From positions 19,324 to 83,323 of the forward strand of contig CAYQLC010000001.1 of NCBI GenBank assembly GCA_964418325.1: DNA of 64,000 nt. The letters run 5' to 3'. Of this stretch, positions 1 through 64,000 are shown in pieces (the first letter of the stretch is position 1; every line of letters starts with the position of its first letter). The position numbers and the translations under genes were made by a program. The stretch is from an uncultured Bifidobacterium sp. (GTDB taxonomy: Bacteria; Actinomycetota; Actinomycetes; Nanopelagicales; Nanopelagicaceae). The notes under the pieces were generated by a model. That model had not been told where the DNA came from, did not search any database, and was given only the letters and a program-made list of their open reading frames with translations.

Positions 1-774
1 GCCTGAGGAGATGCTGTACTTCGGAATGCAACCGCTCTGCCACGGGCGGACTAGTTGCTTCCACGCTGCAATCGCTTCAGGAGCTCCGATCTTCGAAGTG
101 TTGGTGTTGCGATCATAGGTATATGCACCTACTGATCGAAGGAATGGGTTGTACTGAGCCTGCCAAATGGTCTTGCTTCCACCGCCAGGTCCTCCGGATG
201 AGCCCCATACCTGTGGCTTCTGCTTTGCACCCCACTTTGAGATCGCATCGCAAGTCTTGAGGTATTGGTCATATGTCCAACCATCCTTAGGAAGAGCAAC
301 TCCGGCCTTCTTGAAGAGTGTCTTGTTGTAGAAGACAACAATCGCATCTGCTGCGATTGGAAGACCATGTACTTGCTTCGGGAAGTTAATTGGAACATAG
401 GAACTTAAGAAGGCTTGGTTGAAGTCTTTGCGCTTCAATGCTCCAGCACCAGTTCCAAAATACTTAGTTAGATCTTCGGTGAATCCAACATCTGCCAATT
501 GATCGGCATAAGTATCAAGGTTGTTGATCAAGTCTGGTGCGTTACCGCTGAGAGCGGATGCTGCCAAGCTCTTGACAATATCGGGGATAGTCGCTGGAAG
601 AGTCTCGACCTTTACTTGGATATCTGGATTCTCTTTATTCCACTGCTCAATAACTGGCTTGAAGTTATTATCAATTCCAGCAAGCGCTGCAAAACGTAAC
701 TCAGTTACAGCATGGGCACTTTGGATGCCGAATGATGCAAGAGAGATCGTCAAAAGACTTGCTATAAAGCCCAC
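1..774 (-). CDS. ABC-transporter extracellular solute-binding protein (family 1, sugar type); C-terminus lies beyond window start, N-terminus ambiguous
   Basis: Absent from the ORF track because there is no stop inside the window. I checked the minus frame triplet by triplet and it is open from 804 to 1. Translation ..KKIRVGFIASLLTISLASFGIQSAHA VTELRFAALAGIDNNFKPVIEQWNKENPDIQVKVETLPATIPDIV..NAPDLINN..QVHGLPIAADAIVVFYNKTLFKKAGVALPKDGWTYDQY shows a signal peptide plus a sugar SBP pattern. The only canonical in-frame start is GTG 774-772. The SD-preceded ATG at 808 is out of frame by one base (see finding). Confidence 0.8.
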   Translation of the reverse strand, partial: MGFIASLLTISLASFGIQSAHAVTELRFAALAGIDNNFKPVIEQWNKENPDIQVKVETLPATIPDIVKSLAASALSGNAPDLINNLDTYADQLADVGFTEDLTKYFGTGAGALKRKDFNQAFLSSYVPINFPKQVHGLPIAADAIVVFYNKTLFKKAGVALPKDGWTYDQYLKTCDAISKWGAKQKPQVWGSSGGPGGGSKTIWQAQYNPFLRSVGAYTYDRNTNTSKIGAPEAIAAWKQLVRPWQSGCIPKYSISSG

Positions 775-779
775 GCGAA

Positions 780-787
780 TTTTTTTG
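780..787. repeat. T8 homopolymer (A8 on the coding strand) at the 5' end of the SBP gene
   Basis: Direct read: ..cgcgaat tttttttgcg.. gives 8 consecutive T. The tract separates the ATG-808 frame from the long SBP frame. Confidence 0.95.
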
Positions 788-921
788 CGTGAAGTGAAGC
801 CTCTCATCAATTTCCTCTTTTCTTAGGTCTCGTATTCATGAAATGTCATACGTCACGAACCTTGACGACAGGTTAATCACAAGAGAAATATCAGGGCAAG
901 GAATTCTCGTAGACCTAATTC

Positions 922-951
922 GTTACCTTTTCGGCTATCTGAAAAGGTAAC
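922..951 (-). terminator. Hairpin about 20 nt downstream of the rhaM-like stop; also part of overlapping GTTACC/GGTAAC palindromes upstream of the SBP gene
   Basis: gttaccttttc-ggctatct-gaaaaggtaac forms a perfect 11-bp stem with an 8-nt loop. There is no clear U-tract on the minus strand, so the terminator call is tentative. A second palindrome aggtaac-aaatc-gttacct lies at 945-963. Confidence 0.4.
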
Positions 952-970
952 AAATCGTTACCTGGGCCTA

Positions 971-1315
971 TTAGTCGAGGCGGAAGACCAACTCTTCGCA
1001 AGGGTGCATTCGAAGTGGGTCAGTGGGGGGCCCTTCCGGTGGCCAAATAAAGGCATCTTTCATCTTGTCCCCTATTTCAGCGGCATATCGTTCGTAAACG
1101 TCCTTCCGCGCGAACATGATGCGGCGCGATTCGTCCCAGTCCTCAGATTCTACGTAACCAATTACCAGTCCATCTGGCATTAGCCAGATTGAATAATTCT
1201 TCCAACCGGCATCGCTGAGAGCTTGCCGGTAATAATCTGGAATCGCAGCGTGTGTTTCTCGATAATCATTAATGCGATCAGGCTTAACTCGCAGCGTCCA
1301 ACAGATTCTATCCAC
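971..1315 (-). CDS. rhaM: L-rhamnose mutarotase family protein (RhaM-like)
   Basis: DRICWTLRVKPDRINDYRETHAAIPDYYRQALSDAGWKNYSIWLMPDGLVIGYVESED parallels E. coli RhaM as I recall it ([52 protein letters not shown]). I set the start at GTG 1315 (GGAG 6 nt upstream, giving about 114 aa as in the family) rather than the longest-ORF start at 1390. Confidence 0.6.
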   Translation of the reverse strand: MDRICWTLRVKPDRINDYRETHAAIPDYYRQALSDAGWKNYSIWLMPDGLVIGYVESEDWDESRRIMFARKDVYERYAAEIGDKMKDAFIWPPEGPPTDPLRMHPCEELVFRLD

Positions 1316-1416
1316 GCGTGACTCCCATACTCTGCTTACTCTTCTGAATTCACCATACCAAAGATAATGGCCCGCGTTAAGGCGAGCCATTATCTTTATC
1401 TACCTACTGTTCGCTA

Positions 1417-4400
1417 TTACGGAAGCGGTCCCTCTACTCCGTTGTTCCAACGGTCGTACTCCCCAGCGAGCGCTAGATAGCTACTGCGGTTCTGAGTTGC
1501 CAGAACCGTGTTAACGCGAGTGATGAGGGCATTGACGGTGACCGCTGCAGGGAAGTCAGCGCCGTAATAAGCCTCATTCAAAAGCGCTGCCACTGATGCA
1601 CGGAGCAAAATTTGTGCTGCACCAGTAATGCCAGCTCCTCCCTTGTAGCTAAGTCCAGCCAGCAATGTGTCTTTGACGTTATTTCTATCAAGATCCAAGA
1701 TGCCGCCACTGAGTAAAGAACTAGGCACGCTAAACACATCTTGGATATTCATCGTTGGCGTGTAGCCACTATTCCAATCTTCAGGATGGTTTTTCCAGTA
1801 ACCGGGGCTTCTACCAAACCAATAACTCTTTAGTGTGGCAGTTGCAGTGGCAGTCACTTGATTATTCTCATTATCTTTTGCAATAGCGGTAGCGGTATTG
1901 ACAAACGACACTCCTGGGCCAATCACCATATAGATGTTAGTAACGCATTGGATACTTCCACCAGCTGGGATTGACTGGCCCACTAATGCCAGGCATGTAG
2001 GTGAGAGCGCTATCTTGGGATCAGTAAGTGAAGTTACTTGCACCATCTCTAAACCAGGATTTGAGATTGTGAAAGTGTAATTTACAAAATCACCTGTTGA
2101 TCGAATAAATATCGGATCTACCGTCTTTGTTAGAGAAAGTTGTGGTAGAACATCAGTGAAAGTTACTCGGAACGAATCAGAATCACTCGCACGATTTCCT
2201 TCATTATCTGCCCCTGCCACTGTCACTGTGTTGTCAAATGGATTAAGCGTCCAGTCGCCAAGGAATGTGGTGTAAACGCAGGAGTAAGTGCCTAGGCCAA
2301 TAATGGTCTGGGGTGCTAGACAGGTACCTTTGCCATTGAGATCTCCGAATTTGTCATCCAGAATCGATGATAAGTAGAAAGGCTCCAAGGAATCATTCCT
2401 CACCACAAATGTAAAGGTGACATTCCCACCAGATTCCGGCATAACACTTGGTGATGCTGTCTTCGTCACTGTCACTGAAGGAAGTACATCAACAAATGTC
2501 ACCGTTGCGTCATCGCTGCCCGAGCCTGGATTACCCTCTGGGTCGCGACCAGTGGCAGTCAACAGATTGACATGTGTAACGAGGTCGTCTGAAGCTAGCG
2601 TTTTGATTAGTGTGCAGTTATAAGTCGCTCCAGCCGCAATTGTCTGAGGTACAGCGCATGTCCCTGAACCATTTAAATTCCCATACATGTCATCCACAAG
2701 CGAAGTGAGTGTAAAGGCCTCTGGTGCTTTGTTTTTGATTGAGAATGTAAATGTGACTAGTCCACCTGTCTCAGCAACTGAAGTCGGTGAAGCCGACTTT
2801 GTCACTTCAATATTTGGCAAGAAGTCAACCGTTACATCAGCCGAATCACTATCAGTGACTTGAGTCGCTCCATAGAGCCCTACCACTGATGCCACATTTG
2901 TAAGATTGGCGGTTATCACAGGAGATGAGCAGGTGTAAATCTGTTGTGCACCGGCAGCTAATCCTCCGATTGTTTTATCGCAATCACTAGAGAGCGGATC
3001 TGAAACAACTACGCCTGTCAGAGGAACATTTCCTGTATTACTTACCGTTATAGAGAAAATTGCCTGCTGCCCTTCAATAACTGTTTGGGTTTCCGGACTC
3101 TTTTGGATGCTTACTCTCGGGTCAGCGCCAAAATAGCTGCTAACGTCAATAGCGCTAACTTGAATGGAATTCCAGGTGCCATAGGCAGTACCGGTATTCG
3201 CATAGTTTCCCGCAACTGCACTTCCAGTTCCTGAGCAAGTCATCGATTCAGTAATAGCAAGAGTAGTTTTCGGGCAAACAACTGTGACTCCTTGGTTGTC
3301 TACGACATAAACATTTGAGAGCGCACGATCACCTGTATTGGTAACTTGATAGCTCCAAGTTATAGCTGTTCCCACAAGTAGCGTCGCACCGTCCGTACCG
3401 TTGGTTGTTTTAGCGACGGTGATTGCTGGATTCGGGGCATCAATAGAGATGCTCGCAGTGTCGCTAGCAGAAACCTGCGTACCGGCATTCGATTGGTCAA
3501 ATCCCGAAACCGTGGCGGTATTCACAACGGTGACATCTTGAGTAGCTGCGAATGAGGTGATGTAAGAGCCACTTGCTGAGGCTCCAATGGCTAGATCGTC
3601 TACCTGGCCATCAGTATCAATATCGGTTAAGCCCGAGGCTAAAGCCACCTCAAAGCCAGGGTAATCCCCATTGTCATCAGCGATAGTCGATATGTTGAAA
3701 AGCGGCGCACCAATCGCGCCACCTTGATCACTGTTATTCGTGACAACATAGCAATACTTCACCGATTCATCACTCTCGACAGCGATGTTCTCTTGTCCTG
3801 GGCATGAACCTGTAGATGTGGTAACTGTTTTTGATAGCGCAATCGAAGGCACAACGAGCGCCTCTACATTCTTAAGCGAGACCGTTTCATTGCCGCCATT
3901 AATAGGTGTTGATGAACCACCTGGTGCCAGCGCTAATGTTGCCAAAGCGCCCTCAAGAAATTTCACCTGAAGATTACCTGTGGGTCGAGCTCCAGTTTGG
4001 CAGTGAATCTTCACATTAAATCGGAAAACAACGACTTCACCTGCCTCAACCCCAGTTAAGCGAAAAGTCTTGAGTAGGAGAGCTCCCTTAGTAAACATCG
4101 CCCCCACTTCTGTCGAATTGATTGTCGAAGTGGTGCTATTACCGTTCTCGACATTTGCAGGATCGCTGATGTTTATTCCTACGCTTACTGGGTCACCTAA
4201 CGCAACACCTGATTGACCTGTAGTGTCCATCGTTATCGAAAAATTCATATCCAGCGTCATAAGTCCTAAACTACGGAGCGCCTCAGTGTCTGGAGCTGCA
4301 ACACGCATTAGGTAACTCACTACCTCGTTACAACGGAAGTCTTCACCTTCCAATGTTTCACGGATATCGATATTTCGTCGCCCAGAGTTCCACTGCCCAC

Positions 4401-4557
4401 CCCCGATTGAATGGTCGTAGGTATCAGGATCGGCTGCAGCAAAAGCGAGCGAGATTCCACTCCCTTGAGCGCTAGCGCCACTTATCAAGGCGGTACTTGA
4501 CAGTAGCAAAGAGATAACCACCAACAAACGAATTAATTGATTGAATCTATTTTTCAT
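1417..4557 (-). CDS. Large secreted repeat protein (1046 aa): signal peptide, tandem DUF11-like (conserved repeat domain) Ig-fold modules, distinct C-terminal domain of about 170 aa
   Basis: Signal peptide MKNRFNQLIRLLVVISLLLSSTALISGASAQG; SD GGAGGG 8 nt before ATG 4557. Tandem modules of about 105 aa: ..VTKSASPTSVAETGGLVTFTFSIKNKAPEAFTLTSLVDDMYGNLNGSGTCAVPQTIAAGATYNC.. / ..VTKTASPSVMPESGGNVTFTFVVRNDSLEPFYLSSILDDKFGDLNGKGTCLAPQTIIGLGTYSC.. / ..LTKTVDPIFIRSTGDFVNYTFTISNPGLEMVQVTSLTDP.., with more divergent copies upstream. No LPXTG motif and no C-terminal TM segment. Confidence 0.8.
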   Translation of the reverse strand: MKNRFNQLIRLLVVISLLLSSTALISGASAQGSGISLAFAAADPDTYDHSIGGGQWNSGRRNIDIRETLEGEDFRCNEVVSYLMRVAAPDTEALRSLGLMTLDMNFSITMDTTGQSGVALGDPVSVGINISDPANVENGNSTTSTINSTEVGAMFTKGALLLKTFRLTGVEAGEVVVFRFNVKIHCQTGARPTGNLQVKFLEGALATLALAPGGSSTPINGGNETVSLKNVEALVVPSIALSKTVTTSTGSCPGQENIAVESDESVKYCYVVTNNSDQGGAIGAPLFNISTIADDNGDYPGFEVALASGLTDIDTDGQVDDLAIGASASGSYITSFAATQDVTVVNTATVSGFDQSNAGTQVSASDTASISIDAPNPAITVAKTTNGTDGATLLVGTAITWSYQVTNTGDRALSNVYVVDNQGVTVVCPKTTLAITESMTCSGTGSAVAGNYANTGTAYGTWNSIQVSAIDVSSYFGADPRVSIQKSPETQTVIEGQQAIFSITVSNTGNVPLTGVVVSDPLSSDCDKTIGGLAAGAQQIYTCSSPVITANLTNVASVVGLYGATQVTDSDSADVTVDFLPNIEVTKSASPTSVAETGGLVTFTFSIKNKAPEAFTLTSLVDDMYGNLNGSGTCAVPQTIAAGATYNCTLIKTLASDDLVTHVNLLTATGRDPEGNPGSGSDDATVTFVDVLPSVTVTKTASPSVMPESGGNVTFTFVVRNDSLEPFYLSSILDDKFGDLNGKGTCLAPQTIIGLGTYSCVYTTFLGDWTLNPFDNTVTVAGADNEGNRASDSDSFRVTFTDVLPQLSLTKTVDPIFIRSTGDFVNYTFTISNPGLEMVQVTSLTDPKIALSPTCLALVGQSIPAGGSIQCVTNIYMVIGPGVSFVNTATAIAKDNENNQVTATATATLKSYWFGRSPGYWKNHPEDWNSGYTPTMNIQDVFSVPSSLLSGGILDLDRNNVKDTLLAGLSYKGGAGITGAAQILLRASVAALLNEAYYGADFPAAVTVNALITRVNTVLATQNRSSYLALAGEYDRWNNGVEGPLP

Positions 4558-4727
4558 TAAATAACCCTCCTCAGGTTGTGCTTAAGTATTCACATTCAAT
4601 CTCTGCGTTTACCGCGTTGATTACTCCCAGTTGACTCTCATCACTGTTGGTGGAAAGAAATTCTCGAGAGTTACCCACGAGGCGGACTTGAACAGTCCGT
4701 GACCTTCATTTCTTAGTTTCATTTCCT

Positions 4728-5696
4728 ATGAAAACCTTAAAAATATTGTTCGTAGTCATTTCATTACTCGGATTAAATCCCTTAACAGCAGAAGCAAAGA
4801 CAACTGCCTCAGGTGGGCCTTATGAAAATCTTGCTCTTACTGGACAGGTGGTCAATCTCAAATTATCGGGATACCCCTTAGGCGCAGGTTTCTACATAAT
4901 TCAATGTAAAGGCGTAAATAGCGATGCTCGACCACAAGTGTGTAACAACACTTCTCAGCTTTGGATTTCCAATAGCTTGGGTGCTGATTACCTACCTACA
5001 GCCGATATTCAATTCAAGCCTACGGCTACCTTTATCTATGGCACACAAACAATAAATTGCGTAAATACTGCATGTGGCATTTTTATCCGGCTCGATCACA
5101 AATCGTCAGCTGATCGAAGTGAGGATCAATTTATACCCATAAAATTCGTTGGTAGTACTCTTCCTAATCCCAACGCCGATGTAATTCGTGCTTTCGTCAA
5201 TGGCCGGCAGTTATCAACAATCAACCCGATGAGTGTCCGTAATCAAACTATTTTCAAAATAGATGCGACTTCGCGCTCAGGATCAACGCTGACGTATAGC
5301 ACTGTTTCAACAACATGTTCCCTAACAGGAAACCAAGTAACTATTTTGCAAGGATCGGGATACTGCGAGATTGATATTTCTTCACCTGGTAATTCTCAAT
5401 ACTCTGCGATTACAAATCACTATCTCTTTAAATTGATGCCTGGTATAGCAAACCTATCAATTCCTACAAGAGTCTCTCCTGGCACCTCTCTGGTTTTGCC
5501 TGTGAATACATCATTTGGAGCGAAGATTTCCTATGAAGTGTCCAACACGAAAAATTGCACACTTTCTCAAAGTCAGAATAGTTTCGTCGTCAATTTTACC
5601 AAGGTTGGAGCGTGCACACTTAAAGCAACAGCCCCTGGAGTGACCGATACTTATGCACCCTTGAAGCAGAGTATTAGCTTCAAAATTCGGAGATAG
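4728..5696 (+). CDS. Secreted protein: N-terminal neocarzinostatin-family-like domain plus two Cys-pair Ig-like modules
   Basis: Signal peptide MKTLKILFVVISLLGLNPLTAEA. GQVVNLKLSGYPLGAGFYIIQCKGV..PQVCN..TATFIYGTQTINCVNTACGIFIRLD matches the apo-neocarzinostatin pattern as I recall it (GTVVKVAGAGLQAGTAYDVGQCAWVDTGVLACN..GTVDCTTAACQVGLSD). The C-terminal half has the modules ..TLTYSTVSTTCSLTGNQVTILQGSGYCEIDISSPGNSQY.. and ..ISYEVSNTKNCTLS..VGACTLKATAPG.. Confidence 0.6.
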   Translation: MKTLKILFVVISLLGLNPLTAEAKTTASGGPYENLALTGQVVNLKLSGYPLGAGFYIIQCKGVNSDARPQVCNNTSQLWISNSLGADYLPTADIQFKPTATFIYGTQTINCVNTACGIFIRLDHKSSADRSEDQFIPIKFVGSTLPNPNADVIRAFVNGRQLSTINPMSVRNQTIFKIDATSRSGSTLTYSTVSTTCSLTGNQVTILQGSGYCEIDISSPGNSQYSAITNHYLFKLMPGIANLSIPTRVSPGTSLVLPVNTSFGAKISYEVSNTKNCTLSQSQNSFVVNFTKVGACTLKATAPGVTDTYAPLKQSISFKIRR

Positions 5697-5699
5697 TCG

Positions 5700-7097
5700 A
5701 TGATTTTCGGTGTCATCTCGCTATTGGTTTCAGCCGTAATTCTCGTTTTTGCAGTCATAGGAATCAGAGCGACTGTAAGCAAGCATCCCGATCTTCACGG
5801 GATGCTTGTTATCCGGGACTTCTTTAAGTATTTAGCGTTATTCATAGCTGTATTAATCACTTGCTTCGGACTCTCTGGAATTCTCACTGCAGCCCTTAAT
5901 TATCAGCAGGATCTCTTCGTCTCTAAGCTTGATCTTGCGCGGTGGTTGTCGTTTGCTGTGATTGGAATACCTCTTATAACACTTATTTCAAGATGGATAA
6001 ACCGAGATTTCATATTGAGTGCTCAGGCAAGGGAGTCACCGGTCTGGCATACCTATCTCCTGCTCGCTACGGGCTCTTCACTCATGCTCTGGTTTTTACC
6101 TCTGCAAAATTCACTCCGAACATTTGCTGGAGCGCCATACTCCCCCCGCGCTATTTCATCAACCCTCATCGCTTTTTTCGTTTGGGTTATCCATATCAAT
6201 CTACTGCGAAGTTATAATTCTATAATTGTCAAAGTACAATTCTTTTTTGGTTCATTTATCGGATTTTCCGGTGTAGCTCTCTCTTTGATTTCTTTTATGG
6301 ATTCAGGCATCTCAACGATTATCAATCTTGATATAGGAAAATATCAAATCGCTGAAGCAATTATTCTTCTCATCACATCGCTTCCTTTGGCTTTATTCTA
6401 TTTTGGAGAATCGGCGAGTCGAGCTAGTTCGCTTGAGTTAAGAGTATTTTCCACCTTTGCAGGTTTGGTGGTGACAATTCTTTTCGTTTCAGTGGCTGCC
6501 ACTATTTCTTTAGACACAGTTTTGACTTGGTACTTTGGTGATACCGAGCAAGATTATGAGCGATTCTTCAATGATTTCCCTGGAGCGGTTGGAGCAGTAA
6601 TCGTACTAACAGCCTTTCACTTTATCTTCCGATCGTTAACTGAAGGATTTGAGCGTGACCAACTCGTTCGCATCTACCAGTACCTAGTCTCAGGTGGCAC
6701 GCTTATTGCAGGTAGTGTTGGACTTGGCGCGGTGGTTGTTGGATTTCTTGCCAACGAGAATCGAGTCAATACGATGTTGATGGGCGTTAGCTTGATGGTC
6801 ATAACCCTCACAAATTGGTTTTATCACTGGAGGCTCTGCCTAGGTGCTCTCAAATCTGATCGCATCGGGGAGTCACAATCCCCGGTGCGTCGTGGCTACA
6901 TATATTTTTTCATAGGCGCACCCATGATTTTTGCTATCGGGTCACTGGTATGGCTGCTGTACAACGCCTTCAAGGCCCTACTGATAGGCAACCAAGCCCT
7001 ATGGCAGAGTAGGTTTCCGATTGCCGGCCTGGTAATTCCTTTACTTATGGCCGGTTATCACTTTTGGTCATTGAAACGCGAACGTGCACTCCTATGA
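5700..7097 (+). CDS. Polytopic integral membrane protein (465 aa), unknown family, internally repetitive
   Basis: ATG lies 3 nt after the upstream TAG (..TAG tcg ATG), with GGAG 7 nt upstream. About 12 hydrophobic segments. Recurrent motif before the TM hairpins: IRDFFKYLALF.., VWHTYLLLATG.., VRIYQYLVSGG.., VRRGYIYFFIGA.. Confidence 0.7.
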   Translation: MIFGVISLLVSAVILVFAVIGIRATVSKHPDLHGMLVIRDFFKYLALFIAVLITCFGLSGILTAALNYQQDLFVSKLDLARWLSFAVIGIPLITLISRWINRDFILSAQARESPVWHTYLLLATGSSLMLWFLPLQNSLRTFAGAPYSPRAISSTLIAFFVWVIHINLLRSYNSIIVKVQFFFGSFIGFSGVALSLISFMDSGISTIINLDIGKYQIAEAIILLITSLPLALFYFGESASRASSLELRVFSTFAGLVVTILFVSVAATISLDTVLTWYFGDTEQDYERFFNDFPGAVGAVIVLTAFHFIFRSLTEGFERDQLVRIYQYLVSGGTLIAGSVGLGAVVVGFLANENRVNTMLMGVSLMVITLTNWFYHWRLCLGALKSDRIGESQSPVRRGYIYFFIGAPMIFAIGSLVWLLYNAFKALLIGNQALWQSRFPIAGLVIPLLMAGYHFWSLKRERALL

Positions 7098-7853
7098 AAC
7101 CGCAGCTTCACGCTTTAGCTCATTGAATATCAGTGCCGCTTCTTTTCGACCGTCACAGCGAAGTTTCTCATAGATACGAATGGATTCTTGGCGAATAGTT
7201 GACTCCGAAAAACCAAGTATTTGCGAGATTGCAAGGTTGGTTTTTCCCTCTGCCATAAGCTGCAGAATCTGCGACTGACGTTCGGTTAGTTGCCGGCCTT
7301 CAAAAACTAGTCGGGCTGAATTGAGCAAATGTCGATCCTGCTGAATCTCTCGCGCTCCATTTTTTGACTTGTTGAAAAACACCGAGAAGATGCTGTTGAC
7401 TGCTTTTAGATAAGCTTGTACCTCAGAAGTGCGCTCTACTTCTGATGTACAGAAAATGCTTAACGTCGCTATCGGCGAATGATTTCTTTCGACTGGCCAG
7501 GCTATGAAACTTTGAATTTCTTTCAAAAGATCATCGAAATTATTGATCTCCGCAGGATTATTCCACGTGGGAACCTCATCGACCCATATCAGTGAACGAG
7601 TTTTTACTGCCTTAGCTACTGGATTATTATCATTTAAGGGAATCTCTTCAGGATATAAATCAAAAATATTCTTTCTCAATCCAAATCTGCCAATTAGTTC
7701 CGCAGTACCTACGATGTTAATCGCTGACAAAAATGTACCTACGCACCCCAATGGAGCGAATGTGAAGAGTGTGAGATATTTCAAGGTGTCATCAAGGTCA
7801 TGATCATTCACCCCTAGGTAATCGCTTAAATCTTCGACTAATTCAAGAAACAC
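7092..7853 (-). CDS. LuxR/GerE-family transcriptional regulator with an unrecognised N-terminal domain of about 185 aa
   Basis: The C-terminal sequence LTERQSQILQLMAEGKTNLAISQILGFSESTIRQESIRIYEKLRCDGRKEAA is a LuxR-type HTH. GTG start at 7853 with GGAGAG 5 nt upstream. 6-nt convergent overlap with the membrane protein gene. Confidence 0.75.
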   Translation of the reverse strand: MFLELVEDLSDYLGVNDHDLDDTLKYLTLFTFAPLGCVGTFLSAINIVGTAELIGRFGLRKNIFDLYPEEIPLNDNNPVAKAVKTRSLIWVDEVPTWNNPAEINNFDDLLKEIQSFIAWPVERNHSPIATLSIFCTSEVERTSEVQAYLKAVNSIFSVFFNKSKNGAREIQQDRHLLNSARLVFEGRQLTERQSQILQLMAEGKTNLAISQILGFSESTIRQESIRIYEKLRCDGRKEAALIFNELKREAAVS

Positions 7854-7909
7854 AACAACTCTCCATTCGTTTTTCGTAAATTCATCATAAGGATTTTTTT
7901 CTCACTAAA

Positions 7910-7933
7910 AAGTCAATGACTAGTCATTGACTT
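7910..7933. promoter_or_regulatory. 24-bp perfect palindrome (candidate operator) in the divergent LuxR / Ig-like-protein intergenic region
   Basis: aagtcaatgact|agtcattgactt: each half is the exact reverse complement of the other. The half-site core agtcattg recurs at 7957-7964 inside ttgtc-N13-gacaa (7952-7974). Confidence 0.5.
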
Positions 7934-8054
7934 GTCTTTGATGAACATTCTTTGTCCAGTCATTGCACAGACAATCTCTTTAATAATTCGATGATGAATG
8001 AAAGATTGTCCAAATCACTGGACACGAAAAGAGATGATGATTGTGATAATTTCA

Positions 8055-8684
8055 ATGAAGGCAAAAGCAACCTCAATTGCTTCACTTTCTACAATCGCTC
8101 TTCTTGCCTCTGCTTTTCTGTTCATTTTTACGATACCTAGTACCGCAGAGTTACGACCGGTTTTCGTAACCAGTACGGGCAAATTCACTATTCAGTTGAA
8201 TGAAAGTGTGACGATAGGGCTCTCTGCGGAGGGCAGTGAGCGCGTTACGGCTTATTCAACTGGGACACCGAGCATCTGTTCGGTGTCAGCTGAAGGAGTG
8301 GTAACTGGAGTAAACGGGGGAACCTGTTCGATTCTTGCCTCCATATCTGGCTCGAACAGTTATCCGGATACCACTCCTGCAGTACTTATTCTGGAAGTTT
8401 CAAACCCCGCTCCTGGGGGCACCAAAAAAATGTTGACTGTAGATCGTTTTAATGGTCGTTTCTCTATCAACTTGGATTTTCAACCTGATATGGCCAAAAA
8501 GCGAGTACAGCTACAAATCGGCATAAAGAACTCTTCTGGTCAGATTAATTTCAAGAGCATCTCCACACTCCTCCTCAATGACAAAGGAAGAGGAAGTGTG
8601 CAGAGACAAGCTACTTATGCAAAAGGCATCTACTTTAGGGCGCTCGTAAATAAAAAAATAATTGTTACTAAAAAAGTAGCATAA
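8055..8684 (+). CDS. Secreted Ig-like domain protein
   Basis: MKAKATSIASLSTIALLASAFLFIFTIPSTA/E is a canonical signal peptide when translation starts at ATG 8055 (the longest ORF starts at 7998, so the start is uncertain). It has the same Cys-pair Ig-like module as ORF 4728: ..VTAYSTGTPSICSVSAEGVVTGVNGGTCSILASISGSNSY.. Confidence 0.6.
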   Translation: MKAKATSIASLSTIALLASAFLFIFTIPSTAELRPVFVTSTGKFTIQLNESVTIGLSAEGSERVTAYSTGTPSICSVSAEGVVTGVNGGTCSILASISGSNSYPDTTPAVLILEVSNPAPGGTKKMLTVDRFNGRFSINLDFQPDMAKKRVQLQIGIKNSSGQINFKSISTLLLNDKGRGSVQRQATYAKGIYFRALVNKKIIVTKKVA

Positions 8685-8705
8685 CAAATAGACAATGGAG
8701 AAAAA

Positions 8706-9386
8706 ATGAAGAAAACGGTTCTTGTCGTGGAAAACGACGAGTTAATAGTTAGCGAGATTCATAAGGCGATCCCAAGTGAGGAGTATTCGCTTATCAAGGC
8801 GATGGATGAACAGAGTGCGCTCCGTAATTTTCAACAATTCCAGCCGGACTTAGCCCTTATTGACGCTAATTCGAATGGTATGCGGGTTATGGAAATCTAC
8901 CGAAAGTTCAAGAATCAACGAGACATTCCGGTATTTTTTATTAACGGGCACGCCAATGAACATGATGAATTGAGTGCTTTTGCTTCAGGTGTAGATGATT
9001 ACATCCCTCAGCCACTCTCTCCTGCTGTATTAGTCGCACGAATGAATGCTCTTTTCCGGCGAAGTAATGGAACAGGCCATGAAAAAACTAAATTTATTGT
9101 CGGGCCTTTGGAGTTAGATTCTTACGAACATACTTTCAAAGTAAATGGATCCGAAGTGCCTCTTACAAGAACTGAATTTGAGATAATGCGCGAATTAATT
9201 AGCGCTCCGGAAAAAGCAGTTACCCATGATCAATTGATTAAGAATGTTTGGGGCGAATGGTTCAGTAGTAAACACATGATAGAAAGTCACGTATCAAGAT
9301 TGCGAGCCAAGGTACGGAATGCTGGTGGTCCCAGCGTATGTGAAGCGGTAAGAGGCGTTGGATACCGATTAGGAGTAAAACCGTGA
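8706..9386 (+). CDS. OmpR/PhoB-family response regulator, atypical receiver, no adjacent kinase
   Basis: Receiver plus winged-helix domains (..ESHVSRLRAKV..VRGVGYRLG). Phospho-Asp context PDLALIDANSNG is present. The switch Thr/Ser position reads FFING (canonical LTA) and the conserved Lys reads DDYIPQPLSP (canonical DDY..KPF). SD GGAG lies before the ATG. Confidence 0.8.
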   Translation: MKKTVLVVENDELIVSEIHKAIPSEEYSLIKAMDEQSALRNFQQFQPDLALIDANSNGMRVMEIYRKFKNQRDIPVFFINGHANEHDELSAFASGVDDYIPQPLSPAVLVARMNALFRRSNGTGHEKTKFIVGPLELDSYEHTFKVNGSEVPLTRTEFEIMRELISAPEKAVTHDQLIKNVWGEWFSSKHMIESHVSRLRAKVRNAGGPSVCEAVRGVGYRLGVKP

Positions 9387-9514
9387 GAAAGGTAGACAAC
9401 TACATCTTTAGTGTGAGTTTGTAATGTGTCAGACGAGCACATACTGCAACTTTCCTCTGAAAAGTTTCGCCTACATCGCGCAAGGAGCCGGTGTTTTAGC
9501 GAAGGAGAAAGTTT

Positions 9515-10165
9515 GTGAAGAAAAGAAATACCAGCCATCAGTTACGACTGGCGGCGACCTCAGTTTTTGTGGGATCGGTGATTCTGGTGGCAGGAAATAG
9601 TGTTTTTGCCGGCTTAAATGCCACAGTTTCCGCAAGCCAAGATGACTCGGCAGGGACGTTGAGTCTCTCGATTGCTAACAATGGGACAGGGTTCTCTCAG
9701 TCCATAACGAATTTAGCGCCGGGTGATGTTGTTAATCGCTACGTCACACTCACCAACAGTGGCACCCTGAGCTCTCAATCTTTAGGTTTATCGATAGCTG
9801 CGACAGGTACGTCCACCCTCATTACTGATGGAGTAGCACCAGCAACAAATAAGGCCCTCACAGTAACGGTCTTGTCCTGTACAGGTGGTAACTGGAACAC
9901 TGCCACAGGAGTCTGCTCAGGTACCACTAACACAGAGATTAGTGAGACTCCTTTGAGTGCTTTTTCAGCACAGAAGGTTTTTACGGTTTCTTCCTCTCTG
10001 CCTGCTAGCGGCACATCTAAGTTACAAATTCGCACCAAATTGCCAGACCAAAATGAAACAACAGTGAATGGTGTTTTGCCTTCTGTAACTATCCAGAATG
10101 GGTCAGCTACCTTGTCATATCTCTTTAACCAGGCCCAACTTCCTGGCGCAACTACAAATAGTTAA
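9515..10165 (+). CDS. TasA/camelysin-like secreted protein with SipW-type signal region
   Basis: GTG start with AAGGAG 7 nt upstream. MKKRNTSHQLRLAATSVFVGSVILVAGNSVFAGLNATVSASQDDSAGTLSLSI..SITNLAPGDVVNRYVTLTNSGTLSSQSL matches the TasA N-terminal signature as I recall it (..AAFND..FASGTLDLSA..SVNLSNLKPGDKLTKDFQFENNGSL). Confidence 0.7.
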   Translation: MKKRNTSHQLRLAATSVFVGSVILVAGNSVFAGLNATVSASQDDSAGTLSLSIANNGTGFSQSITNLAPGDVVNRYVTLTNSGTLSSQSLGLSIAATGTSTLITDGVAPATNKALTVTVLSCTGGNWNTATGVCSGTTNTEISETPLSAFSAQKVFTVSSSLPASGTSKLQIRTKLPDQNETTVNGVLPSVTIQNGSATLSYLFNQAQLPGATTNS

Positions 10166-10196
10166 TAACTACTAATAGCAAGAGGGTGAGTAATCA

Positions 10197-10751
10197 ATGA
10201 ATAGATGGCATTCGCTACTTTCATTGATTGCTTCACTCTTGTTATTTCTGACGGTAATTCCTAATGCCCAAGGAAAATTGGAGAGCAATTCAACTTTTGC
10301 CTCAGTAGTTAATACCGGAACTTGGTCGACCACCATTAATTCTTATAATGCTCCTGCAACCAATAACCCGTACAACGTTACATGGACGGGAGCCTCAAAG
10401 AAACAATTTGCTTTAATATCGATAATCAATAGTGGAACTTACGCCATTAGTGCATCTCATATTTCATTCTCTTCCGTTAAAACTAATGGCGATACAAGTA
10501 GCCCACCAACTCTCACTTTTGAGCTATGTTCGGGAATTTGGGATCCAACTACCTTCAATTGTTCTGGGACTATTACATCAATTGGATCAGGAACATCTGG
10601 GACGATTGATGTGATGGCCTTGATAGGGTCGGGAAATAGATTGGTTATTCGAGTCACCAATCAGCGTGATGCTAGCTTTAACTACAACACCACTTTCAAT
10701 TCCCTGACCTACCGTTCCGATATTCGGGTAGGCGTAGTGGCGTCATCATGA
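10197..10751 (+). CDS. Second TasA-like secreted protein (paralogue of 9515-10165)
   Basis: Signal peptide MNRWHSLLSLIASLLLFLTVIPNAQG, then ..STFASVVNTGTWST... It shares ..IINSGTY.. and the only Cys pair, ELCSGIWDPTTFNCSGTITS, with the paralogue (LSCTGGNWNTATGVCSGTTNT). SD GAGGGTGAG upstream. Confidence 0.65.
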   Translation: MNRWHSLLSLIASLLLFLTVIPNAQGKLESNSTFASVVNTGTWSTTINSYNAPATNNPYNVTWTGASKKQFALISIINSGTYAISASHISFSSVKTNGDTSSPPTLTFELCSGIWDPTTFNCSGTITSIGSGTSGTIDVMALIGSGNRLVIRVTNQRDASFNYNTTFNSLTYRSDIRVGVVASS

Positions 10752-11257
10752 AACGTTCATTAATTCTCGCTTTTGACGTTTTTCTGCTCTTATCTGCGAT
10801 TGGTTGCTCGTTTTTATCTTTTCTTGCTATCCACCAAAATATTCAAGTAACTCGCGTCGTTTCGGATTCGATGGCACCGGCAATCCATCGAGGCGACACG
10901 TTGATTTTTCGCTCAGAACCTACAGAGAATATCTCCGAGGGGAAAATCCTTTTACTGCCCCTAGCGGATGGCTCGGGACAATCTTATGTGCACAGGGTCG
11001 TAACAGATATAGAAAATGCAGATTCCTCAGTGACGGTCATAACAAAGGGAGACGCAAATCCGGTGGCTGATAACTGGAAGCTTAAAATCACTAGCCCTTC
11101 AGTTCCAGTCTACGTTGCAACAATTCCAACAAAATTGATTCCATTATTTCAGTTGAATAATTGGACTTTACTTGCTCTCTTTAGTGGGATTATTCTCCTT
11201 CTTATTCGCGTTATCTTTTTCACAAAAACAAATGAGATGTCTGTAGACCATGAGTGA
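10748..11257 (+). CDS. Signal peptidase I, ER/archaeal (SipW-like, S26B) type
   Basis: N-terminal TM segment, Ser box VVSDSMAPAI, His box SYVHRVV, TKGDANPVAD, C-terminal TM segment WTLLALFSGIILLLIRVIFF. ATGA overlap with the upstream gene. Confidence 0.8.
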   Translation: MKRSLILAFDVFLLLSAIGCSFLSFLAIHQNIQVTRVVSDSMAPAIHRGDTLIFRSEPTENISEGKILLLPLADGSGQSYVHRVVTDIENADSSVTVITKGDANPVADNWKLKITSPSVPVYVATIPTKLIPLFQLNNWTLLALFSGIILLLIRVIFFTKTNEMSVDHE

Positions 11258-12122
11258 AGTTTCGAAGCAAGATAACGGACTCAATCAACTTTTTGTCGAA
11301 GCACTGACATCCATCCTCCACGACTACCAAATTGTGCGTGCCATTCGCTCTTTCACCAACGAAATAGTGGACTACGAGAATCTATTTGATTCGAACTCAA
11401 CTAGAAAAAACCACGAGCCAAATGAACTTTCAGACTTTCGACTTCTTTACACAATAAAGAAAGTACTTGGATCAAACTATCACAATGAATGGGTTAGCTT
11501 GCAGGATAAAATGATATTTCCACTCTCTCGCGATGAAGTTCTTGTAGTTCCCTTTGATGGGCATCGACATCAACCTCTGCCTGAGCAAATTTCGATGATT
11601 CTTGGATTTGATGGCGTCGGTCATCTAGTCTCTGAATCAGTCTCACTTCGATTGATAAATAGGGCTCTTGAGAATCTTGCCAATCATCATCAGCCATTTG
11701 CTTTTGGCGTCATTAATATAGATAACTACCAAGCGCTCGTGACAAACTATGATCAACTGGGGCAATTAGACATCTTCGATAGAATCTTCGAAGAAATCCA
11801 AGAAAAGTTGGGTCTAAATGATGTTGTGGCTCCGCTCAGCGATAATGAATTCGCCACAATTCTTTTTTGTGAAGAAGATATCAACGAGGTATTTCCCAGA
11901 CTATGGGAACTTTCATCGTTGTCGAACACTCCATTGTCGTTAGGAGAAGTACAGATACCTATTCCATTTTCAGCTGGATACGTTCTGGTAACGGATGCAT
12001 GCACTACTGCAAAAGCGATTCTTGGTGAGGCAATCTCAATGATGTATAAAAGCAAGAGCAATGGAAAAAATGGCTACCATCTATCCAACTCTTACCACTC
12101 TGCTAGCGATCCATCCTTATAG
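11250..12122 (+). CDS. Cytoplasmic protein with degenerate GGDEF domain (SDNEF in place of GGDEF)
   Basis: FAFGVINIDNYQALVTNYDQLGQLDIFDRIFEEIQEKL..VVAPLSDNEFATILF..IPFSAGYVLV..AKAILGEAISMMYKSKSNGKNGY follows the GGDEF-domain layout (DiDhFK..N..G..GD..L..RlGGDEFail..SiG.a..ADeAmYraK..Grn), but the GG residues are lost and there is no RxxD I-site. 8-nt overlap with the signal peptidase gene. Confidence 0.7.
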   Translation: MSEVSKQDNGLNQLFVEALTSILHDYQIVRAIRSFTNEIVDYENLFDSNSTRKNHEPNELSDFRLLYTIKKVLGSNYHNEWVSLQDKMIFPLSRDEVLVVPFDGHRHQPLPEQISMILGFDGVGHLVSESVSLRLINRALENLANHHQPFAFGVINIDNYQALVTNYDQLGQLDIFDRIFEEIQEKLGLNDVVAPLSDNEFATILFCEEDINEVFPRLWELSSLSNTPLSLGEVQIPIPFSAGYVLVTDACTTAKAILGEAISMMYKSKSNGKNGYHLSNSYHSASDPSL

Positions 12123-13276
12123 GTCCACTCCGGCGCCCGCCAGGGTGTGGCGTTATTTCCAACGGACTTCACCGCTTTTTCATCGATTTCGATACCTAGA
12201 CCTGGTTTCTTCATCAATTCAACGTAACCATCTTTCACGTTGTAATCACCATAATCGACAAACTTGTACCTGTTGTCTGCTGTTCCAGGATTACCTAGTC
12301 CAAGGACTTGCTCTTGAATGAGGAAGTTTGGCGTCGCGAAATCCAATTGAAGGCTTGCGGCAAGATTAATCGGACCAAGCGGGCTGTGCGGTGCCATAAA
12401 AACATTGTATGTTTCGGCCATCGCTGCGATTCGACGAAGCTCAGAGATGCCACCTGCGTGGCTGATATCAGGTTGTGCAACTGCTAGTCCTGTTTGCAGT
12501 ACATCTTGAAAATCATTACGTAAAAATAGCCGCTCCCCAGTTGCAATTGGAATGGGTGTTGATTCAACTATTAGTTGGAAATGTTTTGTGTATTCAGGCA
12601 AGACTGGCTCTTCGACAAAGAGCAAATTATAAGGCTCCAAAAGTGGCAATAACTTCCTTGCCATCGCCAAACTAAACCGGCCATGAAAATCTAGACAGAG
12701 ATCTCGTTCGTTACCTATGTGTTCACGAACTGCTTCGACTCGGGCAACGATCTTATGAACTTCGTGTGGAGTATCTATAGGCTCAACTGCATCAGCAGGA
12801 CAAAATTTAAACGCGGTCAAACCGCGATCCATTTGAATTTGAGCACTCTCTTTCAATTCTTCTATCTCTTGTTTTAGTGAAATCTGCGTTTGAGCCTCGT
12901 GTGGCGTCTTGCCACCAATATGCCCATAGATTCGAACTCGATCTCGGACAGCGCCACCGAGAAGGGTGTACACAGGAACATTCAGGGTCTTTCCAAGAAT
13001 GTCCCACAGCGCTTGATCGATTCCTGAAATAGCAGAGAAAACTATTGCTCCCCCTCGATAGAAACCGCCCTTAAGCATGCGTTGCCAATGTCGCTCGATT
13101 TGAAGCGGATCTTTTCCAAGTAAATATTCCATCAATTCATCAACGCATCTTGCTGTTGTATCGGTCTTGCCCTCAAGCACAGGTTCGCCCCAGCCGACAA
13201 TTCCCTCGTCGGTCTCGATCTTCAAAAACAATTCACGAGGTGGAGCCGGGAACAGCTGATAGCCAGTAATTTTCAT
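12092..13276 (-). CDS. dgoD: D-galactonate dehydratase (enolase superfamily)
   Basis: [62 protein letters not shown].. ..[16 protein letters not shown] is nearly collinear with E. coli DgoD as I recall it ([48 protein letters not shown]). Confidence 0.85.
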   Translation of the reverse strand: [394 protein letters not shown]

Positions 13277-13292
13277 GGCGCGAGATTACCCA

Positions 13293-14102
13293 TCAAGTTG
13301 CTTGCTCGTACATAGCCACTTTTCGCCAACGTGAAACTAGGCGCGAGTAACCGATACCTGCCTCTTGTCCATCTCCTGAGATCAAGCCAGCCAAAGATTG
13401 TTGGATATCTTCAAGTGATGTGTCCTGCTCTATTCCTCCCTCGGCGAGCGCAATAAAACCCGCTAATCCCCCGTAATCCAGCTCAACTATCGAACCTGGG
13501 TGAAAGATATCGAGCCAATCGACTAAAGATTTCATCTCTTCAGCAACATCGCCCTCACCAAATGCATTGATAACGGCTGCGTAAGCGATTTGAGATCGCT
13601 GACGCGCATTAACCAGTGTGGTGCGCACAATCGTGAAGGGTCCATCTGGGGATTGACCTCGTAATCGTTCTTCTGGAGAGAAGAGCGTGAACCAGCGAGG
13701 TGGAATGACCCAAGTTTCAGTAAGAATGTGTGGCGCTTTATCAAAACCGACTTCAGAATCTTCTAGGCGAGAGGTAAGCACCTCTTCTATTCCCTCCGGC
13801 AAGAAATATGGCGTAACAGACGATGGCATTGAGCCTTTGAAGTCAGAGAGAGCCGCCCAGGTTCGCAGCGCAGTGGACCATGGGGCAACATATCGCTGTC
13901 CCTCGTGCTCAATGATGTGCGCGCTATCTATCCGGGATGTCGGTGGCTCAGGGCGAATGATTCTTCTCAAAGCGAGTGACTGCTCATGATGGCCAGTGTG
14001 TTGATCCATCGAGATCTCACTCCAGCGAAGCTGCTCGATTGCGCTAAATGCCTCGAGCGGTTCGTAGACGCGCAACGACGCCACATAGGGAGTTGGTCTC
14101 AT
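13293..14102 (-). CDS. Conserved hypothetical protein (269 aa, cytoplasmic)
   Basis: Long ORF with codon usage like its neighbours, 9 nt downstream of the DUF3073-like ORF and 16 nt upstream of dgoD. No family recognised. Confidence 0.6.
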   Translation of the reverse strand: MRPTPYVASLRVYEPLEAFSAIEQLRWSEISMDQHTGHHEQSLALRRIIRPEPPTSRIDSAHIIEHEGQRYVAPWSTALRTWAALSDFKGSMPSSVTPYFLPEGIEEVLTSRLEDSEVGFDKAPHILTETWVIPPRWFTLFSPEERLRGQSPDGPFTIVRTTLVNARQRSQIAYAAVINAFGEGDVAEEMKSLVDWLDIFHPGSIVELDYGGLAGFIALAEGGIEQDTSLEDIQQSLAGLISGDGQEAGIGYSRLVSRWRKVAMYEQAT

Positions 14103-14111
14103 AAATAAGCG

Positions 14112-14288
14112 CTATGCGCGACGAATGTAATTTCCCTCGGCAAATGGATCATCATCATCTTTGTCATCGCGTTCTGCCTTTTCGCCGTGTAATTCACGGG
14201 CCAACTTCTCGACATCGATTTCTTGAGATGAATATTTGAGATCGCGAGCGACTCTCGTCTGCTTGGCTTTAGCTCGGCCGCGCCCCAT
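14112..14288 (-). CDS. Small basic/acidic protein, DUF3073-like (58 aa; below the ORF-track cutoff)
   Basis: Hand translation: MGRGRAKAKQTRVARDLKYSSQEIDVEKLARELHGEKAERDDKDDDDPFAEGNYIRRA*. SD AAGGGGG upstream. It sits next to purM, as the small conserved actinobacterial protein does in mycobacteria (from memory). Confidence 0.65.
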   Translation of the reverse strand: MGRGRAKAKQTRVARDLKYSSQEIDVEKLARELHGEKAERDDKDDDDPFAEGNYIRRA

Positions 14289-14352
14289 GGCGTGACCCCC
14301 TTACTTTTCGCCTCCAGGTAATACCTGGATTTTTCATTTTCGTGGGGAGAGA

Positions 14353-15405
14353 TTATCGGTTTTGGAAGGCCCCTTCCAATTTAACCCCAGAGGTGGCGGG
14401 GGTGGCCAGCGAAATCTCACCCAACTCCCAGGCTTGGTGGCCCTGCTCACGCAAGAGGGTAAGAGCGGAAGTGACCGAATGCGCTGGAGCGATAACCACC
14501 ATGCCGACCCCACAATTAAAGGTGCGCTCCAGATCCTCCTGGGGAACACGCCCCTCGCCTTGGAGATAGGCAAAGAGCGGTGGTAGCGACCAACTATGGC
14601 GATCGATTATTAAGCCAAGTTGGGGTGGCAACACCCGTTCGGTGTTTGCCGCCAACCCACCACCCGTGATGTGCGCCATCGCATGTATCTCCATGTTAGC
14701 GATGAGATCCAACATATCGGCAGCGTAAATTGTCGTTGGAGTAAGTAGCGCTTCACCGAATGATTGCCCTAGATCTGCAACGTTGCTCTCTAAATTGATT
14801 TTCTTCTCTTTGATAATGTGCCGCACTAATGAGAAACCATTCGCGTGAACTCCACTGCTAGCAATGGCTATTGCGACATCACCTTGTCTCACCTTCTCAG
14901 CGCCAAGTAATTGGTGCTCTTCTACAACTCCAGTTGCCGCTCCGGCAATATCAAATTCATCATCTTTTAACAATTGTGGATGCTCTGCTGTCTCACCACC
15001 AATAAGAGCAGTTCGTGCCTTGACGCATCCAGATGCAATTCCAGAGACGATTGCTGCGATTCTCTCTGGGATAACTTTCCCCACCGCAATGTAATCAGTC
15101 ATAAAGAGCGGCTCGGCACCACAGACCACTAAATCATCAACAACCATTGCCACTAAATCTTCGCCGATAGTGTCGTAGATTCCCATTTGGCGAGCTATCT
15201 CAGTCTTAGTTCCGACGCCATCAGTAGAAGTAGCAAGCAGAGGCCGCTGATATTTCTTCAGAGCGCTGGCATCGAATAAACCAGCAAAGCCACCGATACC
15301 TCCATAGACCTCAGGGCGTTGTGCTTTTGCAATCGAAGCTTTCATTAACTCAACAGCGCGATCACCTGCCTCAATGCTTACCCCGGCAGTTTCGTAAGTA
15401 CTCAA
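14353..15405 (-). CDS. purM: Phosphoribosylformylglycinamidine cyclo-ligase (AIR synthetase)
   Basis: YETAGVSIEAGDRAVELMK..GGFAGLF.. is a typical PurM sequence. TTG start 5 nt after the purF stop. Confidence 0.9.
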   Translation of the reverse strand: MSTYETAGVSIEAGDRAVELMKASIAKAQRPEVYGGIGGFAGLFDASALKKYQRPLLATSTDGVGTKTEIARQMGIYDTIGEDLVAMVVDDLVVCGAEPLFMTDYIAVGKVIPERIAAIVSGIASGCVKARTALIGGETAEHPQLLKDDEFDIAGAATGVVEEHQLLGAEKVRQGDVAIAIASSGVHANGFSLVRHIIKEKKINLESNVADLGQSFGEALLTPTTIYAADMLDLIANMEIHAMAHITGGGLAANTERVLPPQLGLIIDRHSWSLPPLFAYLQGEGRVPQEDLERTFNCGVGMVVIAPAHSVTSALTLLREQGHQAWELGEISLATPATSGVKLEGAFQNR

Positions 15406-15410
15406 CGGGC

Positions 15411-16865
15411 TTACGCCTCTTCCAGAAGAAGTTTCACATTCCCAGTTTCTTCAGGGATTGGCATTGGATACTTTCCAGTAAAACAAGCGGTACAGAGATT
15501 CGACTCGGCAATATTGGTCGCTTCAATCAATCCTTCCAGCGATACGTACCCCAGAGAGTCGGCGCCAATAGATCTCCGGATTTCTTCAATATCTAAGCCA
15601 GCCGCGATGAGCTCTGCGCGAGTAGCAAAATCTATGCCGAAATAGCAGGGCCATTTAACCGGTGGTGACGAAATTCGCACGTGAATCTCCGCTGCTCCGG
15701 CCTCTCGAAGCATACGAACGATAGCGCGCTGAGTATTTCCCCGAACGATTGAATCATCGACAACGACGATCTTCTTTCCTGCCACAACTTCACGAAGTGG
15801 ATTCAATTTCAAACGGATACCTAATTGTCGAATAGTTTGGCTCGGTTGGATGAATGTGCGGCCTACATATGAATTCTTAACTAATCCAGCACCGTAGGGA
15901 ATCTTCGAATATTTAGCGTAACCAATCGCAGCAGGGGTCCCTGATTCTGGAACTGGGATAACCAAATCTGCTTCAACTGGATGTTCGGCGGCAAGGCGCT
16001 CACCAATGGCAACTCGAACTGGATGAACACTTTGTCCAGCAATCGTGGTGTCTGGTCTTGCTAGATACACATATTCAAAAATGCATCCTCGAGGTTCTGG
16101 AGTTGTCCAATGATGCGACCGTAAACCTGCCTCATCAATTGCTATGAACTCTCCAGGCTCCACTTCCCGAATAAAACTTGCACCAACGATATCTAACGCG
16201 GCAGATTCGCTGGCAATCACCCAGCCGGTCTCGAGTTTGCCAATCACAAGTGGACGAATTCCATGCCGATCTCGTGCGGCGTAAAGAGTGTTCTCATCCA
16301 TGAAGATAAGTGAGAATGCGCCTTGCAAAGTTGGAAGGATAGAGAGCGCATTTGCTTCAACGCTTCCGCTCTTCTCTAAAGAGATTAGTGCGGTCATTAT
16401 CTCAGTATCAGTTGTTGCATGTAGATGATTTTGCGCATCACCAGAACTCTTGTGCAAGCGTTCAGCGAGATCACCAGTGTTTGTCAGATTGCCATTATGC
16501 GCTAGTGCCAAAGTGCCATTCTCTGTTGAACGCAAGGTAGGTTGGGCATTAGCCCAATTGCTCGACCCAGTTGTCGAATAGCGAGTATGCCCAATGGCTA
16601 TTTTTCCTGTGAGAACTGCTAAATCATTTTCGGTGAAGACTTGTGCAACAAGTCCCATATCTTTGTAGACAAGAATTCTTTCACCATCGCTAACGGCGAT
16701 TCCGGCAGATTCTTGGCCACGGTGTTGCAGCGCATAGAGGCCATAGAAAGTGAGTTTTGCTACCTCTTCGCCCGGCGCCCAAACACCAAAGATCCCACAG
16801 GCATCTTGCGGACCCTTCTCACCATCGACCTCGAGTGTGAGCTTCCCATCAGGGCGGCGGACCAT
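15411..16865 (-). CDS. purF: Amidophosphoribosyltransferase
   Basis: Propeptide followed by CGIFGVW (Ntn Cys); the PRPP loop VVVDDSIVRGNT; C-terminal Cys ligands. Confidence 0.92.
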   Translation of the reverse strand: MVRRPDGKLTLEVDGEKGPQDACGIFGVWAPGEEVAKLTFYGLYALQHRGQESAGIAVSDGERILVYKDMGLVAQVFTENDLAVLTGKIAIGHTRYSTTGSSNWANAQPTLRSTENGTLALAHNGNLTNTGDLAERLHKSSGDAQNHLHATTDTEIMTALISLEKSGSVEANALSILPTLQGAFSLIFMDENTLYAARDRHGIRPLVIGKLETGWVIASESAALDIVGASFIREVEPGEFIAIDEAGLRSHHWTTPEPRGCIFEYVYLARPDTTIAGQSVHPVRVAIGERLAAEHPVEADLVIPVPESGTPAAIGYAKYSKIPYGAGLVKNSYVGRTFIQPSQTIRQLGIRLKLNPLREVVAGKKIVVVDDSIVRGNTQRAIVRMLREAGAAEIHVRISSPPVKWPCYFGIDFATRAELIAAGLDIEEIRRSIGADSLGYVSLEGLIEATNIAESNLCTACFTGKYPMPIPEETGNVKLLLEEA

Positions 16866-16884
16866 GCCCTAAATCCTAGTGAAC

Positions 16885-17673
16885 TCAGGCTTGTTTGCGA
16901 ACTTTGCCACCAAGAGCATTGGTAATTTCAGCGGCAGCCTCAACAACCTGACGTCCAAGTTGCTCCACGGCACGAGCTGAGAGATCTCGTTTAATTCCCG
17001 TGGCTGAGATTGCGCCCGCGCAGCGACCATTATGATCAAAAAAAGCAGCGCCAACGCAATAGATCCCATCGCAATCTTCTTCATCATCAATAGCGAAGCC
17101 AACTGAACGAATACGTCGGATATCAGCCATCAACTGACTTAACTCAGTGCGCGTATTCTTCGTTCGCTTTGGCAATCCAGTTTGTTCAATCACCTGTGCA
17201 ATCTCTGCATCACTCATCTGAGCCAACATCGCCTTACCTGCAGAAGAAACGTGGGGTAACTCTCGTGCGCCTAACAAGGTAAGGAATCGAATATTTCCTG
17301 GAGCATCCACACGTGAAACGAAAACGGGATGGCCACCATCATTTATTGATACCCGAATTGTCAACCCAGTTACTCGAGAGAGCCGATGCATAATCGGTTG
17401 GGCAATTTCACCAACTGGGAGATGCCCACCAGCTAAGTCGCCAAGGCGAACGAGTGAAATACCAGGCAAGTACCGCGGCCCAGGTTTCGTTTGTCTTACA
17501 TAACCTGCATCCATCAAGGTTTGTAAGAGCGCGAAAACTGTACTTTTGGATACTCCTAATTCTTTTGTCAGATCACTTAAGGTGAGGCCACTCTGCGGTG
17601 CGGCGGCAATCAAATCCACTAAACGGAGCGCTCGTGCAACGCTGCCAACTTTGTACCGCTCCTTTGTTGCCAT
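16885..17673 (-). CDS. IclR-family transcriptional regulator
   Basis: VARALRLVDLIAAAPQSGLTLSDLTKELGVSKSTVFALLQTLMDAGYV is an HTH, followed by an IclR effector domain. ATG 17673 has GAGG 6 nt upstream and is preferred over the longer ORF start at 17691. Confidence 0.8.
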   Translation of the reverse strand: MATKERYKVGSVARALRLVDLIAAAPQSGLTLSDLTKELGVSKSTVFALLQTLMDAGYVRQTKPGPRYLPGISLVRLGDLAGGHLPVGEIAQPIMHRLSRVTGLTIRVSINDGGHPVFVSRVDAPGNIRFLTLLGARELPHVSSAGKAMLAQMSDAEIAQVIEQTGLPKRTKNTRTELSQLMADIRRIRSVGFAIDDEEDCDGIYCVGAAFFDHNGRCAGAISATGIKRDLSARAVEQLGRQVVEAAAEITNALGGKVRKQA

Positions 17674-17781
17674 CGATAACCTCACATTCACTGCGTCTTG
17701 ACATATGAACTATGTCGGGAGAGGGTAGTAATACCAAATGCTGTTCGGCAAGACCTAATCTTATTGCATGGAGGATTTGCG

Positions 17782-19497
17782 GTGCGAAGTAGTGAATGGT
17801 TCCAGGGCAACGACGAAACCGCAGTGTCACATCGCGTTGTCATGCGATCAGTTGGCCACGAAGTTCCCGCTGACAATACTAAACCAATAATTGGTATCGC
17901 AGATTCATCAAGTGATCTAAACCCCTGCAACCTGCCACTTCGTGCCCTTGTCGAAGATGTGAAGGCAGGAATTCTGGAAGCCGGCGGTATTCCAGTGGCG
18001 TTTCCAGTAATTTCGCTGGGAGAAGACTTAATGAAAGCAAGTGCAATGCTCTATCGAAACTTGCTCTCCATCGAAATTGAAGAGAATTTACGCTCCTATC
18101 CGCTAGATGGCATTGTGCTTCTGGCTAATTGCGACAAAAGCGTGCCTGGTGCGCTGATGGGCGCATTGAGCGCTGACTTACCAACAATCATGGTGACGGC
18201 TGGCGCTCGACCTGCACCATTTTTCAAAGGCAAGAAAGTTGGAACGGGAACCGATTTGTGGCGCGCATTAGATGATTGGCGCGCCGGTCGAATGTCAGAT
18301 GAAGAGTGGCGTGAATTTGAAGAGTGTTTAAGTTGCGGTTTAGGTTCGTGTAACACCATGGGCACTGCTAGCTCGGTGGCATTGATGACGGAGATGCTTG
18401 GATTTATGTTGCCTGGAAGCGCAACTATCCCCGCAAATACCGATGAGCGTCGAGATGCTGCCCGTGCATCAGGTAGAAGAATCGTGGAAATGGTGGGAGA
18501 AAATCTCATACCTTCGGAGATTGCCAAACCTGAATCATTTAGAAATGCAATTCGCTTACTCCACGCAATTGGTGGATCTACCAATGCAATTATTCACCTA
18601 TTTGCCTGCGCAGGACGGATTGGTGGCGAGATAACAGTTGAAGATATCAACTCGTTGGGCTCTGGAATTCCGGTTCTTGCAGATGTTGAACCCTCTGGAA
18701 GATTCTTAATTCAAGATTTTCATAAAGCTGGTGGATTACCGCAACTCTTGAAACGAATTGAAACACTGATGGAATTAGAGGCCTTGGCCGTGACTGGAAA
18801 ACCTTGGCGCGATGAAATCTCATCTGAGATTATTGCCAACGAAGCAATGCGTGATAACGATAATCCGCTCCGCCAAGATGGCGCATTTGCACTACTTAAA
18901 GGGAACATCGCGCCTAACGGAACTCTCTTAAAAGTGTCTGCTGCATCACCAGAATTGTTTACACATACTGGTCCTGCATTTATCTTCGAAGGCTATGCCG
19001 AGATGCGCGAGAAGCTGGAAGATCCAAATCTTCCGGTAACAAAAGATTCGGTCTTGATATTGCGAGGGTGTGGCGCTGTAGGCGTGCCAGGTATGCCTGA
19101 ATGGGGCATGATTCCTATTCCACGCAAACTTGCGGCTGAAGGTGTAAAAGACATGATTCGCATAACTGACGCAAGAATGTCTGGCACCTCATTTGGTGTC
19201 TGTCTTCTTCACGTCTCACCAGAGGCGGCGGTTGGTGGACCGCTAGCACTTATTGAAAATGGCGACATCATTGAAATTGATGTCGATAAACGATCAGTGA
19301 ACGTCCGGCTTAGCGAGGCAGAGTTAGATGCGCGGCGTGCTAAGTGGAAAGGCTTCCAGAGCGAACACCTTCGGGGGTGGCCTCTGCTCTATCAACAACA
19401 CGTACTCCAACCTGATCAAGGTTGTGATTTGGATTTCCTACAAGCCCCGACAAAAGCACATCGCCGTTTTGTGCCTCCGGTGGTGGGAAGGTCGTAA
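17782..19497 (+). CDS. IlvD/Edd-family dehydratase (likely sugar-acid dehydratase)
   Basis: RSSEWFQGNDETAVSHR..KPIIGIADSSSDLNPCN..SCGLGSCNTMGTASS.. is the IlvD/Edd pattern. Start set at GTG 17782 (GGAGGA 6 nt upstream). The longest ORF start at 17698 would abut the iclR promoter. Confidence 0.8.
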   Translation: MRSSEWFQGNDETAVSHRVVMRSVGHEVPADNTKPIIGIADSSSDLNPCNLPLRALVEDVKAGILEAGGIPVAFPVISLGEDLMKASAMLYRNLLSIEIEENLRSYPLDGIVLLANCDKSVPGALMGALSADLPTIMVTAGARPAPFFKGKKVGTGTDLWRALDDWRAGRMSDEEWREFEECLSCGLGSCNTMGTASSVALMTEMLGFMLPGSATIPANTDERRDAARASGRRIVEMVGENLIPSEIAKPESFRNAIRLLHAIGGSTNAIIHLFACAGRIGGEITVEDINSLGSGIPVLADVEPSGRFLIQDFHKAGGLPQLLKRIETLMELEALAVTGKPWRDEISSEIIANEAMRDNDNPLRQDGAFALLKGNIAPNGTLLKVSAASPELFTHTGPAFIFEGYAEMREKLEDPNLPVTKDSVLILRGCGAVGVPGMPEWGMIPIPRKLAAEGVKDMIRITDARMSGTSFGVCLLHVSPEAAVGGPLALIENGDIIEIDVDKRSVNVRLSEAELDARRAKWKGFQSEHLRGWPLLYQQHVLQPDQGCDLDFLQAPTKAHRRFVPPVVGRS

Positions 19498-19604
19498 CGA
19501 CCACGCGGGTATTCGGTGTAGCGAAATTTCCGATATACAGGAATTATCGAGGAAAATACTATTAGGGGCCTATATAAAGGCCGGACAGGGGACTAGAAGA
19601 ACTC

Positions 19605-20510
19605 ATGCAAAAACCATTACACGGGGTTTTCTCCGTCCTCTCTACTCCATTCACAGCTGATGATTCAATCGATCATGACGTTTTGAAGAAAGAGATCGAC
19701 TGGCTAATCGATACCAAAGTTGATGGCTTTGTCTTGGCGATGGTCTCCGAGGTGCTCAGACTTGCCGCACATGAACGGAGAGAGTTAGCGCAAAGCGTTA
19801 TCGCCTCCGCTAAAGGTCGAGTGCCACTAGTTACCAGCGTGGGAGCCGAAAGTACCAAGATCGCTACCCAACTTGCCCAATGGGCGCAGGAAGATGGTGC
19901 GGCAGCAGTCATGGCAACGCCACCAAGTGCGTTCGCCCCACTATCAAGTGAAGTCGCTAAGTACTACATCGCAATTATCGAAAGCGTTTCGATACCTGTC
20001 ATTGTTCAAGATGCAAGCAACTACGTCGGCCATCCTCTAGAAATCTCTCTCTATGTTGAATTGATTGATAAATATGGAGAAGACCGAGTGCAATTTAAAC
20101 CTGAAGCTAAACCTGTCGCAGAGCGATTACAGCAATTGAAAGATGCTAGCGGAGCTAGAGCGCGGGTATTTGAAGGTCAGGGTGGTGCAGACTTGATGGA
20201 CACCTATCCGATTGGAATTGTCGGAACTATGCCTGGCGCTGAAATTCCGTGGGGCCTTGTTGCGCTTTGGAACGCACTCGAATCGGGAGACATGAAACGG
20301 GCCGCTGAGATTCATGCCCCTATTGCAAAGATGGTTTCACATCAGACGACTCTTGATTCCTATGTCGCTGTAGAAAAATATCTCCTTGTTAAACAGGGAA
20401 TTTTCACCAACACTCGGCAACGTGGACCAGTCAGCGTCATTCTTGACAAGACGATTACCGATGCAATCGATGCCGCTTATGCCGATTTAGAGCGAGTAGT
20501 TAAGCGCTAA
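19605..20510 (+). CDS. DapA/DHDPS-family lyase (probable 2-keto-3-deoxy-sugar-acid aldolase or dehydratase)
   Basis: [38 protein letters not shown].. shows the DHDPS-family N-terminus. The context (IclR regulator plus IlvD-like dehydratase) supports the call. Confidence 0.65.
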
Positions 20511-22734
20511 ATAAGGCAGGAATAGTCCGTTGATTTGCCTCACGGATATGTAACATCGACATCGATAGCACTCCTGTGATCTCTAGGCTCTCGCCACCGG
20601 ATACGCCTAATCTCGTCGTGGTGATGCCAGCTTCAGTCGCCTTACCAACTAGATAATTCGAATCCTCGAGATTGACTGCTAGCAGGATTCTGCCCGCACT
20701 CTCACTAAATAGATGCATAAATGGATCCCCGTGAATTGAAATTTTCGCTCCCGTCTGAGAATGAAGCAGCATCTCGACGAGCGCTACTGCCAATCCTCCA
20801 TCAGAAAGATCATGGGCCGCAGCTATGTAGTCGCGCTGAGCATGCATAAATTCCGCTAACAGCATCTCTTTCTTCAAATCTACTCGAGGCGGGATTCCAC
20901 CAAGGTGGCCTTGCAGATCGGCCCACTCACCACCTGATAACTCTTCTAGCGTCTCACCCAGAAGTATGAGCTCTTTTTCGCCCGTGAATTTGAATGAAAT
21001 CGCTTTACGAACATCGTCAATGACACCTAATACACCTATTACTGGTGTCGGTAAAATCGCAACTTCTCCCGTTTGATTGTAGAAAGAGACATTGCCACCC
21101 GTTACGGGTAAGCCCATTTCCAGCGCGCCATCTGCGAGAGCCCGTACGCTCTCAGCGAATTGCCACATAACTCCTGGATCTTCTGGTGAACCAAAATTTA
21201 GGCAATTGGTAATTGCTAACGGCTTTGCACCGGTAACCGCTACATTCCGAAAACTTTCAGCTAAGGCTAATTGCGTTCCCTGATATGGATCTAATTTACA
21301 AAATCTTCCATTGCAATCAGTAGAAACGGCAACACCAAGAAAACTAAGCTCGTCTATCCGAATCACTGCCGCATCACTCGGTCCGGCCGCGACAGTGTTG
21401 CCTTGTACATATCTGTCATATTGCGAAGTAATCCAACTTTTGTCGGACATATTCGGGGAGGAAATTAATTGCAGTATTGCCTCAGCAAGTTCTTTTTCAG
21501 ACTCTGGACGTTTGAGATTCTCTGCTCCATCTAAAACTAGCGCCTCCTGGGAGGTCGGTCTATGGAAAGGTCGATTATAAACCGGACCATCGTGTGCAAC
21601 CGTTCGTGGAGGTACATCAACAATTAATTCCCCACACCATGTGATCTCCAGATGTTTCCCGGAGGTGACTTCACCTATCACGGTTGCCACCACATCCCAT
21701 TTCTTACAGATCTCCATAAAGCGTGCGATCCTGTTCGGAGGCACAATTGCGCACATACGCTCTTGTGATTCACTCATCAAAATCTCTTCGGGTGAGAGAT
21801 TTGCATCGCGAAGTGGGACGCAATCAAGTTCGATACGCATACCTCCAGCGCCTGCCGATGCCAATTCACTAGTCGCACATGAGAGCCCAGCTCCCCCAAG
21901 ATCTTGGATACCAACAACTAAGTCTTCTTTAAAAATCTCCAGCGAACACTCGATCAATACTTTTTCCATAAAAGGATCGCCAACTTGAACCGCTGGCCTT
22001 TTTGTTGGTTTTTTAGCATCAAAAGTTTCGCTCGCTAAAACAGATACGCCACCGATTCCATCACCACCAGTTTTTGCTCCAAAAAGTACGACTAGATTTC
22101 CGGCTCCTGATGCCTTCGCCAATTTAATATCTTCATGTTTCATCACGCCTACACATAGTGCGTTGACCAAAGGATTTCCTAGGTAAGACTTATCAAAAAT
22201 TACTTCGCCACCAACAGTTGGTACTCCGATGCAATTACCATAACCACCGATGCCTGCAACAACTCCTGGTAGTACTCGTTTGGTATCTGGTGCGTCAGCA
22301 GGACCAAAGCGAAGTGGATCGAGGATTGCTACCGGTCGCGCGCCCATCGTGAGAATGTCCCGAACAATTCCCCCCACGCCGGTGGCAGCGCCTTGATATG
22401 GCTCAATAAATGATGGGTGATTGTGTGACTCCACCTTGAACGTCACTGCATAGCCTTGACCAACATCCACAACACCAGCGTTCTCGCCGATTCCTACAAG
22501 CAATGCATCCGACTTTGGAGCTTTCTCACCAAACTGGCGTAAATGAATTTTCGATGATTTATAAGAGCAATGTTCACTCCACATAACTGAGTACATCGCT
22601 AATTCACTTGATGTGGGTCGTCGCCCCAAAATCTCGCGTATCCGAAGGTACTCATCTTCTTTCAATCCCAATTCACGCCAAGGTTGAGCAGAATTAGGAG
22701 TAACACTTGCTATCGCAACTGTGTCTAATGCCAT
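20500..22734 (-). CDS. purL: Phosphoribosylformylglycinamidine synthase subunit PurL (FGAM synthase II)
   Basis: ..[37 protein letters not shown].. are hallmark motifs. ATG 22734 lies 2 nt after the purQ stop (alternative TTG at 22740). Confidence 0.92.
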
Positions 22735-22736
22735 CT

Positions 22737-23402
22737 TCAAACCCGAGATTTCATGAGAGAAGTAAAAAAGGCCAGACCATCTGCCGTTGGACCAGTCAAA
22801 GAATCAATAGCATGTTCGGGGTGCGGCATTATGCCCACTACATTTCCGCGCGCGTTAGTAATTCCGGCGATTGAATTCTTCGAGCCATTTGGATTAACCC
22901 CTACATAGCGTGCGATTATGCGGTTGTTACTCTCTAAATCATGCAGAGTTTGGTCATCACATTGGTAAGAACCTTCGCCATTCTTAAGTGGGATGGTGAT
23001 TCGATCGCCTTTGGCAAAGTCGGCAGTCCAAACGCTTTCGTTATTGATGATTTCAATCTCTTGGTCGCGGCATAAAAAATGCAAATCACTATTGCGGGTC
23101 AGAGCGCCAGGTAGAAGATGTGACTCGCAAAGCACTTGGAAACCATTACAAATTCCCAATACTGGCAGGCCTTTTTCTGCTGCAGGAATTATCTCGCTCA
23201 TAATGGGAGAGAATCGAGCAATCGCACCACACCGCAGATAATCGCCATACGAAAATCCACCCGGCAGTATTACCCCAGAAACATTTTTTAAATCTCTGGT
23301 TCCATGCCAAAGCGATATAGCTTCACCACCGGCATAACGTACAGCTCGCGCAGCATCATGATCATCTAGTGTTCCGGGAAAGGTGACTACGCCTACCCGC
23401 AT
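22737..23402 (-). CDS. purQ: FGAM synthase glutaminase subunit PurQ
   Basis: [26 protein letters not shown] is the class-I amidotransferase triad. The start overlaps the purS stop (TAATG). Confidence 0.9.
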
Positions 23403-23650
23403 TAATTTTCCACTCGAATAGTGAAGGTTTCGATGACGGGATTGGAAAGAAGAGTTGACGCTGCGCTCTCGATTTCTTGTAATTCTTCGCTGGTCGGCGA
23501 ATGCTCAAGTGTGATGATAAAACTTTTTCCTTGACGAACTGAGGTTGGCGAGAATGTAAATCCCATTCGAGGAAGAGCCCGCGATATTGCATCACCTTGC
23601 GGATCAAGAATCTCATCTTTGAGTACTACATCAACGATTACCCTCGCCAC
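23402..23650 (-). CDS. purS: FGAM synthase subunit PurS
   Basis: 82 aa, ..[20 protein letters not shown].., positioned between purC and purQ. GTG start. Confidence 0.85.
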
Positions 23651-23671
23651 ATCTCTATCCTATGGGAGAAA

Positions 23672-24514
23672 CTACTGAAATTTCTCTCCTGTCAATGCGG
23701 CGTACGCCTCACCATATCTCGCTCGTGTCTTCTCCACCACCTCATCGGGTAGCGAAGGTGGTGGGCTCTTTCGATCCCAACCAATGCTCGTCAACCAGTC
23801 GCGAAGGTACTGCTTGTCATACGATGGCTGTGCGCCGCCAGGCCGCCAGCTATCGGCTGGCCAGAAACGCGAAGAATCAGGTGTGAGCACTTCGTCAGCA
23901 AGAACAATTTCGCCATCTTCATCCGAACCAAATTCAAACTTGGTATCAGCGATGATAATCCCCCGATTACTTGCATATTCCTGAGCGTGTGAATAGATAG
24001 CAAGGGTGAGTCGACGCAATTCCGAGGCGACCGGCTCTCCAATCTGTTTAGCTGCCTGGCTGAACGAAATGTTCTCATCATGTTCACCTATCTCAGCCTT
24101 TGTCGCGGGGGTAAAAATGGGCTCTGGTAATTGGGACCCATCGAGTAAACCGGTGGGGAGAGCTATCCCGCAGACTTCTTGGCTCTTTTGATATTCAACC
24201 CAGCCAGAACCAGTGAGATAACCCCGAGCCACACATTCAACTGGAAATATCGATAACGACTTACAGATGATTGCTCGTCCTTTCACTTCCTCTGGAACAT
24301 CAGTAGAGATGACGTGATTTGGAACTAAATGAGAGAGCTTGTTAAACCAAAAGAGTGAGAGTTGGGTAAGCAGACGCCCTTTATCGGGAATCGGTGTTGG
24401 CATAATCCAGTCATAAGCACTGATGCGATCTGATGCAACGAGCAGAATCTCGCCTGCATCGTTAATGAATAAATCTCGAACTTTGCCGCTTTTCAGCGGA
24501 CGCCATCCGTTCAC
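23672..24514 (-). CDS. purC: SAICAR synthase
   Basis: ..SGKVRDLF..LLVASDRISAYD..IIADTKFEFG.. are typical of PurC. The GTG start overlaps the purB stop (GTGA). Confidence 0.9.
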   Translation of the reverse strand: MNGWRPLKSGKVRDLFINDAGEILLVASDRISAYDWIMPTPIPDKGRLLTQLSLFWFNKLSHLVPNHVISTDVPEEVKGRAIICKSLSIFPVECVARGYLTGSGWVEYQKSQEVCGIALPTGLLDGSQLPEPIFTPATKAEIGEHDENISFSQAAKQIGEPVASELRRLTLAIYSHAQEYASNRGIIIADTKFEFGSDEDGEIVLADEVLTPDSSRFWPADSWRPGGAQPSYDKQYLRDWLTSIGWDRKSPPPSLPDEVVEKTRARYGEAYAALTGEKFQ

Positions 24515-25926
24515 CGAATCGCACCAGGCCGATATTGCGCTGCCTGCGGGTATCGAGCGGTAATCTCCGAGACTCGAGCTATCACTTGTAACGTCTGTGA
24601 GCGGGCCACCCCAGTGAATTCAAGGGGCTCGGAGATAAGCGCTTTTAACTCCGAAATATCGAGTGGTATGCGCGAATCATTCGCGATTCGTTCGAGCAAA
24701 TCATTGACACCGCCACCACGCAAGGCTGCAACTGTAGCAATCGAATGCTCCTTGATTACTTCATGCGCACTCTCTCGACCAATCCCCTTTTTCACTGCTG
24801 CCATCAGAATCTTTGTCGTTGCCAGGAATGGGAGATTCTTCTCTAACTCTAAATCAATAGCTTTAGTGAATACTCCTAATTCATCAAGCACTGTAAGCGC
24901 CGTTTCAAGTAATCCATCAATAGCAAAGAAGGCATCTGGTAACGCGACCCTACGAACCACGCTGCATGCAACATCACCTTCATTCCACTGCGAGCCAGCG
25001 AGTTCTGATATTGCTACCGAATAGCCACGCAACAGGGCTGTGAATCCGTTGATTCTCTCACTTGATCGTGCGTTCATCTTATGCGGCATGGCAGAAGAAC
25101 CAACTTGGCCAGCTTGAAAACCTTCCGTAGCCAACTCCGCACCAGCCATTAAACGAAGAGTGGTAGCCATATTTGATGGTGCCGCGGCAAGTTGTAAAAG
25201 CGCCGAAACGACATCAAAATCAAAAGAACGCGGATAAATTTGACCAACAGAATCAAGAATGTTCTCGAAACCTAAATGACTGGCAATATTTTTATCTAGC
25301 GCTGCCAATCGATTTGTGTCACCATCAAAGAGATCTAACGCATCTTGTGCCGTACCGACTGGTCCTTTAAGACCACGCAACGGAAGACGGGATAACAAAT
25401 CTTCGAGTCTTTGAAATGCAAAAAGCCCCTCTTCAGCAAAGGTGGCAAATCGCTTGCCCACAGTGGTGATCTGAGCTGGGACGTTGTGAGAGCGACCAGC
25501 AATAGGTTGATCTATATACTCGCCCGCTCTCTTAGAAAAGGCAGCAAGTAACGCTACATATTTATCACGCACCAAAAGAAGCGCAGTTCTAATTTGAAGC
25601 GCCTCCACCGATTCAGTGAGGTCACGACTTGTCATGCCAGCGTGAATTGCCTGATATCCAGCAAGAGCATTGAATTCTTCAATTCGAGCTTTTACATCAT
25701 GACGTAATTTTTTTTCACGAGCATCGATTGCCGCTAAATCCACTTGATGAGTTACCTTCTCATAAGCGGCAATCACCGCAGGATTGATTGGTAAACCGAG
25801 CTCCTGCTGCGCCTTGAGTACCGCTATCCAAAGCTTTCTTTCGTTGATAATTTTTGCTTCGGGAGCCCAAATCACGCACATCGCATCGCTTGCATATCTA
25901 CTTGCGAGCGTGGATGGGATACTCAT
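24511..25926 (-). CDS. purB: Adenylosuccinate lyase
   Basis: MSIPSTLASRYASDAMCVIW.. aligns from residue 1 with M. tuberculosis PurB as I recall it (MTIPNVLATRYAS..), and contains GSSAMPHKMN. The longest ORF (GTG 25944) adds 6 residues. Confidence 0.9.
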   Translation of the reverse strand: MSIPSTLASRYASDAMCVIWAPEAKIINERKLWIAVLKAQQELGLPINPAVIAAYEKVTHQVDLAAIDAREKKLRHDVKARIEEFNALAGYQAIHAGMTSRDLTESVEALQIRTALLLVRDKYVALLAAFSKRAGEYIDQPIAGRSHNVPAQITTVGKRFATFAEEGLFAFQRLEDLLSRLPLRGLKGPVGTAQDALDLFDGDTNRLAALDKNIASHLGFENILDSVGQIYPRSFDFDVVSALLQLAAAPSNMATTLRLMAGAELATEGFQAGQVGSSAMPHKMNARSSERINGFTALLRGYSVAISELAGSQWNEGDVACSVVRRVALPDAFFAIDGLLETALTVLDELGVFTKAIDLELEKNLPFLATTKILMAAVKKGIGRESAHEVIKEHSIATVAALRGGGVNDLLERIANDSRIPLDISELKALISEPLEFTGVARSQTLQVIARVSEITARYPQAAQYRPGAIR

Positions 25927-25944
25927 AGCGCTATTGTCGACCAC

Positions 25945-28478
<2,534 letters not shown>

Positions 28479-28606
28479 TTATATAAGCCTTTCAACGGAG
28501 CCTAAGGGTGTAAATCTTCGCTGGTCACTCAGGAAGGCTTACGCCCAATAATTTCATAGATTGTGCCGTTGGGAAAATTACGCGCCGACCCGCGTAAGGT
28601 GGCGCT

Positions 28607-29224
28607 GTGACCCTGGCCGACTTCCTCAACCCTGAGGCGATTGTCACCGGTCTAGGGACTGTTGGCGTGGTGGTCACCCTCTTTATCGAAGTCGGGCTAC
28701 TCGTCGGGATCGTGCTCCCGGGGGATTCACTCCTTTTTGTGGCAGGGCTTGCAGCAGGGACTGATGCCTTTGGCTTTCAACTCTCGCTTACCGCTCTTCT
28801 GATCTTTTGTCCGATCGCCGCATTTCTTGGCTCCGAGTTGGGTTACTACATCGGTGTTCGCTATGGACGTTCACTATTTACTCGACCTGATGGTCGAATC
28901 TTCAATCAAGAACGGGTTCGCTACGCAGAACATTGGTTTAATCGTTATGGACCAGGTAAGGCGATCATCTTTGGTCGCTATGTACCAATCGTGCGCACCT
29001 TGATGAGTCCACTTGCCGGTATTCTCAAGATGGATAAGAAGAGATTTACTTTTTGGAATGCCTTAAGTGCCGTTATATGGACTACTTCAATTTTGATCGT
29101 GGGTTATTTGTTAGGCGAACGGGTTTCAGGCTCTATTGATAAATATTTAATTCCGATTGTTGGAGTTTTGATTATTCTTAGTTTGATTCCCATTATTCGT
29201 GAGTTGCTCAAGAAAAAGAAGTAG
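28607..29224 (+). CDS. DedA/VTT-family membrane protein
   Basis: ..LPGDSLLFVAG.. ..FGRYVPIVRT.. is a DedA signature with 4-5 TM segments. GTG start. Confidence 0.75.
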   Translation: MTLADFLNPEAIVTGLGTVGVVVTLFIEVGLLVGIVLPGDSLLFVAGLAAGTDAFGFQLSLTALLIFCPIAAFLGSELGYYIGVRYGRSLFTRPDGRIFNQERVRYAEHWFNRYGPGKAIIFGRYVPIVRTLMSPLAGILKMDKKRFTFWNALSAVIWTTSILIVGYLLGERVSGSIDKYLIPIVGVLIILSLIPIIRELLKKKK

Positions 29225-29227
29225 GTT

Positions 29228-29764
29228 CTAGCCTAGATCTAGGTCTGCCAGTGCATAAACCGAAACATAGGGAACATTTGCCTCTTTAATTTTTGGCCCC
29301 GCTCCACGATCGACAATTACTGCAACGCCAACAACAATTGCACCCGCCTCGCGAAGAGCCGCAACTGCGGCAAGGACCGAGTCGCCTGTCGTCGATGTAT
29401 CTTCGAGCGCAAGTACTTTTCTTCCCTTTACATCTGGCCCTTCAATTCTCCTTTGTAGACCATGGTTTTTTTCACTCTTGCGCACTACAAAGGCATCAAC
29501 CTTTTTCCCACGCTGATGTGCGACATGAAGCATTGCAGTGGCAATGGGGTCGGCTCCTATAGTCAATCCGCCAACAGCTTCATAATCAAGGTGTTTAGTA
29601 GCCTCGAGCATAACTTCACCGACTAATGGTGCAGCAACTGCATCAAGAGTCACTCGGCGTAAATCGACATAGTAATCAGCTTCTTTGCCGCTTGAAAGAA
29701 TGACTTTTCCGTGGACGACTGCCTTTGATTTGATCTCTTGTAATAAGGATTCTCGTGCGCTCAT
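29228..29764 (-). CDS. pyrE: Orotate phosphoribosyltransferase
   Basis: ..FKLSSGK-like ILSSGKEADYYVDLR.. and the PRPP loop VLALEDTSTTGDS. ATG 29764 (MSARESLL..) is chosen because the longest ORF would overlap hspR. Confidence 0.85.
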   Translation of the reverse strand: MSARESLLQEIKSKAVVHGKVILSSGKEADYYVDLRRVTLDAVAAPLVGEVMLEATKHLDYEAVGGLTIGADPIATAMLHVAHQRGKKVDAFVVRKSEKNHGLQRRIEGPDVKGRKVLALEDTSTTGDSVLAAVAALREAGAIVVGVAVIVDRGAGPKIKEANVPYVSVYALADLDLG

Positions 29765-29783
29765 AGTGCGCCATACTATTGAA

Positions 29784-30146
29784 CTATTTATTTTCTGGGC
29801 GATAGATAACGAGTGATTTTGGCGGATTTTCTGCCAAAAGAGCGTTAACTTCCTCTCGTAATCGAGCGACTTCGCCATCGAGGCGAGTAACTGTTGCCTC
29901 TAACTCCATAATCCGAGCAATTCCCGCGAGATTGATGCCATCATTTGTTAATTTGGCGATGGTACGTAGGAGCACGATGTCTCGCAGCGAATATCTGCGT
30001 CCGCGACCACTGCTTCGCCCCGGTGAGACAAGTCCTAATCGGTCGTATTGCCGAAGCGTCTGAGGATGCATACCCGCCAATTCAGCAGCTACTGAAATGA
30101 CATATACGGGAGTCTCATCACCAAGTTCTTTTCCTGGATTGCTCAT
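29784..30146 (-). CDS. hspR: Heat-shock transcriptional repressor HspR (MerR family)
   Basis: YVISVAAELAGMHPQTLRQYDRLGLVSPGR.. is a MerR HTH. It is the last gene of the dnaK-grpE-dnaJ-hspR operon and overlaps the dnaJ stop. Confidence 0.85.
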   Translation of the reverse strand: MSNPGKELGDETPVYVISVAAELAGMHPQTLRQYDRLGLVSPGRSSGRGRRYSLRDIVLLRTIAKLTNDGINLAGIARIMELEATVTRLDGEVARLREEVNALLAENPPKSLVIYRPENK

Positions 30147-31030
30147 GTTCGTGCTCGCTTACGCAAATCATCTCTAGGATCCGCACCTTTGGTCTCCTCT
30201 TGATAAGACTCAAGCGCCTTCTTCGCTTTCCCATCGACGCGCTGTGGCACGGTAACTTCGATTGTCACGAGCAAATCACCAGCGCCGCCATCTTTCCGCG
30301 TTATCCCACGACCTTTGATACGTAGGGTTTTTCCATTAGCAGTGCCTGCGGGTAGCCGCAGCGTTACCTCTTCTCCCGACAAAGTGGGAACTGGAACATC
30401 AGCCCCAAGCGCTGCTTCGGGAAATGTCACCGGAAGAGTAAGAAGTAGGTTCTCATCTTTTCGAGAAAACACCGAGTGTGGAGAGACATTGATGGTGATG
30501 TATAAATCTCCGGGACCTGCTTCACCTTGAGCACCTTTTCCACGTACACGAATTTTTGCGCCATCGTGGACGCCTGCCGGAATTTTGGTCGTCACTGGAC
30601 CCGATGGTGAATTGAACGTTAGCTGTGTTCCATTTATCGATTCACGGAATGTAATGGTTGCTTGAGCTTGCATATCTGCACCGCGACGTGGTCCACGCTG
30701 ACCACCAAAGAGGTTTCCGAAGATATCCCCCAAGTCACCGAATCCTCCAGCGGAGAAATTCCCTTGGAATCCTCCGTTCGGAATTCCCCCTTGTTGAAAG
30801 AGAGTGCGTGCTTGATCGTATTCAGCGCGCTTCTTATCATCGGAGAGAATGTCGTAGGCCTCAGAAACTGCCTTGAATCTCTCTTCTAGCGTCTTATCGC
30901 CCTTGGTCTTGTCAGGATGCAACTCACGCGCGAGTTTTCGATAGCGCTTTTTGATTGCGTCGCCATCAGCGCTCTTATCTACGCCAAGGATTGCGTAATA
31001 ATCCTTCTCGTATAAGTCCTTTGCGGCCAT
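30143..31030 (-). CDS. dnaJ: J-domain co-chaperone, DnaJ/CbpA-like, without a zinc-finger domain
   Basis: J domain DYYAILGV..HPDK, then a G/F region and C-terminal substrate-binding repeats. The 295-aa sequence contains no cysteine, so it has no CxxCxGxG repeats. Confidence 0.85.
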   Translation of the reverse strand: MAAKDLYEKDYYAILGVDKSADGDAIKKRYRKLARELHPDKTKGDKTLEERFKAVSEAYDILSDDKKRAEYDQARTLFQQGGIPNGGFQGNFSAGGFGDLGDIFGNLFGGQRGPRRGADMQAQATITFRESINGTQLTFNSPSGPVTTKIPAGVHDGAKIRVRGKGAQGEAGPGDLYITINVSPHSVFSRKDENLLLTLPVTFPEAALGADVPVPTLSGEEVTLRLPAGTANGKTLRIKGRGITRKDGGAGDLLVTIEVTVPQRVDGKAKKALESYQEETKGADPRDDLRKRART

Positions 31031-31038
31031 TTTTCTAC

Positions 31039-31554
31039 TTACTCCGGATCTGTTACTGCAACCCGTGCCGGGCGAAGCACTCGATCTTTTAATTTATAAC
31101 CTGGTTGCAAAATAGCAGTGGCAGTTGCCTCTGTTACATCGGCAGAGGTTAGATGCATCAGCGCCTCATGGATTTGTGGATCGAAAGGGGTCCCGACTTC
31201 GCCAAACTTAACTAAGCCAAGTTTCTCTACGATTCGCTCGACCTGCTCTGCAACAGCTTTGAATCCACCTTCTAACTCTCCATGTTCGCGCGCGCGATCA
31301 ACATCATCAAGGACAGGAAGTAGCTCGGTGAGTATCGCCGCAATTGCCAATTCGCTCGCCAGAGCTCGATCACGTTCCACCCGCTTACGATAATTTTGGT
31401 ACTCCGCTTGAACTCTTTGGAGATCATTTGTTAACGCTTGAACCGGATCGACCGATATTGGTTCGGTAACAGGGCTAGCGCCCCCAGAGGTTTCCGCAGA
31501 ATCCTCGTGTGGGGCGCTTTGCTCTGTGACTATTGAACTAGTCTCGTCGCTCAT
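31039..31554 (-). CDS. grpE: Nucleotide exchange factor GrpE
   Basis: ..[18 protein letters not shown].. ..FDPQIHEAL.. are typical of GrpE. ATGA overlap with dnaK. Confidence 0.9.
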
Positions 31555-33374
31555 TTCTCTTCGACTATTTCTGCATCCTCAACGCCATCTTCGGCTGGCT
31601 TCGCCGATGCGCTCGTGGCGGCATTAGCCTCATAGAGCGCCGCACCTAGCGTTTGGCTAATAGTCGCTACCTTCTCGGTCGCGCTCTTAATTGCAGAGGT
31701 GTCAGTGCCATTGAGTGCGCTCTTGAGATCGGCGAGCGCGCTTTCGACTTCACTCTTCTTTGAAGCGAGGTCACCTTGGCTTAACTTCTCACTGTTATCT
31801 GCAATGAATTTTTCAGTCTGGTATACCAACGAATCTCCGTTATTTCGGATTTCGGCCTCTTCACGACGAGCCTTGTCCTCTTCAGCGTGTGATTCTGCCT
31901 CGCGCATCATGCGATCAATCTCATCCTTTGGCAGCGCAGATCCACCGGTGATGGTCATGCGTTGCTCTTTGCCAGTTCCGAGATCCTTCGCGGAGACATG
32001 GACGATTCCGTTGGCATCGATATCGAAGGTCACCTCAATTTGAGGTACGCCCCGAGGAGCTGGTGGAAGTCCAGTGAGTTCAAACATGCCTAGTTTCTTG
32101 TTATAGGCCGCCATCTCTCGCTCACCTTGGAAGACCTGAATCTGCACCGCTGGCTGATTGTCGTCGGCGGTAGTGAAAATCTCACTTCGCTTTGTTGGGA
32201 TCGTGGTGTTGCGCTCGATGAGTTTGGTCATGATTCCACCCTTAGTTTCGATACCAAGAGATAGTGGAGTCACATCAAGAAGGAGCACATCCTTCACTTC
32301 ACCCTTCAAGACACCGGCTTGTAGCGCAGCTCCCACAGCGACGACTTCGTCGGGATTTACACCCTTATTCGGCTCACGCCCTCCAGTGAGCTCTTTGACA
32401 AGATCAACTACTGCAGGCATACGAGTTGAACCACCGACGAGAACGACGTGATCAATCTTGTTGATGGGAATTCCAGCATCTTTAAGGACTGCTTGGAAAG
32501 GAACCTTGCATCGGGTAAGTAGGTCCGAGGTCATTTGTTGGAACTGTGCTCGCGTGATGGTTTCATCAAGGAAGAGCGGGTTCTTCTCGGCATCGACGGT
32601 GATGTACGGAAGATTGATGGATGTTTGTTGCGATGATGAGAGTTCAATCTTTGCTTTCTCAGCAGCCTCGCGAATCCGTTGCATCGCCATCTTATCTTTT
32701 GTTAGATCGATGCCATTCTTGCTCTTAAAGGTTGTGACAAGGTGATTAACAAGTTTTTCATCCCAGTCATCGCCACCAAGTTGGTTATCACCGTTAGTTG
32801 CCTTTACTTCAACGATGCCATCGCCAATTTCAAGGAGCGATACATCAAATGTTCCACCACCAAGATCGAAGACAAGAATTGTCTGTTCCTTATCTCCCTT
32901 ATCGAGACCATATGCAAGCGCTGCTGCGGTTGGTTCGTTGATGATTCGAAGAACGTTGAGCCCTGCAATTTCGCCAGCTTCTTTTGTTGCTTGTCGTTGT
33001 GCATCACTGAAGTAAGCAGGCACGGTAATCACTGCATCAGTAACGGTTTCGCCAAGATACGCTTCGGCATCACGCTTTAATTTTTGGAGCACACGCGCGC
33101 TGATCTCCTGCGCGGTATAGCCCTTTCCATCAATATCGATCTTCCAGGTGGTACCCATATGCCGCTTAACGGAGCGAATGGTTCGCTCGACGTTCGTTAC
33201 GGATTGACGCTTCGCCACCTCACCAACGAGGACCTCGCCATTCTTGGCGAAGGCGACGATAGAAGGAGTGGTGCGGGCGCCTTCAGCATTGGCGATGACG
33301 GTGGGCTCGCCACCTTCAAGGACGCTGACCACGCTATTGGTGGTTCCTAAATCGATACCTACTGCTCTAGCCAT
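31551..33374 (-). CDS. dnaK: Chaperone DnaK (Hsp70)
   Basis: [22 protein letters not shown].., [10 protein letters not shown] and the remaining Hsp70 motifs. ATG 33374 has GGGAGAG upstream. The 43 extra codons of the longest ORF are not Hsp70-like. Confidence 0.95.
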
Positions 33375-33434
33375 ATCTGTTCTCTCCCTAGTTACTTCAC
33401 GTTGCTGAGGCGGGGGCGGTAGGTTATCAAATAA

Positions 33435-33455
33435 CCTGAGCCGCTTCGACTCAAC
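33435..33455 (-). promoter_or_regulatory. HAIR-like inverted repeat (candidate HspR operator) upstream of dnaK
   Basis: The minus strand reads gTTGAGT-cgaagcg-gCTCAgG, against the Streptomyces HAIR consensus CTTGAGT-N7-ACTCAAG (3 mismatches). It lies 61-81 nt upstream of the dnaK ATG and overlaps the perfect inverted repeat aggttat-caa-ataacct at 33421-33437. Confidence 0.45.
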
Positions 33456-33538
33456 TTTTCCTATGAGGGAGAACGCAAGGCAAGTGCCGGTTATTCCCGG
33501 CATAGGCGAAGCGGTTCAGTCCTGGGGCGGGTAGAGCT

Positions 33539-35281
33539 CTACCCCTTCCGGTAACCGGCAGGGCACCGAGGGGGTGCCCCAGTTACCTTCCTTTTCACCT
33601 TGCCCTTGCTGCAGGTGATCGAAATGGTTTTCGCAACTGGTTTTGAAGCGGGAGCCGCTGCTGTAGCTGATTGCTTAGGTGCTGGAGTTTGCACTTGCTC
33701 AGTCGGGCTATTTTGCGTCAACTTCAACATCAGTTTAGGTGTGGAGAATTCAAAATTCTTAGCTGAGAAATTCATCCAACCATTTTCTTCTTTAAAGGTT
33801 GTGCTGGCGATCTTTTGTTCAGTACCAGAACTAAGAATGCTTATCGTTGCTTGAACAGGTGCGCTGGTGAATCCATAAATACACCGCGCTACATCACTTC
33901 GAATCGCTAGATCGTAAGAGCCCTTGAATGGAGTAACTCCATCTTTTTCAAAATGTGGAGCAGCAACTTGATACTCCAAAGTACCAGTTGCCGAATCAAA
34001 CCTCGGTGGGCCAGATGAATACGCCGTTGCATTTGTCGTGACTAAGCCTGCAAAGTTCTCGTCAAGATTCAAACATTTGGTGGGGAATTTTGCGGAATTT
34101 AAATCACTTACTGAAATAGTTCGAATCGACCATGCAGTTGGAAGCGCTTGTGCTTTATCAGGCAAGTATTCAAGCCAATCTTTTAAAGCGGCAAGTGAAC
34201 GATCGCCTTGGGTAGGGCTTAAATCATCAAGTGTTGTAACTCCCTTGGTTCCGCTTTTTAGATCGCTTTCAACAGCATTTGGATACCGCTTTTGGAGCGC
34301 TGGAGTTAATTGACTAAATCTGGCAGATCCACTTACCGCTGGAATTCTCGTTGGTTTCGCTTCAATTGAAAGGGAGTAAATTTTTCCATTCAGTTTTGCA
34401 CTAACTACTGGAGAATCTAATCTTCCGTGACTCCATTTAATCGGGAATACAGTCGATTGCATCTCAACACCAAATCGAATATCAGTTGGAAGAGTGAATT
34501 GAACTCCACAAACACCGACGCCCATAACAGCACAGTCAGTTGTTACAGGAGTGTCCCAGTTGTAACCGTATCCAGCACCATTCGCACCGCTTGAATATCC
34601 ACGGAAAAGGATTTGCTTACTAGCATTTTCTCTAAGCGATACTGCAAAAACTGCACCCTCAAAGTCATAAGCACCAGCCCCCAAGTAACCGGTGAGTGAA
34701 GAACGGAGTGCAAATAGCGAACCGCCATTATGTTTAATCGCCACTGCTCCAGATTCATCACGAAATTCAAATATTGAATCACCAGCTGTTCGAGGCAAAC
34801 CATAAATAGGTTCACTCATAGAACGAACTGGAGAACCTGGATCTAACTCCTTTATAAATGTCGCTTCAATCCTTTTACCATCAGGCAAAATTGCCCAGAA
34901 AGATTTCAAACAAATAAGTGGATCTTTGAGGCTGCAGTACGGGTATTTTGCAGTGATAAATCGTGATGGAAAAGCCGCACACTCAGGATCTCTAAGTGAC
35001 TTGCACAATTTTGCGTAAGGATTCTGCTCATTGAATATTTCACCAGTCTTAGGACTTTTCGTGCCGATAAGTGCTGGAGAGTAAAAACTTGCAGGCTTAA
35101 AATATGTGCTTTGCGAATCAGTAATTATCACTTTAACGAGAGGATCCCCGGGGATTCTTCCTGCATTACTTCCGGTTTCGATTTGAATTTGTTCATCAGG
35201 CAACACCGCAGAATGCGCGCTCGTACCTACTGTGAGAATCAGCAGTAGAGCCAGAGGGTAAAAAAGACGCTTATTTTTCAT
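33539..35281 (-). CDS. Secreted protein (580 aa), unknown family, with a basic Cys-pair C-terminal tail
   Basis: Signal peptide MKNKRLFYPLALLLILTVGTSAHSA from ATG 35281 (11-nt overlap with the upstream Fe-S protein gene). The protein ends with a Pro/Ala-rich linker followed by ..KTISITCSKGKVKRKVTGAPPRCPAGYRKG*. Confidence 0.65.
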   Translation of the reverse strand: MKNKRLFYPLALLLILTVGTSAHSAVLPDEQIQIETGSNAGRIPGDPLVKVIITDSQSTYFKPASFYSPALIGTKSPKTGEIFNEQNPYAKLCKSLRDPECAAFPSRFITAKYPYCSLKDPLICLKSFWAILPDGKRIEATFIKELDPGSPVRSMSEPIYGLPRTAGDSIFEFRDESGAVAIKHNGGSLFALRSSLTGYLGAGAYDFEGAVFAVSLRENASKQILFRGYSSGANGAGYGYNWDTPVTTDCAVMGVGVCGVQFTLPTDIRFGVEMQSTVFPIKWSHGRLDSPVVSAKLNGKIYSLSIEAKPTRIPAVSGSARFSQLTPALQKRYPNAVESDLKSGTKGVTTLDDLSPTQGDRSLAALKDWLEYLPDKAQALPTAWSIRTISVSDLNSAKFPTKCLNLDENFAGLVTTNATAYSSGPPRFDSATGTLEYQVAAPHFEKDGVTPFKGSYDLAIRSDVARCIYGFTSAPVQATISILSSGTEQKIASTTFKEENGWMNFSAKNFEFSTPKLMLKLTQNSPTEQVQTPAPKQSATAAAPASKPVAKTISITCSKGKVKRKVTGAPPRCPAGYRKG

Positions 35282-37325
35282 CTGACAAAATCTTGAGTAA
35301 ACGTTGGGCGACATCGAGGACCTCAACGTCAGATTGGCGACCGGTCATGCCATCACTCACCATAACCCGGCAGAACGGACAAGCAACCGCGACCTGATCT
35401 GCTCCAGTAGCAATCGCCTCGTCGACTCGGTTGAGATTGATGCGAGAGCCGAGCTTCTCTTCCATCCACATTCGTCCACCGCCAGCGCCACAGCAGAAGG
35501 ATCGATCCTTATTTCTGGGCATCTCGATGAATTGGGCACCGGTTGCCTCGAGTAGCTCTCGTGGCGGTTGATAGATCTCATTATGTCGGCCGAGGTAACA
35601 CGGATCGTGATAGGTAATGCTCTCACTTTTAGCTGAAGCGCTGGGAACGGGTTTCAATTTACCCTCGCGCACCAATTGATTAAGTAGTTGAGTGTGATGA
35701 ACCATCTCTAACTCAAAACCACTTTGAGCGTAGTCACGGCCAATCGTGGTGAAGCAATGTGGGCATGTGACAACCACTTTCTTCACACCGCGGGTGCCAA
35801 AAGTTTCTTGAAGCGTCTCGATATTCTCTCGAGAAAGTATTTGATATAGGAATTCATTTCCCGCACGACGAGCTGGATCTCCAGTGCAGGTCTCACGCTT
35901 TCCCAAAACAGCAAAGCTCACCCCTGCGCGATAAAGGAGTTCAGCGACAGCTTTTGTAGTTTTCTTTGCACGCTCTTCATAGGCGCCCGCACATCCAACC
36001 CAAAAGAGGTACTCAACATCTTCCGGTATCTCACCCTCAAGAACTTGAATAGGAAAATCACATTCTGCAATCCATGCATTTCTATCGTTGCGATTTGCAC
36101 CCCAAGGATTTCCTGCCTTTTCAAGATTCTTAAAAGTGTTGCCAAGTTCGGTGGGAAACTCAGATTCAATAAGAACTTGGAAGCGACGCATATTAATAAT
36201 GTGATCAGTATGTTCGATATCAACTGGACATTCGTTAACGCATGCGCCACAGGTCGTACATGACCAGAGCACATCTGGAGTGATGGGCCCATCTAGCGCG
36301 ACGATGGGAGCATCGCTACCTACTTTGGTAAGAGCATGGTCGCGCATTGCCATAATCAAAAGCTTGGGAGACAAGGGTTTTTCGGTATGCCACGCCGGAC
36401 ATTGTGATTGGCACCTGCCGCACTCGGTGCAGCTGGCCATATCAAGAAGGCCCTTCCATGTAATGTCAGCAGACTTTCCAATTCCAAAAACATCATCGTC
36501 TTTAGGATCTTCAAAGTCGATTGGCTTGCCATGTGAAAGCATCTCCGGGACGGGGCCCAACGAGTTACGACCATCGGCATAACGCTTGAAATAAATATTA
36601 AAGAAAGCCAAAAATCGATGCCAGGCCACACCCATGGTGAGATTAAGCGCGATAACAACAAACCAAGTCATCGATACAAGAATTTTTAGCAATGCAACGA
36701 TTGCTATCTGATTCTCAATAGCGCTGATTGACTGTCCGTTGAATACTTCTACAACAAAGCTAGTAAATGGATACTTTGCGTTCCAACCGGTAACACCCTC
36801 GAGCGCCCCTTCTAGACCGCGAAGCGCAATGACACAAAAGACGATTGCCAGAATTGTGCCTTCAACGTAGTAAGCCTTCCAACTCCCCGAACCATAAAAC
36901 CGCGACTTACGTCCACGATTTTTAATTCGAGTAACTTGTCTAATTCCAATTAACGCAACTATGCCAATTCCGGTGAGCCACGCGATTGCCTCAACTATCC
37001 AGAGATATGGCGTGAAGTGTCCAATACCTGGAATAAAGAAGTGTGGATCAATGACCTGACCAAATGCGGTAATCAATGTTCCAAGGAGCGCGCCAAAACC
37101 GACCATGACAAACCAGTGAGCGATTCCCGTTCCGGTAAATCGGGTCATCTTGGTATGTCCAAGCACTTCTTTTAGAAGAGTCGCCCAACGCGCACCAGCA
37201 TTATCTGATCGAGTGGGATCTGGTTGGCCTTTCTTGAATATTGCGATTAATTCTCGAATTTTTACAGCGAGAATTACTATGGCAATAATCGAATAAAGAT
37301 AGGCAATTACCGCTAGGGCGCTCAT
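35271..37325 (-). CDS. Membrane-anchored (Fe-S)-binding oxidoreductase, HdrD/GlpC-like (two 4Fe-4S motifs plus CCG domains)
   Basis: N-terminal TM bundle of about 240 aa; CTECGRCQSQCP and CTTCGACVNECP ferredoxin motifs; Cys-rich CCG-type repeats (..VGCAG.., ..SFCCGAGGG..). It resembles the mycobacterial iron-sulfur-binding reductase found near dnaK (from memory). Confidence 0.75.
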   Translation of the reverse strand: MSALAVIAYLYSIIAIVILAVKIRELIAIFKKGQPDPTRSDNAGARWATLLKEVLGHTKMTRFTGTGIAHWFVMVGFGALLGTLITAFGQVIDPHFFIPGIGHFTPYLWIVEAIAWLTGIGIVALIGIRQVTRIKNRGRKSRFYGSGSWKAYYVEGTILAIVFCVIALRGLEGALEGVTGWNAKYPFTSFVVEVFNGQSISAIENQIAIVALLKILVSMTWFVVIALNLTMGVAWHRFLAFFNIYFKRYADGRNSLGPVPEMLSHGKPIDFEDPKDDDVFGIGKSADITWKGLLDMASCTECGRCQSQCPAWHTEKPLSPKLLIMAMRDHALTKVGSDAPIVALDGPITPDVLWSCTTCGACVNECPVDIEHTDHIINMRRFQVLIESEFPTELGNTFKNLEKAGNPWGANRNDRNAWIAECDFPIQVLEGEIPEDVEYLFWVGCAGAYEERAKKTTKAVAELLYRAGVSFAVLGKRETCTGDPARRAGNEFLYQILSRENIETLQETFGTRGVKKVVVTCPHCFTTIGRDYAQSGFELEMVHHTQLLNQLVREGKLKPVPSASAKSESITYHDPCYLGRHNEIYQPPRELLEATGAQFIEMPRNKDRSFCCGAGGGRMWMEEKLGSRINLNRVDEAIATGADQVAVACPFCRVMVSDGMTGRQSDVEVLDVAQRLLKILSDEK

Positions 37326-37351
37326 GATGGCAAGAATACTAGAGAGCTAAT

Positions 37352-38065
37352 TTATTGGTTCTCTGGGGCGAACCACGTCTTCCAAATAGATAATCCCACC
37401 ACGTAAAGCGGCGCAATCACCAATATTGGCTCTAACCAGCTTGGCCCATCAGGATATTGGGCCGAAAGCCAGGTTAATGCTGCAAAATAGACGACAGCAA
37501 TCGAGAGTGTTAAAGGCCGCAACTTACTTACCCGGACAATGTGCGGGAATTGGACCTTTGAGAGTGAGAGTCCACACAAGAAGATGATGACCAACTGCTT
37601 TGCGGCCGTACTTGCATCGAGAATTAATAGTGTGGGAACAACAATATTCCACGCTGCTGGAAAACCATTGAACCAGTGATCATCAGTCTCTTGGTCGGTT
37701 CTCGCAAACCACAATGCGCCGGTAAAAATAATCAACGCTGCAAACCAAAACTCTTGTCCTTTTGGCAACATATTTAATTCGATGAGTAGCGCTACTGGTA
37801 CAACTACACAGGTCACATAATCAACAACCAGGTCGAGAATATGTCCATTAATTTGTGGGGCATGAGTAGTGATATCGAGTCGACGCGCAAGTGGTCCATC
37901 AAAGCCATCGATAAGTTGGCAAACGATAAGCCAAATGAGACCAGCCCTAATGTGACCATTCATCACCGCACCTAGCGCAAGCAAGCCAGCTATCGCGCCA
38001 CTTGCGGTAAAAGCGTGGAGGAGGAAACCCTTCTGCGCTTGGGTAAGTAGCAGCCTACGCGCCAC
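37352..38065 (-). CDS. pcs: CDP-alcohol phosphatidyltransferase family protein, phosphatidylcholine synthase (Pcs)-like
   Basis: DGFDGPLARRLDITTHAPQINGHILDLVVD has DG-x2-AR-x12-G-x3-D-x3-D spacing. HAFTASGAIAG.., ..WFNGFPAAWNIVVPTLLI.., ..FPHIVRVSKLRPLTL.. parallel Sinorhizobium Pcs as I recall it (HILTASGSF.., DGIDGPIARKVQVKEVLPNWSGDTLDNVID, FFSGFPVVWNMVVFTLFV, FLHPVRVKRLRPLNL). Confidence 0.65.
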   Translation of the reverse strand: MARRLLLTQAQKGFLLHAFTASGAIAGLLALGAVMNGHIRAGLIWLIVCQLIDGFDGPLARRLDITTHAPQINGHILDLVVDYVTCVVVPVALLIELNMLPKGQEFWFAALIIFTGALWFARTDQETDDHWFNGFPAAWNIVVPTLLILDASTAAKQLVIIFLCGLSLSKVQFPHIVRVSKLRPLTLSIAVVYFAALTWLSAQYPDGPSWLEPILVIAPLYVVGLSIWKTWFAPENQ

Positions 38066-38122
38066 GGCGACTCCTCACTTTTCTGCTGTTTCGAGCAGGA
38101 GTGTGAACGATACGCTCTCCGG

Positions 38123-38527
38123 GTGTCGCTATCTACCACCGAGAAAGAACGACTCTGGATTCTGCTTGTCGTAATTTATGGGGTCGGAAAATCGATTGTT
38201 GTATGGCACACGTTGGGCAAATATGGTGTCAATGCTCTTCTCTATTTCATCTTCGATATTGGAGCTGCTATTCCATATGGGATCGCGACTGCTCGCGTGG
38301 TGATCTACGGTCTGGTTCGTGATTGGCCACGGGTGCGAATCTGGGGCGCCATCGCCCTAGTTACCCACTTCATCCCTGACATCTATATATTCGCCGTTCT
38401 CAATGAACCGCCACCTTTGCTCGTTGATGGACTGGTCTTTGTTCTCGTCTTATTCACCGTTGTGGCGATAATCGGCGTAGTCCGCCAGGTGCAGGGGCGG
38501 CGGGAAGCCAATCCTAAGGTCGATTGA
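38123..38527 (+). CDS. Small integral membrane protein (134 aa, about 4 TM segments)
   Basis: GTG start. Hydrophobic segments WILLVVIYGV.., ALLYFIFDIGAAIPYGIA.., IWGAIALVTHFIPDIYIFAVL.., GLVFVLVLFTVVAIIGVV. No family recognised. Confidence 0.5.
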   Translation: MSLSTTEKERLWILLVVIYGVGKSIVVWHTLGKYGVNALLYFIFDIGAAIPYGIATARVVIYGLVRDWPRVRIWGAIALVTHFIPDIYIFAVLNEPPPLLVDGLVFVLVLFTVVAIIGVVRQVQGRREANPKVD

Positions 38528-38610
38528 GGCTCATTCTCAGTTTATTCTCAGGCTAATCTCCCACTATTGGGAGCAGGCAAATAGTGCGACCAAATCTGAG
38601 GTGAAGGCTA

Positions 38611-39339
38611 GTGACTACCAATAGCAAGGACTCAAAACAGGATCTGAAGAGGATTCTTGTCGTCGATGACGAACCAAATATCAATGACCTGATTTCTACG
38701 AGCCTCAAGTTCTCCGGATTCGAGGTGCGCTCTGCCATGAACGGAGCGCAAGCACTTGCCATCGCTGAAGAGTTCAAACCTCATGCCCTGGTACTCGATG
38801 TGATGATGCCAGGAATGAATGGCTTTGAAGTCTGCGAAAAGTTGCGTAAAGAGGGATTAAAAGTTGGCGTTCTCTTTTTAACCGCTAAGGATTCCACAGA
38901 TGACAAAGTCACTGGGCTGACTATTGGTGGCGATGACTACATGGTCAAGCCTTTTAGTCTTGAAGAGTTGATTGCTCGAGTTCGGGCAATCCTTCGTCGC
39001 ACCGGAGATATCGAGATAGACATAGACGACGAGTTGATTAGATTCGCTGATTTGGAATTAAACGAAGCTACCCATGAGGTACGTCGTGGTGGAGAATTGG
39101 TTGAACTCTCGCCAACTGAATTCACACTGCTGCGTTATCTATTAATTAATGCGGATCGAGTTGTTTCGAAAGCACAAATTCTTGACCACGTTTGGCAATA
39201 CGACTTCCGCGGCGATGCCGGTATTGTTGAAACTTATATCTCGTACCTGCGAAAGAAGATTGATACCTACGAGCCACAATTAATCCATACTGTTCGCGGA
39301 GTTGGTTACCGCTTACGATTGCCAAGCAAGGTGGCATAG
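38611..39339 (+). CDS. OmpR-family response regulator (canonical receiver)
   Basis: ILVVDDEPNI..ALVLDVMMPGMNG..LFLTAKDS..GGDDYMVKPFSLEEL.. with all conserved receiver residues; winged helix ..VRGVGYRLR. GTG start with GAGGTGAAGG upstream. Confidence 0.9.
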   Translation: MTTNSKDSKQDLKRILVVDDEPNINDLISTSLKFSGFEVRSAMNGAQALAIAEEFKPHALVLDVMMPGMNGFEVCEKLRKEGLKVGVLFLTAKDSTDDKVTGLTIGGDDYMVKPFSLEELIARVRAILRRTGDIEIDIDDELIRFADLELNEATHEVRRGGELVELSPTEFTLLRYLLINADRVVSKAQILDHVWQYDFRGDAGIVETYISYLRKKIDTYEPQLIHTVRGVGYRLRLPSKVA

Positions 39340-39341
39340 GC

Positions 39342-40790
39342 ATTAAGTACTCGTTTGGTACCGCGAGCCTAAAAAATCGCTTAACAGTCAGCGTTCTCAT
39401 TTTGAGTGCGCTTGGAATCGGAATCGCTGATTTTGCTGCTCATACCGCCTTGAAGAGTTATCTCATCGGTCGACTAGATGATCAACTCAATGCAGTTGCG
39501 GGTGGCTCTTTTCTTCGCCTTGACCGCGCTGGAATTGAGCCAGACGGTGATGATGACATTGCTGACATCGATGGCCGAAGCGGACCATTACGGAAGGTCC
39601 CTTCTGCAATTAGCGTCACACTCCTCGATCCATCGGGAACCATCATCGGCAGACTTGGTGGTGAATTAAACACCGAACGGGTTGAGCGCGTGGTTGCTGG
39701 AATCACTCCAGAACTAGTTGCGGAGAAGCAAGGCAAACCCTTCACCATCATCAAAGATAAGGCGCACTTTCGAGTTCTTGCTCGCCTTCTCCCCTCCGGT
39801 GCTGGCAGCGCTGTGGCAGCGCTTTCGCTGGAAGATGTAGAACGAACGCTTGGCCGACTCCAGATCCTCTTCTTGTTTACCGGTTTATTGGTGCTCCTCC
39901 TGGTCGGCGTGATCTCGCGAGTGGCTATCCGATTGAGTATGAAACCATTAACTGCGGTCGAGGGAACCGCGGAAGCCATCGCTAATGGGGATCTCTCTGC
40001 TCGGTTACCCGATGCCAAACCAAACTCTGAAGTTGGGCGCCTGACTGCCTCTCTCAACCGAATGCTTGGGCGAATTGAAGAATCTTTTGCTGTGCAGCGA
40101 CGAAGTGAGGAGAAGCTTCGCCGTTTTGTCGCTGACGCAAGCCATGAGTTACGTACACCACTGACTGCTATTCGCGGATTTGCCGAGTTGCATCGTCAAG
40201 GAGCGATCAGTGGTGAAGAAAAGACGCGTGAGTTAATTGGGCGAATTGAAAATGAATCAAAACGAATGAGCACGCTCGTAGAAGATTTGCTCACTCTCGC
40301 GCGCCTCGATCAAGCTCGACCGATTGCTAATGAAGCAGTAGATGTGAAGAAAGTAATCGATGATGTGATGCAATCTGTAAAAGCAAGTAAGCCAACTGCG
40401 AATATCACCATCCAGATGCCTGCTGATGAGGTTTTTATCATCGGAGATTCGGTCAAGGTCTATCAAGCAGTACTTAATTTGGGAGTAAACGCAGCAATCC
40501 ACACCCCGGATTACACTCCCATCACAATCTCTCTTGAGCAAGGCGACGAGTGCGTAAAGATAAAAGTGCGGGATTTAGGTCCTGGACTTACTCCAGAGCA
40601 GCAGAAGCGTGTCTTTGAAAGGTTTTACCGAGTTGACCAATCTCGTACGTGGACAGGTACCGAAGGAAGCGGCCTTGGCTTATCCATCGTGCAAGCAATC
40701 ATGGATGCACATCACGGAAGCGTTGACATTGAGAGCGAATTAGGGCGCGGCACCATGTTTACTTTGACCTTTCCCGTCAAAGAAAACTAA
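39342..40790 (+). CDS. Sensor histidine kinase (TM-sensor-TM-HAMP-HisKA-HATPase_c); probable non-canonical ATT start
   Basis: H-box [20 protein letters not shown]-box ..[12 protein letters not shown].., G-boxes VRDLGPGL.. and GSGLGLSIV. The frame is open from 39264. The first canonical start (TTG 39402) would truncate TM1. ATT 39342 gives [34 protein letters not shown].. and has AAGGTGG 7 nt upstream. Confidence 0.8.
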
Positions 40791-41365
40791 TTAATTTTGC
40801 TCTGATGAAAGTTAAGCCACGATTTACTTGGGGTTGGGCCACGTTGTCCTTGGTATCGTGAACCATAAACAGCGCTGCCGTAAGGGTGCTCTGCTGGGCT
40901 AGATAATCTGATCAAACATAGTTGACCGATTTTCATTCCAGGAAAAAGTTTCACCGGCAAGTTTGCGACATTTGATAGCTCTAGCGTGATGTGACCTGAG
41001 AATCCAGGATCAATGAAACCTGCAGTGGAGTGCGTGAGTAAACCGAGGCGACCCAAGGAAGATTTACCTTCGAGTCTTCCGGCGATGTCATCGGGAAGCG
41101 TGATTACTTCATAAGTGCTCGCAAGAACGAATTCACCTGGATGCAAGATGAAGTGCTCGTCGCTATTGACCGCGACTTCGCGGGTGAGCTCCGGCTGCTC
41201 TTTAGAAGGGTCAATCACCTCATACTTATGATTTTCGAAGACTCGGAAGAATCGGTCGAGTCGGACATCAACGCTCGAAGGCTGAATCATCGCCTTCTCG
41301 AAGGGGTCAACTTTGACTCGGCCAGCCTCGATTTCGGCCCGGATATCGCGATCAGAGAGCAACAT
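40787..41365 (-). CDS. dcd: dCTP deaminase
   Basis: [41 protein letters not shown].. are typical of Dcd. Confidence 0.9.
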
Positions 41366-41412
41366 GGTTGGCGACCCTACCCCAAATTATCTAGGCTTAC
41401 GAAGCGCTACAC

Positions 41413-41483
41413 GCGGGCGTAGTGAAATGGCATCACAAGAGCTTCCCAAGCTTTTAGCGCGGGTTCGATTCCCGTCGCCCGCT
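41413..41483 (+). tRNA. tRNA-Gly (anticodon CCC)
   Basis: Folded by hand. Acceptor GCGGGCG/CGCCCGC, D-stem GTGA/TCAC, anticodon stem AGAGC/GCTTT, loop TTCCCAA, T-stem GCGGG/CCCGT with T-loop TTCGATT, discriminator T, no encoded CCA. Confidence 0.9.
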
Positions 41484-41487
41484 CTCT

Positions 41488-44400
41488 CTAGCGGGTATAT
41501 ATCTGAACCCGACGATTCTTTGGATTCTGATATTTATCTTTCTTCAATGGCGAACTATTACCCCGACCTACAGCCGAGAATTTTACCTTCGGCAGAAGTT
41601 TCTTCATCGCATCGGCCACTTGAGTTGCTCGCTTGGTAGATAGCGCCGAAGTCTTGACTAGTGGTGCATTCTTAAACTGATCAGAGTGGCCGGTGATTTG
41701 AACCTCACTGAAGCCCGATACGAGGACAAATGCAGCCATTTCACGAATCTTCTTTGTGTAGGTCTTAGCTATGTTCGATGAGAATCCATCGAAGTAAATT
41801 CGTCCTACCAGACGGAACTTAGCAGCAGGTATGTATCTACCAATGACTCTATCTACAGTGGTAGTTCCTGAATTATTCAAAGCTTCAATTGCAAGATTAC
41901 TGTTCCCGCCGTAAAGCCCCTTGACGGTACACGTAGTGTCACTAGTTTCACAGAGCACTTTGCCACGAACCACTACTCGGTACTTTTCAGCCTTCTCTCC
42001 AGGCAACAACGTCCAAGCAATAATTGTGTCGTTTGCACCGCTTGCGAAGGCATACGTACCTTCTTGGAAAATACCTTTATATGTCCAATTGAAGATTGAT
42101 ACTGCTGATTCAAGGTTCTTAGCGCCAATTGCTACTACTGAGATCTTGTAGGTCCGCCCCTTAGAAACATCAATCTTCAGATTCTTGTCAGTCGTTGTGA
42201 AAATCAGTGGTTCGCCTACATTTGGAGTCACTGTCACCCGGAACTTCTCGGCATAACTTGGTTGCTCCCACGTCATCGCGACGAGATTGACCCCGGATTG
42301 ACTGGCAACAAGTGCTACCGGAGCTAGGGGAGGTAATGCGTAGGCGATTGTTTGCTGAGAGTCAACTTTCTTCGAGGCAACGGGAATTGCGCTGATTGAG
42401 TAAGCCAGACCGGGTTTGAAGGTATTAAGTAGCTCGCCACTATCTACCTTGTCACTCTCAACTTCAAATTTCTCATTGAGTGACGAGATGATGACGATTT
42501 TCACTGGCTTTGTGGTGCCTTCCCAGCGAATTCGAAGGCCCGTTGCTTCATCAGTTCCCCACAATCTCGTGAGCACATCCTCAGGGTCCTCGATTACAAC
42601 GGGCGTTGGCGCTGGTGCAGGGGCTCCTCCACCGCCACCTCCACCTCCACCTCCACTTGGCGCTGGAGCCGGTGCTGGACCAGTAATTGTCAAAGTGGCC
42701 GTAACTGGTTCTGCCGCCTCATATGCGCTATTTCCAGATTGCGATGCAGTAATGACGGTAGTTCCTGCGGTAAGAATGACAACCAAACCTTCGACGATAT
42801 TTGCCACAGCCGTATTACTCGAGGTGTATGTAATTGGTAGATTCGATGACGCCGTGGCACCAGGAGCGAATGGGGTATCTGTCGTCAATTTCGTGAGAGT
42901 GGTGAGCATGGTGATGGTCTGTGCCAAACCGGGAGCAGTCGTAAAGAGCAAATTCGCCGGTCCACTATAACCACCGAATGGCAACCCTGATGAATCAATA
43001 ATTGCACCAGGATCAATCTCTAGATAGTAGATCGTATTGGTTGCGAAATCACCGTCAAAATTAATTGTGATGGTATCGCTGCCAAAACCGGTTACTTGTG
43101 AATCGGTAACAGAAAGTTGGTGTACAAGCTCTCCACCAAATTTACGAAGAGTAATTGCACCTATTTGTGAATTGACGACTTCGCTGAAAGTAAGCGAGAT
43201 GTTTGCACTCACTACAACATTTACAGAGCCATCAGCGGGAATCTTGTTTATGACTGTTGGAGCGGTGCGATCGATAGTAACTGTGCTTGCCCGGAAGGGA
43301 ACACCGGGCGTCGTCACATTGGTGGAATGCAATACGCTATTGGCACTCAATTCAAGAATCAGCGTACCCTCGCTGCAGTTTGTTACATAGACCTTAATCG
43401 GAGCACCGGTGGTGAGATATGAACTGCTCTGCGGAGTGAATACACAGCCGATTGCGCTGCCTTGATTATTAAAATCGCCAGGCTCTATTCCTGTTATGTT
43501 TCTACTAAAACTGACATCAAACATGATTGGTTGATCGGCCGCGTAAGTTGTGAGAACAAACGGCGCAATCATCGTCACGATTGTTCCTGCTGTATCGACC
43601 TTTAGAACCGCCGACGAGAGCGATCCACCAGTCGTCGTATTACCAGCGGTATCTGAAGGTGCGCCACTGAATGTCCAGTAATAGCAATACCCTGTAGTCA
43701 GCGTGGTGGCAGCATTCTTCGTTTGGGTTCCTTGAGCTGAAAACGCGCCACAACTATCCCCTGTTAACGTAGCCCGCATCAAAGTCACCGTGCCACTTGA
43801 AGCAAGGGAGACTGAATCAACAACGCTCCAATCGGGTGTGATGGAGGTTGAAGTGGTGAAACCACCCGTGGTAGGTGAGATCCATGTGATCACCGGTGCG
43901 GCGCGATCGATAGTCACGGCAGATGATGTGGAGTTAGCCACCGTTCCTAGATTGCTGGCAGCATCCGACACCGAATTCAACTTCAACCGGAGCGTGAGTA
44001 TTCCATCAGAACATCCTGTCACCGAAAGCGTTATCACAGTTCCGGTATCTGAACTTGGCGTGAAAATACAACCGACTGCTTTAGCAGAAGTGGTGTTTGC
44101 ATTGACAAAATCGCTGAAGGTCAATCCTGAGATACTTTCGCTAAATGTCAATGTATAAGAGAGCGGAAGTGAAGTTGCAGTGGCACCTGGTGCAGTCCAG
44201 ATTAATGTGGGTGCAGTGCGATCAATCGTTATGGAACCGCTTGTAACGGCTGAAAGTGGTCCTCTGTTTGTGGATGCATCTACCACGCTATTGGGAGCCA
44301 GGCGCAAAATCAAAGTTCCTTCAGCACAATTAGTCACAGTGACATTGAAGGATGACCCGGCACTCGCCGAAGGAGTGAATAAGCACCCAGTTGCGGTTCC

Positions 44401-47400
44401 GGTGTTAGAAAAGTCACCGGAAGCCAATTCTGTAATAGCCTCGCTAAATGCTAATTGGAAGACAAAGGAAGTTAACTTCGAGGGGCTAGTAATGCTTGAG
44501 AGGACACCCGCGGTAGGTGCGCTGCCAGAAATTTGTAAGACATCAGTGGAAGCTGCAGACAGATTCCCAGCTGCATCAACAGCGTAGGCGACGAAAGATC
44601 CATTAGATAATCCAGTCGCTTCGATAGAAGCCGAGGTGTCTGCAAGAACGCCCGGTGTTGCATTCCAGAGGAAATCTAATAACGCCAAGATGGAGGCTTC
44701 AGTTGTCACTATCTGATCAGCGCGAACAAGATAGATCTTTCCAGACTCATTGCTCGTAGCGACTCCAGAGCCAGTGTTCTTGATAAGAGCGGGTATCAGA
44801 GTCACACTCGGTGGAGTTCCATCCGTAATTGTCACCGCTATCGTGCCGCCTACGCTCATCCCACCATCACCATCATCGACCGTGATGGTCAAAGTTCGAG
44901 TTGTTACTGAGCTGCTGCTTGAGATCAATAAAGCTTCGATAACGGACTCAACGATTGCCCTAGTAGCAGCAGTTGTCGAGAATGAAATCAACAAATCTGA
45001 ACCAATACCGCCAGAGATGGTTCCAATCTTCTGCCACGTACTACCGTCGCTCCATTGAATTTCTAGCCCGGCCTTGCGGATTGCTCCCGCTGCCGAAGCT
45101 GTAGTACTCGAGATTGACACCACATCACCATCGAGCAATCCGGAGACTCTGACAGAACCTTCGAAATAGTTTGGGGAATCGGCATCAGTGAGCGTGACCG
45201 AGGAATCTAAAGTTTGCGCAGCCGCACGCTCTGGAATGGATTTGGCAGTCAAGTCAGAGAGAACTGGAACATCATTCACCGAAATCACCGCAATCGAAGT
45301 GACTACCGAGGTGTTCTTCAATCCTGTACTGTCCGTGATTTCCCAGGTGACGGTTCGAGAGGAATAGAGAGCGGTCGGATTAGTCGAAGTACTGGAGTAC
45401 TTCACGGCGCGCAATGCCGCTTGATATTGCGTCGCGGAGGCGCTTCCCGAGAGCGTCAGCAAACCAGTGCTTGCCGTATAAACGGCAGTGATTCCACCCA
45501 TTGTCGTGGGGTCGACTGCAAGTGCAAGAACATCACCTGTAGTTAAACCGGCTGAGATCTTGACGGTGGCACTAACAATTTGTCCATCAAGATCATTGAG
45601 TGTGAAATTGGATTCAATTGCTTGCCCCGGTTGACCTTCAGTATAAGTGAGTGAGCCTCCAGAGAAGCCAATCAACCGAATTTCAGCAATTTGGATAGAG
45701 TTTGCATCTAGTGGCGTACGAACTGAATCCCACCGAATCTTGTAATAACGATAACTTGAGGAATTGGTGAAGTTCATAGCAGGATAGATCGCACCGCGAT
45801 CAATCGGGGCACCAACACCAGAAATACTCGCAATTTTTGTCATACCTGATGTGCGGGAAACATTCGATCCGAAAATAGTAAAACTCACTGGATCTCGTGA
45901 GACTAAGTCGTTTCCGGTCGTCATGCCTATTCCTGTTAACGTATAAATGGCCCCAGCATCAATCAAAAGACTGGAAGTCTGATCGAAGTTGAGGAACTTC
46001 GTTCCATCTAGGTCATCAAAAGCATAGTTACAAGTTTCACCCACAGGCATCTCGCCAAAGTCAACCGCATAAGGTGTATCGAATCCACACGTTGTTGTTG
46101 CAGGCACTGGTGAGAAATCACTCGATGGAGTGGTTGAAATCGCAACGGTAGGCCGATCATTGACTCCAATAAAAGTGAATGTAATGTTATTTGTTACGGT
46201 GTTTGTACCATTGTCAAGAGTTACGACAAAAGTCTCTGTAACTGTGCCAGTTAAAGCATTAATTTGTGCATCATTAGGAACAAAACGCCAATTTCCATGA
46301 TAGTTGTTATAAATTGCCTCAGTTGTATTAACAATCCATAGTGTTCCGTAGGTACCAACTTTTCCTACTGTGTACTTGACCACCGCAGTGTTAGGTGGAG
46401 TTGTCGAAGAGGTTGGGTAACTGGTCCCTCCAGTAATGCCAAAAACAAGTGTTCCCGCGGGAACGCCCGAAGCCACTCCGGTCGTGTCAAGAAAATCGTC
46501 ATTAATGGATGTATCGGTGTAAGTCACTGATGAAGGGGTGATATTGAGAGTTAGCGGTCCACTCGTTATCACTAGAGCCTTGTTCGCTCCCAAAGATCCT
46601 GCGGCTCCAGGTGCGGGCAAAGTGAGTACCGCCGCTCCATTCGCGTTCGAAATCGTACCGCCAGACAAAGTGAGTGCGGATGTGCTGTTGTAATCCAAAT
46701 CTCCTGAACCATCACCATTTTGAACGGTATATGTGAAGGTGAGCGTGTTCGTCCCAGAGCCTGATACAAAAGCGGCAAGTCGATCAACGCTGCCAGTCTC
46801 TAAGAGTAACGTTGGTGCTCCAGTTACCGTGACGGGTCCAGAGAAGACAATCTGGATTGAGATTGGATTCCCCGGGACGAAAGTTCCATCGGCAGTTGAA
46901 GAAGTCACATTAATGACTTTTGGTACGACCAAATTTGTTACTGCTTGAGCTGTGAAACTAGGGGCATCGTTGTAAGCGAGATCTTGAATATCACCTGTTA
47001 ATGCCGAATCAGTGTATGAAAGAGTCACCACATCAGTTGGATTTATCGTTGTTGCTGGAGTCAGTGTGACTACGCTATTCAGCACCGAACGTGCAGTTGG
47101 TGTGCTGATAACACCACCAATTGAAAGTGAAAATTGGGTAGTTGCCGGTAAATATGTACTTGTTGTTGCTAAATTCTCGCTATAGGTAAGAATGACTGCG
47201 GTTCCAGATGAATTGGTAGTGACAGATACCAATGCTGGAGGTGTCGAATCCAGAGCGGTGAAATTCCATGTCGAATTATTGGATATACCCGCATACGAAT
47301 TATTCGCGGTATCCACAATTGCGCCAGCAGGGATGTTGACGTAGTAAGAAATTGAGCCTACGAAAGTTCCCGAAGGGTCGATTGTTATCTGGTTCGTTCC

Positions 47401-50400
47401 CCAACCGGAGATTCGTGGATCATTTACCGTGATGCTCTCAAATGTACTCGCATCTGAGCTAACTTTAATAGTTATAGAACCAGTACCTTGATTTACAATT
47501 TCACTGAAAGTCATAATTAGATTTTGATTCACAGCAACTGTAGTCAGATTATCTGATGGGCTAAGAGTGGTTACAGTGGGTGGAACATTATCTGCAGCTG
47601 AAGTGAAATTTAATTCGGTACTTGTATTAAATCCCGAATAGTAATTGTTTCCGACATCTTTGATGAAATTCCCCGGAATGGTCAAGTAATAATCAGTTGA
47701 ATAGGCAAGATTATTTGTAGGATTTATTGTCAATGAGTTACTCGACCACGATAATAATGTGGAGGAGTAAGCGAAAACCTCGACCACACTTCCATCAGAA
47801 ACTTTCCTCAACATGAGTGGTTGGAAGAAAGAGCCCGTCCCCGAGACTGTTCCAGTGTTGGCGCTACTTAAGGTGATTGTGGTTCCCGAGATTCCAGTAA
47901 CTACTGCATTGAGAGCGATACCTGTTCCCGTTACGCCTTGACCGATACTGATCCCATTAGAATTTGAGACTGTAATCGTGCTCTGGCCATTGGTGCCCGT
48001 CACGGTTGGTTGAATAACTGCCCTAAAATTCACATTTCCTGAAACCGCGCCGACGTTGGCGACGCTGAGATTTACCGTAGTTCCGGAAATGCCGGTTACC
48101 GTCGCATTGCTCGCAATGCCTGTAGTGCCAAACACAAATTGACCAACCAGGATGCCGCTAGTATCCGGGACTGTAATGGAACTTTGACCCGAAGTTCCAG
48201 TAGCCGATTTAACGACGGTGCCCCCGTAGTAGATATCCTCGCTAAAATTAAGAACGAGATTAGAGGTAATACCAAATCCTGTGCTGTTATCTGCAGGTGA
48301 ACTACTCACCAGAGTTGGTGCAACTGTGTCAGTCGTTACAGAGAAATCCAGAGCAGTATTCGTGGCCAATCCCATAAAGGCATTTCCTGACACATCCTTC
48401 AAAGCGTTCGCATCTACCAGGATGAAATACGAATAACCAGGAAGTAAATCATTGGTCGGATCTATGGTGAGGGTTGAGGTTCCCGAGCCAGTAACTCTCG
48501 TGCTTGTGGACACAAAACTCTCGTATGTCAAATTACCATTAGGCGAATTACTTGCAGGCCTTACGCGCACAATTGATATTGAAAGACTCGATTGAAAGAC
48601 CACATTTTCACTGAAATTTAGGACAATATTGGAATTCAACGCCACACTCGTTGCATTGTCCGCAGGTGTAGAGGAAACCAGTGTTGGGGCAACGTTATCA
48701 AATGAAACTGATTGATCACTACCACTTGCTCCAATCGCCGCATTCCCCTGTGTATCGCTTATAGAGAAAGTGAGCGATGGCGCAATGGTCACAACCCCAA
48801 CTGCAGAGGCAGTGACATTTATGATGCAATATGTAGTTGAACAAATTGTAGACGAGAAGACCCCATTAGTTATGGTGAAATCTGAGGCTTCTACAGTTGA
48901 GAGGTCGAGGCTCTCATTTGAAATCAGTTCAAACTTAATTGCACTTGTACTTGTGGGATCTGCTTGAAGAGTGACTACACCAAAAGTGCCTGTGGCCGAG
49001 CAACCTTGTTGAAGTGTTAAGGAAGGTGCGACGGTATCCGCTAAACTTGTAAATGAGTTAAAAGTAGTTATTGCTCCCACGCCGGAATTAGCACCAACCT
49101 GACGGTTAGGACTTCCAGTCACCGCAAAAGAGCTCCCATCCTCTGACATAGCGACAGTTTGACCAAAATAGCTATTTGCGGTTGGAGATTCCAAAGTGCG
49201 CAAGACTCCGTTTTGCGACCAAGTGCCTCCACTAAATTCCATGAAAGCAATCGAGCCTGCCCGGTCGTAACATCCAATACGATCGCCGGCCATACCAATC
49301 ATCGCAACATTCCCGTTTGCGCTTAGTGCAACCGAGAAAATATCGCGCGAGCCTGCTGCACTTGGAGCGATGTTTACCGGTGTTCCCCATGCCCCACCTG
49401 TAAATCTGTATATGTAAACGCTGTAATCTCCGTTGTATCCTGCAGCAGCAACAGTCGTGCCATCGTCAGATACCGCTACTGAGTACCCAAAGTTGTCATT
49501 AGTAGATGCAGTGGCCCCCGAGCGATCACCCTTAACCAACGTTTTGGTCAAAGTCCAAGTACTACCCGATTTAGTGTAGATAAGTGCGTTACCAGCTGAC
49601 GAAGGCGAACCTGCATAATCAGCCGAGAAAACAATAACGTTACCATTGTCAGAAATATCGACATCTCTTCCGATAGAACTCGCCAAAATAGTCTGTTGTA
49701 GAACCCACGCGGAATAGAGCACGGGTGTTCCAGATGGCCCCGGAGAGGCAGATGGATTTGGCGTATTCACTTGTATTTCTGCGCTATTCGCAGCGCTTGA
49801 AGAATTTTTGTAAGACGAGATCACAGCAACTGAGCCATCTCCAGACAAGGCCACAGCATTTCCATATTTATCTCCGTCTGACGGAACTGCGCGATCAAAA
49901 ACTTTCGATAGCGCCCAAGCGCCACTTATATACTCAAATAAATAGGCTCTTCCAAAATTTCGATTAACGGTACTTCCAGACATGGTGCTGTAATTCGTAT
50001 ATTGAAAATACGTAAATGAGGTAGAAGGGGCGCCAACAAGAACTAAGTTGCCATCGTCTGAAATATCAACTGAGGCTCCAAATTCTGAATTTGCTGGCGC
50101 GAGATCAACTACACCCGAACCCGAAACCGCAGTTGCCGCAAGATTAAAACTATTTACGAAAAAAGAGATAGTATTATTGGTTACTTCACTAATTTCCTTA
50201 TTCGTCACATTAAAAGTGGTATTCCCAGTTCCAGTAATCGTGATTTTCTCACCAGGAAGAAACCCATGAGGGCTCGAAGTTGTAACGGTACCTTTTCTGC
50301 CCCCATCAGTAATAGTGATTTGCGTAATTGAGACTGTACGAGTGGCGAGTGAATTAAGTGCTTGACTTAATGAGCATGCACTTGAAGTGCAGTCATAGAC

Positions 50401-50649
50401 ATTTACCTCACCACCGATACCAGTTGTTCCAGACTCTCCAACAACCATTCGAGATCCGGCAGCATCTGTTGCGACCGAACTGCCGAAGTACCTATTAGCG
50501 ACGTTGGCTGTTGGACTCAAAAAATTCGTTTGCCGCACACTCGGAACGGCTGCCCCCGCTTGCGAGGCAGAAAGTGGTATCAATAGCGTCGATGCCACGG
50601 TGATGGATGAAACGCAAGCTAAAACTCGCGAGAAAAACTTTCTCGACAC
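41488..50649 (-). CDS. Giant secreted cell-surface protein (about 3053 aa): FG-GAP-like 7-blade propeller, SbsA-type Ig domains, discoidin-like domain, cadherin-like modules, FN3-like modules, C-terminal OmpA_C-like peptidoglycan-binding domain
   Basis: Signal peptide ..SRKFFSRVLACVSSITVASTLLIPLSASQAGA. GTG 50649 has GGAGG 8 nt upstream (the longest ORF starts at 50664). Seven FG-GAP-like repeats (YFGSSVATDAAGSRMVVG, EFGASVDISDDGNLVLVGAP, KYGNAVALSGDGSVAVIS, IGRDVDISDNGNVIVFSA, NFGYSVAVSDDGTTVAAAG, IFSVALSANGNVAMIG, YFGQTVAMSEDGSSFAVTG). At least five V(A/P)PT(L/V)..P.DN.T.V..N..I.L.FSE modules. ..SSYRYYKIRWDSVR..IQIAEIRLIGF is discoidin-like. VNDRP/VNDVP boundaries are present. The C-terminus VQITGHSDQ..LSTKRATQVADAM..GRGNSSP..NRRVQIY is OmpA_C-like. 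Confidence 0.85.
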   Translation of the reverse strand: MSRKFFSRVLACVSSITVASTLLIPLSASQAGAAVPSVRQTNFLSPTANVANRYFGSSVATDAAGSRMVVGESGTTGIGGEVNVYDCTSSACSLSQALNSLATRTVSITQITITDGGRKGTVTTSSPHGFLPGEKITITGTGNTTFNVTNKEISEVTNNTISFFVNSFNLAATAVSGSGVVDLAPANSEFGASVDISDDGNLVLVGAPSTSFTYFQYTNYSTMSGSTVNRNFGRAYLFEYISGAWALSKVFDRAVPSDGDKYGNAVALSGDGSVAVISSYKNSSSAANSAEIQVNTPNPSASPGPSGTPVLYSAWVLQQTILASSIGRDVDISDNGNVIVFSADYAGSPSSAGNALIYTKSGSTWTLTKTLVKGDRSGATASTNDNFGYSVAVSDDGTTVAAAGYNGDYSVYIYRFTGGAWGTPVNIAPSAAGSRDIFSVALSANGNVAMIGMAGDRIGCYDRAGSIAFMEFSGGTWSQNGVLRTLESPTANSYFGQTVAMSEDGSSFAVTGSPNRQVGANSGVGAITTFNSFTSLADTVAPSLTLQQGCSATGTFGVVTLQADPTSTSAIKFELISNESLDLSTVEASDFTITNGVFSSTICSTTYCIINVTASAVGVVTIAPSLTFSISDTQGNAAIGASGSDQSVSFDNVAPTLVSSTPADNATSVALNSNIVLNFSENVVFQSSLSISIVRVRPASNSPNGNLTYESFVSTSTRVTGSGTSTLTIDPTNDLLPGYSYFILVDANALKDVSGNAFMGLATNTALDFSVTTDTVAPTLVSSSPADNSTGFGITSNLVLNFSEDIYYGGTVVKSATGTSGQSSITVPDTSGILVGQFVFGTTGIASNATVTGISGTTVNLSVANVGAVSGNVNFRAVIQPTVTGTNGQSTITVSNSNGISIGQGVTGTGIALNAVVTGISGTTITLSSANTGTVSGTGSFFQPLMLRKVSDGSVVEVFAYSSTLLSWSSNSLTINPTNNLAYSTDYYLTIPGNFIKDVGNNYYSGFNTSTELNFTSAADNVPPTVTTLSPSDNLTTVAVNQNLIMTFSEIVNQGTGSITIKVSSDASTFESITVNDPRISGWGTNQITIDPSGTFVGSISYYVNIPAGAIVDTANNSYAGISNNSTWNFTALDSTPPALVSVTTNSSGTAVILTYSENLATTSTYLPATTQFSLSIGGVISTPTARSVLNSVVTLTPATTINPTDVVTLSYTDSALTGDIQDLAYNDAPSFTAQAVTNLVVPKVINVTSSTADGTFVPGNPISIQIVFSGPVTVTGAPTLLLETGSVDRLAAFVSGSGTNTLTFTYTVQNGDGSGDLDYNSTSALTLSGGTISNANGAAVLTLPAPGAAGSLGANKALVITSGPLTLNITPSSVTYTDTSINDDFLDTTGVASGVPAGTLVFGITGGTSYPTSSTTPPNTAVVKYTVGKVGTYGTLWIVNTTEAIYNNYHGNWRFVPNDAQINALTGTVTETFVVTLDNGTNTVTNNITFTFIGVNDRPTVAISTTPSSDFSPVPATTTCGFDTPYAVDFGEMPVGETCNYAFDDLDGTKFLNFDQTSSLLIDAGAIYTLTGIGMTTGNDLVSRDPVSFTIFGSNVSRTSGMTKIASISGVGAPIDRGAIYPAMNFTNSSSYRYYKIRWDSVRTPLDANSIQIAEIRLIGFSGGSLTYTEGQPGQAIESNFTLNDLDGQIVSATVKISAGLTTGDVLALAVDPTTMGGITAVYTASTGLLTLSGSASATQYQAALRAVKYSSTSTNPTALYSSRTVTWEITDSTGLKNTSVVTSIAVISVNDVPVLSDLTAKSIPERAAAQTLDSSVTLTDADSPNYFEGSVRVSGLLDGDVVSISSTTASAAGAIRKAGLEIQWSDGSTWQKIGTISGGIGSDLLISFSTTAATRAIVESVIEALLISSSSSVTTRTLTITVDDGDGGMSVGGTIAVTITDGTPPSVTLIPALIKNTGSGVATSNESGKIYLVRADQIVTTEASILALLDFLWNATPGVLADTSASIEATGLSNGSFVAYAVDAAGNLSAASTDVLQISGSAPTAGVLSSITSPSKLTSFVFQLAFSEAITELASGDFSNTGTATGCLFTPSASAGSSFNVTVTNCAEGTLILRLAPNSVVDASTNRGPLSAVTSGSITIDRTAPTLIWTAPGATATSLPLSYTLTFSESISGLTFSDFVNANTTSAKAVGCIFTPSSDTGTVITLSVTGCSDGILTLRLKLNSVSDAASNLGTVANSTSSAVTIDRAAPVITWISPTTGGFTTSTSITPDWSVVDSVSLASSGTVTLMRATLTGDSCGAFSAQGTQTKNAATTLTTGYCYYWTFSGAPSDTAGNTTTGGSLSSAVLKVDTAGTIVTMIAPFVLTTYAADQPIMFDVSFSRNITGIEPGDFNNQGSAIGCVFTPQSSSYLTTGAPIKVYVTNCSEGTLILELSANSVLHSTNVTTPGVPFRASTVTIDRTAPTVINKIPADGSVNVVVSANISLTFSEVVNSQIGAITLRKFGGELVHQLSVTDSQVTGFGSDTITINFDGDFATNTIYYLEIDPGAIIDSSGLPFGGYSGPANLLFTTAPGLAQTITMLTTLTKLTTDTPFAPGATASSNLPITYTSSNTAVANIVEGLVVILTAGTTVITASQSGNSAYEAAEPVTATLTITGPAPAPAPSGGGGGGGGGGAPAPAPTPVVIEDPEDVLTRLWGTDEATGLRIRWEGTTKPVKIVIISSLNEKFEVESDKVDSGELLNTFKPGLAYSISAIPVASKKVDSQQTIAYALPPLAPVALVASQSGVNLVAMTWEQPSYAEKFRVTVTPNVGEPLIFTTTDKNLKIDVSKGRTYKISVVAIGAKNLESAVSIFNWTYKGIFQEGTYAFASGANDTIIAWTLLPGEKAEKYRVVVRGKVLCETSDTTCTVKGLYGGNSNLAIEALNNSGTTTVDRVIGRYIPAAKFRLVGRIYFDGFSSNIAKTYTKKIREMAAFVLVSGFSEVQITGHSDQFKNAPLVKTSALSTKRATQVADAMKKLLPKVKFSAVGRGNSSPLKKDKYQNPKNRRVQIYTR
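42625..42654 (-). repeat. In-frame (GGA/GGT) microsatellite encoding Gly10, flanked by (Ala-Pro)n linker codons
   Basis: The minus strand reads agt gga ggt gga ggt gga ggt ggc ggt gga gga gcc cct gca cca.. (S G10 A P A P..). The upstream codons give G P A P A P A P. Confidence 0.9.
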
Positions 50650-50794
50650 TTTTTGGGCCTCCACGCCACCCCCCAGGAAGTCTGCGCTACCTGAAGGCTC
50701 GTCCTAAGAAATCACGACAATTGTGCCAGTTGATTAGCCAGATTCAAGAATGGTTCGGAACTGCTCTAGGGAAAGCCCCACGATCCACAAGGGA

Positions 50795-51688
50795 TTAATT
50801 ACCCTCTAGGGCTCTCAGGGTCGCGATCCGTTCCTCAATAGGCGGGTGCGTTGCAAAGAGTTTCGAGACCGCTTTGCCATCAAGGGGAGATTCAATCCAT
50901 ATGTGCGCCACCGCGTTAGATCGCTGCTGCACTACGGTGGAATCGCGAGCCAAAATCTCTAATGCTTTTCGTAGCCCGGTGGGGTTTCTAGTGAAATCCA
51001 CTGCAGTAGCGTCAGCAAGAGATTCGCGCTTACGCGAGATGGCTGCCTTAAGTAGCATCGCTGCAATTGGCGCCATCAACATGATTACTAGGGAAATTAC
51101 CAAGGTTATTGGATTTCCACCGCCCTCACGATCACGTCGACCACCAAACCACATCATTCGGATCAACATATCGCTGACTATTGCGATTGCACCAGCAGTT
51201 GTTGCGGCAACAGCTGATACCAAGGTATCTCTGTTGGCAACGTGCGCCATCTCGTGTGCAACAACTCCTTGAAGCTCATCGCGATCCATAACATCCAAGA
51301 TTCCGGTGGTGAAGGCAATCAGCGCGTGTTCTGGGTTACGTCCAGTTGCGAATGCATTTGGTGCATCGTCAACTACCACAGCTACTTTTGGCATTGGCAA
51401 TCCGCTTGCTAGACAAACTTCCTGTACCAACCCAAATAGTTTGGGGTTATCGCTCTCTTGTAAAACTTGCGCACCAGTCATACGAATTACCAATTTGTCT
51501 GATGAGTAATAGGACCACCACGTTGTAAAGAGTGAAAAACCAACGGCTATTGGCACAATAGCTGCGCCACTACCGCCAAAATATGAGACTGCAGCAAAAG
51601 CCACTAACCACATGAGGAATGCAAAGGAGACGAGAAGAAAGATTGTTTTTCTTTTATTTGATCTTTGGAGTGAGCGGAAATTACTCAT
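50795..51688 (-). CDS. htpX: Membrane zinc metalloprotease HtpX (M48)
   Basis: HEMAHV zinc motif, 4 TM segments, ..THPPIEERI.. at the C-terminus. Located 6 nt downstream of lemA. Confidence 0.88.
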   Translation of the reverse strand: MSNFRSLQRSNKRKTIFLLVSFAFLMWLVAFAAVSYFGGSGAAIVPIAVGFSLFTTWWSYYSSDKLVIRMTGAQVLQESDNPKLFGLVQEVCLASGLPMPKVAVVVDDAPNAFATGRNPEHALIAFTTGILDVMDRDELQGVVAHEMAHVANRDTLVSAVAATTAGAIAIVSDMLIRMMWFGGRRDREGGGNPITLVISLVIMLMAPIAAMLLKAAISRKRESLADATAVDFTRNPTGLRKALEILARDSTVVQQRSNAVAHIWIESPLDGKAVSKLFATHPPIEERIATLRALEGN

Positions 51689-51694
51689 AGATTT

Positions 51695-52246
51695 TTAGAA
51701 TTGCACCTTTGGCACATTGCGCGCTTGTGGATCATCGACTTCATAGAACTCGCGTTCGCTCACTTTTGCAAAACCAACAAAAAAACTTGATGGGACAGTC
51801 TTGATTGCAACATTCAGCGCACGGACGTTATCGTTGTAGAACTGACGTGCAAAACTGACTTTATTTTCAGTCGTCGCCAACTCCTCTTGCAACGAGAGGA
51901 AGTTTGCCGAAGCCTTGAGATCGGGATAGTTCTCAGCAACTGCTAGCAACCCACGTAGCGCTTGCGTCAACATGCCATCGGCAGCGGCAACATCGGGGAC
52001 TGCGGTTGCAGAGGTTGCTGCGGCGCGCGCCTGAACTACTTTTTCAAAAGTCGCGCTTTCGTGACTGGCGTAGCCCTTGACGGTCTCCACCAAATTCGGG
52101 ATTAGATCCGATCGACGTTGGAGCTGCACCTCAATCTGAGCCCATGCCTCGTCCACTGCAACATTGAGGCGAATCAGCTTGTTGTATTGGCTGATGAGAA
52201 AGAAGACCAGTAGCGCCGCAGCACCTAAAGCGATCAAAAGTTCCAT
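51695..52246 (-). CDS. lemA: LemA family protein
   Basis: N-terminal TM segment followed by ..QYNKLIRLNVAVDEAWAQIEVQLQRRSDLIPNLVETVKGYASHE.. and ..FYNDNVRALNVAIKTVPS.., which is a LemA signature. Start set at ATG 52246 (the longest ORF starts at TTG 52267). Confidence 0.85.
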   Translation of the reverse strand: MELLIALGAAALLVFFLISQYNKLIRLNVAVDEAWAQIEVQLQRRSDLIPNLVETVKGYASHESATFEKVVQARAAATSATAVPDVAAADGMLTQALRGLLAVAENYPDLKASANFLSLQEELATTENKVSFARQFYNDNVRALNVAIKTVPSSFFVGFAKVSEREFYEVDDPQARNVPKVQF

Positions 52247-52269
52247 AGCCCCAATGTACCTCAACAACC

Positions 52270-52965
52270 TTAAAGCGGCCTGAGAGGTGGATCAAAAAGA
52301 GCCCCAGCTTCACTTTGGGCAAAAAGTTCAACCAGGGATCTAATCTTCTTTTTCTTAGTGATGGGTATTGGAAAATTGATAGACGTATTTGTACCTGTGT
52401 ATGGAATCTTTTTTATTTCACAACGGAATGAGCCATCTTGTACATAATAATCCAAGGAGTGTCCGTTCAGCTCTCGCGATAAAAATCGAGTTGCCAGCAA
52501 TTCTCTTGCTTGACCTTCATATCGAGATTCTTCTCGTTCCAACAGTTTAAAAGCAAGAGAGATTTCTGAATCATTTTCTGCATCGTCATTTTGAATATTT
52601 CTTTCTATAACAACATTGTTAGCTAATAGAAAAGTTTCTGTTTCTGAAAAAAATTCTTTAAGCCACTTAACTTTGCGTTGCATACTGTAAAAATACTTTT
52701 CTTTGCAGCCAAATCTAATATTGTTCTTTGATACCACCACATACACATGTAAAAGTGAATTTTCTTCTAATTGATATCTGACCAAGTCGTGACCAAATAA
52801 ATTCTCACAAAATCCGTTCTTTATCAATTGTTTAGCCTGCAGAGCGTATCTACGGGAATATGTCCTAAATAGGGATTTTTCTAATCTCGCATAAGATGCC
52901 CAAAACTCATCATCGCCATACTGTGAAATGTTATAAGGCATACTTAACTTTACATTAAGTGCCAC
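52270..52965 (-). CDS. Hypothetical cytoplasmic protein (231 aa) in an AT-rich insert
   Basis: Long ORF in very AT-rich DNA (sample 52601-52660 has 14/60 G+C). No signal peptide, no TM segment and no recognisable motif. It ends 23 nt before the lemA ATG. Start uncertain (GTG 52965 or ATG 52941). Confidence 0.5.
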   Translation of the reverse strand: MALNVKLSMPYNISQYGDDEFWASYARLEKSLFRTYSRRYALQAKQLIKNGFCENLFGHDLVRYQLEENSLLHVYVVVSKNNIRFGCKEKYFYSMQRKVKWLKEFFSETETFLLANNVVIERNIQNDDAENDSEISLAFKLLEREESRYEGQARELLATRFLSRELNGHSLDYYVQDGSFRCEIKKIPYTGTNTSINFPIPITKKKKIRSLVELFAQSEAGALFDPPLRPL

Positions 52966-53440
52966 AAGCTAGGGAAACGTCATGTTGCGATCTGGCTTTG
53001 AGGGTTTGATGACTCCGCCCCATTATTCGGATTCGTGCAGAAATAACGCCAAAATATTTGGTAGACCTTTGGTTCTTGCAAAAACGGTAGGTATCTTTAA
53101 ATTCGATGATCTCAGCTGGCAGCATTACTCGCTGTATCGAAAGTTCTTTTTTTGCGACGCTATAAATTCGCATAAAGCTACCTTTTTTGAAAATCTCTAC
53201 CGTGAGAAAGAGATTGTCTGTAGTTACATTGCATGTCGACTGAGCATTCACTTTGACAGCGGGTTGCCCACTACTTTCAACAATATATGTTGAGATATGG
53301 GCGTCACCAATAGTCACAAAACAATTGGTTTGAGGCGGGGTGACTCGTGTACTCCCAGCTGCCAGATCAGGCATGGTCGTCGCCAAAATGAGAGCAACCA
53401 AAACTACGGAGGGTGATTTTCTGCGGGTAGGATTAAGCAT
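52955..53440 (-). CDS. Hypothetical secreted Cys-containing protein (161 aa) in an AT-rich insert
   Basis: Signal peptide MLNPTRRKSPSVVLVALILATTMPDLAAG. The mature part contains 4 Cys. It overlaps or abuts the downstream 231-aa ORF. Confidence 0.5.
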   Translation of the reverse strand: MLNPTRRKSPSVVLVALILATTMPDLAAGSTRVTPPQTNCFVTIGDAHISTYIVESSGQPAVKVNAQSTCNVTTDNLFLTVEIFKKGSFMRIYSVAKKELSIQRVMLPAEIIEFKDTYRFCKNQRSTKYFGVISARIRIMGRSHQTLKARSQHDVSLACGT

Positions 53441-53552
53441 GGCCGGAGGATGCCTGGCTTCACTGGTGCCTTCCGAAAACCTTCCCCAGTCATCCTTTTG
53501 GAGGAGCCACGTTCGGTTGGCGGGCTAAGTTACTGGCGGGTAATATCGGGCT

Positions 53553-55382
53553 ATGACCCACTACATAGCCAACCTCCGCGATATCGAATTTACCCTCTTC
53601 GACCTGCTCAAGCGGGATGAAATATTGGAGAAGGGTCCGTTCGCCGAAGTCGACCGCGCTACTGCGATGGGCATGCTCGAGGAGATGAAGCGTTTATCGG
53701 AAGTGGACCTCGCTGCCTCATTTGTTGAAAGCGATCGCCTTGGCGTTGATTTCAATCCAGCAACAGGTGACGCCAAACTTCCAGAATCTTTCAAGAAGTC
53801 CTACCGCGCTTATATGGATGGCGAATGGTGGCGTATCGATGCGCCAGCAGATCTGGGTGGCACCGTCATCCCCCCTTCGATTCGATGGGCGATGGCAGAA
53901 ATGGTTCTTGGGTCCAATCCATCTATTCATATATATGCATCCGGCACTGCATTCGCACATGTTGCATACATGTTAGGTACTGAGCGCGATAAGAATCTTG
54001 CTCGACTCATGATTGAACGCGAGTGGGGCGCAACAATGATGCTCACTGAACCTGATGCCGGTAGCGATGTCGGCGCGGGACGTACCAAAGCTGTCGACCA
54101 AGGTGATGGCACCTGGCACATCACAGGCACCAAGCGCTTTATCACTTCGGGTGATAGCGACTTAACTGAAAACATCATTCATTATGTTCTTGCCCGACGT
54201 GAAGGTGGCGGCCCAGGAACTAAAGGACTCTCACTCTTCCTTATTCCTAAATTCCATTTTGATCCTAAGACTGGAGAACTTGGCAAACGCAATGGTGTCT
54301 ATGTCACCAAAATCGAACATAAGATGGGGCTCAATGTCTCATCAACGTGCGAAATGAATCTTGGTGAGAAGGAACCTGCTGTGGGTTACTTGCTTGGTGA
54401 CGTTCATGAAGGTATTGCACAGATGTTCAAAGTTATTGAATATGCACGCATGATGGTTGGCACCAAAGCAATTGCTACCTTGAGCGCCGGCTACTTGCAG
54501 GCCCTTGCCTATGCGAAAACCCGGGTACAAGGCCCTGATTTAACGAAGGCAGCCGATAAGGCAAGCCCGCGCGTCACGATTATTAACCATCCAGATGTGC
54601 GCCGTTCGTTGATGGTGCAAAAGTCGTACGCAGAAGCGATGCGCGCGCTGGTGCTCTACACCGCATCTATTCAAGATGAAATCGTCATCAAACAAGCATC
54701 GGGCGAAGATGCTGCGAAACTCGCCGAACTCGAGGCTCTCAATGATCTCTTACTCCCTATCGTCAAGGGCTACGGCAGTGAGAGATCATGGACCTTACTT
54801 GGAACTGAATCACTCCAAACATTTGGTGGATCTGGCTTCACCCAAGATTGGCCACTCGAGCAATATGTGCGTGATGCAAAAATTGATACTCTCTATGAAG
54901 GAACCACCGCAATCCAGGGCCTTGATTTCTTCTTCCGCAAAATCGTCAAAGATGGTGGTAAAGCCATCCGCAAAATCGGTAAAGAGATCGGTGCGGTAGC
55001 AGCATCTGGTGGTACCCATGCCGAACTCAAAGCCCAACTTGGCGCTGCGCTCAATGAAGTGAATACATCAATTGGCGCCATGGTCGGGGTAGCTATGGCC
55101 TCACAAGAAGAGCCAAAAGAGATCTACAAAGTTGGTCTCAACACCAGCCGATTGCTGATGAATGTTGGTGACATCATCTGCGCCTGGTTGCTCATTCGCC
55201 AAGCTGATGTCGCTGCTGAAAAATTGGCAACCGCCAGCGAGAAAGATAAGCCGTTTTACCAAGGCAAGATTGCAGCAGCAAAATTCTTCGTAGAAAACGT
55301 GCTGCCACATATTGCAGTTGATCGTGCAATCATCGAAAAGACCGACAACTCAGTGATGGATCTTCCAGAAAACGCTTTCTAG
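53553..55382 (+). CDS. Long-form acyl-CoA dehydrogenase (FadE5-like, 609 aa)
   Basis: ..MLTEPDAGSDVG.. ..TKRFITSGD.. ..IYEGTTAIQ.. are ACAD motifs, with an extended C-terminal helical domain. Confidence 0.85.
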   Translation: MTHYIANLRDIEFTLFDLLKRDEILEKGPFAEVDRATAMGMLEEMKRLSEVDLAASFVESDRLGVDFNPATGDAKLPESFKKSYRAYMDGEWWRIDAPADLGGTVIPPSIRWAMAEMVLGSNPSIHIYASGTAFAHVAYMLGTERDKNLARLMIEREWGATMMLTEPDAGSDVGAGRTKAVDQGDGTWHITGTKRFITSGDSDLTENIIHYVLARREGGGPGTKGLSLFLIPKFHFDPKTGELGKRNGVYVTKIEHKMGLNVSSTCEMNLGEKEPAVGYLLGDVHEGIAQMFKVIEYARMMVGTKAIATLSAGYLQALAYAKTRVQGPDLTKAADKASPRVTIINHPDVRRSLMVQKSYAEAMRALVLYTASIQDEIVIKQASGEDAAKLAELEALNDLLLPIVKGYGSERSWTLLGTESLQTFGGSGFTQDWPLEQYVRDAKIDTLYEGTTAIQGLDFFFRKIVKDGGKAIRKIGKEIGAVAASGGTHAELKAQLGAALNEVNTSIGAMVGVAMASQEEPKEIYKVGLNTSRLLMNVGDIICAWLLIRQADVAAEKLATASEKDKPFYQGKIAAAKFFVENVLPHIAVDRAIIEKTDNSVMDLPENAF

Positions 55383-55394
55383 TACACTCACCCG

Positions 55395-56315
55395 GTGCGC
55401 AGATACACCGGTGAGATCCTTGTTATCTCGAGCGCTTTCTTCTTCGCGACCACTGGCGTCATGGCTAAACTCATCATCGCTGGTGGTATTAGCCCCGTAC
55501 GTCTGACTCAAATTCGAGTAACCGGCGTATTTTTAGCGCTTCTCCTCTTCCTATTTCTGACCAACCGAGAGGCGCTCCGGGTTACCCGAAAGGAGTTACC
55601 CAACCTCATCTTGATGGGCATTATCGGGATTGCTGGGGTGCAAGCCTTCTATTTCTTTGCCGTTACTCGGATGCCGGTGAGTATTACGTTGGTTATCGAA
55701 TTTACCGCTCCAATCTGGATTGCAATCTTCATTCGCTTCTTCCGTCACCAAATCGTCAAACCGATGATGTGGTGGGGTATTGGAACTGCTCTTGCCGGAC
55801 TCTTACTCGTTACTGAGATTTGGAGTGGACTCAAGCTCGATGGCCTCGGAGTTCTTGCAGCGTTCATCGATGCGCTCTGTCTTGCCTACTACTTCCTTCG
55901 ACTCGAAGCCACTGTGAAGACTCGGAACGGCTTAAGTCTGTTGGTTTATGTCTTTGGCTTTGCCACGCTTGCACTAGCAATAGTCCAACCACCCTGGACT
56001 TTTCCCACCGAAATCTTCACCGCGCAACTTTCCCTTGAGGAGTTGAGCCCGGGAAATTTCATTACTGGATGGCATTTGATTGCAATCTTGATAATTTTTG
56101 GATCCATTACTCCATATATATTCATCACCTATGGCGTAAAGAGCATTCCAGCATCGCAGGCGAGTGTGATTGCAATGCTCGAGCCAGTTATTGCTGGTGG
56201 AATTGCTTGGTTAGTTTTAAGTGAAGCGCTAACACCACTTCAGATTGTTGGTGGAGCAACGGTATTAGTGGGAATTTATCTCACCGAACGTGCACGACAA
56301 GGAGCACATCAATAA
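55395..56315 (+). CDS. EamA/DMT-family transporter
   Basis: 10 predicted TM segments in two EamA-like halves. GTG start. Confidence 0.7.
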   Translation: MRRYTGEILVISSAFFFATTGVMAKLIIAGGISPVRLTQIRVTGVFLALLLFLFLTNREALRVTRKELPNLILMGIIGIAGVQAFYFFAVTRMPVSITLVIEFTAPIWIAIFIRFFRHQIVKPMMWWGIGTALAGLLLVTEIWSGLKLDGLGVLAAFIDALCLAYYFLRLEATVKTRNGLSLLVYVFGFATLALAIVQPPWTFPTEIFTAQLSLEELSPGNFITGWHLIAILIIFGSITPYIFITYGVKSIPASQASVIAMLEPVIAGGIAWLVLSEALTPLQIVGGATVLVGIYLTERARQGAHQ

Positions 56316-56318
56316 CTT

Positions 56319-57674
56319 CTACAGTTGTTGAGCCATATCAACAAAGCGCGAGAAGTGGCCCTGGAAGGCAACCGTCACTGTTTTCGTTGGACCATTACGG
56401 TGTTTAGCGACAATGAGATCTGCCTCGCCTTGACGAGGAGAATCGCGCTCATAGACATCTTCACGATGGAGCAAGATGACCATGTCAGCATCCTGTTCGA
56501 TAGAACCAGACTCACGAAGATCGGAGAGCATTGGTCGTTTATCAGAGCGTTGCTCCGGAGATCGGTTGAGCTGCGAGATAGCTACGACAGGGCAATCGAG
56601 CTCCTTCGCAAGAAGTTTTAATTGGCGGGAGAATTCGGAAACCTCTTGTTGACGATTCTCTACGCGTTTTCCACTTGTCATCAACTGTAGGTAGTCGATG
56701 ATGACCAATTTGAGGTTATGGCGCTGCTTGAGGCGGCGGGCTTTTGCGCGAATTTCCATAATGTTGAGGTTAGGAGAATCATCGATAAAAAGTGGCGCAT
56801 TGGAGATATCGCCTACGCGACGGGCAAGGCGAGTCCATTCATCATCGCTCAGATTTCCTGAACGCATATTCTGAAGGGGGACTCGAGCTTCAGCAGAGAG
56901 CATACGCATAGTGATCTCGCTCTTACCCATTTCTAGCGAGAAAATAACCGAGGTGAGGCCATGTTTGATTGAAGCATTCCGCGCCAAATCCAAACCAAGG
57001 GTGGACTTACCGATAGCAGGACGAGCAGCAAGAACGACCATATTTCCAGGATGAAGCCCATTGGTTAATTCATCAAGATCCTTAAACCCCGTTGGCACTC
57101 CGGTGAGCTGCCCATCGCGCGCACCAATTGCCTCAATCTCATCGAGTGTTCCCGGAAGAAGCGTATTGAGTTGCTGATAATCCTCGCTTACACGCCGTTC
57201 AGTTACCGCGTAAACCTCCGCTTGAGCAACATCGACAGCATCGTCGACATCGCCCTCGCTCGCATAACCAATCTGCACAATCTTTGTTCCCGCTTCAACG
57301 AGGCGGCGGAGTATTGCGCGTTCGCGGACAATCTTTCCGTAATAGCCCGCATTGGCCGCAGTAGGCACTGATGCGATGAGAGTGTGCAAGTAGGGAGCGC
57401 CACCCACTCGCGTGAGATCACCATTACGAGTTAATTCAGCTGAGACCGTGACTGCATCGACAGGTTCGCCTCGGCCATAGAGATCAAGAATCGTCTCGAA
57501 GATTGTTTGATGAGCAGGGCGATAGAAATCATTTCCTCGAAGTGTTTCGACCACATCAGCAATCGCATCTTTGCTCAGCAACATTCCACCGAGAACGCCC
57601 TGCTCGGCTACCGTGTCATTAGGCGGAACTCGTTCAAAACCATCGCCACGTTGCGGAAGTTCAGCAACAGACAT
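56319..57674 (-). CDS. dnaB: Replicative DNA helicase DnaB (no intein)
   Basis: ..PPNDTVAEQGVLGGML.., Walker A ARPAIGKST, ..IIDYLQLM.., ..AISQLNR... ATG 57674 has GGAGG upstream. Confidence 0.93.
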   Translation of the reverse strand: MSVAELPQRGDGFERVPPNDTVAEQGVLGGMLLSKDAIADVVETLRGNDFYRPAHQTIFETILDLYGRGEPVDAVTVSAELTRNGDLTRVGGAPYLHTLIASVPTAANAGYYGKIVRERAILRRLVEAGTKIVQIGYASEGDVDDAVDVAQAEVYAVTERRVSEDYQQLNTLLPGTLDEIEAIGARDGQLTGVPTGFKDLDELTNGLHPGNMVVLAARPAIGKSTLGLDLARNASIKHGLTSVIFSLEMGKSEITMRMLSAEARVPLQNMRSGNLSDDEWTRLARRVGDISNAPLFIDDSPNLNIMEIRAKARRLKQRHNLKLVIIDYLQLMTSGKRVENRQQEVSEFSRQLKLLAKELDCPVVAISQLNRSPEQRSDKRPMLSDLRESGSIEQDADMVILLHREDVYERDSPRQGEADLIVAKHRNGPTKTVTVAFQGHFSRFVDMAQQL

Positions 57675-57934
57675 AGAGCACCTCCTCGAAGATGGCCAGA
57701 ACACTCATCTACTGAGCGCGACTATAGAAGCACCCGGTGACAAGAGTGATGAGGGTGTGGGTCTGGGTGTTAGAGGTGGTGTGGGAAAGGGCCAGACAAC
57801 TGTTGATGGCCTGTGGATGAACTGGGGAGAAGTGCCCACCTCTCCAGGATTACCTGCAGAAATAGTGGCCAACGCCTGTGGAGAGAGAAAAAAATGGCCA
57901 TCTCACCAGATGGACAGGAGCAGGCTAGATAAGC

Positions 57935-57966
57935 AAGTGGCCCCCGAGAATTCTCGAGGGCCACTT
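57935..57966 (-). terminator. Long hairpin 17 nt downstream of the rplI stop
   Basis: aagtggcccccgagaattctcgagggccactt is a near-perfect 32-nt palindrome (one C.A mismatch) with about a 14-bp stem around aatt. There is no strong U-tract. Confidence 0.45.
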
Positions 57967-57982
57967 ACAGAGCACTAACAAT

Positions 57983-58429
57983 TTAAGCAGGAACAACTTC
58001 CACTGCAACATTTGCTGAGACATTTGAAGCGAGCGAGATCTTCACCACGTGGCGACCAAGGCTCTTAATGTGGCCATTGGTCTTAATGCGATGGCGATCA
58101 AGTTCGATACCAGTTGCTGCCTTAACGGCGAGCGCAATATCTTTTTCGGTAACTGAACCGAAGAGACGCCCTGCGCTACCAACTTTGGCACCCACTGTGA
58201 TGCCTGCACCTTCAAGTGCAGATTTAATTTCGCGAGCATGCTCAACATCGCGAATCTCACGAGCCTTTCGTGCGCGACGGATTGAGGTGATCTGCTTCTC
58301 TCCTCCGAGCGACCAGGCGATTGCCTTGCCGCGAGGAATGAGGAAATTCCGTCCAAATCCATCTTTCACAGTAACGACATCCCCTGGATGTCCAAGGCCT
58401 GCAACCTCTTGGGTAAGAATAAGTTTCAT
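57983..58429 (-). CDS. rplI: 50S ribosomal protein L9
   Basis: MKLILTQEVAGLGHPGDVVTVKDGFGRNFLIPRGKA.. is typical of L9. Confidence 0.93.
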   Translation of the reverse strand: MKLILTQEVAGLGHPGDVVTVKDGFGRNFLIPRGKAIAWSLGGEKQITSIRRARKAREIRDVEHAREIKSALEGAGITVGAKVGSAGRLFGSVTEKDIALAVKAATGIELDRHRIKTNGHIKSLGRHVVKISLASNVSANVAVEVVPA

Positions 58430-58443
58430 AGTCTTACTCCCCC

Positions 58444-58713
58444 TTACCGAGCTGTAGATGTGTAGGGAAGCAGCGCCATCTCACGCGCGTTCTTAATTGC
58501 TCGCGCAAGTTCGCGCTGTTGTTGAACACTTACACCGGTAATTCGACGAGAACGAATCTTGCCACGATCGGAGATAAAGCGACGGAGCAGATTTGTATCT
58601 TTGTAATCGATGTAATCAAGTTTATCGAGGGGATTTGGCTTCTTCTTAAATGGCTTGAGCTGCGCTGCAGCCTTGCCACGAGGGGCCTTTCCCTTTTTCT
58701 CTTTGGATCCCAT
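58444..58713 (-). CDS. rpsR: 30S ribosomal protein S18
   Basis: ..[50 protein letters not shown].. with GGAG upstream of the ATG. Confidence 0.92.
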
Positions 58714-58744
58714 GTTTTCTCCTTATAAATATCTGATATTTGGT

Positions 58745-59230
58745 TTAGAACGGAGGTTCGTCGTTGGCGCCGACTGGTGAACCCCAAGAACCGGATGCGG
58801 CCCATGGATCGTCGTTACCACCGCTTGATGAAGCGCCAGCAGAGCCTGCGCTCGCCCCTGTTCGATTGGTCTTAGAAACCTTGGCAGTTGCATTGCGAAG
58901 TGATGGACCGACTTCGTCGACCTCAATCTCATACACAGTGCGCTTCTCGCCCTCTTTTGTCTCGTAAGAACGTTGCTTCAAACGTCCTTGGACTATGACT
59001 CGCATTCCGCGGGTAAGTGATTCGGCTACATTCTCGGCAGCTTGTCGCCAGACATTGCATGAGAGATAGAGGGAATCTCCATCTTTCCATTCGTTCGTTG
59101 CCTTATCTAGGTAACGAGGAGTCGAGGCGATGCGAAATTTCGCAACTGCCGCGCCATTTGGTGTGAAGCGCAACTCTGGATCGTCAACAAGATTGCCGAT
59201 GATGGTGATTACTGTATCTCCAGCAGCCAT
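58745..59230 (-). CDS. ssb: Single-stranded DNA-binding protein
   Basis: OB fold ..[29 protein letters not shown].., a Gly/Ser-rich tail and an acidic tip DEPPF. Confidence 0.93.
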
Positions 59231-59281
59231 CTGAATACCTTCTTCTCTATCTACTCGTAGTTATTACTTATTTATAAATTA

Positions 59282-59569
59282 TTACTTACCGGGACGGATT
59301 ACTTTTGTGCGAAGCACTGCTTCGTTGAGATTGAGTTGGCGATCCAACTCTTTGACTGCTGCCGGCTCACATTTCATATCGACAACTGCGTAGATGCCCT
59401 CAGGCTTCTTTGCAATCTCGAATGCCATTCGGCGGCGGCCCCAAATATCAAGACGATCTACCGAACCACCAGAATCCTTGATGATTTTGAGATATGTCTC
59501 TAGTGAAGGAGCAACGGTCCGTTCCTCAAGATCTGGGTCGAGGATGACCATCATTTCGTAACGTCGCAT
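59282..59569 (-). CDS. rpsF: 30S ribosomal protein S6
   Basis: [16 protein letters not shown].. from ATG 59569, with AGGTGGGG upstream. Confidence 0.92.
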
Positions 59570-59572
59570 AAT

Positions 59573-59621
59573 CCCCACCTCCTCTGGACTAAACGGCTAC
59601 GGTCGTTCCGTAGCAGGAGGG
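59573..59621 (-). promoter_or_regulatory. Candidate rpsF 5'-leader structure (hairpin plus anti-SD)
   Basis: The minus-strand leader reads ..AACCCTCC-tGCTACGG-aacga-CCGTAGC-cgtttagtccagaGGAGGTGGGGatt-ATG. It has a 7-bp hairpin (59596-59614) and a CCCTCC element (59616-59621) complementary to the SD region (59573-59582). Confidence 0.35.
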
Positions 59622-59696
59622 TTATTGCGTAGGGCGTAATCTATCGCCCCCCAGCGACACGGGCGAAATCCTTGGGGAGGGCCGTAGGCTCCACCT

Positions 59697-60821
59697 GTGG
59701 AGATTCGCCAAATATCAAGCGCGGAGCACCAGGCATTCCTTATATATAGGAGCGATCTCGACCCCTCCTTCCTCCAATCCCCATCGTGGGGTGAGGTGAA
59801 AAAGGGGGCATGGCGCTACGAATCGATCGGTTTCTTTGAAGGCCCCGATAAGAAAGAGTTGGTCGGCGCTGCCCTCATCCTCGCCCGCAAGGCGCCGAAG
59901 ATCAATAAGTACTTCTTCTACATACCTGAAGGCCCCACACTTCCTGCTGACAAATACGAGCAAGCACTTTCACTCCTTACCGCTTACGCAAAAAGTCGTG
60001 GAGCTTTCGCACTGCGAATTGGGCCAATGATTGTTAAAGCGCGATGGGAGGCAGATCTCATTAAAAGCGCGCTCGCCGACGAGAGTGCTACATCACTCAA
60101 TTCACTCAATCCATCTTTCATCAATCCAACGGCGACATCGCTCGAAGAATTATTGATTGCGCAAGGATTCACAGCTAGTAATAATGATCCTGATGGATTT
60201 GGCGCTGGCCAACCAAGATTCCTCTACCAACTCCCCATCAAAGATAAATCTCGTGATCAATTACTTAGCGGATTTAACCAACTCTGGCGCAGAAATATAA
60301 AAAAGAGTGAGAGCGAAGGTGTTCGAGTTCGCATAGGAAGCCGGGAAGACCTTTCAGACTTTCATGCAATTTATCTTGAGACTGCTGCTCGAGATAAATT
60401 CACGCCACGTCCGCTCTCGTATTTTCATCAAATGTGGGATGCATTTAATCAGGATAGTGCAGAACCCGAACTCGTATTATTCATTGCAGAGTGGAATGGA
60501 AATATTGTTGCTGCTTCAATTTACATCGAATTAGGATTTCACTCTTGGTATCTCTATGGTGCATCCAGTACTACTGGACGCGAAGCGCGACCCAGTAATG
60601 CAATTCAATGGGCGATGATGGAGCGTTCTCTTCAGAAAGGCGCACATATCTACGATTTGCGCGGAATCACAGCGACGCTTGATAAGGCAGACCCTCATGT
60701 CGGCCTACTCCAATTTAAAGTTGGCGTTGGTGGTCGAGCCGTTGAAGTGATGGGTGAGTGGGATTACGCGATCAATCCCCTCTTATACATAGCCTTTCGT
60801 GCATATCTGAATAGACGGTGA
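59697..60821 (+). CDS. FemAB/FemX-family peptidoglycan branch aminoacyltransferase
   Basis: MEIRQISSAEHQAFL..FLQSPSWGEVK.. and ..YLYGASS..RPSNAIQW.. are FemABX patterns. GTG start. Confidence 0.75.
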   Translation: MEIRQISSAEHQAFLIYRSDLDPSFLQSPSWGEVKKGAWRYESIGFFEGPDKKELVGAALILARKAPKINKYFFYIPEGPTLPADKYEQALSLLTAYAKSRGAFALRIGPMIVKARWEADLIKSALADESATSLNSLNPSFINPTATSLEELLIAQGFTASNNDPDGFGAGQPRFLYQLPIKDKSRDQLLSGFNQLWRRNIKKSESEGVRVRIGSREDLSDFHAIYLETAARDKFTPRPLSYFHQMWDAFNQDSAEPELVLFIAEWNGNIVAASIYIELGFHSWYLYGASSTTGREARPSNAIQWAMMERSLQKGAHIYDLRGITATLDKADPHVGLLQFKVGVGGRAVEVMGEWDYAINPLLYIAFRAYLNRR

Positions 60822-60833
60822 GAAGATAGCGCT

Positions 60834-61844
60834 ATGGGCAGATTAACTCTTCATGTGGATGGCGAACGATGGCGCCATCACATTGCTCATTACGTTGCAC
60901 GATTTCAGGGCGACCTCACCCCGGTGATTAAGGGCAATGGCTATGGATTTGGTATCCCCACTCTTGCGCGCGAAGCCACATCATTTCAAGCCCAGTCTGT
61001 TGCCTGCTATAGCGCAGAAGAGGCAGCGGTGATTCGCTCCCAATTCGAGGGTGATGTTTTGTTATTAGCGCCCACAGAGCACCTCCACGAGAAGTGGATT
61101 ATTCATACCATCGCGCCTATTACCGAGAAGTTCTCTGATAGGAAGCCTGAGCGTTTTCTCATCGAACTGCTCTCTCCCGTAAAAAGACATGGTTATCCTC
61201 CCTCCGATATTGCTCAAGCGCTGAAGAAATACTCCGAAAATGGGAGCTGTGAAGGACTTGCAATCCATCTTCCGATAGATCAGAGAAAATCAGTAACCAA
61301 TTGGATCAACGTTCAACTTAAATCAATCGAAGAACATGGAGTTACTCCAAACGATTTTCATAAAACTATCTGGATCTCGCATATCAGTGCAGAAGATCTT
61401 CTTTTACTTAAGAAAACCTGGCCCGAGATTCGCTGGCGAGTTCGGGTGGGCACCGATCTCTGGCTAGGTGCGCGTACCAGTCTTACTGCAACTGCAACCG
61501 TCATCGATCGTCACAAACTCTCGGCTAAGGAATTGATTGGTTACCGACAAAGCGCTCCTGGAAAAGGGTGGCTCGTGATTGCAGCTGGCGGAACAGCACA
61601 GGGAATCGGACTAGAGATACCTGCTCGAGGAGTGCGGGCTTTGATCAAGTCGATACTTCGTCTCTTTGGTTGGAATCCAAGCCCTTACAGTTGGAACGGA
61701 AAATCACTTCCCTTTGCCGAGGCTCCACATATGCACAATTCTCTCCTTTACTTGAAAGGTGATGAGGCGCCTGAAATTGGTGAAGAAATTGGTCTAAACG
61801 TTCGATTTACTACGACTACTTTTCACGAAATCGTTTTCGAGTAG
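60834..61844 (+). CDS. Alanine-racemase-fold (PLP-binding barrel) family protein
   Basis: ..LTPVIKGNGYGFGIPTLA.. corresponds to the Alr PLP-Lys motif (VVKANAYGHG). At 336 aa it is shorter and more divergent than canonical Alr. Confidence 0.6.
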   Translation: MGRLTLHVDGERWRHHIAHYVARFQGDLTPVIKGNGYGFGIPTLAREATSFQAQSVACYSAEEAAVIRSQFEGDVLLLAPTEHLHEKWIIHTIAPITEKFSDRKPERFLIELLSPVKRHGYPPSDIAQALKKYSENGSCEGLAIHLPIDQRKSVTNWINVQLKSIEEHGVTPNDFHKTIWISHISAEDLLLLKKTWPEIRWRVRVGTDLWLGARTSLTATATVIDRHKLSAKELIGYRQSAPGKGWLVIAAGGTAQGIGLEIPARGVRALIKSILRLFGWNPSPYSWNGKSLPFAEAPHMHNSLLYLKGDEAPEIGEEIGLNVRFTTTTFHEIVFE

Positions 61845-62963
61845 ATATATTGCATAAGCTGCAAGAGCCAACAAGCTCACGATTCGTAAGACGCTAAAAA
61901 GTATGTATATCTCGTTTGAGATACCTCCGCTCTCTTCGAGCACAGTGAGCAAGTGACGCCAAATGGCGAATTGATAGAGAAGCTCGCCAGCTTGCCAAAT
62001 GAGAAATAGCCCGTAGAAAACTCTGTTCTTTGGAAAGAATAAAATCGCGACCACTGTTAACCAGAGTACATACTGAGGTGAGTACACCTTATTTAAAGTA
62101 AAGAAAATTACTGACACTAAAAAAATGTTTCCAAATAAATGTTCACGATACCGGATATAACACCCTATTAGTAATGCAGCGACTAAGGGTGTAGCAATCC
62201 AGTTGAGATTTGAGATCCATGTTCCTTGAAGAGAGAGTAAATACCAAATAGATCCAAAATCTACCCCGCGCTCATAATTGAAGCGATAGAACTTTAACCA
62301 ACCATCAAATTGGGTGAGGATGAAAGGCACATTAATGACCAGAGCGGAGAGTGTCAGTCCTTTGAGAAATTGCTTCCGGTCATATCCGTTCTTCCAGATT
62401 ATGAGCAAAATGGGTACCAGATAAATCACAGGAAAGAATTTAAAGAAGATGCTGACAGTGAGAAAAACTCCAGCAGATGCGAAATGTTTACGTTCAATCG
62501 AGATTAATGCAAGGACCAAAGGTGCGATGGCCCAGATATCCCAATTGATAAATAATGCCGTAATCACCGCTGGGGCAAGAGAAAAAAGAAGCGCATTCTT
62601 ACTGTTTAGTCTCTGTAATTGATAGATCACTAGAGAGTATGCCAAGGCAATTACTAATAGGTTCCATCTGAAAAATCCCAATAATCCTGCAGATCCATCT
62701 TCTGTGATGAGTGAAATCAGCCATATCCCAATTCCAGAGAGAATGGGATATTCGAGCGAGTCATTACCTTGGCCATAAGGCCAGATATCTGAAGAGAATC
62801 CTCGCGCTTCATATAGAGCGGTAATGTCGGTGTAACACCCTTGCAGATACACATCCGGAGATATCCAACCGCCAGGGATGCAGCGTGCAAACTTAAGATA
62901 ACTAATCGCTACAGCAAATATGGTGAGAAGCAGCACGCCCAAGGAGAGTGAGCGCGTGCGCAT
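61794..62963 (-). CDS. Polytopic membrane glycosyltransferase, GT87/DUF2029-like
   Basis: About 11 TM segments. It sits between the PBP and the rpsF cluster, as in other actinobacteria (from memory). ATG 62963 overlaps the PBP stop by 1 nt. The 3' end overlaps the alr-like gene by 51 nt in convergent orientation. Confidence 0.6.
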   Translation of the reverse strand: MRTRSLSLGVLLLTIFAVAISYLKFARCIPGGWISPDVYLQGCYTDITALYEARGFSSDIWPYGQGNDSLEYPILSGIGIWLISLITEDGSAGLLGFFRWNLLVIALAYSLVIYQLQRLNSKNALLFSLAPAVITALFINWDIWAIAPLVLALISIERKHFASAGVFLTVSIFFKFFPVIYLVPILLIIWKNGYDRKQFLKGLTLSALVINVPFILTQFDGWLKFYRFNYERGVDFGSIWYLLSLQGTWISNLNWIATPLVAALLIGCYIRYREHLFGNIFLVSVIFFTLNKVYSPQYVLWLTVVAILFFPKNRVFYGLFLIWQAGELLYQFAIWRHLLTVLEESGGISNEIYILFSVLRIVSLLALAAYAIYLLENDFVKSSRSKSNV

Positions 62964-64000
62964 CAATTTCCTGATTTAGTTGATGTCGGCGAGGGTGCAG
63001 GAGTTGCGCCCACAGTAGGCGCAGGAGTCGAAGTGGGAGCTGGTGGCGGTACTTCCACATCATCAAAGCCAGGAGGTTTCGGAATGATGTTGTAGACCGA
63101 GCCATCGGCGAGCGCATCCTCACCTATAAAGACCGGATCCGGGAAATTTAACTTTGGTTCTCCTTGCAAAGCGCCTCTCATGAATTCGGTCCATATTCGA
63201 GCTGGAAAGGAGCCACCAGTAAGGGTGCGCATACCACCAATGCCGCGTAATGACTCAGTCGAATCATCACGATAAAAAGCAACGGAGGCTGAGATTTGAG
63301 GTGTGTATCCGTTCCACCATGCAGAGCTATTTTCTTGACTTGTTCCGGTCTTGCCGGCAGCAGGTCGTCCGAGTTTCATCGCTGCTCTTCCGGAACCGAA
63401 CTTCACCACGCTCGCTAAGGCATAGGTGAGATCTGCCATTACCTCTTTGGAGAAAACTTCTTGTCCCTGTGGTTTGGCTTTATAGAGCACGCCACCATTG
63501 CGATTAACTACCTCAGAAACTATAAAAGGTTTTGCATACACTCCCTCAGCAGCGAATGTCGCATAGGCGTTTGCAACATCTAAGACATGAGGGCTGGCAA
63601 CACCAAGTACAACAGATGGAGTTGGCACCATCTCAACATCGGCAGGTATGCCAGCTCGTCGAGCAGCATCGATGACTTTCTCCGGGCCCACAGCGATACC
63701 TAATGGCACATAAACAGTGTTGACAGATTTCTCAGTCGCTTCTAGCAAAGTTAGATTTTTAAAGGACTTCTTTCCATAATTTGCCACTTCGTAAGGTTTG
63801 CCATTGTCGTCGAAGGTCTGTGGCGAACGGCCATCCCAAACAGTATCTATCGAGATACCCGCCTCAAGGGCAGCAATAAGTGCAAAAGGCTTGAAGCTGG
63901 AACCGGCTTGGGTTATTCCTTGGGTAGCGTTATTCAATTGTCGCTCGACATAATCTCGACCACCATACATCGCAAGAATTGCTCCAGTGCCTGGGCGGAC
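62963..64000 (-). CDS. ponA: Class A penicillin-binding protein, transpeptidase half (N-terminus beyond window end)
   Basis: The frame continues to 64000 (..VRPGTGAILAMYGGRDY..). SxxK (GSSFKPF), SxN (KSVNTVY) and KTG (AGKTGTS) motifs are present, with a Pro/Thr/Ala-rich C-terminal tail. Confidence 0.85.
   Translation of the reverse strand, partial: VRPGTGAILAMYGGRDYVERQLNNATQGITQAGSSFKPFALIAALEAGISIDTVWDGRSPQTFDDNGKPYEVANYGKKSFKNLTLLEATEKSVNTVYVPLGIAVGPEKVIDAARRAGIPADVEMVPTPSVVLGVASPHVLDVANAYATFAAEGVYAKPFIVSEVVNRNGGVLYKAKPQGQEVFSKEVMADLTYALASVVKFGSGRAAMKLGRPAAGKTGTSQENSSAWWNGYTPQISASVAFYRDDSTESLRGIGGMRTLTGGSFPARIWTEFMRGALQGEPKLNFPDPVFIGEDALADGSVYNIIPKPPGFDDVEVPPPAPTSTPAPTVGATPAPSPTSTKSGN

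Follow-up and report, generated by a model that had tools for sequence, protein, structure and literature searches.

The window analysed here, a stretch of 64,000 nucleotides from an uncultured freshwater actinobacterium (a relative of the Nanopelagicaceae), is confirmed to contain a compact operon encoding two secreted proteins of the TasA family together with a signal peptidase of their own, of the eukaryotic/archaeal type. The three reading frames lie on the plus strand at the coordinates given in the initial annotation: a 216-residue secreted protein of the TasA family (PF12389) at 9515..10165, which we propose as the major fibre subunit, a 184-residue second protein (ORF2) at 10197..10751, and the 169-residue peptidase at 10748..11257. 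The marks of a single operon are likewise all as first described, namely a Shine-Dalgarno-like AAGGAG (9502..9507, plus strand) 7 nt before the GTG at 9515, 31 nt separating 10165 from 10197, with GAGGGTGA among them, an ATGA overlap (10748-10751) joining ORF2 to the peptidase gene, and an 8-nt overlap (11250-11257) joining the latter to a GGDEF-like gene; because of the 4-nt and 8-nt overlaps and the ribosome-binding site, we consider these genes to be coupled. Just 3' of the last plus-strand gene of the block, a GC-rich hairpin followed by a T-run (12133..12152, plus strand) weakly resembles a terminator in a consensus scan in which the count of such patterns was not above that in shuffled sequence. 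The scan gave no sigma-70-like promoter upstream of 9515, which is uninformative given that actinobacterial promoters are divergent.

What, then, is the first of these proteins? It matches Pfam PF12389 (Peptidase_M73) with an E-value of 4.5e-8, its 33.6 bits clearing the gathering score of 22.5, and the match runs over residues 22-209 of the protein and positions 17-192 of the 196 in the profile. An AF2 model (mean pLDDT 68.7, with a core at 80-95), searched with Foldseek against the PDB, has the fibre form of TasA, 8aur_A, as its top match (E 2.8e-7, prob 1.0, TM 0.51) and as its sole match below 1e-3, with monomeric TasA (5of1 and 5of2) also among the matches; on this model the product is predicted to adopt the TasA-type jelly-roll fold, at about 17% sequence identity to TasA in the structural alignment with 8aur. 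A direct phmmer search against PDB sequences gave insignificant TasA matches (E ~0.8), so that a profile of homologues was needed to reach the TasA sequences: built from 28 homologues, it matches those of 8aur and 5of1 at E 1.5e-5 through the blocks GTLxLS...NLxPGD...NxGSL and a C-terminal block, the protein itself containing GTLSLS...NLAPGDVVNRYVTLTNSGTL. These are exactly the blocks over which a resemblance to the TasA N-terminus had been noted at the outset, and the identification of the protein as TasA-like is borne out by the agreement of Pfam, profile-to-PDB sequence match and predicted fold. There are 568 homologues, and nearly all of the 120 matches listed carry PF12389. The NCBIfam equivalog for B. 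subtilis TasA, NF046066, reaches 18.7 bits (E 9e-4) against a cut-off of 450 and matches over its N-terminal 88 profile positions only, and by sequence the protein is a homologue of B. subtilis TasA, not an orthologue-level equivalent.

The Pfam family name, Peptidase_M73/camelysin metallo-endopeptidase, and the label 'M73 family metallopeptidase' borne by some homologues raise the question of whether this might be a secreted metalloprotease of the camelysin type (MEROPS M73) and not a structural protein. We find this hardly credible, and in effect excluded: the mature protein is devoid of His, nor do the 28 homologues share a conserved one; moreover, neither HExxH nor any other metal-binding motif appears among the invariant columns, and TasA is itself regarded as an inactivated camelysin-like protein (PMC9245690).

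At the N-terminus of the 9515 product, a charged n-region leads into a hydrophobic segment at residues 12-35, each of the two substrates having one such N-terminal segment by hydropathy. From hydropathy, conservation and the alignment with TasA we predict a Sec signal peptide of residues 1-32 (9515..9610, plus strand) with cleavage at VFA|GLNAT, that is, at about A32|G33; G27 and A32 are invariant in the family alignment, and the predicted position aligns with ...TWA|AFND of B. subtilis TasA, whose mature protein begins at residue 28 (PMC9674648). No SipW-cognate or alternate-type signal model (TIGR04088/TIGR04089-type) was among the NCBIfam matches at E<=1 for either substrate, in searches whose HMMER filters may drop short models. 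The segment from the predicted cleavage to the conserved GTLxLS has the same length and position as the donor strand of TasA, and its L34, N35, A36 and T37 are 86-100% conserved across the 28 homologues. In TasA, residues 28-38 make up the donor strand and N30 forms inter-subunit hydrogen bonds (PMC9674648, PMC10151520). By homology, residues 33-46 (GLNATVSASQDDSA; 9611..9652, plus strand), the counterpart of TasA residues 28-38/40, may thus act as a donor strand, and alternatively the conservation just past the cleavage site could reflect recognition by the peptidase. All 28 aligned homologues have exactly two Cys in the mature part, here Cys122...Cys134 (9878..9916, plus strand) in the motif C-x-G-x-W-x(5-6)-C-S-G, with an equivalent and likewise invariant pair (C111 and C122) in the ORF2 family, and this pair probably forms an extracytoplasmic disulfide.

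The peptidase had been described as ER/archaeal-type and SipW-like as opposed to LepB-type, with the motifs SDSMAP, YVHRVV and TKGDANPVAD, and this description holds throughout. The product of 10748-11257 (plus strand) scores 56.5 bits (E 2.8e-15) with TIGR02228, above the cut-off of 51.85, whereas the bacterial LepB-type model TIGR02227 gives 21.7, far below its cut-off of 47. Its best PDB sequence matches are human SEC11C and SEC11A (E 5e-7 to 2e-6), and alignment with these places the catalytic residues, all on the plus strand, at Ser41 in SxSMxP (10868-10870), His82 in VHRV (10991-10993), and Asp102 (11051-11053) and Asp108 (11069-11071) in TKGDxNxxxD, so that the Ser, His and Asp boxes all align. 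His82 stands where LepB has its Lys general base, and no such Lys is present. Hydropathy also bears out the N- and C-terminal TM segments that had been claimed, at residues 3-30 and 135-162. By sequence this is a signal peptidase I of the ER/archaeal type (MEROPS S26B, SipW/Sec11 type), and the resemblance, like that of the 9515 product to the TasA family, is far beyond chance. With 23.8 bits against a cut-off of 190 for NF046067, the B. subtilis SipW equivalog, it resembles SipW in its type and its setting but falls short of being an equivalog; it also differs from SEC11, which is part of a multi-subunit ER complex, in being a stand-alone two-TM enzyme encoded beside its presumed substrates.

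Could such an enzyme simply be a general signal peptidase that happens to be encoded here, with the TasA-like proteins cut by a LepB-type enzyme encoded elsewhere? The predicted cleavage sites do fit the ordinary -3/-1 small-residue rule, and AbpA of the Thermoproteales, whose gene has no dedicated peptidase gene close by, is apparently processed by the generic enzyme (PMC9245690). We nonetheless regard the idea as improbable on the strength of gene linkage. We surveyed 83 related actinobacterial loci that hold a TasA-like gene (T), aligning homologues with HMMER, and a homologue of the peptidase (S) lies beside the TasA-like gene or genes in 75-81 of the 83, across many actinobacterial families and in two gene orders. 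The full trio with the ORF2-type paralogue (O) recurs in almost all of them, as T-O-S, the order in the window, or as S-T-O, and the three genes travel together from one genomic setting to another, unrelated one (L081-L083 have the trio in another context). The peptidase gene has start/stop overlaps with both of its neighbours, and among 81 linked peptidases the catalytic residues are kept almost without exception (S41 in 80/81, H82 in 81/81, D102 in 80/81, D/E108 in 81/81). The conserved unit is therefore the three genes T, O and S, shared across many actinobacterial families, and consistent adjacency across lineages marks the peptidase gene as dedicated to its neighbouring substrate genes.

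ORF2 (10197..10751, plus strand) has no Pfam or NCBIfam match at all, and PF12389 matches none (0/28) of the second-position proteins of its family. In the initial annotation it featured as a second substrate, and it does have a predicted signal peptide (AQG|KLES, cleavage at about G26|K27 as judged from sequence), but it is more than that, namely a cryptic paralogue within the TasA superfamily. With a profile rebuilt from 28 diverse second-position proteins, hhalign against the TasA-like profile gave a probability of 97.6% and an E-value of 4e-12 over 147 columns; an earlier comparison with 5 close ORF2 sequences had given 31 columns at 84%, the first match being seeded by the Cys-pair motif. 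Because of the hhalign match, the common Cys-pair motif and C-terminal ...TNS tail, and the convergence of iterated profiles on one set of ORFs, we assign ORF2 on sequence as a diverged paralogue, outside PF12389 itself and related only at superfamily level. Comparison of structures with TasA, which had been suggested for both proteins, succeeded for the first, but the AF2 model of ORF2 is poor (pLDDT 54.7) and none of its Foldseek matches (TNF-like and CBM35 jelly-rolls, the archaeal thread 7pnb and AbpA 7ueg) is significant, every one having E > 6e-3. An exhaustive search puts the family at 79 representative clusters, and its gene follows the TasA-like gene in most surveyed loci. As an observation in its own right, the proposed Pfam-invisible branch of the superfamily is thus found in most of the actinobacterial loci surveyed. 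We propose that ORF2 is a minor subunit, whether initiator, tip or anchor; its family is poorly conserved at the N-terminus, and this weakens the case for a TapA-like donor role.

The module had also been said to have its own regulators amid housekeeping genes, and this stands, on the Pfam domains of the neighbours and on synteny. Directly upstream is an OmpR/PhoB-type response regulator (8706..9386, plus strand; Pfam Response_reg and Trans_reg_C) with a non-canonical receiver that has N, N and Q at the positions of PhoB D10, T83 and K105, and this protein is a candidate transcriptional regulator of the module. A divergent LuxR/GerE-family HTH regulator (7092..7853, minus strand; Pfam GerE, 47.4 bits) shows conserved synteny with the module in the freshwater clade, and the arrangement LuxR(-)/RR(+)/T/O/S is kept in freshwater loci L001, L012, L013, L026, L027, L032 and L045. 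The fifth gene, coupled translationally to the peptidase gene, encodes a cytoplasmic protein with a degenerate GGDEF domain (11250..12122, plus strand; Pfam GGDEF, PF00990, 37.9 bits against a gathering score of 23.8), in which SDNEF replaces GGDEF. In 12/12 aligned homologues this position, placed by eye against the RxGGEEF context, reads [SDNG]-[DET]-N-[EFD]-[FC], and the degenerate motif means that the protein is probably not catalytic. It has only 13 homologues; the gene follows the peptidase in L084 and L086, yet we reject it as part of the conserved module, given that it has no relative in any of the 83 surveyed loci, L001 among those lacking it, and is missing from the closest species-representative genome. 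From its distribution it looks to be a subclade-specific accessory or regulatory gene, and the five-gene order first described is accordingly kept in the window's immediate subclade, while the broader conserved unit is three genes only. The secreted proteins encoded further upstream (7998-8684 and 4728-5696) were considered as extra TasA-type subunits and rejected, with an hhalign probability <1%, and an anti-phage defence reading was rejected as PADLOC gave no match for the module proteins.

It is instructive to set the module beside systems that are better understood. The tapA-sipW-tasA operon of Bacillus subtilis has the same parts list, with a jelly-roll subunit, a two-TM ER-type Ser/His peptidase and a second co-processed secreted protein in one operon, and the mature N-terminal segment of the actinobacterial protein is equivalent to donor strand residues 28-38 of TasA. 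The accessory protein differs, being a TasA paralogue here and the V-set Ig protein TapA there, and the actinobacterial module does not reach the NCBIfam TasA and SipW equivalog cut-offs. Closer in composition is sipW-calY1(tasA)-bc_1280-calY2 of Bacillus cereus, which also combines a SipW-type peptidase with two TasA/camelysin paralogues and no TapA; one of these paralogues (the second camelysin) is thought to act as initiator (PMC10151520). The S-T-t order of Arthrobacter and several freshwater MAGs is that of B. cereus, in contrast to the T-O-S of the window. In comparison with B. cereus, the second paralogue here is too diverged for PF12389, no gene like bc_1280/CapP was noticed among the three core genes, the two TasA-type proteins are shorter (mature lengths 184 and 158 aa), lack His, have an invariant Cys pair and end in ...TTNS, and the regulators are an atypical OmpR-type response regulator and a LuxR protein in place of SinR/SinI-type control. 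Archaeal filaments (Pyrobaculum AbpA bundling pili, Pyrodictium AbpX and haloarchaeal Tafi) are likewise made of jelly-roll subunits joined by donor-strand complementation. A signal peptidase I gene of the TIGR02228 type often lies close to those for AbpX, TafE and TasA (PMC9245690, 10.64898/2026.01.04.697558); AbpA lacks a peptidase of its own, and the enzyme found with AbpX has ten TM helices as against two here. In the superfamily the archaeal filament proteins form separate clusters, and the Actinomycetota sequences group with the TasA of Bacillota (10.64898/2026.01.04.697558).

Taking all of this together, the operon's product is likely to be an extracellular fibre, and we think it reasonably probable that the locus as a whole is an actinobacterial TasA-type secreted-fibre module, with Sec export, a dedicated peptidase, donor-strand polymerisation and ORF2 as minor subunit. 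Family membership, fold, the type and catalytic residues of the peptidase, the paralogy of ORF2 and gene linkage across Actinomycetota all have direct support. For cleavage sites, peptidase-substrate specificity, polymerisation, the role of ORF2 and regulation, we infer the following scheme. Both TasA-type proteins would leave the cell through Sec, and the membrane peptidase (Ser41/His82/Asp102, with its active site outside) would cut both signal peptides at about the positions given above. Once exposed, the conserved first residues of the mature major subunit (GLNAT...) would complete the jelly-roll of the following subunit as a donor beta-strand and thereby build a non-covalent fibre of the kind that B. 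subtilis TasA forms, with the invariant Cys pair probably a stabilising disulfide. The paralogue might be built in sub-stoichiometrically as initiator, tip or cell-proximal subunit, the role that TapA has in B. subtilis. The neighbouring OmpR-type regulator, atypical in respect of phosphorylation, and the divergently encoded LuxR regulator would probably control expression, and in the window's subclade the catalytically dead GGDEF protein may add to this control.

The most serious competitor accepts that the TasA-type pair is secreted and processed, and has it form a monomeric or lattice-like coat, matrix or adhesin pair without linear donor-strand fibres, for example a calcium-dependent network like that of archaeal AbpX, or a heterodimeric surface protein. 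There is precedent in the superfamily, some members of which form para-crystalline networks or tubes (AbpX preprint, 10.64898/2026.01.04.697558; cannulae paper), and monomeric TasA is stable and soluble (PMC9674648). The host lineage is planktonic, streamlined and freshwater, and a recent cultivation study of it mentions neither pili nor biofilm; on a more speculative note, the invariant acidic and amide residues of the LPDQxETT block could be a metal site. We still judge this arrangement unlikely: in structure the closest match is TasA in its fibre form (8aur), conservation here extends to the N-terminal segment and the C-terminal tail, which in TasA fibres are both inter-subunit elements, and every characterised relative with a dedicated SPase I polymerises by donor-strand complementation. 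The fibre-forming module remains our preferred reading.

TasA fibres are the main protein scaffold in Bacillus biofilms, and TasA homologues have recently been shown to build archaeal pili and matrices. To our knowledge, the family is known in Actinomycetota from annotation only. This had been suspected from the beginning, and our literature search indeed found no actinobacterial member with fibre, processing or expression data, nor anything relevant on TasA in Nanopelagicales or on the names of the signal-peptide models, but the homologues themselves are no novelty: NCBI already names them 'TasA family protein', and PF12389 is reported as widespread in Actinobacteriota (Wang et al. 2022, PMC9245690). 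What is new here is the paralogy of ORF2 and the conserved three-gene unit, and the planktonic acI-type host is a mildly surprising element. The locus offers a minimal and well-delimited actinobacterial version of the system (major subunit, cryptic paralogue, dedicated peptidase), the trio as a conserved unit defines a cloning target for a first biochemical or cryo-EM test, and the second-position family, missed by current models, would be a useful addition to family databases. Should acI-type freshwater bacteria make fibres, the purely free-living picture of these abundant lake bacteria would need some revision. A bolder version, tentative and open to considerable doubt, is that ultra-small, supposedly free-living Nanopelagicales build TasA-type fibres in which a Pfam-invisible second subunit takes the place of TapA as initiator or anchor, and that phosphorylation-independent regulators (the response regulator, the LuxR protein and the dead GGDEF protein) switch their production. 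If that were true, such self-contained two-subunit fibres would imply that a lineage taken to be purely planktonic attaches conditionally to other cells or to particles.

At the core of the locus lies a conserved unit of three genes, encoding a TasA-like protein (9515-10165, + strand, 216 aa), a second small protein, ORF2 (10197-10751, +, 184 aa), and a signal peptidase (10748-11257, +, 169 aa), all positioned as in the initial annotation and followed directly by a GGDEF-like gene (11250-12122, +, 290 aa). The junctions described there are all present too: AAGGAG at 9502-9507 sits 7 nt 5' of GTG 9515, a 31-nt spacer containing GAGGGTGA precedes ATG 10197, the ORF2 and peptidase genes share an ATGA overlap (10748-10751) and the peptidase and GGDEF-like genes overlap by 8 nt (11250-11257). 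By hydropathy, the first two products each have a single N-terminal hydrophobic segment, and the peptidase has N- and C-terminal transmembrane segments, as claimed (residues 3-30 and 135-162).

The first product matches Pfam Peptidase_M73 (TasA/camelysin) over nearly the whole domain (33.6 bits against a gathering score of 22.5), and a 28-homologue profile finds the Bacillus subtilis TasA sequences 8aur and 5of1 (E 1.5e-5 to 1.9e-5), matching exactly the region of the blocks earlier likened to TasA, GTLxLS...NLxPGD...NxGSL, as well as a C-terminal block. The AlphaFold model of the protein (core pLDDT 80-95) agrees, with the TasA fibre cryo-EM structure as the best PDB match (E 2.8e-7, probability 1.0) and the sole one below 1e-3. 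The NCBIfam equivalog of B. subtilis TasA is not reached (18.7 bits, cut-off 450), and by sequence we place the protein as a TasA family member, not an orthologue of B. subtilis TasA. That it is a camelysin-type zinc protease, as the family name would have it, is very unlikely, and we reject this reading because the mature protein contains no His and none is conserved across the 28 aligned homologues. The TasA-like and ORF2 families both have a conserved C-terminus of the type ...(Q/V)R-x-A-T-T-T-N-S, and an LPDQxETT block is invariant in the former; neither of these is a sortase signal. The C-terminal residues of TasA itself make up an interface between subunits (PMC9674648).

ORF2 itself has no family match in Pfam or NCBIfam, and a word-indexed search gave only four close relatives. 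It shares with the TasA-like protein the invariant motif C-x-G-x-W-x(5-6)-C-S-G, and a first comparison with the TasA-like profile was marginal (84%, 31 columns). Gathering the gene after the TasA-like gene from 57 loci, and aligning 28 of the proteins, gave a profile whose match to the TasA-like profile covers 147 columns (97.6% probability, E 4e-12), among them the signal peptide, the NxG(T/S) strand and the two paired cysteines. Since this match is strong and yet Pfam detects none of the 28 (0/28), ORF2 is, on profile evidence, a cryptic TasA-superfamily paralogue. An exhaustive search extends its family to 79 representative clusters, nearly all of 170-215 aa; the ORF2 structure model is too poor for use in fold assignment.

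The peptidase exceeds the cut-off of TIGR02228, the model for archaeal/ER-type signal peptidase I (56.5 vs 51.85 bits), and falls short of the LepB-type model (21.7 bits, cut-off 47). Among proteins of solved structure, the best matches are human SEC11C and SEC11A (E 5e-7 to 2e-6), in an alignment running through SxSMxP, VHRV and TKGDxN, and the claim that it is no Ser/Lys LepB enzyme holds because His sits where LepB has lysine. Of the 81 peptidases linked to TasA-like genes, 80-81 retain Ser41, His82, Asp102 and Asp/Glu108.

How widespread is this arrangement? A large protein collection contains 568 homologues of the TasA-like protein, under names including 'TasA family protein' (Lentzea) and 'M73 family metallopeptidase'. 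Scanning species-representative genomes gave 115 relatives, the closest (83% identity) in a Candidatus Nanopelagicaceae MAG, so that a freshwater relative of the Nanopelagicaceae is the most likely source of the window. The 80 loci kept are essentially all from Actinomycetota, with hosts among Nanopelagicaceae, Planktophila, Lentzea, Amycolatopsis, Actinosynnema, Arthrobacter, Tessaracoccus, Frankiaceae, Mycobacteriales and Acidimicrobiales MAGs. A peptidase homologue occurs in 75 of 83 loci in an ORF-level survey (81 ORFs after profile iteration), and in most of the 83 a second TasA-type gene follows the first. The order is TasA-like gene, ORF2, peptidase in most lineages, with the peptidase first in Arthrobacter and several freshwater MAGs, and another freshwater lineage has the same trio in an unrelated gene neighbourhood. 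It is this linkage and this change of surroundings that define the unit as three genes; the linkage statistics also make it unlikely that a general peptidase is incidentally adjacent to the TasA-like genes. Of the five-gene order proposed earlier, the trio is thus widespread, while the closest genome lacks the GGDEF-like gene and has its peptidase gene abutting dgoD. One Actinomycetes MAG (ELA622) carries an expanded locus (~3300-12200) with four tandem TasA-like ORFs, one ORF of the second-position type and at least five ORFs for SipW-like peptidases. Just one of the 80 loci bears a non-actinobacterial label: it comes from a MAG called Acidobacteria (REEB489), has the trio in the window's order and encodes a TasA-like protein with 55% identity to that of the window, pointing to mis-binning or horizontal transfer.

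In B. subtilis, residues 28-38 of TasA, the first of the mature protein, are the donor strand that completes the next subunit's beta-sandwich, the TapA N-terminus resembles that strand and initiates assembly, and SipW processes both proteins (PMC9674648, PMC10151520). B. cereus has no TapA, and one of two camelysins found with sipW is proposed for its role (PMC10151520). The predicted cleavage site of our TasA-like product, VFA|GLNAT, aligns with TWA|AFND of TasA, the distance to the conserved GTL block is equal in the two proteins, and the first residues of the segment, L34-N35-A36-T37, are 86-100% conserved, which fits a strand beta0 reported to be conserved mainly at its beginning (PMC10151520). 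On these grounds we infer that the TasA-type proteins would be exported by Sec and cleaved by the dedicated peptidase, that the TasA-like product would polymerise by donor-strand exchange, that ORF2 may be a minor subunit (initiator, tip or anchor) and that a disulfide would join the two invariant cysteines. The N-terminus of the ORF2 family is poorly conserved, a warning against simply assigning it a donor role like that of TapA. Other TasA-superfamily members build networks or tubes (AbpX preprint, 10.64898/2026.01.04.697558; cannulae paper), and a coat or lattice that is not filamentous is a less likely alternative here. A defence-system reading found no support in PADLOC, which gave no hits for the module proteins.

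The surroundings of the trio are more variable. In the freshwater clade, a divergent LuxR gene and an OmpR-type response regulator gene are conserved directly upstream, whereas in soil actinomycetes the regulator is downstream and canonical (Lentzea and related genera). The upstream regulators compared (window, L001, L012, L013, L026, L027, L032 and L045) have non-canonical receivers: in PhoB numbering, the positions of D10, T83 and K105 read N, N and Q in the window (8706-9386, +) and H, N and Q in the closest genome (L001 5192-5872), and in the sister freshwater clade T and K are intact, with the phospho-acceptor Asp replaced by His. No histidine kinase was seen between positions 4.7 and 13 kb, and the residues suggest phosphorylation-independent regulators. 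The GGDEF-like gene has only 13 relatives, and follows the peptidase gene with the same 8-nt overlap in two loci of the window's immediate subclade (L084, L086). Every family member has a degenerate signature motif (SDNEF, probably dead, in the window), a ~120-aa N-terminal region has no assigned domain, and the 3' end of the gene runs 31 nt into that of the convergent dgoD (12092-12122). Here G+C reaches its minimum, 0.40, within an island (~4.7-12.1 kb) of 0.40-0.46, slightly below its flanks, which hold a DUF11/DUF7507 surface protein gene on one side and dgoD, a DUF8083-family gene (assigned via its L084/L086 counterparts, the window copy having no Pfam match), purM and purF on the other. 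The surface protein (1417-4557, -, 1046 aa, four DUF7507 plus DUF11 repeats) lies just upstream of the island, so that several surface or secreted protein genes cluster at 1.4-12 kb. Within the island, a secreted 322-aa protein (4728-5696, +; enediyne chromoprotein fold sub-threshold, 23 vs 86 bits) and, next to it, a 465-aa DUF5671 multi-pass membrane protein (5700-7097, +) are not TasA-related; L001 and L084 have their genes alongside the island too, and other clades do not. Further away, a giant 3058-aa ORF (41488-50664, -) combines five Big_5 Ig-like domains and an FG-GAP repeat with an OmpA-like (peptidoglycan-binding) domain at the C-terminus; for a small genome, this surface protein is very large. 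The one RNA gene is tRNA-Gly(CCC) at 41413-41484, with no other Rfam family at gathering score across 1-64000.

Of the known systems, B. cereus sipW-calY1...calY2 comes closest in architecture and B. subtilis tapA-sipW-tasA closest to the proposed mechanism. PF12389 is already known to be widespread in Actinobacteriota (Wang et al. 2022, PMC9245690), and a 2026 preprint (10.64898/2026.01.04.697558) places Actinomycetota sequences in a cluster with Bacillota TasA and also describes frequent co-localisation with SPase I, which makes our locus a further member of a recognised family. Our literature search found no paper characterising an actinobacterial TasA member or linking TasA to Nanopelagicales. 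What is new is modest: the recognition of the second-position paralogue family, the definition of the three-gene core with its two gene orders across Actinomycetota, and the atypical regulators of the freshwater clade. The mildly surprising part is the ecology of the hosts, which are streamlined planktonic bacteria.
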